A stretch of 64,000 bases of DNA from Nitrospinota bacterium (GCA_009873655.1 WAIB01000002.1:56413-120412), one strand, 5' to 3'. Positions 1 to 64,000 are shown, numbered from the stretch's first letter. Numbers and translations: made by a program. The notes: generated by a model from the sequence alone, not told the origin.

Positions 1-943
1 TGCCTGAAGAAGCACCCAGGCAGCTCATAATTGCAACGGTATCCAATTTCTGGGCCATGAAGGTGCGGACGATCATGGCCACACCGATACCGCCCATAAG
101 AAGCGCAATCACCCCCAAGGCTCCAAGGTATTGCCCCATTCGTTCAATGGAACGGGATAGGGAGGATTGCATGTCCTTATAGGTTCGTATGGAGATGGAT
201 TTATCGGTTAATCCCCGTTCCAGCAATGCCACCGCTTTTTCAAGTGGCATGCTGTCCGGGAGTTTTATCAAAGTCCGGTGTTTGATTCGGCTCCCGGGTT
301 GAACGAGGTCCGCTTCATCCAGCGAGTCGCGGGAAATGAACAGTCTGGGACCGATGCTGAAGGCCCGGGAAATACGATCGGGTTCGGAAGTGACGATACC
401 GGTGATTTTTAACTGGGTCTTTCCCAGAGAAAAACCATCGCCGATATTCAATCCGGTTTTCACGAGAAAAGAAGATTCGACCACTGCGCCGTTTTCCTTC
501 AGAAGTTCCTGCAGGGGCTTGTCCGGGTTGTTTTTAAACTCCCCGTAAAAAGGATATTGTGGACCTGTTAAAGGAATAGATTTCAATTCCGTGATCAGGG
601 AACCGGATTTTTCAGACGAGTCCGGATTTTTAAACTGTGCCATTCCATGCATTTCTTTAATAAATAAAAACTCGGTTCCCTGCGGCAGAATTTTTTTCTG
701 GTAAGCAATGTCCTCTTTCCCTTGCTGCCAGCTTCCCTTGATACCGATGTCGGCGGCCAGAAGCCCCTTGGCCTGTCCTTGAATGGTTGCCTGTACCATA
801 TTGGAAAAACTTTTGACGGTCATTACGGCTCCCACCCCGATCGCGATACAAAATATAAAAAAGACCATACGCTTCCACGCCCCGCGGGATTCCGCAAGCG
901 CCAGTGAGACAAGTTGTTTGAAATTAAGTTGGTGGGATTTCAT
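1..943 (-). CDS. ybbP: ABC transporter permease, FtsX/MacB-type (YbbP-like); 3' end lies outside the window
   Basis: Absent from the ORF track because it runs off the window. My minus-strand translation from the ATG at 943-941 gives [46 protein letters not shown]... and stays open to nt 1. The start overlaps the TAA of the upstream ATPase by 1 nt (TAATG). An N-terminal TM helix followed by a large soluble loop is typical of FtsX-fold permeases. The tesA/ybbA/ybbP arrangement matches E. coli. Confidence 0.75.
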   Translation of the reverse strand, partial: MKSHQLNFKQLVSLALAESRGAWKRMVFFIFCIAIGVGAVMTVKSFSNMVQATIQGQAKGLLAADIGIKGSWQQGKEDIAYQKKILPQGTEFLFIKEMHGMAQFKNPDSSEKSGSLITELKSIPLTGPQYPFYGEFKNNPDKPLQELLKENGAVVESSFLVKTGLNIGDGFSLGKTQLKITGIVTSEPDRISRAFSIGPRLFISRDSLDEADLVQPGSRIKHRTLIKLPDSMPLEKAVALLERGLTDKSISIRTYKDMQSSLSRSIERMGQYLGALGVIALLMGGIGVAMIVRTFMAQKLDTVAIMSCLGASSG

Positions 944-1620
944 TATTTTGTATTTTTCCGGTCTGCGATGATCTTTCCATCTTCCAGGGTCAGAATCCGT
1001 TGACTTTGTTTGGCGACCTGGGGTTCATGAGTAACCATTACGATGGTGGCCTGCTTTACCCGATGAAGTTCCCGGATTAACTCAATGATTCGGTCACTGT
1101 TTTTTGAATCGAGATTTCCCGTGGGTTCATCTGCGAGAATGATATTGGGTTCATTGACAAAAGCGCGCGCCAGTGAAAGACGTTGTTGTTCGCCACCGGA
1201 TAATTGAGCCGGGTAGTGGTGTTGTCGATCACTTAATCCCACCATCCCCAGGAGGTCTTCTGATTTTTTGGTGGCTCCGGGGGTGCTGTTGAGTTCTGCG
1301 GACAAGACAACATTTTCCAGGGCGGTCAGGGTTGGGATGAGGTGGAAGTTCTGGAAGATAAAACCAAACCGTTTTCCGCGTAACAGGGCCAATTCGTCTT
1401 CATTGAGTTTCGTGATATCCTGCCCGTCTATTTTTATGGTTCCATCCGTCGGGGTATCCAGGCCAGCAATCAGGCTGAGCAATGTGGTTTTGCCGCTACC
1501 GGAATGACCGGTGATGGCAATGAACTGCCCGTCTGGAATCGTAAGGTCAATGGATTTTAAAATTTCTACTTTATGACCGCCGCCGTGCAGGGTTTTTATC
1601 AATCCGGATATTTCTATCAA
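943..1620 (-). CDS. ybbA: ABC transporter ATP-binding protein (YbbA/LolD-like)
   Basis: Walker [13 protein letters not shown] signature LSGGEQQR, Walker [10 protein letters not shown]-loop VTHE. Translationally coupled to the downstream permease. Confidence 0.9.
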
Positions 1621-1669
1621 TGTTTTTTAAGGGTTGGTTTATGATTAAGGTTTATTGTATTAAAAATAT

Positions 1670-2350
1670 ATGCGTACCATTTTACTAAACTTTTTTCGAA
1701 TTTCCGGCTACATTCTTGGAGGGTTTTTAATAATCCCGGGTAATATTCAGGGGCTGATGGCCAGCGAAGCGCAGTCGGTACCCCATGGAAAACAGGAGAA
1801 ACGAGTGATTCTTGCTTTAGGGGATAGTTTAACCGCAGGATTTGGTGTGGCCCAGGAAGAAAGTTTCCCTTCCCGCCTGCAGGTGAAAATTAATGAAGCG
1901 AAGTTAGGGTATAAAATTGTCAACGCAGGTATCAGTGGCGATACCACCGCAGGGGGAGTTCGCCGGATCAACTGGCTGATGAAGCACAAACCGCAGATCG
2001 TCATTCTTGCCCTGGGTGCGAACGATGGGTTGAGAGGATTATCCGTAGACGAAATGCGGTCGAACTTAGAAACCATGATCCGTATATCCCATGAGCACGA
2101 CGCCCGGGTTTTGCTGGCGGGTATGAAAGCCCTTCCCAATTATGGTGAAGATTACCAGCAAAAATTCGAATCCGTTTTCCCCGAATTGGCTGATAAGCAT
2201 GATTTGGTTTACCTTCCTTTTTTGTTGGAAGGGGTTGCGGGTGTCCGGGAATTCACCCGTCCTGATGGAATTCATCCCACGGCATCGGGTTATAAAATTG
2301 TCGCCGAGTTGGTCTGGGAATATTTACGGCCTATGCTTGGGAGGGATTAA
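1670..2350 (+). CDS. tesA: SGNH/GDSL arylesterase, acyl-CoA thioesterase I / lysophospholipase L1-like
   Basis: Signal-like N-terminus. Block I GDSLTAG, block III GANDGLRG, block V DGIHP. Divergent from ybbA as in E. coli. Confidence 0.85.
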   Translation: MRTILLNFFRISGYILGGFLIIPGNIQGLMASEAQSVPHGKQEKRVILALGDSLTAGFGVAQEESFPSRLQVKINEAKLGYKIVNAGISGDTTAGGVRRINWLMKHKPQIVILALGANDGLRGLSVDEMRSNLETMIRISHEHDARVLLAGMKALPNYGEDYQQKFESVFPELADKHDLVYLPFLLEGVAGVREFTRPDGIHPTASGYKIVAELVWEYLRPMLGRD

Positions 2351-3431
2351 GGGATTCAACCCATTGCATTAGTCTTTCGTAACAGATTCCCGAGTTTAAA
2401 ATTTTTATAGCAACCTCAAAGCCTTCCTGCGGAGATTGGAAAATATCGGCAAGATGGCACAGGCAGGATGCCTGGCTGGCGATCTGGATGGCTGCAGGTC
2501 CTTCCCCTTTTTTCAATGCCTGTTCTCCGAGTTTGGCAATCGTTTCCCGTTGCGATTCTGTTTCCTTTAAAGCTTCGTGAGACTCCGCAATTTGTTTGAC
2601 CGTTTTTTCGTCAAACATTTTTGAAAATATGAGAGAGCGTGACTGGGTTTCGTCCTCTCCATCCTGGATGAAGACTTTCGCTTCTTTGTGTATGCCAAAC
2701 AGGGTGGTGCCTTCCATTCCGTTTCCGACGATAACACGGTCGAACAGACTGCGTTTTGCAATTTCCGTTAAAGAAACTTCGTAGCCCCGATGAAAATAGG
2801 TTGTCGCAAGGAAGTTTTTACTGTCCGCCTTAAGAGGCATGAGGATTTTTTCCAGCGTGGCAAGCATGGGTCGTTTTACTATCTCAGTACGGATGGTCCG
2901 CAATTTTTCTAATTCAGGCAGGCAGTCCCCGGTATTGATAAAACCGAATTTGAATTCCCGGATTTGTTGAATGCGTTGTTCGCCTTTACCGGATGGAGTC
3001 GCCTGGTAGTGGTTGACCAGCAGATCTTCAAAGGTGATACCGAATTTAGGGGGCAGAGGTAAAGCGGAATGGCCATAAACAGGGAGTCCCATTTCTGCAA
3101 TGACAGGAATCGCGTAAAAACCGAAATAAGGAATCCGCTGAAAACCGTCGAAAGGATCGGCGATTTGCAGGAGCTTGTCGAGGCCGATTTTCCGGGGTGA
3201 TATTTTTTTTTGCAGGGCTCGCCAGTAACCGATGTTTTCGGGAACGGTTTCAATTTTCATGCGGGCGGCGATGAGGAAGACCCCGGTTCTCACCTGGGAT
3301 ACTTTCTCGTCCAGAATAAGGGACAACGCATCTTCCGCCTCATCCTCGGTGAGGTCTTTACTCAATTTCGGGCCGGCTGCAATTTTTTGCAGATAACCCT
3401 GCATTCTTTCTTCAGGGAAAATTTCCGTCAT
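2331..3431 (-). CDS. Glycosyl transferase family 3 (anthranilate phosphoribosyltransferase, TrpD)-like protein with degenerate catalytic motifs
   Basis: The N-terminal helical bundle pattern (LQKIAAGPKLSKDLTEDEAEDALSLILDEKVSQVRTGVFLIAARMK) resembles the TrpD N-domain. The PRPP-binding GTGGD and KHGNR positions read PFDGF and GHSAL. Confidence 0.5.
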   Translation of the reverse strand: MTEIFPEERMQGYLQKIAAGPKLSKDLTEDEAEDALSLILDEKVSQVRTGVFLIAARMKIETVPENIGYWRALQKKISPRKIGLDKLLQIADPFDGFQRIPYFGFYAIPVIAEMGLPVYGHSALPLPPKFGITFEDLLVNHYQATPSGKGEQRIQQIREFKFGFINTGDCLPELEKLRTIRTEIVKRPMLATLEKILMPLKADSKNFLATTYFHRGYEVSLTEIAKRSLFDRVIVGNGMEGTTLFGIHKEAKVFIQDGEDETQSRSLIFSKMFDEKTVKQIAESHEALKETESQRETIAKLGEQALKKGEGPAAIQIASQASCLCHLADIFQSPQEGFEVAIKILNSGICYERLMQWVESLNPSQA

Positions 3432-3531
3432 TCGTGTGGGATTCCTTTTTAAGTCTGCCCCCGTTGGTGTATCCGGGCTAATTAGAGTATGATAAGGAAT
3501 CTGCGTTTAAACCCAAATTTTTCGAGGATTA

Positions 3532-5238
3532 ATGTCAGTTTCCTGTCAAACGGATCATACCATTTCCGAAAGTTCAGCGCCTGACAAGGCCATTCGGGTA
3601 CTCTTAGTTTATCCCAATACGCGCGAGGTGGCCCTGGCCAATCTGGGTTTCCAGCAGGTTTATTCCTTATTGAATTCCATCGAGGGGGTGGAATGTGATC
3701 GATACGCGCTTCCCACAGACTGGAAGCCGGAAACAGAAGCGCTGAGGAAAGACGAATTACGGTCCATGGACAGGAACCGTCTCCCTGAAGATTTTGATAT
3801 TATCGCATTTTCCATTTCATTCGAGCCGGATTACCTGAACACCGTAATTGCACTGAAGTACTTCAACATACCCCTGGACCGGGAGAAACGAGATACCTCC
3901 TGTCCGATGATCGTTGCCGGAGGCTCTGCCATTTTCATTAATCCCGAGCCGCTGGCGAACTGCATGGATGTCATGTTTATCGGCGAGGGAGAAGGTATTG
4001 CCAACGACTTTTTTGAAGCGCTTCGCGACTGTGATGATAGAAATAAATTTCTTGAACGAGCCGCGGGCCTTTCCGGAATCTACGTGCCAAAATTTTATGA
4101 TTCGCAAATGGAGTCTGGATTTCAGGTAGGGGTTTCAACCTCTATTGATATTCCCTCGCGAGTGACCCGTCATTGGGTTGCCCAGGAAGAATCTCTTTGC
4201 ACACACTCCGTGGTCCACGGGGAAAACACGACCTTTAAAGATATGGCCCTGATGGAGGTCACTCGTGGTTGCATATGGGCTTGCCGGTTTTGTACAGCGG
4301 GTTTTATTTATCGTCCCCCTCGTCTGCCCGATTTGAATAAAACCTATGATTCTATGACAAAGATTCTTGAGGGTCAGGGCAAGCCGGCTCAAACCATAGG
4401 TCTGGTGGGTCCGTCGGTGACGGATCACCCTCAACTTCCCGAATTGGCAAAGAGGATCACGGAAGAGGGTAAGACCTTGTCGTTTTCTTCTTTAAGAATG
4501 GAAACGCTTACCGATGAACTGGTTGACCTCATTCTGAAAAGCGGGCAGAAAACCCTGACGGTTGCTGTGGATGGGCCCTCTGAAAGAATGCGCGATGTGA
4601 TCAACAAAGCCGCGACCGATGATTTTATTGTAGAGAAATGCAGGTTCCTAACCCGCAAGGGCATCCTTCATCTAAAAATTTATTCCATCATCGGGTTGCC
4701 TCATGAAACCGATGACGATATTGCCCAGTTCATTCACCTGGTTGAACGGGTCCAGAAAGTTTATGTGGATGAATGCCGAAATCATGGCCGCATTGGTCGG
4801 GTCACGATCAGTTTGAGTCCATTGGTCCCTAAACCGGGAACGCCGTTTCAATGGCACCCGATGGAAGATGTAAAAAGTTTAAAGAAAAAATTTGCTCGCG
4901 TCAGGAAAGCCCTGGGTAAACTTCCCCACCTGAAAATGAGTTTTGGTTCTCCCAATGAAGCTTATCTGCAGACCTATCTCTCCCGGGGCGATCGCAGTGT
5001 CCACGAGTTTTTCAAAACTTTTTTGAAAAACGGACACGACGCTAAAAGGGCCTTAAGCGAACATTCGGTGGACTCGTTTGTGTACCGGCAATACGGAAAA
5101 GACGACTATCTTCCCTGGGATATTGTCGACCACGGATACCGCAACGGATATCTGTGGGACGATTACCAGCGTGGCCTGATGGCTGGGCGAACTCCCGTTT
5201 GTGATACCGCCACCTGTCACGTCTGCGGCATCTGCTAG
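3532..5238 (+). CDS. B12-binding-domain radical SAM protein (TIGR03960-like, function unknown)
   Basis: CxxxCxxC radical SAM motif (VTRGCIWACRFCTAG). The N-terminal Rossmann-like part (VLLVYPNTREVALANLGFQQVYSLLN) is typical of the B12-like domain of this family. A C-terminal four-Cys motif, CDTATCHVCGIC, is also present. Confidence 0.85.
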   Translation: MSVSCQTDHTISESSAPDKAIRVLLVYPNTREVALANLGFQQVYSLLNSIEGVECDRYALPTDWKPETEALRKDELRSMDRNRLPEDFDIIAFSISFEPDYLNTVIALKYFNIPLDREKRDTSCPMIVAGGSAIFINPEPLANCMDVMFIGEGEGIANDFFEALRDCDDRNKFLERAAGLSGIYVPKFYDSQMESGFQVGVSTSIDIPSRVTRHWVAQEESLCTHSVVHGENTTFKDMALMEVTRGCIWACRFCTAGFIYRPPRLPDLNKTYDSMTKILEGQGKPAQTIGLVGPSVTDHPQLPELAKRITEEGKTLSFSSLRMETLTDELVDLILKSGQKTLTVAVDGPSERMRDVINKAATDDFIVEKCRFLTRKGILHLKIYSIIGLPHETDDDIAQFIHLVERVQKVYVDECRNHGRIGRVTISLSPLVPKPGTPFQWHPMEDVKSLKKKFARVRKALGKLPHLKMSFGSPNEAYLQTYLSRGDRSVHEFFKTFLKNGHDAKRALSEHSVDSFVYRQYGKDDYLPWDIVDHGYRNGYLWDDYQRGLMAGRTPVCDTATCHVCGIC

Positions 5239-5469
5239 CGGCGAACCGCCGCGGGCAAATTACAATGTCGGATGTATGCGATCCATGTTTTTTCCCGGTT
5301 TAAAATGTCTTTGCTGAAATTTCCTCCCTTGTAAAGGGCGGCGTGGAGCCAATAGGTCAGAACGTTTGACTCCTTGATATCGTTTTTTAGCTTCTGGATA
5401 TAAGTTTTATTTCCTCTGCCAACTGTGTTCCTATGTGGTTAAAAGAAATTTTGATTAATTAGAGCAGGC

Positions 5470-6336
5470 ATGGCATTTGATCTTGAAAAGATGAACAAGC
5501 TTCCCCGGGAAGCCCGGTTTTTTGATGTGAACGGGCTCTGGTATTTTTTTAATGGCTGGCTGGTTCGAATACTTTATCCGACTCCCATCACTCCAAACCA
5601 GATAACGTTTTTATCATTGGTTTTGGGTCTCCTGTCCGCGGGATTTTATGTTTCAGGGAAACCGGATGCGCTGGTGTGGGGTGCGGTTTTTCTCTACGGA
5701 AAAGTGGTGTTGGATAATGTGGATGGGAACCTTGCCCGTGTTCGTGGAACTTCCTCACGTTTCGGAAGGTTCTTGGACTCACTTGCGGACTTTCTGATAA
5801 CCGTTCTCGTTTATATCAGCGCGACTTTCTATCTTGTTCAGGAGACCGGGGATAACGGGTCATGGTATTTGGGATTTTTTGCCTTGTTGTTCGGGTTTAT
5901 GCAGAGCACTTTTTTTGTCTTTTATCTGGTGAGCTACACATCAAGTGTGGGTTCGTATGAAAAAAACCGGGTCGATGAAACGATAACCCGGGAAGATGAA
6001 GCGGCAGCCGAAGAAAACCCCTGGGATTTAAATTTACAGAAGCTTTTTGTCTGGGCTTATGGTTGGCAGGATAGATTGGTTGAAAGGCTGGATTTTTTCA
6101 GTAGAAAGATAGCAAAAGTATCGGAAAAAGAAGAAACCAAATGGTATAGCGACAAGAGATTCCTCACTGCTATCAGCCCTCTATGCCTTTGCACGAATAA
6201 TGTGATGCTGGCTGTATTTTCTCTGCTGGACCAGGTGGAGCTATTTTTTATCCTCCTGATCTTGGTGATGAATTTTTACGGAATGGGTTTGTTGGTCTGG
6301 AAAATTTTTCGCCAAAGATACTTTACGGGTAAATAA
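5470..6336 (+). CDS. CDP-alcohol phosphatidyltransferase family membrane protein
   Basis: Signature D-x2-D-G-x2-A-R-x8-G-x3-D-x3-D read as DNVDGNLARVRGTSSRFGRFLDSLAD. Several hydrophobic helices. Confidence 0.85.
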   Translation: MAFDLEKMNKLPREARFFDVNGLWYFFNGWLVRILYPTPITPNQITFLSLVLGLLSAGFYVSGKPDALVWGAVFLYGKVVLDNVDGNLARVRGTSSRFGRFLDSLADFLITVLVYISATFYLVQETGDNGSWYLGFFALLFGFMQSTFFVFYLVSYTSSVGSYEKNRVDETITREDEAAAEENPWDLNLQKLFVWAYGWQDRLVERLDFFSRKIAKVSEKEETKWYSDKRFLTAISPLCLCTNNVMLAVFSLLDQVELFFILLILVMNFYGMGLLVWKIFRQRYFTGK

Positions 6337-6408
6337 AAGGCGAGTCTCTAAAATCAATCGGTTGATTATTTGATCGTCCATCCTCTTATTCAGGAGTAAC
6401 ATAAATAC

Positions 6409-6645
6409 TTATCCAGATCGATCTAATTTCAGCTCTCTTACAACGGATTTCATCAGGTTTTTTTCAGAGAAGGGTTTGGAATAAAATTCATCTCCGCCTG
6501 CTTCCGCAGCCTTTTCGATATCTTTTGCCTGGGTACTTGCGGAAACAAAAATAATATAAAGGGACCGGGTCCTGGGGTTGGCTTTCAAATACTGGCACAA
6601 CTCAATTCCGTTTTTTTCGTCAGGCAAATCAGTATCCAGCACCAA
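6409..6645 (-). pseudogene. 5'-truncated response-regulator receiver domain (remnant)
   Basis: The 78-aa ORF starts at a TTG inside the receiver fold (LVLDTDLPDEKNGIEL...SKPF). The N-terminal beta1/alpha1 region with the acidic DD pair is missing. The upstream in-frame sequence is unrelated and hits a stop. Confidence 0.6.
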
Positions 6646-6814
6646 GAGGTTTCCAGGGGTAAGACCTTGAAAAACAGGGCTTGCTTGTCTCCGAGGCGAA
6701 GAAAAAATAAAATATTTATTTTTATCAAGGCACTGGATAGCGGCACTTATAAAGCAATCCAGGAAACTTCCAGGTAAGCTTTAAAAATCAATCACATGGG
6801 ATCGTGGTTGTGAG

Positions 6815-6922
6815 TTCACAGATCCTAAGAAGTTCGCCTTGGCAACGAGGTTCCAATGAAAACACCAACAGGCTCTTACGGCAATATTTTCCCAAAGGCA
6901 CGGATTTATCCGTTCACAGTCA
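6815..6922 (+). mobile_element. IS30-family transposase C-terminal scar (about 35 codons, frameshifted, no ends recognised)
   Basis: My translation gives EFTDPKK (+1 shift) [30 protein letters not shown]. This matches the IS30 transposase hallmark (F/Y)[28 protein letters not shown]. The rest of the transposase is absent. Confidence 0.6.
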
Positions 6923-6955
6923 GGGGCATCCGCATTTTTGCCCGGACGGGAGTCG

Positions 6956-8143
6956 CTAATCGGGCAGTTCCTGCATGAGGGCTTTTTCGTAGCCTACTAA
7001 TTCTACGTAGCCTTTCCCCGTTACCGGTTTGCCTTTCACGTTCCCTTTTATTGACACACTGCCTTCCCAATAGGAACCTGAAATGGATCTCAGGTGATAA
7101 AGTTCCTGGTCTGAAAAATCGGGAGCTACATATAAATGGATGTCCGAGTCGGGAAGATCAATTTCCCATGCTGCTGGATAAGTGGCTCCGGTATTTTTGC
7201 TGGTCCATGAATTTTTAGGGGTGAGGGTGAATTCTTTTGATGTCAGGTGACGGTAATTTTCATCAGCGGAAACGAAGGTGCCGCTGGAATGGGGATCGGT
7301 TTTGCCATCTTTCTGCCGTAACTGGTAGAGCATTATTTCGGTTTGATTGTCGAGTTTGAGAGAAAACCAGTCCCACCCCACCAATGAGGGGTTCAGTTGA
7401 TTGCTGGAAAATTCGCGATCCATCCAACTGGTTCCATTCACTTCAAATTTTTCTCCTTTTATAAAGACGGATCCTTCGGTTTTCATCCGTGTGAAAGAGA
7501 AATAATGGGAGGCATTTCCTTTTCCGCTGCCTTTTACACTGATTCCGTCTTTGCCGTGAAAGACCCTTTTTTTGACGGGGGTGAGCTTGAGTTCCATCCC
7601 TGTTTCTTTCTCAAGAGCTTTTAAATTATGTGTATCTCGTTCTGCTGATAAATTCCAATCAGAGTTCCATATTAAAAAACGGTCGGTTTCCGCCCCGGCA
7701 TTTTTTATTCCCTTTCGATTGATACGCTCGAAGAAATAAAATTTTTCATTTTGGATATCGGAGACCGTCATGTGTGCAAAATAAATATGGTCGATTTTCC
7801 ATTTTGAAGGGTTTCTGATGGGTTTGTCCCCTTCCAATCCCACCCTGAAAAAGGTGAGTTGATAACCAAATCGTCGCCCCTTTTCGCTTTCAAGGTTTCC
7901 GGTGTAATACCACCATTCGATGCGAAAATTTTCGTGGGAAAAATCATCACGGGGAAATTGATAAATATAGCCTGGTTCTGCTTCCTGAAATTTGGGTGAA
8001 GTTTGGGAAGGCTCCTGTCCTGAGGCAGGAAGGGTAGCCTGTAAAAGGAAAATTAGTGTCAGTACAGGAAATTGTTTCATTAAGATTCTCAAGGTTTTTT
8101 TAAATCTGCCGTCTATATTGGAAAGAGCCGGTTTTGAACTCAA
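6956..8143 (-). CDS. Secreted AttH/CrtC-like (hydroxyneurosporene synthase N-domain plus lipocalin-like) protein
   Basis: Signal peptide, then the family-typical [22 protein letters not shown]...GYQLTFFR and a C-terminal beta-rich domain. Confidence 0.7.
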
Positions 8144-8285
8144 AGTTTTTATTTTACCTGAGGCTAGCAGAGAGGGGGCTGGAATTCAATTGGGCTTCTA
8201 TCTGGTTTTGTAAAATAATAAGGGTTATACTGAGTCCGGCAGGATTTTTTCCCCTCTTTCCCGTTGTTAAATTTTTTAACTCTGC

Positions 8286-9140
8286 ATGATGACCCATCCC
8301 GAATCAATACGTATCGGTGTAACAGGAGCTTCTGGTTTTATAGGTTCCCATCTTGCGACTGCACTGAAAGAATATGGAAAAGTGGTCACTCTTTCGCGGA
8401 ACCGGTCGCTTCCCACGCAGGCGCAGTTAAAAAATTTTGCATCGGGAGTGGAATTGTTTTTTCATTTGGGAGGGGTTAACCGCGGAACCGATGAAGAAAT
8501 CCTGGAAGGAAATATTACCGGAACCCTGCGGTTATTAGAAGCGATTCAGAAATATGGAAAACCTTCAGCGAAAATACTGTTTGCGTCTTCAACGCAGGTA
8601 TATCGTTTAAAAAAATCCGGAGGTAAAATTTCTGAAACAAGCCCGTTGCGGCCCGAAACTGTTTATGGGATCAGTAAAAAATCAGCGGAGGATTTGATTC
8701 GCATTTCCGGTCTTCCCCATACAATATTAAGGCTGGCGAATGTGTACGGTCCCGGTTGTCGTCCCAATTACAATTCTGTAGTGGCGACTTTGTGCCAGCG
8801 TGCGAAGAAAAACCTGCCCCTGCTGATAAATGGAAAAGGCAGCCAGGGCCGCGATTTTATTTTTATTGATGATGTGGTTCAGGCTTTTTTGCTGGCCGGA
8901 TTTCATGGAAAATCAGGGGGAAGAAAAGTTTATAATATAAGCTCGGGTCGGATAACGACTTTAAAGAAAATCGTAAATACGATCAAACGAATTGAGAAGG
9001 GAATTACAGTAGAGTTTAAAGCTGAAGCTGAAGATAAAATATCGTATTGCTGCGATGCGATGAGATTCAAAAGAGATTTTGGTTGGAAACCGAGGACCAC
9101 TCTTGACCAGGGTATCGAGCGGTCTTTGAAATATTTTTAA
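8286..9140 (+). CDS. NAD-dependent epimerase/dehydratase (extended SDR)
   Basis: Rossmann motif GASGFIGSHL and YGISK (YxxxK). It is the first gene of a plus-strand sugar-nucleotide/glycosyltransferase run. Confidence 0.85.
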   Translation: MMTHPESIRIGVTGASGFIGSHLATALKEYGKVVTLSRNRSLPTQAQLKNFASGVELFFHLGGVNRGTDEEILEGNITGTLRLLEAIQKYGKPSAKILFASSTQVYRLKKSGGKISETSPLRPETVYGISKKSAEDLIRISGLPHTILRLANVYGPGCRPNYNSVVATLCQRAKKNLPLLINGKGSQGRDFIFIDDVVQAFLLAGFHGKSGGRKVYNISSGRITTLKKIVNTIKRIEKGITVEFKAEAEDKISYCCDAMRFKRDFGWKPRTTLDQGIERSLKYF

Positions 9141-9152
9141 ATGGGAAAATAG

Positions 9153-9557
9153 ATGAAAAACGTAGAAATTCTTGATCTTGACAAAAAAGCGGATGAAAGG
9201 GGTTGGCTGATAGAAGTGCTGGGAGGAAATTTGCCTGAAGAATGTAAGGAATTTGGACAGTTGCATGTTTCTGTCGCTTACCCGGGTAAAGTCCGTGGAA
9301 ATCATTATCATACCCGTAAGGTAGAGTGGTTTTGTGTTCCTGCGGGAAAGGGGTTGCTTTTGCTAAAAGATCGTGAAACAGGTGAGACCCGTGAAGTGCT
9401 GATGGGAGTTGATAATTTGAAGACAATCAAAATAGAACCGGGTGCCATTCATGCCATAAAAAATATTGGTGAAGAAGATATGGTTTTAATAGTGTATGCT
9501 AACGAACCATTTGACCCGGAAGACCCTGATACTTTTTATGAAAAGATACTTGAATAA
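9153..9557 (+). CDS. Cupin-fold sugar-nucleotide epimerase/isomerase domain protein (CapF C-terminal-domain-like)
   Basis: DERGWLIEVL...VSVAYPGKVRGNHYHTRKVEWFCV fits the RmlC/CapF-type cupin pattern. It starts 13 nt after the SDR gene. Confidence 0.65.
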   Translation: MKNVEILDLDKKADERGWLIEVLGGNLPEECKEFGQLHVSVAYPGKVRGNHYHTRKVEWFCVPAGKGLLLLKDRETGETREVLMGVDNLKTIKIEPGAIHAIKNIGEEDMVLIVYANEPFDPEDPDTFYEKILE

Positions 9558-9643
9558 ATTTGGAAATTTGAACTAACTCCAAAATAAAGTTGCGCAAAGC
9601 CAGTTTTATAATTTGAAATTTTCCTGCCTGATAAACCTGTTTA

Positions 9644-10720
9644 ATGAAAATCACCTTTCTCGCCAGCCAATATGCAAGGATAAGCGGAGGCAACCGCGCT
9701 TTATTTGAATATGCCAACCGTTTAAAAAAAATGGGACATTCAGTTCGCTGGTTCGTCCTTGCCAAGCCAGCTCGTTGGTATCGAATAGATCATTGGTCAA
9801 GGTTTTTGAATAAGAATGTTTCCGTCTTATCGCCGGATGTCATTGATTGGCTGGACAACCAGGTTCCTATCGAGATTCTTTCCATAAATGACGCAAGTTT
9901 GATACCGGACTCGGATATTTTATTGGCCACAGCCTGGCAAACCGCAGATTTTTCCGCTTCCCTTCCCGCAAGCAGAGGGGAAAAGTTTTATTTTGTCCAA
10001 CACCATGAGAGCTTATGGACGCGGGAAAAAAGCAAGGCACAGAAGACATATCATTTGCCCTTCAGAAAGCTGGTGATCTCCACGTGGCTGAAAGATATTT
10101 TAAAAGAAAAATATCAGCAGGAGGCAGATGTTCTGGTAACTCCCGTAAATAAGGAATCTTTTTTCAAGGAAGAAAAAAATGGAAACGCCGGGTCCCGGGT
10201 GTGCATGCTCCATCATGATTATGACTGGAAAGGTTATAAGGATGCGATAGAGGCAGTAAAAATTGTCCGCTCGGAAAATTGTAAAATTGAACCCGTTGTA
10301 TTTGGCGAAAAGCTTCAGGACCCTGCTCCTTTGTTTGAAGAAGCAGGTTTTAAGTTTGAGTACCATTACCGTCCTACCGGGGAAGCCCTCAGGAAGATTT
10401 ATTCTTCTTGCGGTACCTTTTTATGCTCCAGCTGGTACGAAGGTCTGGGAATGCCCGCCATGGAAGCGATGTTGTGTGGTACGGCCCTTGTGACAACGGA
10501 TACAGGAGGAAGCCGTGACTATGCCTTGAATGAAGAAACCGCACTGGTTTCTCCTCCCAAAAATCCAGATGCCCTGGCAAAAAATCTCATCCGGGTTTTA
10601 AAGGATAATCCGTTAAGGCTCGATCTTGCAGAAAAGGGGTACCAGAAAATAAAACAGTTTTCATGGGACTCAAATTGCGAATTTCTAATTGAGTGTTTTG
10701 AAGATTCTTTAAATAAATAA
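9644..10720 (+). CDS. Glycosyltransferase family 4
   Basis: GT-B C-terminal motif EGLGMPAMEAMLCGTALVTTDTGGSRDY. Confidence 0.85.
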   Translation: MKITFLASQYARISGGNRALFEYANRLKKMGHSVRWFVLAKPARWYRIDHWSRFLNKNVSVLSPDVIDWLDNQVPIEILSINDASLIPDSDILLATAWQTADFSASLPASRGEKFYFVQHHESLWTREKSKAQKTYHLPFRKLVISTWLKDILKEKYQQEADVLVTPVNKESFFKEEKNGNAGSRVCMLHHDYDWKGYKDAIEAVKIVRSENCKIEPVVFGEKLQDPAPLFEEAGFKFEYHYRPTGEALRKIYSSCGTFLCSSWYEGLGMPAMEAMLCGTALVTTDTGGSRDYALNEETALVSPPKNPDALAKNLIRVLKDNPLRLDLAEKGYQKIKQFSWDSNCEFLIECFEDSLNK

Positions 10721-11908
10721 ATGGCAAAAAAGATTTCTAAAAAGCGATTATTCCTCTTTTCGGCGATACCCCTCTTATTTTTCCTTTTTATTTTGGAGTT
10801 TGGGGTAAGACTGTTTTGGGAATTTGAACCCAATCGGGTCCTCTGTTACCACCCGGTTATGGGGCGAGGCTATTGTCCGGGTACAAAAGGTTTCCTGACC
10901 GAGAATAAGGTAAAGATGCATGTAGAGGTCAATGCGGATGGATTATTAGGAAAAGCTTATCCGGTAAACCGTGTTCCAGGAAAGTATCGAATCGCATTGT
11001 TGGGAGACTCATTCACATCTGCAGAAGCAGTCAGCCCGGAAGAGAAATTTGCCGGAGTTTGGGAAAGGGAATTATCGAAGAAAGTAACCGGAAGCGTTGA
11101 GGTGATCAACTTTGGGGTAGGGGGGACGGGTACCTGGCAACAGCTTCAAATGTTCCATATTAAAGCGCTCAAATATAAACCGGATCTGACGGTTGTGGCT
11201 TTTTGCTGGTGCAACGATGTTGGCAACAATATTGATAAGCTTAAAAGCGGAGACATGAATCCGCTTTTAGATGAATATGATGTCGGATGGTTCAAACGTT
11301 TGCAGGTAAAACGGAAAAATTTTAATAAATGGCTGTGGAATAATAGCGGCTTGTATCAGTTTGCACGGACCAAATACAACCACCTGGAGCATTATTTTAA
11401 AAGAATGTTTTTGCCGGATTATATGAAAAAAGTTCACTCTGAAGAGAAGAAGAAATCTGAAAGTGAAAAGGCAAACCAAAAAGAAGTTGCATCGAAAAAG
11501 GTGGATAACAAAAAATCAAGCCCCCCTGAATATAAAAAGGACACGGTTTCCATATTTGATGATTTGTTTTTCTTTGACTCGGAAGGTTGGGATATAACAA
11601 GAAAGCTGTTTTTGAAACTCAAGCAGGAGGTCAGGAAAAATGGAGGTGAGCTTGCGGTAATCCATTTTGGAGGTTTTCACCAGTATCGTAACTTTCCTGT
11701 TTTGCCGGTAAAACAGTTCGATGAATTTCTTGAATCGGAAGGAATAGCCCATTTCAACGCTTTTGACCTGTTTATAAAAATCGACGATGAATTTTTACCC
11801 GAAAACTTCATTCCAAACGATGGTCATTTCAGCAAAACGGGTCATCGCCACTTTGCCGAATTTTCAACTGACTTTCTGGTCAGACTGATTGAGAATGCAA
11901 AGGTTTAA
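10721..11908 (+). CDS. Membrane-anchored SGNH-hydrolase-like protein (putative glycan O-acyl esterase/transferase)
   Basis: N-terminal TM helix. LLGDSFTS (block I), GVGGTG (block II), NDGHFSKTGH (block V-like). The start codon directly abuts the stop of the GT4 gene. Confidence 0.55.
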   Translation: MAKKISKKRLFLFSAIPLLFFLFILEFGVRLFWEFEPNRVLCYHPVMGRGYCPGTKGFLTENKVKMHVEVNADGLLGKAYPVNRVPGKYRIALLGDSFTSAEAVSPEEKFAGVWERELSKKVTGSVEVINFGVGGTGTWQQLQMFHIKALKYKPDLTVVAFCWCNDVGNNIDKLKSGDMNPLLDEYDVGWFKRLQVKRKNFNKWLWNNSGLYQFARTKYNHLEHYFKRMFLPDYMKKVHSEEKKKSESEKANQKEVASKKVDNKKSSPPEYKKDTVSIFDDLFFFDSEGWDITRKLFLKLKQEVRKNGGELAVIHFGGFHQYRNFPVLPVKQFDEFLESEGIAHFNAFDLFIKIDDEFLPENFIPNDGHFSKTGHRHFAEFSTDFLVRLIENAKV

Positions 11909-11970
11909 TTTTTATAAATTTTTTCAAGCACTCCCTTTCCCCGTTATTATTTTATTGAATTAAAGGATCG

Positions 11971-12999
11971 ATGAAAAAAGTATCCGCCATTGTTGTTAAT
12001 TGGAATGGAAAAGGCGTTCTTTCCGGATGTCTGCGTTCTTTACTGGATCAGGATTATGAAGATCTGGAAATATTGGTGGTGGACAACGGGTCAGAAGATG
12101 GATCTCAAGTTCTTGTAAAAAACGATTTCCCTTCCGTCCAGTTAATAGAGAATGAGGAAAATCTGGGGTTTGGGTCCGCCGTAAACAGAGGATTCCAGAA
12201 AGCCAATGGCGAGTATTTTATTTTTTTGAATAACGATCTGGCTTTGCAGTCGGATTGTGTCCGGCAATTAGTCGCATTATTGGATTCTGATCCCACAGTG
12301 GGAGCGGCCATACCCAAGATTCTGTATTATTCAGAATCTGATAAGGACCCGGCGGTAAGAATAAATTCCTTTGGGGTTCTGATTAATTTTACCGGGATTG
12401 CCTGCCCCAACCTGATTGACCAGCCAGACAGGCCTGATTTGCCTCTTACAGAAACAGCATGCGGTGGAATTTTCATGCTTCCGAGGAAAGTATATGAAAG
12501 TGTTGGCGGGTTTGACGAAGATTTATTTTTGTACCATGAAGACCATGATCTTTCGTGGAGAATCAGAATGATGGGGTGGAAACTAATGGTAACTCCGAAA
12601 TCTATCTGTAGCCATCATTATAATTTTAATAAAGGGGTACTGAAATTTTATCGATCGGAAAAAAACAGGCTCCATATTATTTTAAAAAATTTTGAATGTA
12701 AGACTTTATGGTTGATAGCCCCGGCATTAATGTTGGTAGAGATTGCTCAAATTGCACACTCCATTTTTTACGGATGGTTTCGGCTGAAGTTAAAGAGCTA
12801 TTGTGAAATTATGGCCCGGTTTTTAAAGATCAGTAGAAAAAGGAGAAAAATCCAGGCCGCCAGAAAAGTTTCAGATAAGGAAATTGTTAAACTATATCAA
12901 GATACCATTGCGGTCACTGGTTTAAATAACCCCCTGGTAGATTACCTTTTGAATCCAATTTTAAAACTTTACTGGAGTTGTATTCGCGTTTGGATTTAA
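11971..12999 (+). CDS. Glycosyltransferase family 2
   Basis: VSAIVVNWNG...VVDNGSEDGS...FLNNDL...ED(H)D pattern of GT-A family 2 enzymes (rhamnosyltransferase-like). Confidence 0.85.
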   Translation: MKKVSAIVVNWNGKGVLSGCLRSLLDQDYEDLEILVVDNGSEDGSQVLVKNDFPSVQLIENEENLGFGSAVNRGFQKANGEYFIFLNNDLALQSDCVRQLVALLDSDPTVGAAIPKILYYSESDKDPAVRINSFGVLINFTGIACPNLIDQPDRPDLPLTETACGGIFMLPRKVYESVGGFDEDLFLYHEDHDLSWRIRMMGWKLMVTPKSICSHHYNFNKGVLKFYRSEKNRLHIILKNFECKTLWLIAPALMLVEIAQIAHSIFYGWFRLKLKSYCEIMARFLKISRKRRKIQAARKVSDKEIVKLYQDTIAVTGLNNPLVDYLLNPILKLYWSCIRVWI

Positions 13000-14351
13000 G
13001 CCTTTTCTTCCGATGCGAACAGGTTTTCCAGCACTTCCCTTCTATAAATAAATATATTTTCTAAATCCTTCCTGACGAACCAATGAGCAATTATATCTCC
13101 CGGAACCCAACCGGGTAGTTTGTAGAGCACTCTGTCACGAATAACGGTTCCTCCATCCTTTTCGATAAACTCGTGGATGTGATGCCAGAAATAATAGGGC
13201 CCCCTTGTTTGGAAATCAGAAAAACGTTTTCCCGGAATAAATTCTGTGATTTTGGATTGCCAGCGAACGGGAACTCCTCTTATTTTCAAGCTGTAATCGA
13301 GGAGGGTCCCTTCGCGAATGGGAGAGGACGTGACTTTAAGAATTTTAAAGTGCAGGGTTTTGGGAGTCATGGCCTCCAGGTTATGGGCCTCTGTGAAAAA
13401 TTCGAAAATTCTATCGACAGGTTGTGGAATCCATTGCTCCATTATCAGAGTATGGCCCGCTTGATCGGCTATATTTTTCAGAGCATCTTTTATTTTTGGA
13501 TAAATAAACTTAAAGCCTGAATTTTTAATTGAGTCTGTGGAAACCTTTTGACTGTTAATTAGAATTTGAGACATCTCTCCTAAAATTAATTTTAAGACCC
13601 AGGCGGGAACAGGAAGGATAGCGGGTCGTTTCAATGCCTTTGCCAGCGTACTTGTGAATTCCCGATTGGTTACCGGATTCGGACTGACGGCATTGATTGG
13701 ACCTTCACAGGACGGATTTTCAATGGCCTCCATTATTAAATTGGCAAGGTCTCTAACATGGATCCAGCTCATCCATTGGTTTCCGTTGCTGATATTCCCA
13801 CCCAAACCGAGTTTAAATAATGGCAATAGTTTTTCCATTGCCCCGCCATCGGAACCCAGTACCATTCCTATACGGAATGCAACGGTACGGATTTGCAAGA
13901 GTTCTTTCGCCTTGAAGGTTTCTTCCTCCCAGTCCTTACAGACCTTAGCAAGAAATCCATTTCCATTTGGCGCAGATTCATTGGGGACAAGGGTGCTTTC
14001 ATAAATCCCGATTGCAGATGCAGAAATCCATGTTTTTATGGGGTGCTTATTTTTCAGGAAATAGTCAATGAGGCTCCGGGTGGATAAGACTCTTGAATCA
14101 TAGATCAATTGTTTTCTTTTATATGTCCAGCGTCCGCCCGCAATATTTTCTCCGCAAAGGTTGATTACAGCTTCAATGCCTTCCATCAGGGGAATTTTAT
14201 CCCATTCAATTATTTTGCAGGCGACTGGTAAGCGTACGGAGGCCAATTTGGAATCGCGGGTGAGGACAATTAATTCGTGACCTTTATCGGCCAGTAAAGG
14301 CAGCAGTGTTTTTCCTACAAAACCGGTGGCTCCGGTAACAAGGATCTTCAT
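12996..14351 (-). CDS. YfcH/TIGR01777-type atypical SDR fused to a C-terminal SRPBCC (START/cyclase-like) domain
   Basis: N-terminus MKILVTGATGFVGKTLL with the DUF1731-like region. The last roughly 150 aa (EQWIPQPVDRIFEFFTEAHNLEAMTP...) match the SRPBCC ligand-binding pattern. Confidence 0.65.
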   Translation of the reverse strand: MKILVTGATGFVGKTLLPLLADKGHELIVLTRDSKLASVRLPVACKIIEWDKIPLMEGIEAVINLCGENIAGGRWTYKRKQLIYDSRVLSTRSLIDYFLKNKHPIKTWISASAIGIYESTLVPNESAPNGNGFLAKVCKDWEEETFKAKELLQIRTVAFRIGMVLGSDGGAMEKLLPLFKLGLGGNISNGNQWMSWIHVRDLANLIMEAIENPSCEGPINAVSPNPVTNREFTSTLAKALKRPAILPVPAWVLKLILGEMSQILINSQKVSTDSIKNSGFKFIYPKIKDALKNIADQAGHTLIMEQWIPQPVDRIFEFFTEAHNLEAMTPKTLHFKILKVTSSPIREGTLLDYSLKIRGVPVRWQSKITEFIPGKRFSDFQTRGPYYFWHHIHEFIEKDGGTVIRDRVLYKLPGWVPGDIIAHWFVRKDLENIFIYRREVLENLFASEEKA

Positions 14352-14447
14352 TTTTTTATATAAAAACGGTTGTAAGAGCTGGGGTTGATTTTAAAAATAT
14401 TGACATGTAAAAAATAATCTGTACCGTTATTGTTTTAAACAAATTTT

Positions 14448-14693
14448 TTGAAGGAAATCCTCATGGCATATGAAAATTCTCCAATTTTTGTTGACGAAAC
14501 TCCGGGAATAAAACACTACTGTACCTGTGGTGAATCTTCCAATAAGCCTTATTGCGATGGATCCCACAGTGCAAAAGGAACCGGAAAAACTCCGAAGGAA
14601 TTTATGATAGAAGAAGAAAGGCGGTACGTAATATGCGACTGCGGTAAAACGGGCAACTCCCCTTTTTGTGATGGAACTCATTCGAGATCCTGA
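14448..14693 (+). CDS. CDGSH-type iron-sulfur domain protein (two CDGSH motifs)
   Basis: CTCGESSNKPYCDGSHS and CDCGKTGNSPFCDGTHS. Confidence 0.85.
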   Translation: MKEILMAYENSPIFVDETPGIKHYCTCGESSNKPYCDGSHSAKGTGKTPKEFMIEEERRYVICDCGKTGNSPFCDGTHSRS

Positions 14694-14724
14694 ATTGGAA
14701 CTGCCTTTATTGCTTTAAATTGGT

Positions 14725-14767
14725 AAAACCGGCTCTCTTCTGTTTATTCGGAAAATAGCCGGTTTTT
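14725..14767 (+). terminator. Putative rho-independent terminator after the CDGSH gene
   Basis: AAAACCGGCT ... AGCCGGTTTT is a 10-bp inverted repeat followed by a T-run. The loop is long (about 22 nt), so confidence is modest. Confidence 0.4.
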
Positions 14768-14985
14768 CAATTCCTTCCTTTCTTTTCCCATGTATACAAT
14801 ACTGCACGGAGTTACAGGAAACTGCAACTTTCCTCAATCATTTAATCGCTTCTTTTTCAAGCCGTAATTTTTAAAACATTTGATTAATAGTGACTTGGAG
14901 GGTTTATTTTCCCCGGGCATAATTTTGGCAAAACCTTTGCATTATCAGTAGTAACGCCACTACATACTGTATGGAGGTATAAGCC

Positions 14986-15180
14986 ATGTTTTATGATGTG
15001 AAAGTGTTAGATCCCCAGGGACGGATAAAAAAAATCATTCCAAGTCAGGAACTGAGCAGATTGCATTGGAAAGCTTTTAATTTCAATGAAGAAATCAAGG
15101 CCTTGCCGACCAGCAAGAGACCCAAAGTCTCAAGATGGGTAAAAAAGAAGCTGGATATGGAATTCAGGGAGGTCGGATAA
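14986..15180 (+). CDS. Small basic hypothetical protein (64 aa)
   Basis: GGAGG lies 8 nt upstream of the ATG. No recognisable domain. Confidence 0.4.
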   Translation: MFYDVKVLDPQGRIKKIIPSQELSRLHWKAFNFNEEIKALPTSKRPKVSRWVKKKLDMEFREVG

Positions 15181-15228
15181 CCCCGCCAGGTCCAAATGGG
15201 TGATTAGGGGATATGGATGGGAGCGGCT

Positions 15229-16368
15229 TTAAGAAGTTTCAGTTTGCATTAGGCTTTCATAAATTTGAATCATTTCCCGGTTAAGCCTTTCCGGGGGAAA
15301 TTGCTCGGCCAGGTCCCTGGCTTTGTTTCCCATAGTTTCTCTCACAGAAGGATTGAAGAGAAAATTAATGTTTTCAGCAATTTCCTGTGGATTAAAAGGG
15401 TCCGCAACAATAAGTCCATTTTCTTTTGCATCAATAATATTCGCGGCTCCGCAATATTTAGTGGTGATTACAGGTAGCCCGGTTGCCAGAGCCTCCAGGT
15501 TTGCGTTGCCGAAGGGTTCATAAATAGAAGGGAGAACGAACAGGTCAGCTGCTGCATAATATTTTTCAATTTCCGGGTCAGGTTTTTTGGCAATTATCTG
15601 ATGGCGTTTATCGGCAGGCGCAAACTGCAAATACTTTTCAAAGTTTCCTTTTCCCATTAAAAGTAATCTCCAATTTTTATCCTCTAAAAATTCCGTGGAC
15701 TGAAGCAGAAACTGAAGACCCTTCCGTTCAAACCCGGAACCTACGAATAATATCAAGGTAGAGTTTTCAGGAATTGCGAGTTGTTCCCGGATTGATTTGC
15801 GGTAGGCATTTTTGTTTTTGGGATTAAACCGGTTCAGGTCGACACCGTTGTAAACAACTGAAATATTTTCCGGGGGGCATTTGTAATTTTCCAGAATATC
15901 ATCCTTTACCATCTGGGAAATGGCGATTATTTTTTTACATTGACCCGATTCAAAAATATTTTTTTCGAGCCTGAGAATAAGCTGGTGAAAAGGATTTAGA
16001 AAAAGGAAAAGTTTCCTTAAAAATGAAAACTGTTTTCCTCTTTGATTCAGCCATTTTATATGACAGCCATCCCCCGCCCGGTAAACATCCTGCAACCAGG
16101 TTTTTTCATGGCTCTGGACGATATCAAATTGCTGCTCGCGAATTTTTTTCGCAACGGCTCGGGAAAACGAAAGGGTTCTAAAAAAGGCATTGAGGTTTAG
16201 AGTCGGCACATGGTGGTAATGGATATTTTTGTGGTTAGAGGGGGTCCAGTGGTTTGCGAAAATATGTACTTCGTGCCCGGATTCAGCAAGCTGGTTGATA
16301 TATCCATCCGCAAACTGTTCAGCGCCACCATAAAGAACAAATTTCTGTCGAATAATGGCAATTTTCAT
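15229..16368 (-). CDS. Glycosyltransferase family 4, WaaG-like LPS core glycosyltransferase
   Basis: The N-terminus IRQKFVLYGGAEQFADGYINQLAESGHEVHIFANHW resembles WaaG/RfaG. The C-terminal EPFGNANLEALATGLPVITT motif is present. Confidence 0.8.
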   Translation of the reverse strand: MKIAIIRQKFVLYGGAEQFADGYINQLAESGHEVHIFANHWTPSNHKNIHYHHVPTLNLNAFFRTLSFSRAVAKKIREQQFDIVQSHEKTWLQDVYRAGDGCHIKWLNQRGKQFSFLRKLFLFLNPFHQLILRLEKNIFESGQCKKIIAISQMVKDDILENYKCPPENISVVYNGVDLNRFNPKNKNAYRKSIREQLAIPENSTLILFVGSGFERKGLQFLLQSTEFLEDKNWRLLLMGKGNFEKYLQFAPADKRHQIIAKKPDPEIEKYYAAADLFVLPSIYEPFGNANLEALATGLPVITTKYCGAANIIDAKENGLIVADPFNPQEIAENINFLFNPSVRETMGNKARDLAEQFPPERLNREMIQIYESLMQTETS

Positions 16369-16397
16369 TTTGCTAGTGAAAAGATATTTTTAATTTT

Positions 16398-17534
16398 TTA
16401 AGCTTCCAGTGCTTCTTCATAAACAGAGATCGTTTCATTTATCATTCGATCAATACCCAACTCATTTTTGCAAAATACGTATCCCTTCTCTGCAAATTCA
16501 TTTCTCATTTCCGGATTTTCCATTAATTTTAATATCCCATTGGCCAGGTCAACCGCGTTTTTAGGTTCTACCAGGACCCCTCTTTCACCATTGCCCAGCA
16601 ACTGCGGAACGGAACCAACGCGGGTTGCGACAAGGGGAGTTTTCATTGCGAATGCCTGTGGAATTACCTGGGGGGTCCCTTCTCCTGTAAAGGATGCCAA
16701 AACCTGAATATCAAGACCGGTCATTATTTCCGGGATATCATCCCGGTGTCCTAAAAGGGTGAGGTCCTTTTCAAGCCCCAGGGACCTGGCAATGGATTGG
16801 GTTTGTTCAAACCCCGGGCCTCTTCCCACAAATACAAACCTGGTTTCGGGATGTTTTTCCAGAACCAGGGGTGCGGCTTCTAATAAATAGTCATAGCCTT
16901 TCCAACCCCTGATGACCCCGATTTTCCCCACTAAATGCTGACCGGGTTTAACCCCAAGTTCATCTCTTATTTTCCTGCCGTCCGTATTAAAATCAAATTT
17001 TCTAAAATCGACCCCCGCAGAAATGGATTTAACATTTTGGGTTTTAACACCAGAAACTGATTTAACAATTTCAGAAATAGCCTCACCGCTGGTTATGATT
17101 TTTCTAGGGATTTGGGAATACAACAGATTATTCGGGAATGCGCCTTTAATAGGAATAGAAATGTGACGACTGCGGACCACCGGTAAGCCCAGTAATCTAG
17201 ATGCTGACCCTACCAGCCAACTGTCAATGGAGCTATGAGTATGAACAATATCCGGTTTTGTTTTTTTAAGAATCCTTAATACCGCTGAAAATGAAAAAGG
17301 ATTAGCCGGGTTTTTCATTTGCAGGGGATGACAATTGAAATTAGAAGAGCCGACGGTCTGGCATTTTTTCCATAAAAAGCTATCGGGTTGGCAAATTATA
17401 GAAACTCGATGACCTTGCTCAAGCAATAATTCGCTTTCCTGAAAAACCCTTATTTCCTGTCCGCCCCATCCGGAAGCCGATTCGGAGTGAAGAATATGAA
17501 GAGATTTCAAAAAGAAACCTGATTTGATTGACAA
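16398..17534 (-). CDS. Glycosyltransferase family 4
   Basis: GT-B fold motifs (GWGGQE..., EGTPQVIPQAFAMKTPLVATRVGS). Confidence 0.85.
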   Translation of the reverse strand: MSIKSGFFLKSLHILHSESASGWGGQEIRVFQESELLLEQGHRVSIICQPDSFLWKKCQTVGSSNFNCHPLQMKNPANPFSFSAVLRILKKTKPDIVHTHSSIDSWLVGSASRLLGLPVVRSRHISIPIKGAFPNNLLYSQIPRKIITSGEAISEIVKSVSGVKTQNVKSISAGVDFRKFDFNTDGRKIRDELGVKPGQHLVGKIGVIRGWKGYDYLLEAAPLVLEKHPETRFVFVGRGPGFEQTQSIARSLGLEKDLTLLGHRDDIPEIMTGLDIQVLASFTGEGTPQVIPQAFAMKTPLVATRVGSVPQLLGNGERGVLVEPKNAVDLANGILKLMENPEMRNEFAEKGYVFCKNELGIDRMINETISVYEEALEA

Positions 17535-17659
17535 ATTTGGTTATTTGAAGCCGACGGTTAATTTAGCATAACTCCGACGGGAATGTCGATGCCAGCAAAT
17601 CCCTTCATTTTCTTATAATAAAAATAAAGGGGCTTTTATTAAGCTTTGTTTTCCAGGAT

Positions 17660-18340
17660 TTATTTCTTCCGGCATTTCCAGACAAGGTCTCTTCCAAACC
17701 ATGCAATTGAAAGAAAGGCTGATTTTCCGCGGCAACTGGTTAATTCTTCTATTACAAATTCTTTTTCGAGGTATTGCCTTAATAACATAACATTATAGGC
17801 ACGAAGATGGGTTTGGTCGTAATCAATCAAGCGTCCTTTTAAAACACGTAATCTGTTTTTCAGATGATAGGAATTGGGAACAGAACCAATAAACAATCCA
17901 TCCGGTTTTAAAATACGTGATACTTCCGCAATAGTAATTTCAGGATAGGGCAAATGCTCAATTACTTCTCCTGCTACCACAACGTCGAACGAAGAAGGGG
18001 GTATAGGAATTTGCAGACTGAAATCAGCCCATAGGGTTTCAATATTTAAATTTTCCTTGCAGGCTTCTAAAGCTGATTTGTCAATATCCAGACCTGTTAC
18101 TTCATTTTGTTCAATAAAATGGCGGGTCAGTATCCCGTCACGACAGCCCATATCCAGAACCTTTTTATTTGTTCCCATCCATTTCTTAAACAACTGAGAC
18201 CGTTTTTCTTCTGATACCGACTGGTTTCTGCGTTTTCCGCCAATATGGTGTTTAGAATAAAATTCGGAAAGGATTTCTATATTTGGTTTTGAAGATTCCC
18301 CTTCAAATTTTGGAGTTTCTTCTTTTTCTTTCACAATCAA
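17660..18340 (-). CDS. Class I SAM-dependent methyltransferase
   Basis: Motif I VLDMGCRDG, post-I GLDI, motif II VVAGEVIEHL. Confidence 0.8.
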   Translation of the reverse strand: MIVKEKEETPKFEGESSKPNIEILSEFYSKHHIGGKRRNQSVSEEKRSQLFKKWMGTNKKVLDMGCRDGILTRHFIEQNEVTGLDIDKSALEACKENLNIETLWADFSLQIPIPPSSFDVVVAGEVIEHLPYPEITIAEVSRILKPDGLFIGSVPNSYHLKNRLRVLKGRLIDYDQTHLRAYNVMLLRQYLEKEFVIEELTSCRGKSAFLSIAWFGRDLVWKCRKK

Positions 18341-18347
18341 GGCTCCA

Positions 18348-19406
18348 TTATTTATCAGAAAATTCAGGACAAAGCTTTTTTATGCTGTTTATTACATTTT
18401 CAGCGGAGATCATTTCTTTGCACTCGGGTTTGCCATCCCAGCAAACCTGTTTCATGGTTTTAGAGGTACAAGGCCAGCAATCGATTTCTCCATGAAGTAC
18501 AACGCTTTTTTCTCCAAGAGGTTTCCAGATTCTATAATCCGTTAATCCAAAAAGTGCCGCTACGGGTACCCCGATGGCAGAGGCAGCGTGCATATACCCC
18601 CCATTATGACATACTACAAATTTTGCGGAAGCGGTGATTCCAAGAAGTACAGAAAGTTCTGTGGAAATAAAAGTGGAAGGAATCTCCTTTGGCAGACAAT
18701 GAGTTAATTTTTCCACCTGGTCAACCTGTCCAGGTCCACAGGTCAGGATTATGCCTAATTTTAACCGGTTAAAAAAATATTCTGCTATTTCAGCAAACTT
18801 TTCAAATTGCCATTGATCATATTTCCTGGCTCCAGGGTGGATAATGCAAAAAGGTTGATTAGGATCAAAATTTTTAGAGATCAACAATTCATGTCCCCTT
18901 TTGCGCCACTCCTCACTCACATGAACAATGGGCCTGGGGTTTTCAATAGGAACTCCCAATTTGCTTATCAAGGCTACTTGATAATCTATGGGGAGGGATG
19001 GTTTTAGATCCGAAAAATTAATTTTTGTGTTGTATAGATACGAACGTTTCGCAAAAATATTTCCAACTTTGAACTTTGCTCTGGAAAGAAAACACATAAC
19101 GGCACCTCGAGTTCCTTCATGCATATCAATTGCCACATCGTATTTTTTCCGTATTAAATTAAAATAAAATTTAACCTGTGTAAAAAATGATGATTTATCA
19201 AAACAAAGAACTTCATCAACGTCGGGATGGTTTTTTACAATATCATAGGATGCCGACTCTACGAGTACGATAAGCCGGGCCTTGGGTAGGTGCTTTTTAA
19301 TGGGGCCATAAACCGAAGTGTTATTGACCACATCGCCTAAGGATCTTAGTTTGATCAAAAGTATCTTGGCATCGGGTTTGACGTGGTCTTTAATAAGGAA
19401 TTCCAA
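18348..19406 (-). CDS. Glycosyltransferase family 9 (LPS heptosyltransferase-like)
   Basis: KILLIKLRSLGDVV N-terminal motif and C-terminal HNGGYMHAASAIGVPVAALFG. Confidence 0.85.
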   Translation of the reverse strand: MEFLIKDHVKPDAKILLIKLRSLGDVVNNTSVYGPIKKHLPKARLIVLVESASYDIVKNHPDVDEVLCFDKSSFFTQVKFYFNLIRKKYDVAIDMHEGTRGAVMCFLSRAKFKVGNIFAKRSYLYNTKINFSDLKPSLPIDYQVALISKLGVPIENPRPIVHVSEEWRKRGHELLISKNFDPNQPFCIIHPGARKYDQWQFEKFAEIAEYFFNRLKLGIILTCGPGQVDQVEKLTHCLPKEIPSTFISTELSVLLGITASAKFVVCHNGGYMHAASAIGVPVAALFGLTDYRIWKPLGEKSVVLHGEIDCWPCTSKTMKQVCWDGKPECKEMISAENVINSIKKLCPEFSDK

Positions 19407-19421
19407 AATCAGTTTCCTGAA

Positions 19422-20558
19422 TCAGGGTTGAGGGGTAATAAGTTTTTCAATCTGAAAAGTCAGTTCTTTTTCCATAACTTTCAGGTCATATAATTCCTTA
19501 CAACGTTTTCTTGCATTCTGGCCTTTTCGTCGCGCTTCTTCCGGATTGGCAAAAATATTTTCGATTGCTTTGGCAAGTTGCTCAGGGTTTCCTGGTTCAA
19601 CCAGATAACCATGTTCACCCATTACTTCCGGGATGTCTGAAACAGGGGTCGTAATAATGGGCTTGGCCATTGCCATGGCATCGAATAGCTTTGCGGGAAT
19701 CTGCCCTTGCGTGTCTGTTGTATCTTTTTGCGGGACCACAAGAATATCGGCAGCAGAAAGATGATCGGGCAATTCCTTGAAAGGAATTTTTGGCAGAATA
19801 ATCACCTTGTCTTTGTTATTTTCCATGTTATGGATTTGCGATTGGATTGAAGAGTCCGCTCCAACTATGACCAGTCTGACATCCGGATCCTGAATTTTTT
19901 CCATCGCTGAAAACAAATCTGCTGTTCCTTTATGGGGCCTTGGCGTTCCCAGAAACATGACCACACGTTTTCCTTCCAGTCCCAGGTTTGCTTTAATGCT
20001 GTCGGAATCAAAATTTTCCGGGTCAAGGACAGTTGTATCCCGGCAATGATAAATTAATGTGCCTGAAAATTTTTTTTGCAGAAAACGGTTGCTGACAATC
20101 TTGGAATCAGCATAACCTGTAAAACGTTCCAGGAGCCAGGTATAGGCCAGTCCATTTGGATTAGATAAATTAAAAAAGCGACCCACCTTGCCCCAAAATC
20201 CCGAATGATAAAAAAAACCAAGTTCCCAGTCGTCAATATCCAGAATAACAGGAATACGGGATGCCCATTTTTTAATCAAGGCTATCCCGTAACTGGTCGG
20301 GCAAAGTTTACAGGCGATCATTATGTCCGCATCAATATATTTAATCATTTCCCGAATCGTTGAAATAAAAAAGGGATATCTTTTCCACGGATAGGGGCGA
20401 ATGGGAATTCCAATATCTTTCATAGGAAACCAGATGCCTCCAGATCTGGAGGGTCCTATAATTTCTACCTCATAACGGGATTTAAGCGCCAAGGCCAATA
20501 AACCCGCTCTACCCAGCGAATTGTTGGAAAGATCAAAACATAATATGCAGATTTTCAC
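19422..20558 (-). CDS. Glycosyltransferase family 4
   Basis: GT-B C-terminal region (PAKLFDAMAMAKPIITTPVSDIPEV...EPGNPEQLAKAI). Confidence 0.8.
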   Translation of the reverse strand: MKICILCFDLSNNSLGRAGLLALALKSRYEVEIIGPSRSGGIWFPMKDIGIPIRPYPWKRYPFFISTIREMIKYIDADIMIACKLCPTSYGIALIKKWASRIPVILDIDDWELGFFYHSGFWGKVGRFFNLSNPNGLAYTWLLERFTGYADSKIVSNRFLQKKFSGTLIYHCRDTTVLDPENFDSDSIKANLGLEGKRVVMFLGTPRPHKGTADLFSAMEKIQDPDVRLVIVGADSSIQSQIHNMENNKDKVIILPKIPFKELPDHLSAADILVVPQKDTTDTQGQIPAKLFDAMAMAKPIITTPVSDIPEVMGEHGYLVEPGNPEQLAKAIENIFANPEEARRKGQNARKRCKELYDLKVMEKELTFQIEKLITPQP

Positions 20559-20564
20559 AGTTCA

Positions 20565-22955
20565 TTAAATGTTTGGATTGATTTCGATTTTTCTGGGAGA
20601 AATTTTCAGATTCTTTATATTAGTAACCAAAGGCCAGCCGGGTGTGGGTTGAAGGCTCAACTTTGTATTTGTTATTCTACGGACAAAAAGTATGGGGATA
20701 TCTAAAGTACCCAACCTTAGGTATTCAAATTCAGGCCAGATTTTTTTTTCCGGTTCCATCAAAATATTTACCTTTGCTTTTCCTTCAATAACTTGATCTG
20801 ATGATAAAGCATATTTTGCATGTATAGTGATAGAATTTTTTGATCCCGTCACTTTAGCTTCCCCTTTTCCTTTCATGGCTTTGGTTGCGGTCTTTTCAAG
20901 ATCATCAAAATAGATGGTTCCTTTAGGGGTAAGTTTTTCCAGATCAAAAAGTATAAATTTTCCATTTAACAGCAAGTCATAAATATTTATTTGAACATTT
21001 TCGAATAGTAGCTCAAAATCTTCAATTTTGACTTTATTGCTGATGGCTGAATCCGCTTTAATATGAATGGATTTATATCGGCCATAATACAGGTCTTGCG
21101 GATTTTTTGATGGAATGATTGTGGCAGTTATATTAACCCCTTTTTTTACTCCGTAAATGGGATAAATTTCTAACGCCTTTATTAATGAATCTCCAATAAA
21201 CTCCAAGTCTGCAATCCTTGGAAGATCATAGGCGGGTTCCATATCAAATTTATATACAAGACCATTTGTTCCATCAGGAAGAGGATATTTACGGAAAAGC
21301 TTGAAAGTTTTGGTCAGGGCCGGATCATTTAAAAGAATTTTTCTTAAATGGATGGCATTGGCCGATTGACGGCTGAAATCCCCGGATTTTGTGATAAAAA
21401 AATCAGTCATCTCTCCTACATTTCTTTTGACCCCTTTCATTGTAATGGGCAAATTTCTGAAAGCCGCGAAATCCCTAAATGAGCCCCTTTGAAAATAGGC
21501 AAAGTTTGCCAGGGTGCGAACAGATAGATTTTTGCCTTCTGTAGGCTGCTTTTCTTCAATTATATCGTCCAGGATTCGGTTAATTGGCCAGGATTGGGTT
21601 ATGGGTAAATTCTCATGTCCTAAATATGGAAAAAAAGAAGGTCTGTGAAAAAAACTGGTAAAGAAAAATGTCAACATTACTGTTATCCCGGTAATGACGT
21701 ATAGACTCTTTCGTAGGTTGGCATTGTTTACCTGGCTAAGAACAACCGCAGTGATTATTGCCATCGCAGGCAGGGTGGGCATGGTGTATCTTATATCTTT
21801 ATTGTCGACAAATGTGAAAACAATAATTGAAAAAAATATCCAGTTGAGCAAAGTCCAATTGATTCGATCTTTTTTGATAAAATAAAAAAGAAAGGTTACG
21901 GCAAATATGATCATCATCGGGTGACCCATTTGGCTGCCTATTACTTGAAGATAGTAGGCCCAATTCGGAATATTCCAGCTCACACCGGCACCTTCCGGGT
22001 CGGCCCCGGAAAAAGCAAATTTTGACAACCCGATCAAGATATTAATCAGGTTATGGGCATACCAGGGAAAGCAAATTAAAACAGAAATACAGGAAAGAGA
22101 GGTCAGGTTTATGGCTTTCTGCGAAGAAATGGATGTTTTTGGAAAAAACTTTATCAAAACTCCAATCAAGAAAAACTCCAAGATAAGAAAAATCCATTTT
22201 TGAGAACCAAAAATAAAAATTAAAAATGGAACAATTAACAGAGCAGCAATCATTCCGGAATAATAAATTAATTGCACAATCCTTTCTCTAAAGGAGGTTT
22301 TGTCTCCCCAGAGAATGGTTAGAACCACAGGCAGCGTATAAATAAAAAAGGTCCACTTTACCATCAGCCCCGAAGCATAAACCAGATTGAACAAAAGGGA
22401 ATATTTTCTGTTCTCAAAGTTTTCGGTTTTTAAAAAAAGAAAATAGGTCAGGCTGGTCAACGCCATTAGCATCGTGTTGATAATATATTCTCGTGATATG
22501 AAATTGATTGCTGGGAAAAAAGAGATCAGAAAAGCCGAAAATAATCCCACATCCTTTGAATATAAAATCTTCCCTATTCCATAAGTTGATAGAGCTAATA
22601 CTATTATGTAAAACAAATTACCAATGACCCCTGTATCTAGCGTAAATCCAAATATTAAAGAGAAGGGAATTAATGATAAATGATAAAAAGGAGGATAGAA
22701 GGGTTCCACATTCAAAACATCCTGCCACCAGTCTTCCGAACCCGAGGTTATAGCTTCCCAATAATTATAAGTTCGGAAAAGATGGAGTCCTTGATCATAG
22801 GAGGGAGGACGAATATCTAACAGCATCCATATAATATTTGCTCCAAAGATCCAAAAAATAATAGCCAGTAAAAAAAAATGATGAGAACCCATTCGGGAGT
22901 TAAATGGGTGAGAAAATTTTTTAAGAGAATTTTTTTCTTGGTTTGATTCAGGCAT
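20565..22955 (-). CDS. GT-C fold glycosyltransferase (ArnT/PMT family 39-like) with a large C-terminal soluble domain
   Basis: About 430 aa of multi-TM region with an early periplasmic-loop acidic motif (PPSYDQGLH), followed by about 350 aa of non-membrane sequence without recognisable motifs. Confidence 0.7.
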   Translation of the reverse strand: MPESNQEKNSLKKFSHPFNSRMGSHHFFLLAIIFWIFGANIIWMLLDIRPPSYDQGLHLFRTYNYWEAITSGSEDWWQDVLNVEPFYPPFYHLSLIPFSLIFGFTLDTGVIGNLFYIIVLALSTYGIGKILYSKDVGLFSAFLISFFPAINFISREYIINTMLMALTSLTYFLFLKTENFENRKYSLLFNLVYASGLMVKWTFFIYTLPVVLTILWGDKTSFRERIVQLIYYSGMIAALLIVPFLIFIFGSQKWIFLILEFFLIGVLIKFFPKTSISSQKAINLTSLSCISVLICFPWYAHNLINILIGLSKFAFSGADPEGAGVSWNIPNWAYYLQVIGSQMGHPMMIIFAVTFLFYFIKKDRINWTLLNWIFFSIIVFTFVDNKDIRYTMPTLPAMAIITAVVLSQVNNANLRKSLYVITGITVMLTFFFTSFFHRPSFFPYLGHENLPITQSWPINRILDDIIEEKQPTEGKNLSVRTLANFAYFQRGSFRDFAAFRNLPITMKGVKRNVGEMTDFFITKSGDFSRQSANAIHLRKILLNDPALTKTFKLFRKYPLPDGTNGLVYKFDMEPAYDLPRIADLEFIGDSLIKALEIYPIYGVKKGVNITATIIPSKNPQDLYYGRYKSIHIKADSAISNKVKIEDFELLFENVQINIYDLLLNGKFILFDLEKLTPKGTIYFDDLEKTATKAMKGKGEAKVTGSKNSITIHAKYALSSDQVIEGKAKVNILMEPEKKIWPEFEYLRLGTLDIPILFVRRITNTKLSLQPTPGWPLVTNIKNLKISPRKIEINPNI

Positions 22956-23289
22956 GGGGGGTCCAGTTAATTGGTTTTTTAGGCTTCTAATTTGGAATTA
23001 CTCGGTCTAAAATCCAAATGGAAAAACTACTATACAAGGAAATTTAACATGTTCCAGGGAAAAACCACAGGAAAGATTTATTGGAAACTTCCGGCTGTAG
23101 AATAAATTTTGCTGGAGCAGTTTTAGTTTTTAAAGGTGGAAAGATAATTATAAATAATTTGCCAGAAACTGAATTTCAAAGTCCAATTTATCTGGAGCAA
23201 TGTACTTTGAATGAGAAGTAGCTTTGAAGGGCATACTTTAACAATTTTCCTTGATGACCTTGAGAAAAAAACAAAACATATGATTAACC

Positions 23290-24291
23290 ATGAAGAGAAT
23301 ATTAGTAGTTAGCGCAACAGGAATGGGGGATTGCCTTTGGGGTACTCCTGGCATTCGGGCTTTGAAGAAGACATTTCCTGAAATGCAGATTGACCTGCTG
23401 GTGACTTCGTTTTGGAAGCCATTGTTCGAAGGAAATCCTTACCTGAATCAAATTTTAGAATACCGTAGCGAATGGTATCGTCAACCCATGTTAGGTGTTC
23501 AATTATTAAACAAACCATATGATGTAGTCTTTATTTTCCATGCAAATAAAAACTTGAAAAGAATGCTTCCCTGGTTCCGTTCTAAACCTGTCTGGTGTCA
23601 TCAGGATCATCTATGGGTGCCAGAATCCAACAGGGTGAAAATTGAGGGTAATGTTCACGGGATTCAAAGAAGGTTGGTAATGCTGGAAAAATTTGGCGTT
23701 AAACAGGATGGCAGCCAAATGGAAATATTTTTTGATTCCCTCACCTTGAAAAAGGCAGATCAAATTTTACAGGCGCCAGGGTTCAATTCAAGGGAGTTTG
23801 CTTATCTTAATTTAGGTGCTGCGGAAGAAAGCAGGCGGTGGATGGTTGATCGGTTTATAGAGCTTTCACAACGAATTCTCCAGGCAACATCCTGGAGTAT
23901 AGTTTTAGGAGGAGGACCTCAAGAAAAGAAACGTGCTTTGAAGACATTAAAAATTTTAAATAATCCTCGCGTAATGGAAGTTTGCAGCCAACCTATTAGA
24001 GTAAATGCAAATATCATTTCCAAGGCTAAACTCATGGTAACATCGGATACAGGTCCCATGCATGTCGGGTTTGCAACAAAAACTCCTGTAGTTGCACTTT
24101 TTGGAACTATTTCTCGCAATTCAGGGCCTTGCAATATTCCAGATCATTTGTGCCGTATTATAAGGGTTGGTCCGGCACCCGAAGAAGCTAAAGAACCAGA
24201 TGTAAATTTATTCAATTTTGAAGGTATAACTGTTAATATGGTTTGGAAACAAGTTGAAGAATTGATTGCGGAAAATTCCAATCCCCATTAA
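23290..24291 (+). CDS. Glycosyltransferase family 9 (heptosyltransferase-like)
   Basis: ILVVSATGMGDCLWGTPGIRALK and SDTGPMHVGFATKTPVVALFG. Confidence 0.85.
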   Translation: MKRILVVSATGMGDCLWGTPGIRALKKTFPEMQIDLLVTSFWKPLFEGNPYLNQILEYRSEWYRQPMLGVQLLNKPYDVVFIFHANKNLKRMLPWFRSKPVWCHQDHLWVPESNRVKIEGNVHGIQRRLVMLEKFGVKQDGSQMEIFFDSLTLKKADQILQAPGFNSREFAYLNLGAAEESRRWMVDRFIELSQRILQATSWSIVLGGGPQEKKRALKTLKILNNPRVMEVCSQPIRVNANIISKAKLMVTSDTGPMHVGFATKTPVVALFGTISRNSGPCNIPDHLCRIIRVGPAPEEAKEPDVNLFNFEGITVNMVWKQVEELIAENSNPH

Positions 24292-24448
24292 AAAAACCTC
24301 AATAAAAAGTTCGCCAAAACTTAATTTGAAAATCAATCTTAAAGAAATTTTACCTAAAAGTTTTCCTCTCAAAATTTAACTGGTGAGAGCCAAACTCATT
24401 TGACCGTAAGAGTTCCTTTTAAATTTAGATTGTAAGTTTGAATAGAAA

Positions 24449-25135
24449 ATGCAGGATTCCTCTAAAGTGGTGGTTTTAGAAATATTGAGAGAACTCTCTC
24501 CCGATTCCTTGTTGGATGCCCCTTGCGGTACCGGATGGTTGTCAGAAAGCCTCGGAGATTCTTTCCCGGTAGATGGGATTGACTTATATGCCAATCCCAA
24601 TTCCAATTACAGAGTTGTCAAATCCTGTGATTTGAACAAAGGCATTCCAGATGATTTGGGAGAATATGATTGCATTGTATCCTGTGAAGGGCTTGAACAT
24701 TTTGGAAATCCTGAATTGTTTCTCCGCTCGGCCTATAATCACCTAAGGGCAGGCGGGACATTATTAATTACAACTCCAAATACCTGGTATCCTCAAGCGA
24801 AACTCCAATATTTATTCCGAGGGTTTTATCCCGGTTTTCCTTGCTTGATTGGCAAAGTGAAACCGGGGCAGCATATGCACATTATTCCATGGACCTTACC
24901 TCAGCTTTACCTGTTTTTGGAATTGACAGGGTTTGAAAATATACAAGTCCATTATGAGCCCTTAAGTGAAGCAAAACATTTTTATGAAAAAATTATAGCC
25001 CTGCCTCAATATTTTTATTGCAGGAATAAGCTTGGAAAAAGTGCTGATAATAAAAATAAGAAATACTGGCAGGCCCTTCTTACCAAATCATCATTATATG
25101 GAAGGCACTTAATTGTGACGGCAAAAAAACCCTGA
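24449..25135 (+). CDS. Class I SAM-dependent methyltransferase
   Basis: LLDAPCGTGWL (motif I), GIDL, IVSCEGLEHF, GGTLLITTPN. Confidence 0.75.
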   Translation: MQDSSKVVVLEILRELSPDSLLDAPCGTGWLSESLGDSFPVDGIDLYANPNSNYRVVKSCDLNKGIPDDLGEYDCIVSCEGLEHFGNPELFLRSAYNHLRAGGTLLITTPNTWYPQAKLQYLFRGFYPGFPCLIGKVKPGQHMHIIPWTLPQLYLFLELTGFENIQVHYEPLSEAKHFYEKIIALPQYFYCRNKLGKSADNKNKKYWQALLTKSSLYGRHLIVTAKKP

Positions 25136-25258
25136 TAGGATTGATTTCTTTTTAATGCAAACTTTTATTTTTGGCACTAAATTAATAATTTGCCGTTTGG
25201 TTTGAAAAGTAAATAGATACATTCTGTTGAAATTTTCTTACTTTACCTGATCCCTCCT

Positions 25259-27019
25259 ATGCCTAACTTTTCCGCTTTTTCTTCAACAAAATCAGTTGAG
25301 AAATATATTGTTCTATTATGGATGGTCTTTTGCTTTTTAGTCCTAATCTATAAGCTGGGAGAGGTTCCTCCTTATCATGCTGATGAAAATTTCTATGTTG
25401 AATCATCTTTGCGAATGGTGGAATCGGGTGACTATATTACCCCTGTCTATCATGGGAAAAAGCGTTTTGCAAAACCCATCCTGTATTATTGGATGGTTGC
25501 AAGTTCCTATAAGATATTCGGTGTCAGTTTAAGTTCAGCACGTTTACCTTCGGTCCTGTTCGGAACCTTAAGTGTTGGCCTGGTTTTCCTTCTGGGATGT
25601 CGATTATTCGACAGCCGGGTGGGGTTATTCAGCGCGTTCATCCTTCCTTCCATTTACCTTCATTTTCAGATTTCCAGATGGTCCACGACCGATATGGCTT
25701 TGAGCTTTTTCGTTCTTCTGTCTATTTACTTTTTTGTTCTTTTGTATAAGACGGATTATAAAAGGAAATTATTTGCGTATTTATTCTATTTTTCCTTGGG
25801 CCTTGGATTCATGGTAAAGGGCCCCCCGGCCGTCATCATCCCGGGTTTGACAGTTATGGGATATTTAATGGTCACCCGAAAAAAAAACGGGTTTAAAGAT
25901 TTGTATGTTGTCCAGGGTTTGATTATTTTGGCTATTATTATCCTGCCCTGGTTTTTTGCGATGTTCTGGATGCACGGCGACGAGTTTAAGGATCATATTG
26001 TCGGAAACGAAATCAAAAACCGCCTGGTCCATAGCACCCCTTTCAGTTTTTACTACCCAGGTGTTTTTTTTCGCTACCAGCTTCCCTGGTCTATATTTTT
26101 TATTTTTGCAGCGTTAAACCAATTTGGTTTTTTCGAGCTTTCCATAAGAAATACCATCGGGTTTATTGAACGCTTGAAAGAACTTGGAAGGAATATTGTC
26201 AGGCATATAAAAGCACTTTTTAATGAAGAAAACTTTTCCCTGGCAATTTGTTATTTATGGATTGGGGTTTGTCTGGTTTTATTTACTCTTCTGCGAGTTC
26301 AACATAGCCGGTATATGCTCCCATGTTGCCCCGCAATTGCACTATTAACGGCAAAGATGTTTGCTGATGCAGAAAGAAACTCCTCTAAATCGAAAATATT
26401 CGGTTTCAATTTTTCCGTTTTTTTAACCGTATTCATGTTTCTGGGTTTTTCGATTTTAGCAGGCTTAGGGCTATTTGTTCTGGGTTCGGACTACTTGGCC
26501 GTCTATATTCTGCCATTAGTCCTTATGGTTGGGGCATTCACCTTAATAGGTTTCCATCGATTTAAGGTTTTTGGAAAGGTAGCTCCCCTTATTGCACTTG
26601 TATTATCCCTTTCATTTGCTTCCTCAAGCGGAGATGTTATTCCTTATATCAACCGTTACCCCATGAAAAAGTTTGCAAATCATATCAATCAGGAAAATAT
26701 TAAGGGTCCGATTGCCATTTATAAGTTGGGGAGTCATAGGGCCCGTTTGGGAGTATTGACTGGAAGAACAGTGATGACTTTGAATTCGCCCGGGGAGATG
26801 GAAGAATTTTTAAAGGCGAATCAAGAAGCCTATCTGGTCATTAAGCAAGGGGATTGGGAAAAGAAATTTTCCGATTCACAAATGAAAATTGTTTTGAAGG
26901 ATCAGATTGGTATAAAAAACCGTATCCAGCCAATGGAAATTAAAGAATTTTTTAATTTGGAAGAACTTGGAAAGGTATTAAATTCTACAGAAACTTTATA
27001 TTTTATGAAAAGCGGTTAG
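25259..27019 (+). CDS. ArnT-like GT-C glycosyltransferase (family 39/83)
   Basis: ADENFYVESSLRMVESGDYITPVYHGKKRFAKPILYYW loop motif and more than 10 TM helices. Confidence 0.8.
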   Translation: MPNFSAFSSTKSVEKYIVLLWMVFCFLVLIYKLGEVPPYHADENFYVESSLRMVESGDYITPVYHGKKRFAKPILYYWMVASSYKIFGVSLSSARLPSVLFGTLSVGLVFLLGCRLFDSRVGLFSAFILPSIYLHFQISRWSTTDMALSFFVLLSIYFFVLLYKTDYKRKLFAYLFYFSLGLGFMVKGPPAVIIPGLTVMGYLMVTRKKNGFKDLYVVQGLIILAIIILPWFFAMFWMHGDEFKDHIVGNEIKNRLVHSTPFSFYYPGVFFRYQLPWSIFFIFAALNQFGFFELSIRNTIGFIERLKELGRNIVRHIKALFNEENFSLAICYLWIGVCLVLFTLLRVQHSRYMLPCCPAIALLTAKMFADAERNSSKSKIFGFNFSVFLTVFMFLGFSILAGLGLFVLGSDYLAVYILPLVLMVGAFTLIGFHRFKVFGKVAPLIALVLSLSFASSSGDVIPYINRYPMKKFANHINQENIKGPIAIYKLGSHRARLGVLTGRTVMTLNSPGEMEEFLKANQEAYLVIKQGDWEKKFSDSQMKIVLKDQIGIKNRIQPMEIKEFFNLEELGKVLNSTETLYFMKSG

Positions 27020-27023
27020 AGAG

Positions 27024-28499
27024 TTATTTGACGTTGGGTAATTTCACTTCGGAAAAATCGTACTTAATATAGTCCCTGTTTTGAGACGAGGTGAATAACG
27101 CGTATTTAGAGTTCCCCATTATCAAATAAAAATTTCCAGGTGCTTGTGAATTAAGATTTTTAAATTCTGTAGCGTTAGATAACCACATCTTATTTGGGTT
27201 GCTTTTCAGTTGTTTTAATAATTCCTTTTTTTCTGTAATAGGAGATTCCAGTTCCCGATCCGAATAAAAAAACATTGCATGTTTGGGATTCCAATGGGAA
27301 AGCTTGAAGTTTCCAATTTTTTCTTTTTCGGAAGTATTGAGTTTTATTATTGAAGCTAAATGCCGGACCTCTTTACTGCTTTCACTTAAGGTTACCTTGG
27401 CCTGAAAGGGAGTCGAGTTTACAAACAAGGCTGTCAGACATGCGATTCCCGCCAGGCCAGCCAGAGTCCTTTCTTTCCATTCGGTATTCAGCCAATCCGA
27501 AAATGTTTTTGCGACAATGATCGATAATGCAGGAAAAATCATTAAAACATAGCGGATAGTATGATTTTTACTTGTGCTCATCACAAAAAACACTATTGTG
27601 GGCCACAGAAAAAATAAAAGGGAATTTTCATCTTTTTCTATAAACCCCCGTTTGAAGAATTTAAATAATCCAAATAAAGCAAAAGGAAGCCAGGGCCAAT
27701 AATTTCTTAAAAAATCCTCCGTATATCCGAAAAAATTAAATCGGTGAATATTTTCTCCAAAACCACGATTGAAAATCAAAAGCCCAAAATGTGAATCGAT
27801 AAAACTCTGACCAAATTGAAGCCAGTTAACGATATGCCAGCTGAATCCCACACCCAGGGCAACCAGGACTCCGGTGAGCAAAAATGGGTTAAACATTTCT
27901 ATCCACTGGCGGCTGAAGAGAAGATAAAAAAATACGATGGCTAATGGAAATATGCCTAAAACGCTTTTTGATAAAATCCCTCCTGCCGTAGCCAATCCAA
28001 AAAGCAGATACCAGTATTTTTGATTTTTAGCTTTTAAAAAACAAAACATTGCAAGAGTAACGAAAAATGCCAGGGGTATATCTACCATGGCTCTTCGGGA
28101 TGAATCGATAAAAACTCCGGGAAAAATTAAAATAAGAGATGCAATAAAAGCAATCCAGGAATCCTTGTATAAATAATCGGCTAATCTGTAAGTCAGGAGG
28201 ACTGTACCCATTCCAAAAATAGCGGAGAAGAAAACGGAGGAAAAACTGGATACTCCGAACAGGCTGTAGGCAATTGCCATTAACCAGAATGGGAGAGGAG
28301 GATTTTCCCAGGATGGATTACCCCCCAGGGTGACGATCCAAATGTTACCGGATGTATAAATTTCTTTAGCCTTCTGGGCATAAAAGGCGTCATCAAAATT
28401 AGTTATTCCCGTGTCCAATTGTCTTCCAAGTAAAATCAGGAGAGACAGGAATACAAGAAAATAAATCTGGAAGGTCTTATTATTGAGTATCGTGTTCAA
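27024..28499 (-). CDS. ArnT-like GT-C glycosyltransferase (family 39/83)
   Basis: DDAFYAQKAKEIYTSGNIWIVTLGG...ENPPLPFW loop motif, multi-TM, soluble C-terminal tail. Confidence 0.8.
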   Translation of the reverse strand: MNTILNNKTFQIYFLVFLSLLILLGRQLDTGITNFDDAFYAQKAKEIYTSGNIWIVTLGGNPSWENPPLPFWLMAIAYSLFGVSSFSSVFFSAIFGMGTVLLTYRLADYLYKDSWIAFIASLILIFPGVFIDSSRRAMVDIPLAFFVTLAMFCFLKAKNQKYWYLLFGLATAGGILSKSVLGIFPLAIVFFYLLFSRQWIEMFNPFLLTGVLVALGVGFSWHIVNWLQFGQSFIDSHFGLLIFNRGFGENIHRFNFFGYTEDFLRNYWPWLPFALFGLFKFFKRGFIEKDENSLLFFLWPTIVFFVMSTSKNHTIRYVLMIFPALSIIVAKTFSDWLNTEWKERTLAGLAGIACLTALFVNSTPFQAKVTLSESSKEVRHLASIIKLNTSEKEKIGNFKLSHWNPKHAMFFYSDRELESPITEKKELLKQLKSNPNKMWLSNATEFKNLNSQAPGNFYLIMGNSKYALFTSSQNRDYIKYDFSEVKLPNVK

Positions 28500-28578
28500 G
28501 AATTTTATTTTGTCAAACCGCTAACGTGAAGAATAAATTTTAAAAGATAATTTCAGGGTGGAAGTAAAAACGCTGGGC

Positions 28579-28851
28579 TTAAAGATATTGATTGAGTTTT
28601 ATTTTATCCTCATCACCCTGGATGGGGCTATATAGAAAACCAAAAGTCTCCAATCGCCATACAATAACGTCCAATCCTTTTAACATATTAAACCAATAGA
28701 TCATGGCCTGAAGAAAGGATTTTTTGTTTAAATCATTTTTGCAAAGAATAAAATCAATCAATTGTTTTCGTGAATGACGAATCAACGGCTGATTACCCCG
28801 GGATTTGATAATTTTATAAAGGGTGAACAGATTTTGAAACTTTTTCAGCAT
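28579..28851 (-). CDS. Hypothetical protein (90 aa), doubtful
   Basis: The only ORF in a 550-nt gap. It has no Shine-Dalgarno sequence and no recognisable motif. Confidence 0.2.
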   Translation of the reverse strand: MLKKFQNLFTLYKIIKSRGNQPLIRHSRKQLIDFILCKNDLNKKSFLQAMIYWFNMLKGLDVIVWRLETFGFLYSPIQGDEDKIKLNQYL

Positions 28852-29051
28852 TATATGTAAAGGAAAAAGATTTTTAGGGAAATCGGGGTAGAGCTTTAAC
28901 CCTCATATGGGTATTTTATATCAAGTGCCAATTTAAGTAAAGGAAGGGGTTGATCGTCCATTGATTCCATCCTATAAATTTAAAACCGCATTATGCTAGT
29001 ATCGAATCTAAAGAAAAATTTGAGAAAATTTCTATAAGAGAATTCCGTGAA

Positions 29052-30860
29052 ATGAAACCTGAAGAAATAAGCGAAATAGCCTGCAAAAAAATCCAAATGG
29101 GTAGCAGCCTCGTGAATGAGCATTTGAAAGTGCTCGAAGAGATGGTGAGGATTGACAGCCGAAGTTTCGGAGTGGACGAATTCAAGGGAGACAGGACCAC
29201 TCCCACCGATATGAAAGAAATTCTTGAATGTGCAAAAAGATACCTGACCCACATAGGCCTTACCAATGTTTTTATAAACAATTCAGGAAAAAAACATCCC
29301 TTTCCAATTCTTATGGGAGAAGCCCTCGTTTCAGAAAACAAGCCTACACTCCTTTTTTATGCGCACTTGGACAAACAACCTTATATGGATAACGAGAAAT
29401 TTGAAAAATGGGGCGGAATTCCACCAACGCAATTAAAATGGAACGATGACAAAACCCGTGCGTATGGAAGGGGAGCCGCGGATGACTTGAGCGGCGTGGT
29501 ATCTATTGGGATGTCCATAGATGCAATAATGAAAACACTGAGAGATTCCTCGGAAGAAGATTCTTCCCGGTTTCCTTGCAATGTAAAAGTCATTTTTGAA
29601 ACGGAGGAAGAGAGCGGTTCTCACAGTTTGATTGACCAGATCAAGGAAAATAAAACATTTTTTTCCAATATCGACTGCGTTGTAATTACCGATGTGGTTA
29701 ATCCGGCACAGGGTATTCCGGGTTTGACAACTTCCCTGCGGGGAATTGTCCAAATGGAAATCACTGTTTCGCAGAATTCAGAGAAGGTATTGATTGACGA
29801 ACAAACCGCCTTATACAAACTTCTTTCTAAATTAGTAAAAGAGGATCATTCGCTTGCAGTAAGCGGAATTTCTGAGTCCGATGAGTCTGTAACTGATGAT
29901 GAAAAAAAAGGTTACTCTTTTGTTCCCACTACAGTCAAAGCGCTTAGAGAAACCGCTGGGGTTTTGCCCCAAACGCGCCTTACCGTACCGGAAAACGTTG
30001 CCTCCATTCTGATAGCCCAATTACGAACTTCCTTCGCCAATGCTCGCCCGGGTCATCGCATATCTGGAAGTGTTATTCTTGGCACGGCAGGAGCCCGATT
30101 GACCTTTCCCGGTGCGCAGGATGCGAAACATCTTGCAAAGGAAATCGAAGGATTTTTTAAGGAGAGGAATCCTTTTAACTTGAAATTGAAAGTGGAGGTT
30201 GTGAGTGATTCACCCCCTGCTCTTGACCTGATATTACAGTCCGCTTCCAAGGATCCTCATTCCGGTGTTAATGGGGGACCGGTACCTATTCCGGAAATTC
30301 AGTTGGCGTGCATGATCGATCAACTGATTTCAATGGATGGGAGTCTCCACTCCGGGTTGAAAAACGTAATCCTCAATAATTCCATTAAAGTACAATCCCT
30401 CTTTGTTGATCAGGCCCTGAAACCCCGCCTTTTTGATGATCCATCCGCCAAAGCGCTTGTCGAGATTCGCCTTGCCCCCGGGAACAATGAAAATTCAACG
30501 GCCGAATTCTTAAAGAGTTTTCTTTTAAAAAATATTCCACCCGGATTTGAGTTGAGCATTCAAGAGGACAAAGGTGCTTCTCCATGGATGACAGGAATAT
30601 CCCATCCGGTATTTCCTTTAATGCTTGAATCGCTTGAAAAGGGGTTTAATCAGAAGTCCTGTTTATATGGGTGCGGAGGTACCATTCCCTTTGTGGAAAA
30701 ACTGATGCGGGCCCTGGGAGATGTGCAACCTCTATGCCTGGGAGCATACGATCCCGACGCCAAAATGCATGAGCCGGGGGAAAGTTTATCCATGCCGGAT
30801 TTACTGGGCTGCACACGATCTATCATTCACTTCATTTCAAGAATCGATGAAATTTACTGA
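29052..30860 (+). CDS. M20-family metallopeptidase/deacylase (large form)
   Basis: Metal-ligand blocks YAHLDKQP, RGAADDLSG, FETEEESGS and a C-terminal H/E region. It is longer than typical M20 enzymes. Confidence 0.7.
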   Translation: MKPEEISEIACKKIQMGSSLVNEHLKVLEEMVRIDSRSFGVDEFKGDRTTPTDMKEILECAKRYLTHIGLTNVFINNSGKKHPFPILMGEALVSENKPTLLFYAHLDKQPYMDNEKFEKWGGIPPTQLKWNDDKTRAYGRGAADDLSGVVSIGMSIDAIMKTLRDSSEEDSSRFPCNVKVIFETEEESGSHSLIDQIKENKTFFSNIDCVVITDVVNPAQGIPGLTTSLRGIVQMEITVSQNSEKVLIDEQTALYKLLSKLVKEDHSLAVSGISESDESVTDDEKKGYSFVPTTVKALRETAGVLPQTRLTVPENVASILIAQLRTSFANARPGHRISGSVILGTAGARLTFPGAQDAKHLAKEIEGFFKERNPFNLKLKVEVVSDSPPALDLILQSASKDPHSGVNGGPVPIPEIQLACMIDQLISMDGSLHSGLKNVILNNSIKVQSLFVDQALKPRLFDDPSAKALVEIRLAPGNNENSTAEFLKSFLLKNIPPGFELSIQEDKGASPWMTGISHPVFPLMLESLEKGFNQKSCLYGCGGTIPFVEKLMRALGDVQPLCLGAYDPDAKMHEPGESLSMPDLLGCTRSIIHFISRIDEIY

Positions 30861-31184
30861 TCCTTATTGATTCTTTAGTAAAATGCAGATGGATTCTGAT
30901 TGTGTAACATCCAGTTGCTCTTTTATGTCCACGTTCAATTTCAGTATTTTGGCAAATATTTGACTTATTTGTGGTTATATATATTGCCTTGGGATATTTT
31001 ATATGATTTTCTTTAATTTTATTTTGTAACAAAATCTTGACTTCTTTTAATCGGCAACAGGTTTATAATTCTTTTCATGCTGTTAGAGAAGAGATTTTCG
31101 CTTTGCCTCCCCTGCCCATGGTTTTTTTCTCGTAAGTTTTGAAGGCGAATCAGGAGGATTTTCTATTTGTAATTTGAGGTTAAA

Positions 31185-32156
31185 GTGACTGCGGAAACAG
31201 AAGAGAAAAAGTTCAGAGAAATTGATATAGCCTTTCTGGACACAGGTGGAGACGAATCTTTCGATATTTTTTACCAAACTGAGAGTTTCGGAACTATCAA
31301 ATATGTCAAGTTTGCCAGTACGGACCCCAAACACCAGGACAAGGTAAGAAGGCTCCTCGAAGAGGGTACGGATCAGGAATTTTATATACAGGAAGAAGAC
31401 CTTTTTAAGTATTATAAATATGCCACTCGTTCCCTGAAAGCGATGGTTGCCAACCCCGATATTCCTCTCAAGAAAAAAACCGAGAAAATTTACGAAGTTT
31501 CCAAGGGTGTCATGAAGGAGTTTTTTGAAAATAACACTTCAGAGAAAATCCTGGAATCTTCTGAAGAAGTAATGGATATGATGGAAGACTGCATGACCTC
31601 TGCCGAAGCAGGATTTCATGGCATTTCTGCAATTACAAGTAAAGATTATTACACCTATACCCATAGCGTAAATGTCGGGCTCTATTGCATGACGTTTGGT
31701 GTGAAAAGTGGAATGAGTAAGAACGACACGCGTTCACTTTCCCTGGGGGGGATGCTTCACGATGTAGGAAAATCAAAAATTGAACATGGTCTGATCAATA
31801 AAAACGGAAAACTGAACGACGATGAATTCGAGAAAATGAAATTCCATGCCAGCGCGGGTGGCGAAATTTTAACGGGAATGGGGTGCTATCACAATAATGT
31901 GGTAAGAATGGCCGCGGAGCACCATGAAAAATACAAGGGAGGAGGCTATCCCAAGGGCATAGAAGGCGAAGAAATACACCTCTATGCCCGGATCTGCAAA
32001 ATTATGGATGTCTACGATGCTTTAACCACAAGAAGATCGTATAAAAAAGCATTGAGTGCTTTTGATACCCTTGTCATCATGAAAAAGCAGATGATTAACG
32101 ATTTTGACCCCAAATTACTCAATAGTTTTATCACCTTGATGGGGCCTGACCTTTAG
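31185..32156 (+). CDS. HD-GYP domain protein (putative c-di-GMP phosphodiesterase) with an uncharacterised N-terminal domain
   Basis: GTG start with GAGG upstream. THSVNV...HDVGK...HHEKYKGGGYP motifs are present. Confidence 0.85.
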   Translation: MTAETEEKKFREIDIAFLDTGGDESFDIFYQTESFGTIKYVKFASTDPKHQDKVRRLLEEGTDQEFYIQEEDLFKYYKYATRSLKAMVANPDIPLKKKTEKIYEVSKGVMKEFFENNTSEKILESSEEVMDMMEDCMTSAEAGFHGISAITSKDYYTYTHSVNVGLYCMTFGVKSGMSKNDTRSLSLGGMLHDVGKSKIEHGLINKNGKLNDDEFEKMKFHASAGGEILTGMGCYHNNVVRMAAEHHEKYKGGGYPKGIEGEEIHLYARICKIMDVYDALTTRRSYKKALSAFDTLVIMKKQMINDFDPKLLNSFITLMGPDL

Positions 32157-32170
32157 CGGGTGCTTTGGCT

Positions 32171-33538
32171 TCAATGCAATTTCAGATCATAACTTCCCGA
32201 TCGAAACTTCTTCAGATAATTTGAAAACTGTTCATCGCTGCTGTTGGCATCAATATAGAGGTAGGTATTCCGGGATTTTGAGTTGAGCGCAAAGTTGACC
32301 CGGCTTAGTTGCGCACCATCGATAAACATCAAGGTATCCCACGGTAAAGCTACTTGATAATCCCTATTGCTTTTTACAAACCGTATAAAGGTTTTGAATG
32401 CTTTTGCGCAAAGCTTGGAAGTAAGGCCCTCCAGGTCGCAGACCGCCCTTAGCCGGGTAATATTATTTTTTGTTTTTTTCTCCAATTTCACCGCCAGGGT
32501 TGTATTTTCTTCCGCTTTCGTTTTTATGGTTTTACGGGAAAAATGTTCAAGAATCTTTTCTGCTGGAAGGTCGAAACGGATCTGGGCATTAAAGTCATCT
32601 TCTATGATTGTGTTGTGGCGGTTAAGAATTACTTTCCCCCAGTAACGCATACGAAAATCCGTTGACTGGCTGGCCTCCATTAAATTCAAAGCTCCTTTTT
32701 CACATTCTTCCAGGGTGATATCTGCCGAGCAGATGAAATTTTCCAGTTTGATTTTATCTTTGAAGGCCTTGCCATATTTTTCCTGAATGGCCTCATACAT
32801 TTTCCTTTTGGGCCTCCACGTTTCGTAGGGGTCTTTCAATATCCGGTTTCGCATTTCGGCAGGAGATTCGTTGAACCCCAGAACCAGTTTGTTGGGTTTG
32901 TCCGATGGAGAGGAGGAATGGGTAATCATCAGTTCATGCCAACCTGTCCTTTTAACTTTAGGAGGAATATGGACAGCGGCAAGATTCATATAGCCTGTCA
33001 GGCAATCTCCGTTTGAGATTTCTTTTGAGCAATATAACTCTTTTACGATCCCTTTTTGGGCAATCTCCCTTTTCAAGGCGCGAATTCTGTCCAGGAAACC
33101 GGTTTGTTCATCACGGCTTTTACGGCTATTTAAGAACCGGACCAATTCAGAGGACGAAGCTTTCCAATCAATTAAAATGGTATGAAATCCGGCGGTTTTT
33201 AAAAACCGATCACTGATCCCCACTTCTTTATAATCGGTTTGAGGGACTTCCATGAGGGCTTTCTTGAGTTTGGAAACACCCTGCAGGCATTGTTCGATCA
33301 GGGGGGCCTGGTCTTCTGTAAATCCAATTTTCTTTTTGAAAGGAAAACACTCCAGTGTCTTAACGCCAAACTGGCTCTCCAGGATATGCTTTTGTTCGAC
33401 CAGTTGATTAAAAGTATTAGCGAATAAAAATGACGGAAGGCAAATTATTACCAGAAATAGAACAGTACAATGCAATAAATTTTTTTGAATCGGCATAAAG
33501 CTATTATAACAGACCCTCATTCTTTGGAAGCCAGACAA
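32171..33538 (-). CDS. Secreted hypothetical protein built from four roughly 100-aa Cys-pair repeats
   Basis: The signal peptide begins at Met15 (MPIQKNLLHCTVLFLVIICLPSFLFA; alternative start 33496). I saw no known motif and describe the internal 4x repeat in the findings. Confidence 0.6.
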   Translation of the reverse strand: MSGFQRMRVCYNSFMPIQKNLLHCTVLFLVIICLPSFLFANTFNQLVEQKHILESQFGVKTLECFPFKKKIGFTEDQAPLIEQCLQGVSKLKKALMEVPQTDYKEVGISDRFLKTAGFHTILIDWKASSSELVRFLNSRKSRDEQTGFLDRIRALKREIAQKGIVKELYCSKEISNGDCLTGYMNLAAVHIPPKVKRTGWHELMITHSSSPSDKPNKLVLGFNESPAEMRNRILKDPYETWRPKRKMYEAIQEKYGKAFKDKIKLENFICSADITLEECEKGALNLMEASQSTDFRMRYWGKVILNRHNTIIEDDFNAQIRFDLPAEKILEHFSRKTIKTKAEENTTLAVKLEKKTKNNITRLRAVCDLEGLTSKLCAKAFKTFIRFVKSNRDYQVALPWDTLMFIDGAQLSRVNFALNSKSRNTYLYIDANSSDEQFSNYLKKFRSGSYDLKLH

Positions 33539-33551
33539 ATATTAAAAATTA

Positions 33552-34062
33552 TTAATAATATTTGAATGAGGAGTTGAGAAAATTTTGATTTAACTCAATT
33601 CCCTCAACGAATTTCTTCTGAAAACAGTAAGCGATTTGAATCTGCATCAATTCGTCATCGCGTGCATCGAACAGAAAATCTTCTTCCGTCTGGTCCAGAA
33701 AAGCACTCAGTTCCGCGGTCAATAGCCAATGGTCGCCAAACCTCCGGTTGGCTTCCAGTATTAAAAAACGGGCGGAAGTATCCAGGTCCTGCACCATTGC
33801 CAATAAGGCTTCGGTGCTGGCGGCATCGTTGACCGCGAGGCGCACCCCAACCGCGATATCGTTTTCAAATGGTGTGGGTGCAGCGGAAGGCCCAATCGCT
33901 GTGCCACTGTTCCGCCGCGCTCTCATATTCAGCGCTGTCTTCGTCAACGATGGTTCCGAAACGCAGTCTGCCTCCTGTTCCCTGGAAAGTCCGTTCCCTG
34001 AAATAAGGTATCCAGAAAAAGTCCACGGTTCCCCAGTCCCGTGAAATTGAAAGCTTGGCCAT
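33552..34062 (-). pseudogene. Outer-membrane beta-barrel-like gene remnant (N-truncated, frame-disrupted)
   Basis: Two overlapping ORFs in different frames: 65 aa (...WIPYFRERTFQGTGGRLRF...AEQWHSDWAFR) and 131 aa (...PFENDIAVGVRLAVND...MQIQIAYCF). There is no signal peptide. The aromatic-rich beta-strand pattern and the near-terminal AYCF resemble an OMP C-terminus. Confidence 0.45.
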
Positions 34063-34153
34063 GGGCTGGTTAATAATAAATATTATGTAAAATATTCACT
34101 TATTTTTGCAGAAATGCCGACTGGATTCAAGCCGGTATTGGGTAATTTGGGGG

Positions 34154-36856
34154 TTAAACGGTAACCTGGTTTGCGCCGATGCTTTTATAGGCTTCGAGGG
34201 ACCGTTGGTGGCAGGTGAGAACGATGACCTGGCGTTCCTTGCTGAACCGGTTCAGGATCTGGATCAATCTCTGGTCACGGTCATCATCGAAGTTGACGAA
34301 GACATCATCAAGAACGGCTGGCAGGGGTTCGGATCGGCTTTCGTATTCTTCTATCAACCCAAAACGCATGGCGAGATAGAGTTGTTCGAGAGTTCCACGG
34401 CTCATTTCCTGAACGCCTTTTCTTTTATGCCTGTCGTTTTCGATGAGAATATCATCGCTGTCAATCGGTTTTATAATGTGTCCATAGGCCTCGCCTGTAA
34501 TTTCTGCAAACAGATTTTCCGCAGCGCGAATAACCCCGGGCTGGCGGGTTTTCTCGTACCTTCCTTTGGCCTCTTCAATCAGCACAAGCGCACTTCGATA
34601 AGAAGCCCAGGTTTCGGCGAGGTTTTTCAGTTCGTGTTTTTGTGATTCCAGTTCGTTTTGCCGTGCTAACAGGTCGTTGTTGGAGGCAAGCTTTTCCAGC
34701 TCGTTTCGCGTTTCACCTATGTCTTGTAATAACTGTTCGCGTGTGTCCTGCAAATCCGAATATTGGGTTAGCTTTTTCCCAAGCTTTTGTTTGATTTCTT
34801 CAAGAGGAGTTGACTGGATGTCCTGCAAAAACTGGTCAAAATGTTGTCCCAGCCCCACATTGGAGTGAATGTTTCCGCGTTTTTGTTCCACCGTCTTTTC
34901 AAGGGACCGGTAGATTTCATAAACAGCCTGCTTTTCATAAAAAGCTTCCGCGTCGGAGACACCCACAGAATGAAAAAATTTTTCAATTTCTTTGGCGTTA
35001 TTTTTTATCTGGCTTTCAAGTCGAGAGAATTTTTGATTTTGTTCCTTATGCTGGATTTCCAAAAGTGCGCCACGGTCCCTATCGGCCTTACTCTCATCGA
35101 AAGCCTGGCAAAGAGTTTCAATATTCACAGGAATTTCATTATTGAGCGATACGTTTTCTACGAGAGGGGCTAGAGAAGCAATACAATCTTCGGCTTCTTT
35201 TATGGTTCTTTGCATTTTTTCAATCCGCTCATCCAACCTGCCGCGTTGGGCGATCATGGTTTTTATCTGGCGTGCGGTTTTACCGATATTTTTTGTGGTT
35301 ATAGGTGCGATGCCCGGGTCCAGTTTTCGATCTTTAAGCCAGTTTCGCCACTCTTCGAACTTTTCATCGAGTTCTTTTTTCTTTTTCTCATATTGATGCT
35401 CAAGGTTTTTTTCGGCCAAATCTTCTTTTGAAAAGCTGTTTTTTGCATCCAGGATCTTCTTAAAAAGAAAAATACCGCTTCCCACCATCACTATGGCTGC
35501 TAAAAGGAGAGGGATATTGAAAAGGTATCCGCCCAGGATGACCCCGACAATACCGGCCCCCGTAAATCCATAGTGAAACTGTTTCAACCATTCGGGAATA
35601 TTCCAACCTTTTGATAGCTCTTCGGCCTTGATTCTTCGGTGGCTTTCCAAACGGTCGAGAAAAAGATCCTGCTCTTTTCTCAAACTTTCGAATTCTTCAA
35701 AAAAATGATCGATCTGATCTTTTTCCGCTTCGGTTAAATCAAAATCCAGTAACGTTTCTTCGTCCCAATCCCGGTTAATGGATTTTATTTCATCGGCAAT
35801 CTGCATATCCAGGTCTTCCCTTTCGATCTGGACATTTGCTGAATCCAGCAACGCTAACTGGATTGATTGGGTGGATTGTTTGAGCCGGTTAATACTTTCT
35901 TCAAATTTTAATAGATCGTGGTTAATTTTTAATTTGTCAAGCGAGCCTGTTAAAGAGTTGAGTGATTCCTGCTCTTCTTCAAGCCTGTTTTGCAGGCTTT
36001 CTTTTTCATGCAACAAAGACTCAAGGTTATTCAGCCCGTTTTCCGGGAATTGCGACAGGTCGTCCAGCGATTCAAGTTTGTCTTTTGCCTGTAAATATTG
36101 AACTGCATCTTCGTAAAGATGAATCTGGCTCTCAAGGATTCTCTTCTCGGACTCCAGATCTTGAATCGAATTTTGTACGGCGGTCTTGGTATCCAACATA
36201 TTTTTGTGTTGTCCCTGCAGTTCGTCGTAGAGGGTCAGGTTTTGTTGGATGGAGATGATTGCCTGTTCATTGGCTCTGATTTTCTCAAGCAAGTCACTTA
36301 GCTGGCAGGCACCCCTTGGCCTGAATATTTGCGCACATAGATTTTCTAACTCTTTTTCTATGTTTTTAAGCGACAGATTACCAAGACCCAGCCCGGCCCC
36401 GTAAATCCGGTTTTTCACTTCATCACCACTCAGGCTTTTAAAGTCATGTAACTCATCGATGGTAAAAGCGTAGATATTTTGGTAAATATCTTTGGAAGCA
36501 TTTCCCAGTACATGGTTTAGTACATCCTGTCCCCGCAAAACCTCCTGGGGAGTTGAGATTCTTACCTCACCGCCATGGGTTCCAGGGGTACGGGAAATGA
36601 CGAGTCCTTCCCCGTTTTGCAGTTCTACTTTCAGGCTTCCGCCCATAGACCCCCCGTTTACGGGCTGGTACAGGTTTGTTTTGTTGTTTTTAGTTTTGGT
36701 CGGAAACCCGAAAAGGATCCTCCGAATGAATTCCAGTAACGTGGTTTTGCCGAATTCATTTTTCCCGTAGACAATGTTGACGCCTGGTTTCAGACCCGTC
36801 ACCCGTTTGTTGTTAAAAACGCCAAAGCCGTCGATATGTATTTCTCGAAGTTGCAT
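34154..36856 (-). CDS. YhaN-like AAA/SMC-type ATPase (SbcC-like) with a central transmembrane hairpin
   Basis: N-terminus MQLREIHIDGFGVF...GKNEFGKTT (Walker A), long coiled coils, and a C-terminal signature/Walker B region (MSRGTLEQLYLAMRF, VLDDVFVNFDDDR). Two hydrophobic helices at aa 430-465. Confidence 0.85.
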   Translation of the reverse strand: MQLREIHIDGFGVFNNKRVTGLKPGVNIVYGKNEFGKTTLLEFIRRILFGFPTKTKNNKTNLYQPVNGGSMGGSLKVELQNGEGLVISRTPGTHGGEVRISTPQEVLRGQDVLNHVLGNASKDIYQNIYAFTIDELHDFKSLSGDEVKNRIYGAGLGLGNLSLKNIEKELENLCAQIFRPRGACQLSDLLEKIRANEQAIISIQQNLTLYDELQGQHKNMLDTKTAVQNSIQDLESEKRILESQIHLYEDAVQYLQAKDKLESLDDLSQFPENGLNNLESLLHEKESLQNRLEEEQESLNSLTGSLDKLKINHDLLKFEESINRLKQSTQSIQLALLDSANVQIEREDLDMQIADEIKSINRDWDEETLLDFDLTEAEKDQIDHFFEEFESLRKEQDLFLDRLESHRRIKAEELSKGWNIPEWLKQFHYGFTGAGIVGVILGGYLFNIPLLLAAIVMVGSGIFLFKKILDAKNSFSKEDLAEKNLEHQYEKKKKELDEKFEEWRNWLKDRKLDPGIAPITTKNIGKTARQIKTMIAQRGRLDERIEKMQRTIKEAEDCIASLAPLVENVSLNNEIPVNIETLCQAFDESKADRDRGALLEIQHKEQNQKFSRLESQIKNNAKEIEKFFHSVGVSDAEAFYEKQAVYEIYRSLEKTVEQKRGNIHSNVGLGQHFDQFLQDIQSTPLEEIKQKLGKKLTQYSDLQDTREQLLQDIGETRNELEKLASNNDLLARQNELESQKHELKNLAETWASYRSALVLIEEAKGRYEKTRQPGVIRAAENLFAEITGEAYGHIIKPIDSDDILIENDRHKRKGVQEMSRGTLEQLYLAMRFGLIEEYESRSEPLPAVLDDVFVNFDDDRDQRLIQILNRFSKERQVIVLTCHQRSLEAYKSIGANQVTV

Positions 36857-36864
36857 TTTATTGT

Positions 36865-38124
36865 TCAGGAATTGTCGACCAGTTGGTCAAGTGCAAGATT
36901 GCGGGATTTATGAATGAGTCTATCCATTTCTTCATTAGAAGGATCTTCCAGATACTTTCTTCCTGCCCAGGATTCAAAAACAGGTTTCATGGAATCACGA
37001 ACTTTGCCGTATAGCTCTTCTTTGTCCGTTTCTTCACAGAGATTGACCAGGTCGGCTATGAAGTCTTTTCCTTCTTTCAAGTTGGCAATGTCATACGTTC
37101 CTGCCGTTTGATTGGATAATTCGATCAGGACCCAGGGAGAATGACCCTCAAAAAACGCGTGGATTTCTTCGGTCAGTGCATTAATGACACCTGTTGCCTG
37201 CAACTCTTTATGTATGGGTGTTCTACCTGTCAGTGTCAGGTTCGCTACCAGCCCTTCGCGAGGGATGGTTTCTTTGGCGAGTTCTTCGCATTGAACCTGA
37301 ATTTCCCGGACCACGTCATTCATATTCTCCGCGTTCTGTAAATCCACCGTTGAAGAACGATAGCTGATGACATCTGTAGCAATGAACCTGATTTCAGGAG
37401 GCCTGTCTGCAGCCAGGGTGACCAGACAGCAACCTTTTTGGCCCGTTTCTCTTAAATGGCGGGCTTGAGTGTTGCCGGAGTACACAATAGCGGGATCACT
37501 TTCACGCAATATCTTATGTTCATGAATATGACCCAAAGCCCAATAATCAAAATTTCTTGAAACCAGATCATCGATGGAGCAGGGGGCATAATTATCATGT
37601 CCCGGTAGTTGGCCTACATTGGTATGGAGAATTCCAATTGAAAATCCTTCATCTACATCTTTTCGGAATTTCAGTGCCAGATTGTCTGTAACTTCCTTTT
37701 GGGGAAAACTGATACCATAAATCCAGGCAATGTTTTTTCCTTCTTTCTTAACGGGGACACGCTGCACTTTATTTCCCGGAAATATGGTTACATGCTCGGG
37801 CCATTCCAGAGTGTGCGCCCAACTGTTTAGCGGGTCATGGTTGCCGTGCACAATAAATGATTTTATTTCCTGGTCAGATAGCTCTTTAAGGATACGGCGG
37901 AATTTCAGTTGTGCCTGTAAGCTGCGATCCGCTCCATCAAACACATCTCCGGCAATCAGCACGGCATCCACTTTTTCCTGCGATGCGATGCGGGCAATAT
38001 TCTGAAATGCTTTAAAGGTGGAATCGCGCAAGGCTCCGGCCAAGGCCGGAGTTTGCGATGTCAGCCCTTTAAAAGGACTGTCTATATGCAGGTCGGAACA
38101 ATGGATGAAACGAAATTCTGCCAT
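36865..38124 (-). CDS. Calcineurin-like metallophosphoesterase, DNA-repair exonuclease SbcD/YhaO-like
   Basis: Motifs CSDLHID, GDVFD, GNHD, GHIH. It lies 8 nt upstream of the ATPase gene. Confidence 0.85.
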   Translation of the reverse strand: MAEFRFIHCSDLHIDSPFKGLTSQTPALAGALRDSTFKAFQNIARIASQEKVDAVLIAGDVFDGADRSLQAQLKFRRILKELSDQEIKSFIVHGNHDPLNSWAHTLEWPEHVTIFPGNKVQRVPVKKEGKNIAWIYGISFPQKEVTDNLALKFRKDVDEGFSIGILHTNVGQLPGHDNYAPCSIDDLVSRNFDYWALGHIHEHKILRESDPAIVYSGNTQARHLRETGQKGCCLVTLAADRPPEIRFIATDVISYRSSTVDLQNAENMNDVVREIQVQCEELAKETIPREGLVANLTLTGRTPIHKELQATGVINALTEEIHAFFEGHSPWVLIELSNQTAGTYDIANLKEGKDFIADLVNLCEETDKEELYGKVRDSMKPVFESWAGRKYLEDPSNEEMDRLIHKSRNLALDQLVDNS

Positions 38125-38238
38125 GGATTCTTATCGATTAAAATATGTAAGTTATTGTTCTTAAACAGTATATGGGATTATGAAGGTTATCTCAATGATT
38201 TTCTTGCTTCCTTTAAATAGCTCCTCCATAATTTCTGC

Positions 38239-39453
38239 ATGGAATACCGTCGCTTTGGCAGGACCAATGAAAAAATATCCGTAATAACCCTGGGTGGAAT
38301 GCGTTTCAAGCATGGATGGAACCCTCCCCGAAGCCATCTCCCCAAGGAATCCATCCAAAATTGCATCGAAATAACCAGGCAGGCTTTGGGTGTCGGAATC
38401 AATCATATCGAGACAGCTCACGGTTATATGAAAAGCGAGAACCTTTTTGGGGTCGCGCTAAAAGAGTTAGGAACTCCGCGTGACCAATTCAAGATGATGA
38501 CTAAAGGGGCTCCCATGACCGGAGATGAAACACGAGCATTGGTCGAAGAGCAATTGAAAAGTTTGAAAATCGATTACCTCGATTTTTATGGATGGCATGG
38601 AATAAACAATAAAGAAAGATTGCAAGCGGCCACAAAGCCGGGAGGGCCTGTGGAAGTTTTGCATCGACTGAGGGAAGAAGGTGTGATTCGACATGTAGGA
38701 TTTTCCACCCACGCTCCTTTGGACATCATTTTACAAGCTCTGAATACCGATCTGTTCAGTTTCGTAAATCTCCATTATTACTATTTTTTTCAGCGCAACC
38801 TGGAAGCCGTTCGATTGGCCGGGAAAAAGGATATTGGCGTTTTTATTATTTCCCCGAATGAAAAAGGAGGGATGCTGTGGAAGCCTTCAGGCATTGTTAA
38901 GGGTACTTGTGAACCCATGTCGGCAATTCAGTTCAACGGCCGATTTTGCCTTGGGCACCCTGAGATCACAACGCTGAGTATGGGAATGCACGAGCCGGAT
39001 CATTTTCCACAAAACCTTTCAGTTTTAAGTAAGGAGAAAATTTATGCAGACAATGAACCGGAAATCCGGAGGGAGATGGACCAGCGGCTAGCTGAAGTGA
39101 AGGGTCTTTGTACCCTCTGCAGTGAATGTCTGCCCTGCCCGGAAGAAATTAATATTCCCGAAGTATTGCGTTTCAGGAATCTTTTGAATGCCTATGAGAT
39201 GGAAGATTATGGGAAATTTCGATACAACATGTTCGAAGGTGAAGGGCATTGGTTTCCGGGAAACTTTGCATCCAAGTGCACCGAGTGTGGAGATTGTCTA
39301 CCCAGATGTCCGGAAAAACTGGAAATTCCCAGGTTATTATTTGAGACCCACCGGAGACTGTTTGACAGGAAAGCCTGGTTAAAAAGCAAATCGTTTGAGT
39401 TTGCAGCCAGTTGTTACAAATTTTTCAAAAGGTTTGTTCCTTGGATGAGTTGA
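38239..39453 (+). CDS. Aldo/keto reductase with a C-terminal 4Fe-4S ferredoxin-like domain (COG1453-type)
   Basis: AKR N-terminus (MEYRRFGRTNEKISVITLGGMRF...IETAHGY), then CTLCSECLPCP and CTECGDCLPRCP. Confidence 0.85.
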   Translation: MEYRRFGRTNEKISVITLGGMRFKHGWNPPRSHLPKESIQNCIEITRQALGVGINHIETAHGYMKSENLFGVALKELGTPRDQFKMMTKGAPMTGDETRALVEEQLKSLKIDYLDFYGWHGINNKERLQAATKPGGPVEVLHRLREEGVIRHVGFSTHAPLDIILQALNTDLFSFVNLHYYYFFQRNLEAVRLAGKKDIGVFIISPNEKGGMLWKPSGIVKGTCEPMSAIQFNGRFCLGHPEITTLSMGMHEPDHFPQNLSVLSKEKIYADNEPEIRREMDQRLAEVKGLCTLCSECLPCPEEINIPEVLRFRNLLNAYEMEDYGKFRYNMFEGEGHWFPGNFASKCTECGDCLPRCPEKLEIPRLLFETHRRLFDRKAWLKSKSFEFAASCYKFFKRFVPWMS

Positions 39454-39456
39454 ATC

Positions 39457-40554
39457 TCAAGCGGGAGAATCGCGATAAACTTTAAGAATATATGCAGGTT
39501 CCGTATCCGTATGGTCCTTGATAATTTTTATCATTTCAGATAGTGCATTTTGAAAGGCGTTTACAAGCCGGGGTTCGAAATCTTTACCACTGTTTTCTTC
39601 GATGATTTTCATGGATTCTTCTACAGAAAAAGCATCCTTGTAATACCGTTTACTTGTCAAGGCATCAAAAACATCTGCGACAGCAACAATTCTTCCTGCT
39701 AAAGGTATTTCCTCCGCTTTCAGTCCATAAGGGTAACCGGATCCATCCCATCTTTCTTGATGAGAAAGGGCGATGGATTCAGCCATTTGCATGAGTTCAG
39801 ACCGACTGCCGGATAAAATTTTTGCCCCTATCTCAGGATGTTTTTTCATTATTTTCCATTCTTTTTCGTTGAGTTTATCTGGCTTGAGCAGAATGTCATC
39901 GGGAATACCAATTTTTCCGACGTCATGCATGGGGCTTGCATGAAGGATGAGTTGACATTCTTTTTTACTCAAACCAATTTCTTTTGCAAGCTGGGCCGAC
40001 AACCTGCTCATACGGATGACATGCATCCCGGTCTCGTTATCCCGGTATTCAGCCGCTCGGCCTAAACGTAAAATGGCTTCGAGCCGTGTTTCTTCCAAGT
40101 CGTGAGTTCTTTCCTTCACCTTGAGCTCAAGTAACCGATTTTGATCACGAATCTGATTATGCAGAAGCCGGATTTCGAGCATATTTGTAATTCTTTGACT
40201 GACTTCTGTAATGTCAAAAGGTTTGCCGAGAAAATCGCGAGCCCCTGCTGCCAAAGCACGAAGACGTGTATTGCGATCGGATTGCGCGGTTAAAACTAAA
40301 ATGGGAGCATAGGAGTCTTCTTCAAATTCCCTGAGTTGCTCCATAACCTGAAATCCATCGAGATGCGGCATATTCAAATCGAGCAAAACCAGATCGGGAT
40401 TCATCTCCTTATACATGGACAGGGCTTTTCGTGAATCGAGAGTGCTGCGAAAATAGGTATAGCCTTCCTGCTCCAAAATATCTTCGAGCAAGGCAATGTT
40501 TGCCGGTTCATCGTCCACGATCAGAATTTTGGATTTTAAAAAATTTACTTTCAT
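39457..40554 (-). CDS. Response regulator with HD-GYP output domain (RpfG-like c-di-GMP phosphodiesterase)
   Basis: Receiver (ILIVDDEP...LLDLNMPHLDG...GKPF) followed by HDVGKIGIPD...HQERWDGSGYP. Confidence 0.9.
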   Translation of the reverse strand: MKVNFLKSKILIVDDEPANIALLEDILEQEGYTYFRSTLDSRKALSMYKEMNPDLVLLDLNMPHLDGFQVMEQLREFEEDSYAPILVLTAQSDRNTRLRALAAGARDFLGKPFDITEVSQRITNMLEIRLLHNQIRDQNRLLELKVKERTHDLEETRLEAILRLGRAAEYRDNETGMHVIRMSRLSAQLAKEIGLSKKECQLILHASPMHDVGKIGIPDDILLKPDKLNEKEWKIMKKHPEIGAKILSGSRSELMQMAESIALSHQERWDGSGYPYGLKAEEIPLAGRIVAVADVFDALTSKRYYKDAFSVEESMKIIEENSGKDFEPRLVNAFQNALSEMIKIIKDHTDTEPAYILKVYRDSPA

Positions 40555-40598
40555 TACATTTTCCGGAACTTATTTAAATCCTTAAAAAGTTTTAAGAA

Positions 40599-43500
40599 TC
40601 AGGATGCATATTTTTCAACGACTGCTTTAAATTCCGATATGTTCAGGGGCTTGGTCAGATAACTTTCAAAACCCGCCTTCAGAGCCCGATTTATATCTTT
40701 TTCCATGGCGTTGGCACTGATGGCGATGACCGGTATTTCATGGGTCTCTTCCATATTTTGTAATCGTTTCAAAGTTTCTAATCCGTCGATACCGGGTAAG
40801 TTGATGTCCAGCAAAATCAGATCCGGTCGGTGCGCATGCGCCATATCCAAACCCATTTCGGCCCGGGGCGCTTTTAGCAGTTCGATTCCATGAAAATCGG
40901 AAAGAATGTCCTGCACCAGAAGCATGTTTGCTTCATTGTCTTCTATGTACAGGATATGAAATTTATTATTTCTGGTTTCAGCGCACTTTTTATCAAATGG
41001 CCGGAGGTCTCTTTCTCGGTTGAGGACCTCATTATCGCAAGTGGGTAAGGATACGGAAAAACAGGAGCCTATTCCCGGTTCACTTTTAACTGTTAAGTTG
41101 CCATTCATTAACTCAACCAGCTTCTTGGATATGGTCATCCCAATTCCCGTACCTTCAGTATTACTGTTCTCGGCACCCAATCGATCGAAGGGTTCAAAGA
41201 TTTTTTCCAGTTTTTCAGAAGGAATCCCCATTCCTGTATCGGTCACCTGGATGATAATGCGGTCGGGGTTTTTGAAAGCCAGACTCAAAGTTACGCTGCC
41301 TTCTTTTCTATTGTATTTGATACCGTTGCTAACCAGGTTGAGCAAGACTTGATTGAGCCGGGTTTTGTCAGCCAGAACATCGAAGTTTTCATAAGCCGAA
41401 ATTTCATCTATCAACTCAATGCCAAATTTTTCAGCCACGGGTTTGGTTACGTTTAATACATCTCTTACCAGTTCGTCGATCCGCACCGGCTCCAGGGAAA
41501 CGGAGATTTTTCCTGCTTCAATTCGGGCAAGATTAAGGACCTCGTTAATTAATTCCAATAAATGATTCCCGGCTTTTAATATTTGATTCAATCGGGATTT
41601 ATGGGAGTTGGAAAGAGGGTCTTTTTGGCTTTCATTCATAATCTGCGCAAACCCAAGAATCGCGTTCATGGGAGTTCGCAACTCGTGGCTCATCCGGGAA
41701 AGAAATTCTGATTTTGCCTGGTTATGGCTTTCGGCCATTTCTTTTGCGGAATTCAACTCCTGGGTCCTCTCCTCAATCCGCTCTTCCAATTTGTTATACG
41801 CCATATGCAATTCGTTTTCCGCCGCCTTGCGGGCGCTAATATCAGTAAAAGTGACAACCGTGCCAATCAGTTCCCCTTTATCTATAATCGGTCTGCTCAT
41901 GTACTCGACCGGGAAGCTGGATCCATCTTTTTTCCAAAAAACTTTTTCGGTTTCATGATGGTCTTTCCCATCTTTGACGGCTGCGTAAATGGGGCATTCC
42001 TCCCTTGGATACTCTGTGCCATCGGGATGAGAATGGTGAATGGTGGAATGTTGAGGCTTGCCCCAAAGCTCTTCTTCTGAATACCCCAGCATTTTGCATG
42101 CTGCAGGGTTGACAAAGGTGATATTACCTTTCAAATCCAGCCCATATATTCCTTCTCCGGCCGTATTCAAGATCAGGTTACGCTCACGATTGGCAGATTC
42201 AATAGCCAGTTCGTTTGCTTTACGTTCTGAAATATCTCGAAGAATACCAACAAATATTTTTTTATCATCTTCAATACTTTCTGAGACGCTTAATTCCAAG
42301 GGGAAGAGGGAACCGTCTTTTCGCTTGCCAGTAACCTCGCTAACCATATTGATGACTTTTTTTTCTCCGGTATTTAGATAGTTATCCAGGTAACCTTCGT
42401 GTTCGCTGAAGTAAGACTCGGGCATCAGGATATTGACATTTTTCCCGATCAATTCATTTGAGGAATAACCGAATACTTTTTCTACGGCAGGGTTGATGGT
42501 CAGGATGGTTCCTTTCTGGTCGATCGCAATTATGGAGTCAAAAACGATATTGGTCAAAGAGGCCAATCGTTTTTGATTTTCCAGGGTCTGTTTTCGGGTT
42601 TTTAAAATTCGCGACCGCAAAAACAAACCCATGAGAACAGAAATTAACAGCAGGCCAAATAAGGTGTGGTACCAGAAAAGCAGGGTATTGAGGGGGGCCA
42701 GGGCTTCTTCTGAATCTATTTCTGTTGCGATGCCAAGATGCTGGTCTTCCAACCAGGTCCAGACACCCACTACGGGTACCCCCCTGTAATCGTTATATCC
42801 TTCAACGTTCACATCAGAATTTTTCACCAACGCACTTTTTGCCATTTTTGTGAAGGGCCAATTATACCTGTCCTCGTTTTTTTGTAAGGGGTTTTGCCTC
42901 AAGTCCCTGCCGGGATCACGAATTTGAACATTAAAAATGGAAGATTCATTGGGTTGAATCAGCCCTATTTTTTTCAGTTGCTCATCGAACCGGCTCTTAG
43001 AGACTAAAAAACCGTCTTCGTTGAAAGCGTAGGTTTCCCCGGTTTCTCCAAAACGGCTTATAGTAGATAGAACCCGGTCGAACTCTCTTTGCGGTCGAAG
43101 GCGAAAAGCCAGAACGCCCAGGATATTTCCATCGCTTTCTTTGACGGGGGTCGAAACAAATTGGGTGGGTTGGTTGCTAATGAATTTTCCGGTTGTATCC
43201 GGAAGGTTTACTTCAGCAGGGAATGGATTGGAGACAACGGTTTCACCTTGCATGGATCGGTAAAAAAAGGTGGACCGTTCGATTAATTGGCGCCTGCCTA
43301 AGGGTTCTTCGAGAACGGCTCCCACCTGGTATCCGGTGGAATCAAAAATAACGAACCCTATGAAACCATATTTTTCACAAGCCTTGCCCAGGTGTTCCCG
43401 CAACCATTTTAAATGCGAGGAACTCCTGAATTTTTCTGCAGGCAGATCTTCTTTTTCTCCCAACTGAATGAGGGAAACAATATTTTTATGTATTTCCGGC

Positions 43501-43751
43501 TGGTCAGCAAGAACCAGGGCTTCCAGTTTTTTATCTTCAAAAAATAGTTTTAACGATTCAACGTTGGCCCGGAGGGTTATCTGTAATTGATTGATTAAAT
43601 TTGTTTTAATTTGTTGCTCTATGGAGCGTACTCCAAATCGTGCAACGATAAATGAAATTATCAGAAAGCCGATAACCGGGGGTAAGAGATTGCGACCCGA
43701 TAAAGATAAACCACTAGCCCTGTTTTGCGAAAATGGTTGGGGCATTTTCAT
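40599..43751 (-). CDS. Hybrid sensor histidine kinase (periplasmic Cache-like domain, 2 PAS, HisKA, HATPase_c, receiver)
   Basis: Two TM segments flank a roughly 310-aa sensor domain. H-box SHELRTPMNAILGF, N/G boxes (LVSNGIKYN, DTGMGIP, GTGIGMT), and a C-terminal receiver (ILYIEDNEAN...LLDINLPGIDG...TKPL). Confidence 0.9.
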   Translation of the reverse strand: MKMPQPFSQNRASGLSLSGRNLLPPVIGFLIISFIVARFGVRSIEQQIKTNLINQLQITLRANVESLKLFFEDKKLEALVLADQPEIHKNIVSLIQLGEKEDLPAEKFRSSSHLKWLREHLGKACEKYGFIGFVIFDSTGYQVGAVLEEPLGRRQLIERSTFFYRSMQGETVVSNPFPAEVNLPDTTGKFISNQPTQFVSTPVKESDGNILGVLAFRLRPQREFDRVLSTISRFGETGETYAFNEDGFLVSKSRFDEQLKKIGLIQPNESSIFNVQIRDPGRDLRQNPLQKNEDRYNWPFTKMAKSALVKNSDVNVEGYNDYRGVPVVGVWTWLEDQHLGIATEIDSEEALAPLNTLLFWYHTLFGLLLISVLMGLFLRSRILKTRKQTLENQKRLASLTNIVFDSIIAIDQKGTILTINPAVEKVFGYSSNELIGKNVNILMPESYFSEHEGYLDNYLNTGEKKVINMVSEVTGKRKDGSLFPLELSVSESIEDDKKIFVGILRDISERKANELAIESANRERNLILNTAGEGIYGLDLKGNITFVNPAACKMLGYSEEELWGKPQHSTIHHSHPDGTEYPREECPIYAAVKDGKDHHETEKVFWKKDGSSFPVEYMSRPIIDKGELIGTVVTFTDISARKAAENELHMAYNKLEERIEERTQELNSAKEMAESHNQAKSEFLSRMSHELRTPMNAILGFAQIMNESQKDPLSNSHKSRLNQILKAGNHLLELINEVLNLARIEAGKISVSLEPVRIDELVRDVLNVTKPVAEKFGIELIDEISAYENFDVLADKTRLNQVLLNLVSNGIKYNRKEGSVTLSLAFKNPDRIIIQVTDTGMGIPSEKLEKIFEPFDRLGAENSNTEGTGIGMTISKKLVELMNGNLTVKSEPGIGSCFSVSLPTCDNEVLNRERDLRPFDKKCAETRNNKFHILYIEDNEANMLLVQDILSDFHGIELLKAPRAEMGLDMAHAHRPDLILLDINLPGIDGLETLKRLQNMEETHEIPVIAISANAMEKDINRALKAGFESYLTKPLNISEFKAVVEKYAS

Positions 43752-44084
43752 TCCAATTGCTAAGTTTTCCTTCCTGATAACTTAATTTATATAAATTTAC
43801 ATATATTTTCAAGATAAATTTATTAAAAATATTTTAATTGCTGAATTTAAAAAATTATTTTACTTTTCTCAAATTGATAAATAATGAGAATTTTGAATAT
43901 TTCTGAGATTTTTTTTATTAGATTTACCCCTATTTACCGTTGAATTTCAATCGAATAGGAGGGAATGGAAGTTGTTCTAAAATGACACTGATTTTGGAAA
44001 ACTTTTAACGAAAGAGGGAGACATTAAAACAGCTCGGGGTTATATTTGGTTTTGGGAAGCTATTGGAAAAAAGATTTTTTCTGA

Positions 44085-47000
44085 TTAATCAGAGGGGGCT
44101 TTTTGGCAGGATTCTTTCAATTCCCAGGCGTTTCGATAGGTGTCGTCTTTTTTAATAACCTTCTCAAGAAAAGGGAGTGCTTTGGTGCATTTATTCAGCA
44201 GGACAAAAATTTCTGCCATGATAAATTGCAGATGAATTTCATCAGGGTCGATCAGGTTATAGCGACCCCCGTACATCAGCACTTCTCTGGGTTCTCCCAA
44301 ACCACGAAAGCTGTAAACAATGCTCTGCAATATTTTCAAATTCATCTGGTCTTCCTGAAGCAGGGGAAGTGAATATTCCAGTGATCTCAGGTATTCCTTT
44401 TTCAAATTGTAATACTCTGCAAGGGATCTCAGGAGAACCGGGTCTTGTGGATTTTTTTCTATTTCCTTTAATAAACTCACCAGGCCGATTTCCCTCATTG
44501 CTGTCGCCATTTGCTGGGGGTCATATTTTGCGGTGTTTTGAAAATAGGTGAGGGCTTTTTCCTTTTCCCCTGTTTCCAGAAGGTTGTATCCCATATAGAG
44601 ATTGGCGATGCTCAATTTTGGGTTTTTTTCTAAAACCAATCGCAGAATTTCCATGCTTTGCTCATAGTTGGCGATCTGGTAAAAACTGTGCGCAAGGTTG
44701 AGAATGTATTGTAAATTATCAGGTTCTTCTTCAATGAGTTGGGTCAGGCGATGCATTTGCCTGCGGTCGGCCTGAAGATGATAACGGAAGAGGTCGTCGT
44801 CTTCCACAAGGGTCATGGCTTTTAAAAGCTGACCCCGGTTGCTGTACATCACTCCACGCTGGTAAAGGTCCATGGCATCGTAATGGGTTTTCAGCTTTTG
44901 TCGGTTTTCTTCAGACAGGTTTGAAATTTGCGATGCAACATCATCAAACCTTGCCCGGTTGAATACATACCTTTCCTGTCCGGGTATGCCGATGACATCA
45001 CCCAGCTCCAGGTAAAATTCAATAGCGGGATGGTTGTCAGTGATTATGGGGAACCCTTCCCCTAATTTGACAACCTGTTCGTTCAGCAGCCAGATGTTAC
45101 TCAAAAAAGAAAAAATGTCCGGAATCTCAATATCCGTTAACGCTTTTTTAATTTCAGGTTCCTGCAAACGCTCGTTCAATTTATCGAAATCAATTTTTAT
45201 AGGTTGGTTCGAGCCGATTATGAGGATTTCGTTTGCTACCGAAAGCCAACCCATCGTATAGGGAAATACAGACTGAAAGGTTTTGAAGTGCATCGCAACT
45301 TCTTTGTCTCCCTGGCTGTGTAAAGGAATCCATTGAGCTGCGATTCCACCCGGTTTCAGTCTTTTTTTCTGCAATTCATAATATTCCCGGGTATACAGGT
45401 TGACGGTAAAGGCCGTTCTGGGTGGAGGTGGTTCTGATGTGATGACGTCGTATAGTTTACTTGTGGTTAACAAATGGTTCCGGCCATCCTGAATCACAAA
45501 ATTCACTTTAGGATTGGTGAGGACATCATGGTTCTGGTCGGCGAACATTGTACCCGAGCGGATAACGCTGGAAGAAAGCTCCAGGCTGTCGACGGTTTTT
45601 ACCCGAGGGTGGATTCCAGCCGCCCCCGTAGTTTGGCCGGTACCAAAACAAACCACCAGAACATCATCGGGTTTATCGACCAGAAGGATAGGGACATGCG
45701 CAAAAAGCTTCATGTAACGGGTAGCGATCATGTTGGAAGCGGACATGGAAATTCCATTGGTGATCAACCGCCTGGCTGTTGGGTCCAACACTCCATATTC
45801 GTCTTTGAAAACCGCAACTGTATCCGATAAACCTTCTTCAAAAAAAATCAGTTTTTTAATATGTCGTTTTCCGGCACTGTCCCGCATAAAGAAGGAATTT
45901 AACAGGTCATTTGGAACAGAAATGTTTATAAAAAGAATCAGGCAGACAAAGACCACGGTCATCCCTTTTCTAATTGCTTTCCCGAAATAGTCCCCTGTGC
46001 GGAACAAAAGAACCATGGTAAACAAATTGATGGTTGCAATAAGGACAAGACTCGCTTGACTGCCAAAGTAGGGAAGGAAAAGAAAACCGGCAAACAGGGA
46101 ACCCAAAATAGCGCCCAGGGTATTGGCCGCATATATCTGCCCGGTGGACTGCCCGACGTTTTCATGCTTGCCGGAAATGAGTTGAATGAGCAGGGGAAAA
46201 CACATTCCCAAAAGCAGGGTGGGAACCAGCATCAGACCCGCGGAATCTTTAAAATAGGTTCCAAAAGCGGCAACAGGATTCCCAAGGTTATAGGCATTCC
46301 AGGGTGGGGAAAGAATGGATTCTATTTCATAAATGGAGCCGATGACATAAATTCCAACTCCACCTTGTAAAGTAATCAATATGGTACGCAGGTTTTTAAC
46401 CTTTGATAAAACCGGGATGAGTAGAATGCTTCCTGAAAATATTCCCAGGAGAAAGACAGTAAGCATCATGCTGAAGGAGTATACCGTGCTGGCAATGCTG
46501 AAGACCAAAAGCCGCGTCCATAAAACTTCATAGGCGAGTGCTGTGAACCCGCATATGAAACTGATCCCCACCCAGAGCTTCTGTTCGGAACTCAAACTCA
46601 CCTTGGGGAATTTAATTTTGGGTAGATAAAATTTAACGCCCCCTCCGATTTCTTCCTTATAAATGTTCAGCGCACTGATTCCTATAAACAGGTTGCCTGC
46701 AGCTGCCATCAAAACCGTTTGCAATACCCCAAACGTTCCCATTAAAAAAAAGCCTGTGACCAGACAGCCCAAAGCTGCACCCAGTGTGTTCAGGGCATAA
46801 AGCAGACTCACTTGCTTCCCTATTCGCTCGTCGCTGGTGACGCAATATTTACTGATCAGGGGAAGAGTTGCGCCCATAAAAGTTGTGGGAATCAACATCA
46901 ATACAAAAGACAAAACGATTTTCAATAAATTCTGCAAGGGAGGGGATTCCGGGATAATAGTGTGGAACAAGGAGTAAACTTCTGCAAAATTTGAAAATAA

Positions 47001-47288
47001 AAGGGAGAGAAGACCCCCACTGACAAATATCAGGATTTCTATCCAGCCGTATAAATGAAGCGCCTTCGAGGAAGTATCCAGTTTATTTTCTGACAACTTG
47101 TCAACGGCGTGGCCAAAAAGGTAGCTCCCAAATCCCAAACCCGCCATGAAGGCGGAAAGGACTACCGAGACGGAAAAAACGGTGTGCCCAAAAACCAGGG
47201 TGAGCATTCGGGTCCATACGATTTCATAAATAAGGGCCGTAATGCCTGATACAAAAAATAAGAAATAAACTATGGGAGAACGTTGCAT
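44085..47288 (-). CDS. Fused polytopic membrane domain / spermidine synthase-like (PABS) / TPR protein
   Basis: About 460 aa of MFS-like TM helices, a class I methyltransferase-fold PABS core (VLVVCFGTGQTTGA...VITSEPPPP) and C-terminal TPR repeats. Confidence 0.8.
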   Translation of the reverse strand: MQRSPIVYFLFFVSGITALIYEIVWTRMLTLVFGHTVFSVSVVLSAFMAGLGFGSYLFGHAVDKLSENKLDTSSKALHLYGWIEILIFVSGGLLSLLFSNFAEVYSLFHTIIPESPPLQNLLKIVLSFVLMLIPTTFMGATLPLISKYCVTSDERIGKQVSLLYALNTLGAALGCLVTGFFLMGTFGVLQTVLMAAAGNLFIGISALNIYKEEIGGGVKFYLPKIKFPKVSLSSEQKLWVGISFICGFTALAYEVLWTRLLVFSIASTVYSFSMMLTVFLLGIFSGSILLIPVLSKVKNLRTILITLQGGVGIYVIGSIYEIESILSPPWNAYNLGNPVAAFGTYFKDSAGLMLVPTLLLGMCFPLLIQLISGKHENVGQSTGQIYAANTLGAILGSLFAGFLFLPYFGSQASLVLIATINLFTMVLLFRTGDYFGKAIRKGMTVVFVCLILFINISVPNDLLNSFFMRDSAGKRHIKKLIFFEEGLSDTVAVFKDEYGVLDPTARRLITNGISMSASNMIATRYMKLFAHVPILLVDKPDDVLVVCFGTGQTTGAAGIHPRVKTVDSLELSSSVIRSGTMFADQNHDVLTNPKVNFVIQDGRNHLLTTSKLYDVITSEPPPPRTAFTVNLYTREYYELQKKRLKPGGIAAQWIPLHSQGDKEVAMHFKTFQSVFPYTMGWLSVANEILIIGSNQPIKIDFDKLNERLQEPEIKKALTDIEIPDIFSFLSNIWLLNEQVVKLGEGFPIITDNHPAIEFYLELGDVIGIPGQERYVFNRARFDDVASQISNLSEENRQKLKTHYDAMDLYQRGVMYSNRGQLLKAMTLVEDDDLFRYHLQADRRQMHRLTQLIEEEPDNLQYILNLAHSFYQIANYEQSMEILRLVLEKNPKLSIANLYMGYNLLETGEKEKALTYFQNTAKYDPQQMATAMREIGLVSLLKEIEKNPQDPVLLRSLAEYYNLKKEYLRSLEYSLPLLQEDQMNLKILQSIVYSFRGLGEPREVLMYGGRYNLIDPDEIHLQFIMAEIFVLLNKCTKALPFLEKVIKKDDTYRNAWELKESCQKAPSD

Positions 47289-47406
47289 ATTTTAATGGTT
47301 TCCGGTTTTATCTGGAAAATAATAGGCGAAAATGGGTTTTAAATCGGGATTTTTTTAAAAAATGCATCCTTGCATGGGCGACATATCCGGAAAACATTTA
47401 AATTAA

Positions 47407-47435
47407 TTGACAATGGCCCAGGCTTCAAGTAATTT
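47407..47435 (+). promoter_or_regulatory. Possible sigma70-type promoter for the PCP_red gene
   Basis: Perfect TTGACA, a 17-nt spacer, then TAATTT (a weak -10), about 40 nt upstream of the ATG. Sequence-only guess. Confidence 0.25.
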
Positions 47436-47476
47436 TTAATAATACCTGTGATTTTGCTAATAAAAAATTCTTTTAA

Positions 47477-48307
47477 ATGGGAACTCAAGAGATAAAGATC
47501 GCCGATGCAGACCATCCTTACGCAAAGGAGATGGGCGTTGTTTGGGCTGAGGAAGCCTGGGAACGCGTGAAGCATGCACCGGAATTTGTGCGGCCGGGAA
47601 TCCGAAAACTGATGGTGCAGCGTTGTGTTAAAAGGGGATATAAGATTGTTACCTCTGATTTTTTAACAGAAATCCGCAACGAATCCATGATGCTGGTTTC
47701 CAAGCGGGTCAAAGGTTTCGGGTTTGAAGAATTGACCATGGACGCATTTGATGTCGCCAAGGAAAAAATGCGGAAAAGCCCGCGCAAGGTAGAGGTGATT
47801 GAGGAGATAGAAGATTTTCTTTCGATGCGGACGGAAAAAAAGGACGATATAGTAGACAAATTCAAAAGCTATATGGAAGTGACCCCCACGTCGGGTATTC
47901 CCTGGAGTAAAGAAGCCAAGGAAAAAATGGAAAAGGTACCTCCTTTTGTTCTTGGTATGGCCAAGCAAACCATTGAAGGAAGGGCCAGGGAAAGGGGCGA
48001 CAAAATGATCACCCCGGATATCATTGATGAGGTTTTCACAAACATAATGCCATCTTCTGCCAAGCAGGCCATGGGGATGGAGGTGACAGAAGAAGACCTG
48101 AAGCAGGACGAACAGATCGAAAAACAAAAGGAAGAGCCGGTTCAGGTTTCCATGAAATGGGAAGATGATGCGTTGGAAAAGGTATCGCGCATTCCAATTC
48201 CATTTATTCGCAACATGGCTGTAAAGCGGATTGAACAGGAAGTGGTCAAGGCAGGTGAAGAGGTGGTAACCATGGACCTGTTCGAAAAATACCGTTTTAC
48301 TTTTTAG
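47477..48307 (+). CDS. Protein with three PCP_red (protochlorophyllide reductase ChlB C-terminal-like) domains
   Basis: Three copies of the W-x-x-E-A-x-x-x-(V/M)-x-x-(I/V)-P-x-F-(V/I)-R pattern: VWAEEAWERVKHAPEFVRPGIRK, PWSKEAKEKMEKVPPFVLGMAKQ, KWEDDALEKVSRIPIPFIRNMAVK. Confidence 0.7.
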   Translation: MGTQEIKIADADHPYAKEMGVVWAEEAWERVKHAPEFVRPGIRKLMVQRCVKRGYKIVTSDFLTEIRNESMMLVSKRVKGFGFEELTMDAFDVAKEKMRKSPRKVEVIEEIEDFLSMRTEKKDDIVDKFKSYMEVTPTSGIPWSKEAKEKMEKVPPFVLGMAKQTIEGRARERGDKMITPDIIDEVFTNIMPSSAKQAMGMEVTEEDLKQDEQIEKQKEEPVQVSMKWEDDALEKVSRIPIPFIRNMAVKRIEQEVVKAGEEVVTMDLFEKYRFTF

Positions 48308-48912
48308 ACGGGCAGTTCCCCCCCTTTTCCCGAGGCCAGCTTTTGCAGCTGGCTCCAGAGTTCTTTTCTCCCCAGATGATTTTTACTTGAATAGGTCACT
48401 GCCGCAATTGCATTCTCACCCATAAAAGCCGATTTAATTATTCTGGTTTGTTTGCTACGCTCCGTTCCGGATAACTTGTCGGATTTGGTAATTACCAGGA
48501 TGTAATTCCTGCCAAGCTCTTCTAGCCATTCCTTCAGGGTCAGGTCGAGTTCGGTTGGTTTTCGCCGAATATCGACCAGAAACACAATAGCCATCAAAGG
48601 CTCGCGGTGAATGAGATATTCCTCGATCATTTTTTTCCACTGTTTTTGAAGGGCCGGGGTGACCCTTGCAAACCCATAACCGGGAAGGTCTGCGAACATC
48701 AATTTTTCATTGATTCGGAAAAAATTTATTTCCCGGGTTTTTCCAGGACTTGAACTTACGCGAACCAGTTTTTTTCGATTTAAAAGAGATCGAATCAGGG
48801 AAGATTTTCCAACATTCGACCTTCCAACAAATGCAAATTCGGGGAGAGACCCCTTGGGGTATTGTTTCGACGAAACAGCACCGGTAACAAATTCCGTGTT
48901 AATAACTTTCAT
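48304..48912 (-). CDS. engB: Ribosome-biogenesis GTPase EngB/YihA
   Basis: G1 GRSNVGKSS, G3 DLPGYG, G4 TKSD. Typical length. Confidence 0.9.
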   Translation of the reverse strand: MKVINTEFVTGAVSSKQYPKGSLPEFAFVGRSNVGKSSLIRSLLNRKKLVRVSSSPGKTREINFFRINEKLMFADLPGYGFARVTPALQKQWKKMIEEYLIHREPLMAIVFLVDIRRKPTELDLTLKEWLEELGRNYILVITKSDKLSGTERSKQTRIIKSAFMGENAIAAVTYSSKNHLGRKELWSQLQKLASGKGGELPV

Positions 48913-48932
48913 GGCCTTATATTTTAAAACAG

Positions 48933-50228
48933 CTATTTTTCAAACTTGTTAATGACAAGACCCGACAATAGTTTTGGGTAAAAGAAGGTGGCTTTTTGGG
49001 GTAAGCGAATTCCCATACCTGCTAAACGGCGCACTTCTTTTATTTTGGTAGGATTCACAAAAAACGCAATATCGTATTTCCCGGAATCCACCATTTTCAT
49101 AGCTTCTTCAGGGTTGACCTTGTAGGAAACAAATTCCTGATTTTCTTTTTTCCGGGTATCAATTTTTAAAATCTCCCTGAAAATAATGGCGTGCAGTTGC
49201 ATGACATCTAAAACCTGTAGATCTTTTGGTTCATCACTATCTAAAAGGGGAAGAATGTTTTTGGGATCATTGGCGATCAATGTATAGGTTTTTCCATTAC
49301 CCATGTAGGCGCAAAAAGTGATGCAACCTTTGCCGAATTCAATTAAGCGGGTTTTAATTTCAGCTCCATTTACCTCTGTAGTCCAGGGAATGACATCGAA
49401 ATATTCGCTAAGGCGTTTTAGAAAAAATTCCTTGTCCAGGGGGACCGGGCTTTTTACAACCCTGTGGATCGGGAAAATGGACATGGAGCCCGAGTCCATA
49501 TTGGTTAAAAACATCATGACATGAGAACTGTCCGCTACCGTGTCCTCATTTTTTTTGGCAAAAGCCAGGGCCGTTTCATATCGATGGTGTCCGTCGGCAA
49601 TGTATATTTTTTTGTCGCGGATCAGTTCGCTGATTTTTTGATTTTTTTCAGCGTTATCCATTCGCCAGAGCTTGTGCAGCACAAGGCCATCGTCAATGGT
49701 ATGCAGGGGTTTTTTCTTTATAACTTCATTCAGGATAGAGTCGATTTCCTCCTCCGGATCGGAATATAAACCGAAGATAGGGCTGAAATTGGCATGGCAT
49801 GCATTTAGAAGCCGGGTTCGATCTGTTTTTGCTTTTGATAGGGTGAATTCATGGGGGCAGATATTTCCCTCGCTAAAGTCCTGCACTCCAACACGCGCGA
49901 AAAAGCCAATTCGGCAGAACTTATCGCCTTCAAACTCATATTCCTGGCTGTAAAGATAAAATCCGGTTTTTTCATCTTTCTTTAAAATTCCCTGGTCTGT
50001 CCAATCCTTAAAAACTTTCGCTGACCGGGTGTAGCGGTTATCGTTTTCCGAATCACTTTCGTATTCTTTTCCAAGTATCAACCGAACGACGTTGTAGGGA
50101 TTTTTCTCGTACAGGGCTTCTTGTTGGGCTGGAGATATTACATCATAAGGAGGCGCCGTTACTCCTTCGAGAGGGCCGGTAATGTCGAGATTGTATAAAA
50201 GGCCGTGAAAAGGAATAACTTCAATCAT
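48933..50228 (-). CDS. DUF1015 family protein
   Basis: The family-typical N-terminus (IPFHGLLYN...APPYDVIS) and ADGHHRYETA motif. Confidence 0.8.
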   Translation of the reverse strand: MIEVIPFHGLLYNLDITGPLEGVTAPPYDVISPAQQEALYEKNPYNVVRLILGKEYESDSENDNRYTRSAKVFKDWTDQGILKKDEKTGFYLYSQEYEFEGDKFCRIGFFARVGVQDFSEGNICPHEFTLSKAKTDRTRLLNACHANFSPIFGLYSDPEEEIDSILNEVIKKKPLHTIDDGLVLHKLWRMDNAEKNQKISELIRDKKIYIADGHHRYETALAFAKKNEDTVADSSHVMMFLTNMDSGSMSIFPIHRVVKSPVPLDKEFFLKRLSEYFDVIPWTTEVNGAEIKTRLIEFGKGCITFCAYMGNGKTYTLIANDPKNILPLLDSDEPKDLQVLDVMQLHAIIFREILKIDTRKKENQEFVSYKVNPEEAMKMVDSGKYDIAFFVNPTKIKEVRRLAGMGIRLPQKATFFYPKLLSGLVINKFEK

Positions 50229-50299
50229 GTTTGCTCGCTAACAGAATGTTTTAAACGGAAAATATTATAGCAAAAATGAACAGGCTTTATGGAAACGGG

Positions 50300-50779
50300 T
50301 TATAGAGCTTCACACTGGCACAATTCGCGAATATAGCGAACCAGTTCATGAATGGTCGAATCGCTCAAGGTGTTACCCCATGCGGGCATGCAGGGTGCCC
50401 TTCCCACCGATAGCCCTCCAAACTTAATGGCTTGAAAAAGCTGTTCATCCGTTCGGGTTTCCAGGTATTCGGCTTTGGTGTGATTCCGCGGGGGCACGGT
50501 CAGGAACTTTGCATTGATGCCATCGCCTTTACCTTTAATTCCATGGCATTGGGCACAATACCATTGGTAGGTCTCCCGTGTCTTTGCTGTCACTATTACT
50601 GGGGATACCTCTTCCTTTAAGGAAAGGGGTGGCGGCGACTCTGTTTTGAGCGGGGGAGGTGGAGGTTTTTCAGCCTGTTTTTCACCGCACCCGGATACCC
50701 CGATTGCGGTGATCAGGATTGCGTATTTAAAAACAGACAAGAGAGAAATTTTAGACATCAGCTTATCGAATGCCCTCAT
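50300..50779 (-). CDS. Monohaem class I cytochrome c, probable lipoprotein with a poly-Pro tether
   Basis: Lipobox VSGC, linker KPPPPPLKTESPPPLS, CAQCH, distal Met region PCMPAWG. An alternative start at 50758 (MSKISLL...) sits 13-14 nt after GAGGG. Confidence 0.8.
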   Translation of the reverse strand: MRAFDKLMSKISLLSVFKYAILITAIGVSGCGEKQAEKPPPPPLKTESPPPLSLKEEVSPVIVTAKTRETYQWYCAQCHGIKGKGDGINAKFLTVPPRNHTKAEYLETRTDEQLFQAIKFGGLSVGRAPCMPAWGNTLSDSTIHELVRYIRELCQCEAL

Positions 50780-51416
50780 TTTTTAGCGTCATAATGAACC
50801 GTGTGAACCGCAAACGTGTTTCATCATCCATTTTATAAACCGGCATCCGGCTTTTTTCGGAAAAGGTTTTCGGATTTTTAAGCCAGACCGCTACCCAATT
50901 CGCCTGCAACCGGTTTCCAGCATCGACCAGGGAGGGGCCTGAAATTCCGCCACGGGGTTTGCCTGCCAGGTTTAAGCTTTGATGGCAGGAAATGCAACTG
51001 AAGGTGCGTTCGAACTCATATTTGGTTTTTGCTTTTTGACCTTTGTTTAATGGATCGGGGAGTTCTTCTACCGGCAGATCCGGCAGTGTCATTTGCATTA
51101 ATTCCTGAGTGATCTTTCCCGCGTCTTCTTTGGAAAGTGAGGGATGATTGTTTTCGCGTTCCCCTTTCAGGAATCCGGGATTATGGATGGTACCCGCTTT
51201 TCGAAGGGTGACCGGGTTTTGAAGATATTTTTCCAACCAGGGGCTTTTAAATTTGTTGCCCGCATAAAACAGATCGGGTCCCTTTTTTTCATTTTCCTTT
51301 TTTGTTAAGCGGTGGCACGAGGCACATTTTTTTTCTTCGATTAAAGAAGCGTGGGAAAGCATGGGCGGGTAGAGAAACCATCCGCAAATTAAAATAAGAT
51401 ATAATTTTTTCATCAC
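50763..51416 (-). CDS. Dihaem cytochrome c
   Basis: Signal peptide, CASCH and CISCH. The start overlaps the stop of the upstream gene (ATGA). Confidence 0.85.
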   Translation of the reverse strand: MMKKLYLILICGWFLYPPMLSHASLIEEKKCASCHRLTKKENEKKGPDLFYAGNKFKSPWLEKYLQNPVTLRKAGTIHNPGFLKGERENNHPSLSKEDAGKITQELMQMTLPDLPVEELPDPLNKGQKAKTKYEFERTFSCISCHQSLNLAGKPRGGISGPSLVDAGNRLQANWVAVWLKNPKTFSEKSRMPVYKMDDETRLRFTRFIMTLKNEGIR

Positions 51417-54145
51417 GGGGCAGGTTCCTCGGGAACGGTAGAAGGTTCCGGAATTTTTTCCGTTTCCTGGAAAATGTCATAGAGAAACTCAATGATTCCC
51501 TCTTCTTTATTTTCCGGCGGTGGCTCTGCTGCCAAGTTGTTATCTTCTTCCGTCCTGATTTCCGGGGTTGGCTCAGGTGAAAAAACTTGTGGTGGCTCGG
51601 TTTTTGGTTGTTCCTTTTTTACAAACCGGTTTTTTTCTACATCATAAAAAAGGTCGTCGCGAGCCTGCGGTTTTCCTGAATTTAATTCGCGTACCCGATG
51701 CCTTGCGTCGTAAGGAAATTCACTGCGGCCTAGAAGCCTTGAAAAATTCAATTCCCGCAAATTTAAAGAGCGAAATGCCCGATAACGTTCCGTTTGTTCT
51801 TGAAGGGCGGTTATCTCTTCGATGTTGAGGAAACGCGATTCCCCCCTGGGAAAGGGAGTTTGTAATTCCCGCCCCTGGGAATCCATGCCCTGTTTGAGCT
51901 GGAAATCGGGATGTACCCTGGAATTTTGTTTCAATTCCGAGAAAAATAAATCGGCGTTCTGGATTGATTTTCGTAAAGGGTCACCGAGCCCGACGGATAA
52001 AGGGTTTTGATGACAGTCTTCACAGGAGCGCACGGTTTTTCGTATCGTATGAGGTGAATAATCTGTCCAGATCAATCCTGCGGATTCGTCCCGTGTTAAA
52101 GGTGTTTCTGCCCTTTTAAGGGGAACACCGGATGTTCCCGTCTGGTCGGTTATAAAATACTGGTAGCGAGGTTTAAGTATGGAATATTTCCCGCGTGAGT
52201 TTTTACCCATTATCAGTTCCGACCATCCTGATTCAGAAAAAACCGTCCACCAATATTCATTTATAGGTGTGCCCTCAATTTTTTTGGGAAGGGATTTTGC
52301 GGTTAACCAATCCAGCATGCCCTGATTTTCACCGGAGGTGTCAGCACGCAATGGTTCCGACAGGTTCCAGTTTTTCCATTTTTCAGGGGCGAAGCTTTTT
52401 TCCCTTATAACATGCATACCCCAGTCCGTCGCTGTCCATCGGGCATGACAGGCAGAGCATTCTATCTCTTTCATATGTTTTGGAATCTGGTGCGCGATGG
52501 AAGGCTTGAGGTTTTTTAGTAAGGGAATGATGTGCTTCTTTCCTGTCACTTTTGAATACAATGCCCAGTCATTTTTTATCTTTTTAATATGCAACATCGC
52601 TGAGCCGCTTGAATTGACCAGAACCGTGTCTCCTGCCTTGACTTTTTTCTTGAGATTGGGATTGAGGTTGTTGTGTGCCAACATTTTTTTAGTGTTCGGG
52701 TCTGACTCAATCAAAAGATATTCTTCGGGAAGGGTCCCATGGGTACCATGGCAATCCGTGCATCGGATCTGGGTTCCTGATTGAAGGTTTTCAGGTTCTG
52801 CATCCGGTTTCATTTCATCCCCAATATGACAGTCGATGCAATGCATCCCTTTTTCCCTATGGATGTCCGGAACTAGAAACTCGTGCTCTTTGCCATAGAG
52901 CACGGGTTTTTCCGAGTTTATTTGGGAATGTGTTTCCATAGGCCGTGATGGTTTTGCAAAAAGACCTTCGAATTCCTGTCCTACCCCGTTATTGTTATGG
53001 CAATGCTCGCATTGAACGCTGGGGACGGCGACGGTAAATTTATGAAGTAGGGGATAGCCACGCGGGTTGTCCAAAGAGTTTTCGGCGAATTTTCTGGAAA
53101 AGCGATCTTTTTTTCCCAGTTTCTTTTGTACTTTCTGAATGGCTCTATCGTGGGACAGGGAAATACCGTCGTTCGAGTAAATCATATGACAGGAAGAACA
53201 ACCGGAGGAGCGGTAGTCCCCCGGGCGATGTGGACTTTCAGACCCGATATGACATCGCAGGCATTTGGTTCGGAGAAATCCATCCACAGCATGGCCTTCC
53301 TTTGCCCCAGGCAAGGTTTGCTCGTCATCGTCTGGCTTTAAAGAGAAAGGAAGTTCATCATGAGGTTGGGCTCCCCAACCGTACCGGGTGATGTTGATGG
53401 TTCTTTTCGCGGTGGACATGAGGGAGCGTTCCACCTTCCTGACATGGTTTTCGTGGCATTTTCCACAAAACCGGGGAGCGTTTTTTGCGGAAGAGGGGTT
53501 GGCGACAAGTCCATTATGGGCTTTGGGTAAGGAATTGGACCGCCTGTTTCCCCCATGGCAGCGAACACATGAAAACCGATGGTTATTACTGATCCGTTCG
53601 ATTCCCTGATGGCAGGTATAACAGCCTCCCCGCCTTTCCAGGTATTCGATTTTTCCATAAACGTCCTTTAGGGAAAAATTGGATTCCTTGTAGAATTTTT
53701 CTATAAACTTGCTGGTATCTCCATAGGATTGAAACTGAACGCCATCCAAAGTAGTTCCGGGTTGCAGAACTTTTTCCGAATTTTCCTGGAACCCCCTGAC
53801 CCGGTAAAAAGGATCTTCGAAATCAGAAGCGTCAATTTGGACCTTGGGAAGGGAGGCGGGAATTTCCACCATTTCTTTTTTTTGCAGGTTTTTCTGGGGG
53901 TCCTGCGCGATTTCTGATTCTTCAATATCAGTTGTTTCTGGTTTGGACTCAGGTTTTAGAAAGAAGTCCAGTATTCCCGGCGATTCTTTTTCGGTTGAGT
54001 TTGAAATGGACTCATTTCCATTTTGCGAATCAAAAAAATCGGTAAACTCTCTTTCAGCAGGCACCTGACCTGAAGATTGGGTAAGGAAAGCGCCCAGACA
54101 CAATACTCCGGTAAGAATCAGCGATAGAATTATTCGTTTGTTCAC
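51413..54145 (-). CDS. Multihaem cytochrome c, 10 CxxCH motifs (910 aa)
   Basis: Signal peptide. CYTCH, CVRCH, CGKCH, CLRCH, CSSCH, CEHCH, CIDCH, CTDCH, CSACH, CEDCH. Acidic/Pro-rich N- and C-terminal segments. The start overlaps the stop of the upstream gene. Confidence 0.9.
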   Translation of the reverse strand: MNKRIILSLILTGVLCLGAFLTQSSGQVPAEREFTDFFDSQNGNESISNSTEKESPGILDFFLKPESKPETTDIEESEIAQDPQKNLQKKEMVEIPASLPKVQIDASDFEDPFYRVRGFQENSEKVLQPGTTLDGVQFQSYGDTSKFIEKFYKESNFSLKDVYGKIEYLERRGGCYTCHQGIERISNNHRFSCVRCHGGNRRSNSLPKAHNGLVANPSSAKNAPRFCGKCHENHVRKVERSLMSTAKRTINITRYGWGAQPHDELPFSLKPDDDEQTLPGAKEGHAVDGFLRTKCLRCHIGSESPHRPGDYRSSGCSSCHMIYSNDGISLSHDRAIQKVQKKLGKKDRFSRKFAENSLDNPRGYPLLHKFTVAVPSVQCEHCHNNNGVGQEFEGLFAKPSRPMETHSQINSEKPVLYGKEHEFLVPDIHREKGMHCIDCHIGDEMKPDAEPENLQSGTQIRCTDCHGTHGTLPEEYLLIESDPNTKKMLAHNNLNPNLKKKVKAGDTVLVNSSGSAMLHIKKIKNDWALYSKVTGKKHIIPLLKNLKPSIAHQIPKHMKEIECSACHARWTATDWGMHVIREKSFAPEKWKNWNLSEPLRADTSGENQGMLDWLTAKSLPKKIEGTPINEYWWTVFSESGWSELIMGKNSRGKYSILKPRYQYFITDQTGTSGVPLKRAETPLTRDESAGLIWTDYSPHTIRKTVRSCEDCHQNPLSVGLGDPLRKSIQNADLFFSELKQNSRVHPDFQLKQGMDSQGRELQTPFPRGESRFLNIEEITALQEQTERYRAFRSLNLRELNFSRLLGRSEFPYDARHRVRELNSGKPQARDDLFYDVEKNRFVKKEQPKTEPPQVFSPEPTPEIRTEEDNNLAAEPPPENKEEGIIEFLYDIFQETEKIPEPSTVPEEPAP

Positions 54146-56532
54146 GGTTGAGTAAGCCTTGAGTTTAAAATTTGTTTGCGCAGTTGCCGGTGCTCAAGCG
54201 TCCTTTCAAAAGCGTAGCTTTTATTAATATCCTTGTATATAGGATCGCCATACTGGTCGTGACAGGGAATGCAATTTCCAACCCTCAATATTCTTGTGAT
54301 TTCTTTTTGATTGAAGGGCCTTGCATTTACCTGGTGACTCCCGGCAAGAATTTCCCCTCGCATTGAGACTTTTGCTTGAGGATCAAAAGCAGATGCCTGG
54401 ACCTGTTTGTCTGAGCGATTTAAAGGAATGAGCAAATCATTTTTTCCGCTATTGTTTGCCCCGATTTTCAAGTCGCCTTTCCCTAATCCTAAAGTTTCGG
54501 GAGATAAATGGCAACTCTCGCAGGAACGAACCTGGGTTCCTGTTGAATGAGGGTTCAGTGAATAGGCCAAATTGGATCCCGATGAGCCATGCGGATTCGT
54601 AAACTGCCATTTTTTATATTTTCCCCGGTACTTACCCTCCGAACCCAGGGCAGGGACAGGATTGCCCTTCTCGTCAAGAAGCGAAAAATGTCTTTCAGGT
54701 TGCTCGAGCATAGGGGTGACTTTTCCCCGGGGTCCTATCATGAGCGCGGGTTGCTGGATTTTTATGGGGATCTTTTCTTCAAGATTTAATTCAACCTGTC
54801 CTATTTTCATGGTTGTATGGCAACCCTCGCATTTTACAACCCATTGGGAATGGCAGGCAGTGCACTCTAAACGGGATCGGTGCTGTGGGATAAAATGTGC
54901 CTGTTTGTCTCGGACAAGAGGAATATCATAAACCCGGCCACTCTTCTTTCCGACCACGACCATTTTCCCATCTTGCACTTTTACATTGGACAATCGTCTT
55001 TTTCTCTCGGAAACAGCCATCCAGTCTCCAACGGAATTGGGTGTGCCCTGATAATGTTTGCTGAGTCTGATAACCGCATCTTTGGAATCGGTTACCTTTG
55101 ATATCATCGGGTAGGAGTTGTCATCTCCGTGACAGGTTTCGCAACGAATTTCCACAGCTTGATGCTGTTTGGAATACAAATTTCCATCTCCCATGATATC
55201 CCTTTGCGTATGGCAGTCGATACAATCCATTCCGCGAGCGGTATGAATATCAATCCGGGCATTCCCCTTGCCGGCAAAAAGAGACAGCTCTTTTGCTCCA
55301 GCTGAAATTTTTTCTTCTTTTTCTGGTTTGTTGGCAACCGGTTCTTTCCGGGTTGGAGGATCCGGCTTAAATTCTTCATTCACTTGTTTCTGATCCCCTT
55401 CTATCTGGTTCGATACCATTTTTTCAGCAGGCGTCTCCGAGGGAAACTTTTCTGTTTCGAGGGGCGGGCTATTTTCTAATTCAGGTTCTTCTTCTCCATC
55501 ACCTGGAGTAGAAAAAATTTCTTTAACGGGCGAGGGCTCATTTCCTAAAGGTTGAATAGAGAAACCTTGATGACATTGCACACACATTTCCCGTTTTGGC
55601 AAGGCTTCAATTTTATGCCGTTTTGCATGTCCCGGCTGCGTTTTGGAAATAGTCGGATCGTCGCCTTCATAGAGACCCGTTTTCGAATAAGTAAAATGAC
55701 AGGCAGCGCAACCCTGAGACCGGTATTGGCCGGGAGGTGGGGGAGAGTCTATATGGCATTGAAAACATTTCTGGCGTAAAAGACGATCACTGGGATGTTT
55801 GGAAACCGGCTGAAGAGAATTTTTTTCTGATTCAGGGATATCCAGGATTGAAAAATAGGGCAGCTTTTCTAATTTATTCAAGGCTCCCCATTCATGAGGA
55901 ACCTTTCCATCCTGGTCGGAAATTTCCTTTGTCGCATAGCGTGCGGTCTTTTTATTCTGTCCAGCCCATTGATAGCGTAAGCCGGATATCATTCCGGCAA
56001 GGGTGTTCATCATGGACTTGTTGGACCGCTGAATATGGTTTCGGTCTTCACTAGCGTGGCCGGCATGGCAATAAAGTTGCCCGCAGGACTGCTCCACCAC
56101 ACTGAGACTCGATGGGTTCCGTTTTCCCGTTCCCGCCTTGGGATCAAAAATCAAAGTTGCATGGGCCTGGTCTTTGTTGATCGATTCGGGTTCGCCGCCA
56201 TGACACACGGTACAGCCAAATTCCAGCGGGTGGGATTCACTGGTTGGGGAAATCCCATCGTGGCAGGTTATACAGCGCTCGGAGGAACGGTTTCTATAGC
56301 CCGATACCTCCACCCAGGGGTAATCCGGCAAGGTTGCGGTGACCTGCACCTGCTTGACATGAGGCTCCCTGGTTCTCCAAAAATGAGCCTCTTCAGGGTT
56401 GGATGCCTTATCTATGTTTTCTTGAAAAAATTTTTGCTGCCAGAATATCCAGTCTTTTTCCTGAGCGTAAACAGAGCAGACCCCCATCAGGAATATCAAT
56501 AAAACCGTCAGCCCCTTTTTTAAAGTGAACAC
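54142..56532 (-). CDS. Multihaem cytochrome c, 11 CxxCH plus 1 CxxxxCH motifs (796 aa)
   Basis: Signal peptide (…CSVYA/QE). CITCH, CTVCH, CGQLYCH, CFQCH, CAACH, CVQCH, CIDCH, CETCH, CTACH, CEGCH, CESCH, CIPCH. The motif order parallels the 910-aa protein. Confidence 0.9.
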   Translation of the reverse strand: MFTLKKGLTVLLIFLMGVCSVYAQEKDWIFWQQKFFQENIDKASNPEEAHFWRTREPHVKQVQVTATLPDYPWVEVSGYRNRSSERCITCHDGISPTSESHPLEFGCTVCHGGEPESINKDQAHATLIFDPKAGTGKRNPSSLSVVEQSCGQLYCHAGHASEDRNHIQRSNKSMMNTLAGMISGLRYQWAGQNKKTARYATKEISDQDGKVPHEWGALNKLEKLPYFSILDIPESEKNSLQPVSKHPSDRLLRQKCFQCHIDSPPPPGQYRSQGCAACHFTYSKTGLYEGDDPTISKTQPGHAKRHKIEALPKREMCVQCHQGFSIQPLGNEPSPVKEIFSTPGDGEEEPELENSPPLETEKFPSETPAEKMVSNQIEGDQKQVNEEFKPDPPTRKEPVANKPEKEEKISAGAKELSLFAGKGNARIDIHTARGMDCIDCHTQRDIMGDGNLYSKQHQAVEIRCETCHGDDNSYPMISKVTDSKDAVIRLSKHYQGTPNSVGDWMAVSERKRRLSNVKVQDGKMVVVGKKSGRVYDIPLVRDKQAHFIPQHRSRLECTACHSQWVVKCEGCHTTMKIGQVELNLEEKIPIKIQQPALMIGPRGKVTPMLEQPERHFSLLDEKGNPVPALGSEGKYRGKYKKWQFTNPHGSSGSNLAYSLNPHSTGTQVRSCESCHLSPETLGLGKGDLKIGANNSGKNDLLIPLNRSDKQVQASAFDPQAKVSMRGEILAGSHQVNARPFNQKEITRILRVGNCIPCHDQYGDPIYKDINKSYAFERTLEHRQLRKQILNSRLTQP

Positions 56533-56583
56533 AGTAGGGAAGTGAGCGAGAAGTTAAGAAATCAACCGAACCGTACAAACGAA

Positions 56584-56892
56584 TCAGGTGGGTGAATCGT
56601 ATACAACAGAAACGTTCTTAAGATAACTTTTTAATTCATCAAGATGGTTTAGAATTTTATCCGGGGCTTTTTCCTTTGCTGCGAGCTCAATGGCAGCCCC
56701 AATCACACTAATTTCCATGAACCCATAACCGCCCCCCGAGCCTTTCATGGAATGGCCCAGGGTGCAAATTTTTTTTAAATCGGAATCTTTGAGTGCTGCG
56801 TCAATGGCTTTTATATCTTTTCGGCGGTTTTTTAAGTAGCCCGGGATTAACTCGCGTAAGTCAGGATCGACATGTGCGATAATTTTTTTCAC
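56584..56892 (-). CDS. Stand-alone histidine phosphotransfer (Hpt) domain protein
   Basis: HSMKGSGGGYGF matches the Hpt HxxKG(s/a)xxxxG motif inside a predicted four-helix-bundle-sized protein (102 aa). Confidence 0.7.
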   Translation of the reverse strand: MKKIIAHVDPDLRELIPGYLKNRRKDIKAIDAALKDSDLKKICTLGHSMKGSGGGYGFMEISVIGAAIELAAKEKAPDKILNHLDELKSYLKNVSVVYDSPT

Positions 56893-56991
56893 GGAGATTT
56901 TCCAAACAGTTTCAGCTGTTAACCGGATCTAAAATATTCCGCCCTTCTTGATATTTTTTCCTTTTACTTCAATTCAAGGTCAGCCAGGGAA

Positions 56992-57495
56992 TCAATAAAG
57001 AGGGTTATGAAAATAATACAGGGCATCATCCGCCGGGCCGATACTGTAATCGGGCAGACTGGAACAATGTTCAAGAGTTATTTTCCAACCGGAGCCTTCC
57101 TTAACGAAATTGTAATTGCAGACGTTGTGTTGCCGTTCGTCCGCGTGGCTGGATTTGGATGTGATGCTTATGATTTCATCCACCAATACATAACCCACTT
57201 TGTTCCCCGCATGGCCCGAGAGAACCTGGCGCTGTACTTCACATTTCACATCACGGAAATCAGACATCATTTGACGGTAGTCCCTCACCCTGTTTTCCAG
57301 CAGGGCACGCTTATCGTCCGCCATGATCACCAGGCCTTTACCATAGAAAGCGGGAAGTTTTTCAGGCGCCGTGCAAGCCAGTTTGTCCAGTTTGTTTAAG
57401 ATATTGGCATACACATCGGTTCCGGCAGCCAAGGCATTATTGCTTATTACCAGGGACAAAACCAATGCCATCCCGGTGATTATGAAACGCTTCAT
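56992..57495 (-). CDS. Secreted hypothetical protein, possibly NTF2/SnoaL-like fold
   Basis: The signal peptide starts at the internal Met (MKRFIITGMALVLSLVISNNALA), whereas the ORF track extends to 57546. The size and alpha+beta pattern suggest an NTF2-like fold, which is an inference only. Confidence 0.45.
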   Translation of the reverse strand: MKRFIITGMALVLSLVISNNALAAGTDVYANILNKLDKLACTAPEKLPAFYGKGLVIMADDKRALLENRVRDYRQMMSDFRDVKCEVQRQVLSGHAGNKVGYVLVDEIISITSKSSHADERQHNVCNYNFVKEGSGWKITLEHCSSLPDYSIGPADDALYYFHNPLY

Positions 57496-57570
57496 TTTAA
57501 AGTTTCTCCAGAAAAAAATTAAAAATGTCAAAATGTTCCAATTCAAACCGCCCAGGAAACGCAGAATGAA

Positions 57571-59745
57571 TCAGGGAAAATTGTGTAAATAAATCTCTAC
57601 TGTTTCACCGTCTTGAGCCCAACCGAAATTTCCGGTTCCCGCAAAAGTGGAAATGGTTCCTTTAGCGTCTACCTTTCTGATTCGGTTGTTCCCCATGTCA
57701 GTAATATACATATTGTTTTTCGAATCGAATGCAATTGCGAGAGGGCTTTTCAGCATGGCGCTTGTTGCAGCCCCGCCATCTCCAGAATACCCTTGATAAC
57801 CATTACCAGCCACGCGAACCATTTTCCCGTCTTTGGTGATTTTTCTAATGGTGTTTGCATTCATTCCCACAATATGAAGCTCTCCCTGGGGGCTTACTTT
57901 CAGGTAGTCCATATGTCGAATGCTTGCCTTCAGTGCAGGGCCTCCGTCACCGGCGTTAACATGTTTGCCATTGCCCGCGATGGTGGTTACGGTTCCGTTG
58001 GTATCAATTTTTCGAATCATGTTATTGGCACCATCGGCGATGTACAGATTCCCCTGTTTATCTGTGGCCAATGCGCTCGGATCTCGAAAGGCGGCTTCGC
58101 TGGCCGGTCCCCCATCTCCGTAATAACCCGATTCACCTGTTCCCGCGATGGTGGCGATGTTTCCCTTGGCGTCTACCTTGCGGATCTGGTGATTGAGCCT
58201 GTCCGAAATGAACATATTGCCTTTATGGTCAAAAGCGAAATCGGAAAAGGTCGTGATGGTAGCCAGTTCACCGGTTTGCACCTTTCCCTTGTATTTGCTG
58301 TTGGCGATTGATTCCAGGTATAGGGGGGTCACCGTATCCAGAAATTTTCGCATGATGCCCTTTTCATCGATTTTTCGAATCAGGCTCACGAAACCGCTTG
58401 GACTTACAATGAAAATTTCCCCTTTATTGTTCAGTTTCAACGAGGTGGCACCATAGATAGAGGCTTCCTTGGCCGGCAACCCATCTCCAATATTTCCACG
58501 GATTCCGTTTCCTGCGAAGGTATGAATTTCGCCAGTCGGAGAAATTTTACGAATACGATAATTCCCCTTATCAGAAAAAATCACATTGTCATTTTTATCC
58601 ACTGCAATGCCGTGGGGAAAACTTAAAGTAGCGCCGGTGGCCGGACCGCCGTCACCCGCAAACATTTTCTTTCCATTTCCCGCGATGGTTTTTACACTGC
58701 CTCGTTTTAAGTTGATACTGCGAATCCGGTAATGCGAGCGGTCAATTACCAGAAGATTGCCATTGGGGTTCAGGGTCACGCCAAAGGGAAGGTGGAGATT
58801 CGTCTCCCGTGCGACTTCTGAATCTCCGTTGTAGTCCTGTTTACCTGTTCCCACGACGGTGGTGATCATACCTTGTGAGTCCACCGCGCGTACGCGATTG
58901 TTGCTTCGGTCTGCAATGTACAAGATGCCCTGGTCATCGACCGCCACGCCCGTTGGACCGGCAACGCTGGCACGATAGGCAGGGCCGTTATCGCCACTAA
59001 AGAAGAAGCCCCCATCACCGGCTACCGTGGTTATGGTTCCACGTGAATTTACCCTTCGCACCCGATTGTTGCGCCGGTCTGCGATATATAAATTTCCTTT
59101 TCTATCGAAGGCAATGCCAAAGGGTTTATCGAGGGAGGCTTGCACAGCGGGGCCCGAATCTCCTCTAAAGCCCTCCCTGCCGTTTCCTGCATAAGTATGG
59201 ATATTGCCATTGGAATCGATCATTCGAATGCGGTCATTGGATCGATCTGAGAAATACAAATTTCCCTTTTTATCGAACGCAATTCCCGAAGGGTGATTCA
59301 ATTGCGCGCTGGTGGCAGGCCCGCCATCGCCATTAAAACCGGCAGTGCCTGTTCCTGCAACCGTGCTTATATTTCCACGGGAATCTACTTTACGAATGCG
59401 ATGGTTATTACGGTCAGCGATATACAGGTTTCCCCTCTTGTCTAAGGCCAGCCCGGCTGGCACATTCAATCGGGCTTCGGTGGCCTTTCCACCGTCGCCA
59501 CTGTAACCGGCAGAACCATTGCCTGCATAAGCAGTCATATTGCCTTTAAGATCAATGCGGCTGACAACATTATTATCGCGCCTGGCAATATAAACATTGC
59601 CGTTTTTATCCACCGCAATTCCATCTACCAGGGAGATCTCGGTCTTGGTAGCTGTACCGATTTTTGCCAAAACCTCAGTATCCGGGAAAACATATCCCAG
59701 AAAAAAAGAAAAGACAGTCAACACAAGAAAATATTTTTTGAACAT
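57571..59745 (-). CDS. Secreted NHL-repeat protein (about 12 blades, two beta-propellers)
   Basis: Roughly 56-aa units (YAGNGxxGYSGDGGPATxAxLxxPxGIAxDxxGNLYIADxxNxRIRKVDxxGxIxT) repeated about 12 times. The ATG at 59745 is preceded by GAGG and begins a signal peptide (MFKKYFLVLTVFSFFLG). The ORF track's TTG start is at 59781. Confidence 0.9.
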   Translation of the reverse strand: MFKKYFLVLTVFSFFLGYVFPDTEVLAKIGTATKTEISLVDGIAVDKNGNVYIARRDNNVVSRIDLKGNMTAYAGNGSAGYSGDGGKATEARLNVPAGLALDKRGNLYIADRNNHRIRKVDSRGNISTVAGTGTAGFNGDGGPATSAQLNHPSGIAFDKKGNLYFSDRSNDRIRMIDSNGNIHTYAGNGREGFRGDSGPAVQASLDKPFGIAFDRKGNLYIADRRNNRVRRVNSRGTITTVAGDGGFFFSGDNGPAYRASVAGPTGVAVDDQGILYIADRSNNRVRAVDSQGMITTVVGTGKQDYNGDSEVARETNLHLPFGVTLNPNGNLLVIDRSHYRIRSINLKRGSVKTIAGNGKKMFAGDGGPATGATLSFPHGIAVDKNDNVIFSDKGNYRIRKISPTGEIHTFAGNGIRGNIGDGLPAKEASIYGATSLKLNNKGEIFIVSPSGFVSLIRKIDEKGIMRKFLDTVTPLYLESIANSKYKGKVQTGELATITTFSDFAFDHKGNMFISDRLNHQIRKVDAKGNIATIAGTGESGYYGDGGPASEAAFRDPSALATDKQGNLYIADGANNMIRKIDTNGTVTTIAGNGKHVNAGDGGPALKASIRHMDYLKVSPQGELHIVGMNANTIRKITKDGKMVRVAGNGYQGYSGDGGAATSAMLKSPLAIAFDSKNNMYITDMGNNRIRKVDAKGTISTFAGTGNFGWAQDGETVEIYLHNFP
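57600..59560 (-). repeat. Coding tandem repeat array (NHL blades, about 168-nt period, diverged)
   Basis: Periodic recurrence of GNLYIADR.NNRIRKVD and GDGGPA codons across the gene. This also generates the long spurious antisense ORFs. Confidence 0.8.
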
Positions 59746-60282
59746 TTTAAAAACCTCATTTTGGGCCATAAATTTCGACAAATGATCCTTAAAATCTTAT
59801 CTTTATTACACAAAATAAAATTTGTCGGGGATTGATCGAATTACCCGGAAAGAAAAGCTTTAGATGTCGAATAAGAAGATAATTATACGTTGCCCATATT
59901 CGTTGTCAAATGATTTCAAAAACAATTAGGTTCGAAAAGTCAAGCATCCTAAAGCCCAATCCCAATCGCCAATCCCCTCAATATCGTGCTCCTTCCTTTT
60001 TCCGGTTTTTAAGCGTTTGAGCGAGGTTTCACAATTCAGGGAAATACAAAATGGCAAGAAACAATTGTTGCAGGCTTGAATAGGGGAGTTTGTGGGAGTA
60101 TCCGGCAGGCCCCAAAAGGAAACAATGGGATTTGGGAAAATCGATTAAATTTATTAAAAAAACCCTTCAAAATGGTGTAAACTATTTATATTCAAAGACA
60201 AATAGATTTTCTGGACCAGGTTGGTTAGCCAATAGTGTATTTATTTAGGATCTAAATAAGCTGAATAAGGGGCCATTTTATT

Positions 60283-61284
60283 ATGCGTATTTCTATTTTT
60301 CTGGTTTTTATTTCGATTCAGGCGGTCGGTTTTTTTTCGGACATTAAATTTGCTTTTGGCAATGACCTCCAGGTTTCTTTGGAGAATGAGGTTGCGGGAA
60401 TAACGCCCGGGATGACGCTGCTTCCGAAAGCCACCGGAAACATCAACCAACCGGCTTCCCAAACAACGGGTCCTGAGAAAACGGGCACCCACCCTAAAGA
60501 TGAACCCAAGTTCAACATTCCCGATGACATTTATCAAAGAGCGGGTTTTATTTCCAATAAAATTACCCCGGTGGGCAAGGTAGCCAAAATTTTTGACAAT
60601 AAACTGGGAACCAGTGGACCCGAAAAAGTTTTCATTAATCTGGGCAGAAGGCAGGGATTGGAGTTGGGGGATAAGTTTATCGCATACAGCCAGGAAAAAT
60701 TTATAAATCATCCCGTTCTGGATAAAAGGAGAAATTTTTTGGATATCCTGTACCGAGAAAGAAAGCCGGGTTTCGGAACAGAAAAATTTTGGATGCCCCA
60801 GGGTAAGCCTATGGGCTATCGAACAGATATCAGGGGGGTGTTGGAGGTGATTGAGGTGGGGGAAACCAGTTCCGCGGCACTCATAATTAAAGCATATGAA
60901 GATATCAAGCCCGATGAATTTCTTATGCCCTATCGGGAAATGATAGAGCCCTCGGTCAATGGACAAGATAAATCGATCGATGGCTATGTGGTTGCTACCC
61001 AACAGGACAGAATCATTGTGGGACTCACCGACGTCGTCTACATCGATAAAGGTTGGGTGGACGGTGTTTCAGCTGGCCAGATTTTCGAGGTCTATCATAT
61101 CCCGGAAAAGGTTGTAAAACCCTGGTACCAGGTGAGATCTTTTGGTTTAAAGAGAACCCCAATGCTTCCGGATGTGCTGGGGGAAATCAAGATATTGAAC
61201 ACCCAGAGACATACCGCCACGGCGGTCATCGTACAAAGCCACCTGGATATGCAAGTGGGGCATAAGATAAGAATCAAGCGCTAA
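60283..61284 (+). CDS. Secreted hypothetical protein with duplicated beta-rich module
   Basis: Signal peptide [18 protein letters not shown]. Repeated G-x-h-x-V-h-x-h...h-x-x-G-D/H-x-h motifs. Preferred over the 253-aa antisense ORF, which has junk-like composition. Confidence 0.6.
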
Positions 61285-62480
61285 CCGGCTTCGATTTTCA
61301 GGTATCTTTTTTTGCCCACTTTAATCATGAACTCCTGATTACCCGGGAACTCCTGGTTCACGTCCGATATTTTTTCCCCATTTACTGAAACGGAGCCCTG
61401 CTGAATCAACCTTCTGGCGGCCGATGTGCTATCGGTCAGCTTGTTTTCTTTGAGAATATTGCAGATATTGCGTTTTTCTGAGCCCCATCCTGTGATGACA
61501 GGAATGTCCTCCGGCAGATTTTTTTTCTTGAAAACATTTTCAAATTCACTCGAAGCGGCTTCTGCAAGCTCTGGAGTATGATAGAGAGTAACCAACTCTT
61601 TGGCCAATTGCATTTTGGCGTTTTTGGGATTCAATGCCCCGGACTTTGCCTTCTCTTGCATGGAACGGAGTTCATCTGTAGATACCTGGCTTAGAAGCTC
61701 ATAATACCGCCACATCAAATCATCGGAAATCGACATGACTTTTCCAAACATTTCATTTGGGGAATCGAAGACACCAATACTGTTGCCAAGGCTTTTGCTC
61801 ATTTTTTGTACGCCATCTGTTCCTTCCAGCAATGGCATGGTAAGAACAATTTGCGGCTTTTGTCCGTAAGCACGTTGTAAATCCCGGCCCACCAACAGGT
61901 TGAATTTCTGGTCGGTGCCGCCCAACTCCACATCTGATTTCAGTGCAACGGAATCGTAACCCTGTATCAGGGGATACATGAGCTCATGAATAGATACGGG
62001 CAGATTTTTTGCCAGTCGTTTTTGGAAATCATCTCTTTCCAGCATGCGCGCAACGGTATAATGCGCGGCTAATTCTATCATGTTGACGGAGGTGAACTTT
62101 CCCATCCATTCGCTGTTATAGGCGACGATGGTTTTTTCACTGTCCAGAATTTTGAAAACCTGTTCCAGATAGGTTTTCGCGTTATTTTTGACTTCCTCTG
62201 AAGTGAGATTTTTTCTTGTTTCAGAACGCCCTGTCGGGTCTCCGATCATTCCTGTAAAATCTCCTATGAGGAAAATAACTTCGTGGCCCAGGTCCTGAAA
62301 CTGTTTCATTTTATTCAAGAGCACGGTGTGTCCCAGGTGAAGATCGGGTGCCGTGGGGTCAAACCCGGCCTTGATTTTCAATGGCACGCCCTTTTCAAGC
62401 AATTGAGCCAGATCTTTTTCGTCAATAATCTCAGAGGTTCCCCGTCGAAGGGTTTTCAATTGTTCTTTTGCTGATAACAT
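61281..62480 (-). CDS. tyrS: Tyrosine--tRNA ligase (type 2, with C-terminal S4 domain)
   Basis: HIGH (HLGH), [20 protein letters not shown], and a C-terminal S4-like [18 protein letters not shown]. Confidence 0.95.
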
Positions 62481-62672
62481 GTTTGATTGATTTAGGAAAT
62501 CCTTCGGTTTGAAAAGTAAAATTTTTTTATGCGAACCTTTTTATTAGCTCGCAGCATTCTACTTTAGTTTTTAAAATTTTGTTCTAATAATACCTTATTA
62601 TTGATTTGCAAGACGTTCTATAATTAGGGAAAAATAGCTTTTAATTCGGATAAAATTGTTCGAATTCAGCAT

Positions 62673-63086
62673 TTGATTCCAATTCCAGAGAAATCAAGAA
62701 ACGTGGAAGACGAAATTTCGACAGCCGAAAATTCAGACTTAATCCTGGTTCGTTCGCGAAAGTTCAAACAGGCGGGGTATGGATTTTTTATTCTGAATCT
62801 GGTTTACCTGGCTGTTGCCATTTATTTTATTCCGCCCTTTAACCTTGGTTTGACGGCTTTGCTTTCGCTTCTGGCGTTTTTACTTCTTTTAGGCATTTTT
62901 ACTTTTTCTCTTTTGCAGGAGAAAAAACTCCTGGCTCAGATCCTTGCGGTTATTTATGGCGGCCGATCTGTATTTACGTCATACTCACTTATGGCTGGAG
63001 ACACTTTTGAGGCGGTTCCATTTATTTTGCCGTGTCTTCTAATAGCGTTTTATTTACTCGGACGCGCAGGTTGGAATTGGCCCTGA
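62673..63086 (+). CDS. Small integral membrane protein (about 4 TM), hypothetical
   Basis: TTG start is uncertain. Hydrophobic helices are present. The stop overlaps the next ATG (TGATG). Confidence 0.45.
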   Translation: MIPIPEKSRNVEDEISTAENSDLILVRSRKFKQAGYGFFILNLVYLAVAIYFIPPFNLGLTALLSLLAFLLLLGIFTFSLLQEKKLLAQILAVIYGGRSVFTSYSLMAGDTFEAVPFILPCLLIAFYLLGRAGWNWP

Positions 63087-64000
63087 TGAACGACTCACCT
63101 TCCATATTTGTAAAATCGCAGGCTCGAATCCCCCTGCTCACCGGGTCCGGAAAAACATTCTCAGGGCTGGAACATTCTAAATCTCCTGAACTATGCCAAA
63201 GGGTCACCGCTTTTTTCGATTGTTTGAATGAACAAATAGGTTTTCCCGATACAGACCTGGGCCGGGAAAACCAGGCCTTGTTTAATTTATTATTGCAGAC
63301 GGTCTATCCGGAAATAATGATTGACCTGGCAGATCTGGTTTATGTTCAGCACGAGCGGCCCGCTGTTTATTTGAATTTTGATCATATTCATATGAACCTT
63401 AAAAAGGGCCGGGTGGCCCTTGCCGATTCTATGGATCAGATCAATGAAAAATTTTCAGTTCTTTTTCTGGAATTGGCAAAGACAATCCGGGAAAACCCGC
63501 TCTTGTTCCATGATACTCGAATGGTCCAATTATTGAGTGAGAGCTACAGCATTTACCTTTTTCAGACGGAAAATTTCCCCTGGGATAATCCGATGGAAAT
63601 GATTCCTGCCGATTTACAAAGCCCTATTATGGATGTCGCAACAGGTCTTGCGGGGTTCCGTTTGATCCACGACTGGCCGGAGGAATATCCGAAATTGATT
63701 CTTACGGATAATTTACCCTTCATCATTATGGGGTTAACTCACTTTGCAAATCTTTCCGGCAAAAAAAATATTGAAATATTAAACATAGATTTTCCAGATG
63801 GGCCTCTTGGGAGGCATTGTGGCTGTATTCTTGCGAATAAATTTTTACATCATCTGCAAAGAAATGAACGAAAGCAGTTTTTGCAATGGGCGGTTCAGGC
63901 GCTGGATCCGGGGGGGATGTTATTGATTCTCGATACCGATCTGGAAGCTCAGATATTGAAGCGGGCGCAGAACCAGGAATACGGCGACAAACTCATAAGG
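63086..64000 (+). CDS. Class I SAM-methyltransferase-like protein, 3' end outside the window
   Basis: Not in the ORF track because it has no stop in the window. I read 305 codons open from the ATG at 63086 (MNDSPSIFVKSQARIPLL...). DVATGLAGF (motif I-like), LILTDN, and LDPGGMLLILD are present. Confidence 0.5.
   Translation, partial: MNDSPSIFVKSQARIPLLTGSGKTFSGLEHSKSPELCQRVTAFFDCLNEQIGFPDTDLGRENQALFNLLLQTVYPEIMIDLADLVYVQHERPAVYLNFDHIHMNLKKGRVALADSMDQINEKFSVLFLELAKTIRENPLLFHDTRMVQLLSESYSIYLFQTENFPWDNPMEMIPADLQSPIMDVATGLAGFRLIHDWPEEYPKLILTDNLPFIIMGLTHFANLSGKKNIEILNIDFPDGPLGRHCGCILANKFLHHLQRNERKQFLQWAVQALDPGGMLLILDTDLEAQILKRAQNQEYGDKLIR

Follow-up and report, generated by a model that had tools for sequence, protein, structure and literature searches.

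In all Geobacter genomes studied, the genes for the 12-haem cytochrome ExtM and the 10-haem cytochrome ExtN adjoin those for a Rieske protein, ExtO, and a cytochrome b, ExtP (PMC2825233, PMC5877670), and this layout next to Rieske and cytochrome b genes is the Geobacter 'bc complex' cluster, GSU2930-2937 (PMC2825233). N. gracilis has a Rieske/cytochrome b6/subunit IV operon where the sole adjacent cytochrome is an 'atypical octahaem', plus a second cytochrome b (PMC3578206). Here we describe a cluster of multihaem cytochrome genes from an uncultured marine member of the Nitrospinaceae (Nitrospinota), an aerobic nitrite oxidiser, and compare it with these systems.

Results

The window, by which we mean the whole 64-kb stretch of DNA that was analysed, contains the following features of the cluster and its surroundings, given from upstream to downstream:

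59882-59909, minus strand: perfect sigma-70 consensus promoter, TTGACA-N16-TATAAT (12/12 positions), upstream of the NHL gene
57571-59781, minus strand: predicted secreted 12-blade NHL beta-propeller of two six-bladed halves, likely start Met13 at 59745
56992-57546, minus strand: small, predicted secreted SnoaL/NTF2-like protein with four conserved Cys, likely start Met18 at 57495 (167 aa)
56584-56892, minus strand: stand-alone cytoplasmic Hpt (histidine phosphotransfer) protein, Pfam Hpt, motif GHSMKGSGGGYG
54142-56532, minus strand: predicted 12-haem periplasmic cytochrome c (796 aa), ExtM-like, 11 CxxCH and CGQLYCH, ExtM 296 bits
51413-54145, minus strand: predicted 10-haem periplasmic cytochrome c (910 aa), ancient paralogue of the 12-haem protein, ExtM 169 and ExtN 67 bits
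50763-51416, minus strand: dihaem class I cytochrome c (217 aa) with a FixO/SoxX-like C-terminal half, Pfam Cytochrom_C and FixO
50300-50779, minus strand: monohaem class I cytochrome c (159 aa), predicted lipoprotein, with a CcoP-like domain and a Pro-rich linker, likely start Met8 at 50758

All seven open reading frames had been described before in a reading made from the sequence alone (the sequence-only reading), and we found every one of them at these coordinates on the minus strand. Our motif count also agrees with its four Sec-exported c-type cytochromes with 12, 10, 2 and 1 haem sites, 25 in total, the 12 sites of the largest set being eleven CxxCH and one CxxxxCH (C150-GQLY-C155-H156). 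This number is far above chance, since none of the remaining about 45 window ORFs of at least 80 aa carries a CxxCH. Overlapping start and stop codons had been noted at three junctions. Two of them are GTGA overlaps (54142-54145 and 51413-51416), but the third, at 50763-50779, is probably spurious and due to the choice of the longest possible ORF, because the monohaem orthologues are shorter (151-155 aa) and start 4 nt past the dihaem stop, which here equals Met8 at 50758. The junctions indicate that the four cytochrome genes are tightly coupled in translation, and their synteny is kept in 39 of 39 Nitrospinota loci, even where identity falls to 41-46%. The functional core is most likely these four genes, for the 12-haem, the 10-haem, the dihaem and the lipoprotein monohaem cytochrome.

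The two giant cytochromes had been thought to be paralogues, which is borne out by BLASTP (25% identity, E = 2e-33, residues 87-684 of the 796-aa against 175-721 of the 910-aa protein). The alignment pairs ten haem sites in identical order, and the two extra sites of the 796-aa protein are C568 and C754. Residues 61-330 and 421-796 are the conserved cores of the 12-haem protein, with a variable acidic linker at 331-420; the 10-haem protein has one conserved core, residues 91-840, and long, variable tails rich in Glu and Pro. Both match the NCBIfam model for ExtM (NF040943), with 296.4 bits for the 796-aa and 169.3 bits for the 910-aa protein, and both are below 800 bits, the curated whole-protein cut-off of this equivalog model; the ExtN model gives 66.7 bits on the 910-aa protein, against a cut-off of 200. 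Distant members of the pair in Desulfobacterota are also under the ExtM cut-off, at 185-407 bits.

Outside the motifs there are 12 invariant His for the 12 haems of the 12-haem protein (alignment A4), and 12 His and 3 Met are conserved for the ten haems of its paralogue, and these residues suffice as candidate axial ligands for six-coordination of every haem. Against the PDB, a profile of the family hits NrfA (E = 3e-8) and MccA (E = 1e-4), and the core of haems 5-8 in the 12-haem protein aligns only with haems 2-5 of NrfA, which are its electron-transfer haems. The motif CxxCK is absent from both giant cytochromes. The ample His and Met, the absence of CxxCK and the alignment to electron-transfer haems only fit a relay rather than an enzyme.

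Both small cytochromes qualify as class I cytochrome c by Pfam scores above cut-off and a conserved Met. The dihaem protein matches Cytochrom_C (38.5 bits, cut-off 21.3) and FixO (33.1 bits), and NCBIfam SoxX with 41 bits, under that model's cut-off; Met191, at least 95% conserved, is the candidate sixth ligand. The monohaem protein matches Cytochrome_CBB3 (42.8 bits, cut-off 27), and its haem domain is 80-91% conserved. The sequence-only reading overlooked that this protein is a predicted lipoprotein. Its lipobox is VSGC, residues 28-31. In a set of 30 orthologues, conservation of Cys31 and of Met131 is 95% or more, and most of the set are positive for the pattern that we used, [LVI][ASTVI][GAS]C, its Cys being conserved and lying past the hydrophobic region of the signal peptide. 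The conserved lipobox would be a membrane tether.

The adjacent and co-oriented 12-haem gene and 10-haem paralogue of the window have the layout of an ExtM/ExtN-type pair. The duplication and the gene order are older than the phyla, because reciprocal scores keep the order of the pair in 11 of 13 distant loci, where the better match of gene 1 is the 12-haem protein and that of gene 2 the 10-haem protein, each with roughly double the score that the other protein gives. By these scores the ordered genes are an ancient pair, conserved across phyla. The suggestion that the cluster matches no known layout does not hold in the light of this conservation and of the ExtM matches of both giants.

In other phyla, both halves of the module are genetically linked to Rieske/cytochrome b genes. 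The order in Desulfobulbia is Rieske, cytochrome b6, subunit IV, octahaem, monohaem, 12-haem and 10-haem (with 9 CxxCH there), and at two other loci (L048 and L049) it is 12-haem, 10-haem, Rieske and cytochrome b. A single ExtM-like gene follows cytochrome b in Bacillota, Nitrospirota and Bacteroidota, and a Rieske gene is also present at the Bacillota and Bacteroidota loci. Homologues of the dihaem and the monohaem gene (31-36% and 40-45% identical) stand, in conserved order, after a Rieske/cytochrome b/subunit IV/octahaem operon at two Desulfobacterota loci (L082 and L083). Within 10 kb of the cluster, Rieske or cytochrome b genes were found in 0 of 39 Nitrospinota loci.

Family searches of the whole 64-kb window found no Rieske Fe-S or cytochrome b gene, no other cytochrome, quinol dehydrogenase, NrfD/bc subunit or porin family, no tetrahaem ORF or NapC/NrfH/CymA match, and no other CxxCH-bearing ORF, porin or rhodanese match that could stand for ExtKL/MccSep, ExtI or ExtH. 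An MtrA/DmsE-type decahaem was not found (TIGR03508, DmsE family, 16.2 bits against a cut-off of 192), and the MtrC/MtrF domain was not matched (15.9 bits against 30). The sequence-only reading was thus right that NapC/NrfH/CymA, NrfD/bc membrane subunits and MtrB/OmbB-type porins are missing from the window, and that the layout, with neither porin nor tetrahaem anchor there, is unlike the Mtr/Pcc porin-cytochrome or NapC/NrfH-type reductase systems. A recognisable membrane partner is indeed lacking in the window, but the Rieske/cytochrome b class can be recognised by comparison outside Nitrospinota. The cluster can still be called uncharacterised, and its relatives ExtM and ExtN are likewise uncharacterised biochemically.

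Upstream of the cytochromes, the Hpt protein, the small secreted protein and the 12-blade NHL propeller were all confirmed. The NHL protein has a signal-peptide-like N-terminus, scores 269.5 bits for TEN_NHL and 164.6 bits for NHL, and consists of about 12 tandem repeats of about 56 aa (eleven anchors by script, the twelfth, at about residue 645, read by eye), from which a propeller is predicted. The match of its neighbour to SnoaL_3 (PF13474) is weak, 20.1 bits against a cut-off of 22, and many orthologues carry a precomputed PF13474. It has 548 homologues, of which the best 120 are 70-94% identical and all given source names are Nitrospinota. Two structure predictions were both of low confidence (pLDDT 31.7 and 38.1), the latter value being that of the AF2 model of the SnoaL-like protein, which is too low for use.

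In the Nitrospinota loci the SnoaL-like gene is always paired with the NHL gene, and the perfect promoter stands upstream of NHL in 21 of 22 of them; in an alignment of 12 loci only both hexamers and the G preceding the -10 box are invariant. The NHL gene and the multihaem pair co-occur in part: in 25 Nitrospinota loci an NHL orthologue precedes the cytochromes, in L019, L021 and L046 none is present in that position, unrelated genes stand between the NHL/SnoaL-like pair and the cytochromes in eight loci, and in three lineages the two are non-adjacent. The NHL and SnoaL-like genes are a separate, strongly promoted, lineage-specific unit with no more than a possible functional tie to the cytochromes. 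The Hpt protein (PF01627, 29.4 bits against a cut-off of 24.6) carries an H-x-x-K-G histidine in its motif as candidate phospho-acceptor, and no signal peptide was found in it. In most Nitrospinota its gene immediately precedes that of the 12-haem cytochrome; the close relatives L003, L004, L006, L009, L010 and L011 retain just fragments of it, and L047 has none. Hpt is a dispensable cytoplasmic regulatory neighbour.

Discussion

The explanation that we favour, with a probability of about one half, is that the cluster encodes a tethered periplasmic electron relay which would serve a Rieske/cytochrome b complex whose genes presumably lie at another site in the genome. The four cytochromes would form a periplasmic haem chain, anchored to a membrane via the lipoprotein monohaem cytochrome, and the chain would pass electrons to or from a Rieske/cytochrome b-type quinol:cytochrome c oxidoreductase. 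At its other end there could be high-potential His/Met cytochromes or periplasmic enzymes, which in a nitrite oxidiser would be the level of NXR and the cbb3 oxidase. The flow might be forward, from quinol to oxidase, for example during respiration of storage carbon, or in reverse, with nitrite-derived electrons driven towards quinone. We infer the physical association with Rieske/cytochrome b in Nitrospinota, the direction of flow and both donor and acceptor, and for the putative partner our guides are solely the other phyla and one published genome, that of N. gracilis. Multihaem proteins with bis-His haems are usually low-potential, and in a nitrite oxidiser, whose chain is high-potential, this is an uneasy fit, which counts against a relay of this kind.

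It is also possible, if rather unlikely, that the haems are a periplasmic chain or electron buffer without any Rieske/cytochrome b complex, leading directly from periplasmic dehydrogenases (NXR, sulfite dehydrogenase) to the cbb3 oxidase, or a store as oxygen fluctuates. The small cytochromes resemble FixO and CcoP domains of cbb3 oxidases, the electron capacity of twenty-five haems is large, and the Nitrospinota clusters are without linked bc genes, but in other phyla, at least four of them, both halves of the module adjoin Rieske/cytochrome b genes. One locus (L019) has a SorA-like molybdoenzyme and a monohaem cytochrome directly upstream of the Hpt and multihaem genes, an adjacency that is confined to this locus, and for a plain link between NXR and oxidase monohaem and dihaem carriers would suffice.

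We consider it quite unlikely that the cluster is a periplasm-spanning or extracellular conduit for insoluble or metal substrates, as the sequence-only reading had proposed, and find no specific support for it. Extracellular electron transport has been floated for Nitrospinaceae multihaem clusters (PMC11995701), and Geobacter ExtM was found in the outer-membrane fraction among other fractions (PMC5877670). The long and variable tails of the 10-haem protein would also fit; against this, neither the window nor the loci examined have a porin or outer-membrane component, one locus (L030) having a TonB receptor only, similarity to the MtrA/DmsE family is negligible (16 bits against 192), and the relatives are linked to inner-membrane Rieske/cytochrome b complexes. 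The role given to the NHL propeller, as a substrate-binding, mineral-binding or scaffold component, could draw on its position upstream in 25 loci and on NHL proteins that adjoin outer-surface cytochromes in D. ferrophilus and the Tenderia Uet cluster, but it too is without specific support, since the NHL gene has its own conserved promoter and, with the SnoaL-like gene, is separable from the cytochromes. The cluster is moreover carried by planktonic open-ocean MAGs (ALOHA, Tara), where solid substrates are scarce.

It is very improbable that one of the giant cytochromes is a multihaem enzyme of the NrfA/MccA/OTR superfamily with a small nitrogen or sulfur substrate: the profile matches to NrfA and MccA and the unusual CxxxxCH site of the 12-haem family speak for it, but the alignment is limited to electron-transfer haems, neither a CxxCK nor an evident vacant ligand position is present, ordinary bis-His cytochromes c3 also have CxxxxCH sites, and the corresponding site of the 10-haem paralogue is a plain CxxCH.

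Comparison with known systems

With the solved structures of NrfA and MccA, the 12-haem protein shares a four-haem core, but it has another architecture, no CxxCK catalytic haem and no aligned catalytic residues. MtrCAB, PioAB/MtoAB, Pcc, D. ferrophilus DFE_0448-0465 and Tenderia Uet have several multihaem cytochromes, as the window has, and in the last two NHL propeller genes are also near the cytochromes; compared with these porin-cytochrome conduits and, for the last two, NHL-associated outer-surface cytochrome clusters, the window lacks the porin, the MtrA/DmsE-type decahaem and the extracellular-type cytochrome.

The Rieske/cytochrome b6/subunit IV and octahaem operons of N. gracilis, 'Ca. 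Kuenenia' and 'Ca. Methylomirabilis' (PMC3578206) are absent from the window and probably represent the class of its partner; operons of this layout are those that precede the dihaem and monohaem homologues in L082 and L083. The nearest outgroup of both giants is the uncharacterised operon of Desulfobulbia (Desulfocapsa/Desulfobulbus), at 32-34% identity and 450-480 bits. It too has monohaem homologues and a FixO/SoxX-like cytochrome domain, and it continues past the 10-haem gene with monohaem, c554-like and cupredoxin genes. Unlike in the window, its giants are physically linked to Rieske/cytochrome b, the gene order is different, the dihaem is fused into an octahaem protein, and NHL, SnoaL-like and Hpt genes are all missing.

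In Geobacter sulfurreducens, ExtM (GSU2935) and ExtN (GSU2934) are encoded by adjacent 12-haem and 10-haem genes in the same order as in the window, within the extHIJKLMNOPQS or 'bc complex' cluster, which likewise has a lipoprotein cytochrome, ExtS; ExtM and ExtN are periplasmic, as is predicted for the window proteins, and likewise biochemically uncharacterised (PMC2825233, PMC5877670). The scores of the window giants are far under the equivalog cut-off, and the Nitrospinota proteins are larger and have disordered linkers. Compared with the ext cluster (GSU2930-2940), the window is without the Rieske protein ExtO, the cytochrome b ExtP, ExtQ, the pentahaem polysulfide reductase and (seleno)protein ExtKL/MccSep, the ExtI porin and the ExtH rhodanese, while Nitrospinota adds the dihaem and monohaem class I cytochromes and has Hpt, SnoaL-like and NHL neighbours. 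Judged by its sequence, the cluster is a rearranged relative of the Geobacter ExtM/ExtN cytochromes and no new kind of system.

Results

The seven ORFs at 50300-59781 are co-oriented on the minus strand, and the four cytochrome genes that the sequence-only reading described among them are confirmed. By motif counting they hold 25 haem sites in total, while the remaining c. 45 window ORFs of at least 80 aa hold no CxxCH. The features are as follows:

59882-59909, minus strand: perfect sigma-70 consensus promoter (TTGACA-N16-TATAAT, 12 of 12 positions) upstream of the NHL gene
56584-56892, minus strand: Hpt protein, Pfam match above cut-off, H-x-x-K-G histidine, no signal peptide
54142-56532, minus strand: 12-haem cytochrome, 796 aa, 11 CxxCH and one CxxxxCH (CGQLYCH) by motif counting
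51413-54145, minus strand: 10-haem cytochrome, 910 aa, 10 CxxCH by motif counting
50763-51416, minus strand: dihaem cytochrome, 217 aa, 2 CxxCH by motif counting
50300-50779, minus strand: monohaem cytochrome, 159 aa, 1 CxxCH by motif counting

Two of the three start/stop overlaps reported earlier are real (GTGA at 54142-54145 and 51413-51416), but the third, at 50763-50779, is probably a longest-ORF artefact, since the monohaem orthologues are 151-155 aa long and start 4 nt past the dihaem stop, which is Met8 (50758) in the window. All four cytochromes have signal-peptide-like N-termini, and both small ones contain class I (His/Met) domains, CcoP-like and FixO/SoxX-like according to Pfam and NCBIfam. 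What the earlier description overlooked is a lipobox (VSGC) in the monohaem protein, with a Pro-rich linker after it. Since 30 orthologues conserve the lipobox Cys at 95% or more, the protein is predicted to be a membrane-tethered lipoprotein. Three Cys outside the haem motif of this protein (50300-50779, minus strand) also reach 95% conservation or more; C130 adjoins the Met ligand, C154 and C156 make up a C-terminal CxC, and they may form a disulfide or an additional metal site.

The two giant cytochromes had been taken for divergent paralogues, which is borne out by their 25% identity (E = 2e-33) with ten haem sites co-aligned in order; only C568 and C754 of the 12-haem protein are unmatched in the 10-haem paralogue. 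The NCBIfam ExtM model gives 296 bits for the 12-haem and 169 bits for the 10-haem protein, both well below the equivalog cut-off of 800, and the family amounts to 1061 clusters at 50% identity with E <= 1e-3, or 126 with E <= 1e-30. A PDB search with each giant as a single sequence gave no significant match. With a 20-sequence family profile, NrfA (E = 3e-8) and MccA (E = 1e-4) were found, and haems 5-8 of the 12-haem protein align to the electron-transfer haems 2-5 of NrfA, not to its CxxCK catalytic haem. For its 12 haems, the 12-haem protein has 12 non-motif His that do not vary within Nitrospinota; 38 more divergent orthologues share 9 His and 3 Met, and in the 10-haem protein 12 His and 3 Met are conserved outside the motifs. 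From these counts we infer that every haem could be six-coordinate, which fits a relay better than an enzyme. The conservation profiles show a variable acidic linker in the 12-haem protein (residues 331-420) and variable Glu/Pro-rich tails in the 10-haem protein (residues 25-90 and 841-910). The AlphaFold2 model of the 12-haem protein was unusable (pLDDT 31.7, pTM 0.18; 37 sequences, all at least 60-70% identical).

The best 120 homologues share 59-100% identity with the 12-haem protein, and the few with a named source are hypothetical proteins of Nitrospinota or of marine metagenomes. A scan using one genome per species, annotated by phmmer with the window proteins, gave 79 loci (numbered L001 onwards). 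In all 39 Nitrospinota loci, as far as the contigs reach, the 12-haem gene is followed by the 10-haem, dihaem and monohaem genes in this order. The arrangement persists down to 41-46% identity and is present in the RefSeq isolate Nitrospina sp. 32_T5 (L036). Such phylum-wide synteny alone is weak functional evidence, because DUF1015 and YsxC also follow downstream in most Nitrospinota loci. These two are cytoplasmic, housekeeping-type and shared only by synteny, and were dropped as members of the system. Nitrospinaceae MAG clusters with "up to 12 heme-binding sites ... role remains unclear" have been mentioned in passing (PMC11995701), and the N. gracilis genome paper does not mention such multihaem clusters (PMC3578206). 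In the Nitrospinaceae MAG locus L047, a convergent gene directly past the monohaem gene (15999-18227, minus strand) encodes 742 aa with about 10 transmembrane segments, one CxxCH and no Pfam match.

The genes upstream of the cytochromes are less firmly attached. Those for the 12-blade NHL propeller and a secreted SnoaL-like protein (184 aa, weak match; the start is probably Met18, giving 167 aa) would form a strongly promoted unit, since the identical perfect promoter stands 5' of NHL in 21 of 22 Nitrospinota loci (among L001-L047), and very strong, conserved expression is predicted. Across 12 aligned leaders nothing but the hexamers and a G before the -10 box is invariant, the rest diverging freely, and an Rfam scan of 48000-62000 in the window gave no real match. 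The SnoaL-like protein is more strongly conserved than the cytochromes: the best 120 of its 548 matches are 70-94% identical, every source named is Nitrospinota, and no relatives beyond this phylum are found among these 120. Its AlphaFold2 model was also unusable (pLDDT 38.1; 26 sequences, all at least 60-70% identical).

NHL lies upstream of the cytochromes in many Nitrospinota loci, but in eight (L018, L023, L024, L032, L033, L036, L043, L047) unrelated genes spanning 2-9 kb, which encode GlgX/TreY/TreZ-like amylases or an SMC-like ATPase, stand between NHL/SnoaL and Hpt with the cytochromes, and upstream NHL was not found in L019, L021 and L046. The unit is absent from all non-Nitrospinota loci, and it is separable from the cytochromes. 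In L024, L033, L036 and L047 the genes between SnoaL and Hpt encode CBM48 and alpha-amylase of glycogen/trehalose type (GlgX/TreY/TreZ-like). Where other lineages have NHL/SnoaL, L019 (from a groundwater Nitrospinae MAG) has genes for a SorA-like molybdopterin oxidoreductase and for a small monohaem cytochrome (7681-9464), directly upstream of Hpt and the cytochromes.

The Hpt gene is more closely attached than NHL/SnoaL: L019, L021 and L046, too, have it directly 5' of the 12-haem gene. It is reduced to C-terminal fragments in L003, L004, L006, L009, L010 and L011, loci that include the closest listed relatives (68-75% identity), and L047 has no Hpt remnant; this cytoplasmic protein is evidently dispensable. 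Upstream of Hpt, no locus has a promoter that agrees with the consensus at 10 or more of the 12 positions, so in the window transcription from the NHL promoter may run on into Hpt and the cytochromes. A hybrid histidine kinase of 1050 aa (40599-43751, minus strand; dCache, two PAS, HisKA, HATPase, receiver) has no Hpt of its own and adjoins a receiver/HD-GYP response regulator. This pair (39457-43751, minus strand) is encoded c. 13 kb away from the stand-alone Hpt, for which it would be a plausible partner in a phosphorelay, but the kinase is not kept near the cluster in other loci.

Outside Nitrospinota, many relatives are found next to genes for a Rieske protein and cytochrome b.

Gene order at related loci outside Nitrospinota
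Desulfobulbia (L035, L039, L040, L044, L051, L057): Rieske, cyt b6, subunit IV, octahaem, monohaem, 12-haem, 10-haem, monohaem, c554-like, cupredoxin
Desulfarculaceae MAG (L049) and delta-proteobacterial MAG (L048): 12-haem, 10-haem, Rieske, cyt b
Bacillota (L065, L067, L081): Rieske, cyt b, then directly a 7-haem ExtM-like gene
Nitrospirota (L059): cyt b, then directly a 7-haem ExtM-like gene
Bacteroidota (L075): Rieske, cyt b, then directly an ExtM-like gene

The Desulfobulbia layout is complete in L039, L040, L044 and L051, inverted and truncated in L035 and cut after c554 in L057; its octahaem cytochrome is SoxX/FixO/ExtS-like, of a family with members in 'Ca. Methylomirabilis', and its "10-haem" gene has 9 CxxCH. 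In 11 of 13 distant loci gene 1 scores about twice as well against the 12-haem protein and gene 2 about twice as well against the 10-haem protein, and these reciprocal scores point to an ancient pair of fixed order rather than to a recent duplication. The smaller cytochromes have relatives in two further operons (L082, L083; assigned to Desulfobacterota by 70-89% cyt b identity), whose octahaem proteins belong to this same octahaem family, with the order Rieske, cyt b, subunit IV, octahaem, dihaem, monohaem, cytochrome c peroxidase, where the dihaem is 31-36% and the monohaem 40-45% identical to those of the window, in the same order. Judged by these layouts, each half of the Nitrospinota cluster accompanies Rieske/cyt b operons elsewhere as an accessory, independently of the other half. 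Within 10 kb of the cluster itself, Rieske/cyt b genes are found in none of the 39 Nitrospinota loci, and N. gracilis has, at another place in its genome, a Rieske/b6/subunit IV operon with an "atypical octaheme" as the sole adjacent cytochrome, plus a second cyt b (PMC3578206). Single 10-haem relatives of the 12-haem protein (960-1280 aa), without a paralogue, occur in ten loci (L058, L060, L061, L063, L070, L071, L073, L076, L078, L079) from Planctomycetota, one Brocadiia MAG among them, and one unclassified MAG (L076); no Rieske/cyt b homologues were detected in these ten.

Some other genes of the window deserve mention. PCP_red is the C-terminal domain of the protochlorophyllide reductase 57-kDa subunit, and three such domains occur in a 276-aa protein of this non-phototroph (47477-48307, plus strand). 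A 1067-aa fusion (44085-47288, minus strand) combines a spermidine-synthase-like domain with about 13 transmembrane segments and with TPR repeats at the C-terminus, and an SbcC/SbcD-like pair (34154-38124, minus strand) consists of a 900-aa AAA_27/SMC_N ATPase and a 419-aa metallophosphoesterase. A CrtC-like (hydroxyneurosporene synthase) double-lipocalin protein is encoded at 6956-8143 (minus strand), in a nitrite oxidiser. At c. 20000-30000 the GC content is 0.37-0.39 against 0.42-0.48 elsewhere, and three PMT_2-type (ArnT-like) membrane glycosyltransferases among the ORFs make us suspect a variable island for cell-surface glycosylation.

Discussion

Nitrospinota are the main oceanic nitrite oxidisers, and to our knowledge the routing of their electrons between NXR, oxidase and quinone pool, including reverse transport, still comes from genome inference. 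The cytochrome core, present in every Nitrospinota locus retrieved, is a concrete candidate for a part of this route. We hypothesize, with a probability of about one half, that it is a periplasmic, lipoprotein-tethered relay serving a Rieske/cyt b complex encoded elsewhere. The four cytochromes would form a haem relay anchored through the lipoprotein and prolong a quinol:cytochrome c oxidoreductase of the Rieske/cyt b type, linking it to the high-potential His/Met cytochrome level (NXR, cbb3 oxidase).

The same data also fit a periplasmic chain or electron buffer independent of any bc complex, which we regard as rather unlikely. An extracellular conduit, as suggested in the sequence-only reading, is unlikely: as circumstantial support, NHL genes do neighbour outer-surface cytochromes in other organisms and ExtM was found in several Geobacter fractions (PMC5877670), but no porin or MtrA-like protein was found in the window, the relatives are bc-linked, and the cluster occurs in planktonic open-ocean MAGs. 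A bolder and quite improbable idea is a lineage-specific periplasmic supercomplex of 25 haems, possibly scaffolded by NHL/SnoaL, that would pass NXR electrons to Rieske/cyt b6-octahaem for reverse transport, or serve a second, so far unrecognised donor or acceptor, even an extracellular one, for pelagic nitrite oxidisers. The ligand counts, and the fact that no active-site motif is present, make a catalytic multihaem enzyme very improbable.

The proposed periplasmic relay can be compared with the Geobacter "bc complex" cluster, conserved in all six Geobacter genomes compared (PMC2825233; PMC5877670), where ExtM (12-haem, GSU2935 in G. sulfurreducens), ExtN (10-haem), ExtO (Rieske) and ExtP (cyt b) have the same layout as the Desulfarculaceae genes. 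ExtKL, in the homologous cluster of Geobacter, is now reported to be MccSep, which reduces polysulfide in the periplasm with an electron donor given as "unidentified" (bioRxiv 10.1101/2025.11.18.688581), and it fits, by analogy, that ExtM/ExtN-type pairs would link periplasmic redox enzymes to a Rieske/cyt b core in the membrane. The general reading of the comparison, that cytochromes of this type are periplasmic extensions of Rieske/cytochrome b complexes, thereby bears on the donor of MccSep, and the comparison shows that such modules can be genetically uncoupled from the membrane core. The first interpretation is overall partly supported. The Nitrospinota cluster is not categorically new; it is a phylum-specific, rearranged variant of the Rieske/cyt b-associated ExtM/ExtN module.
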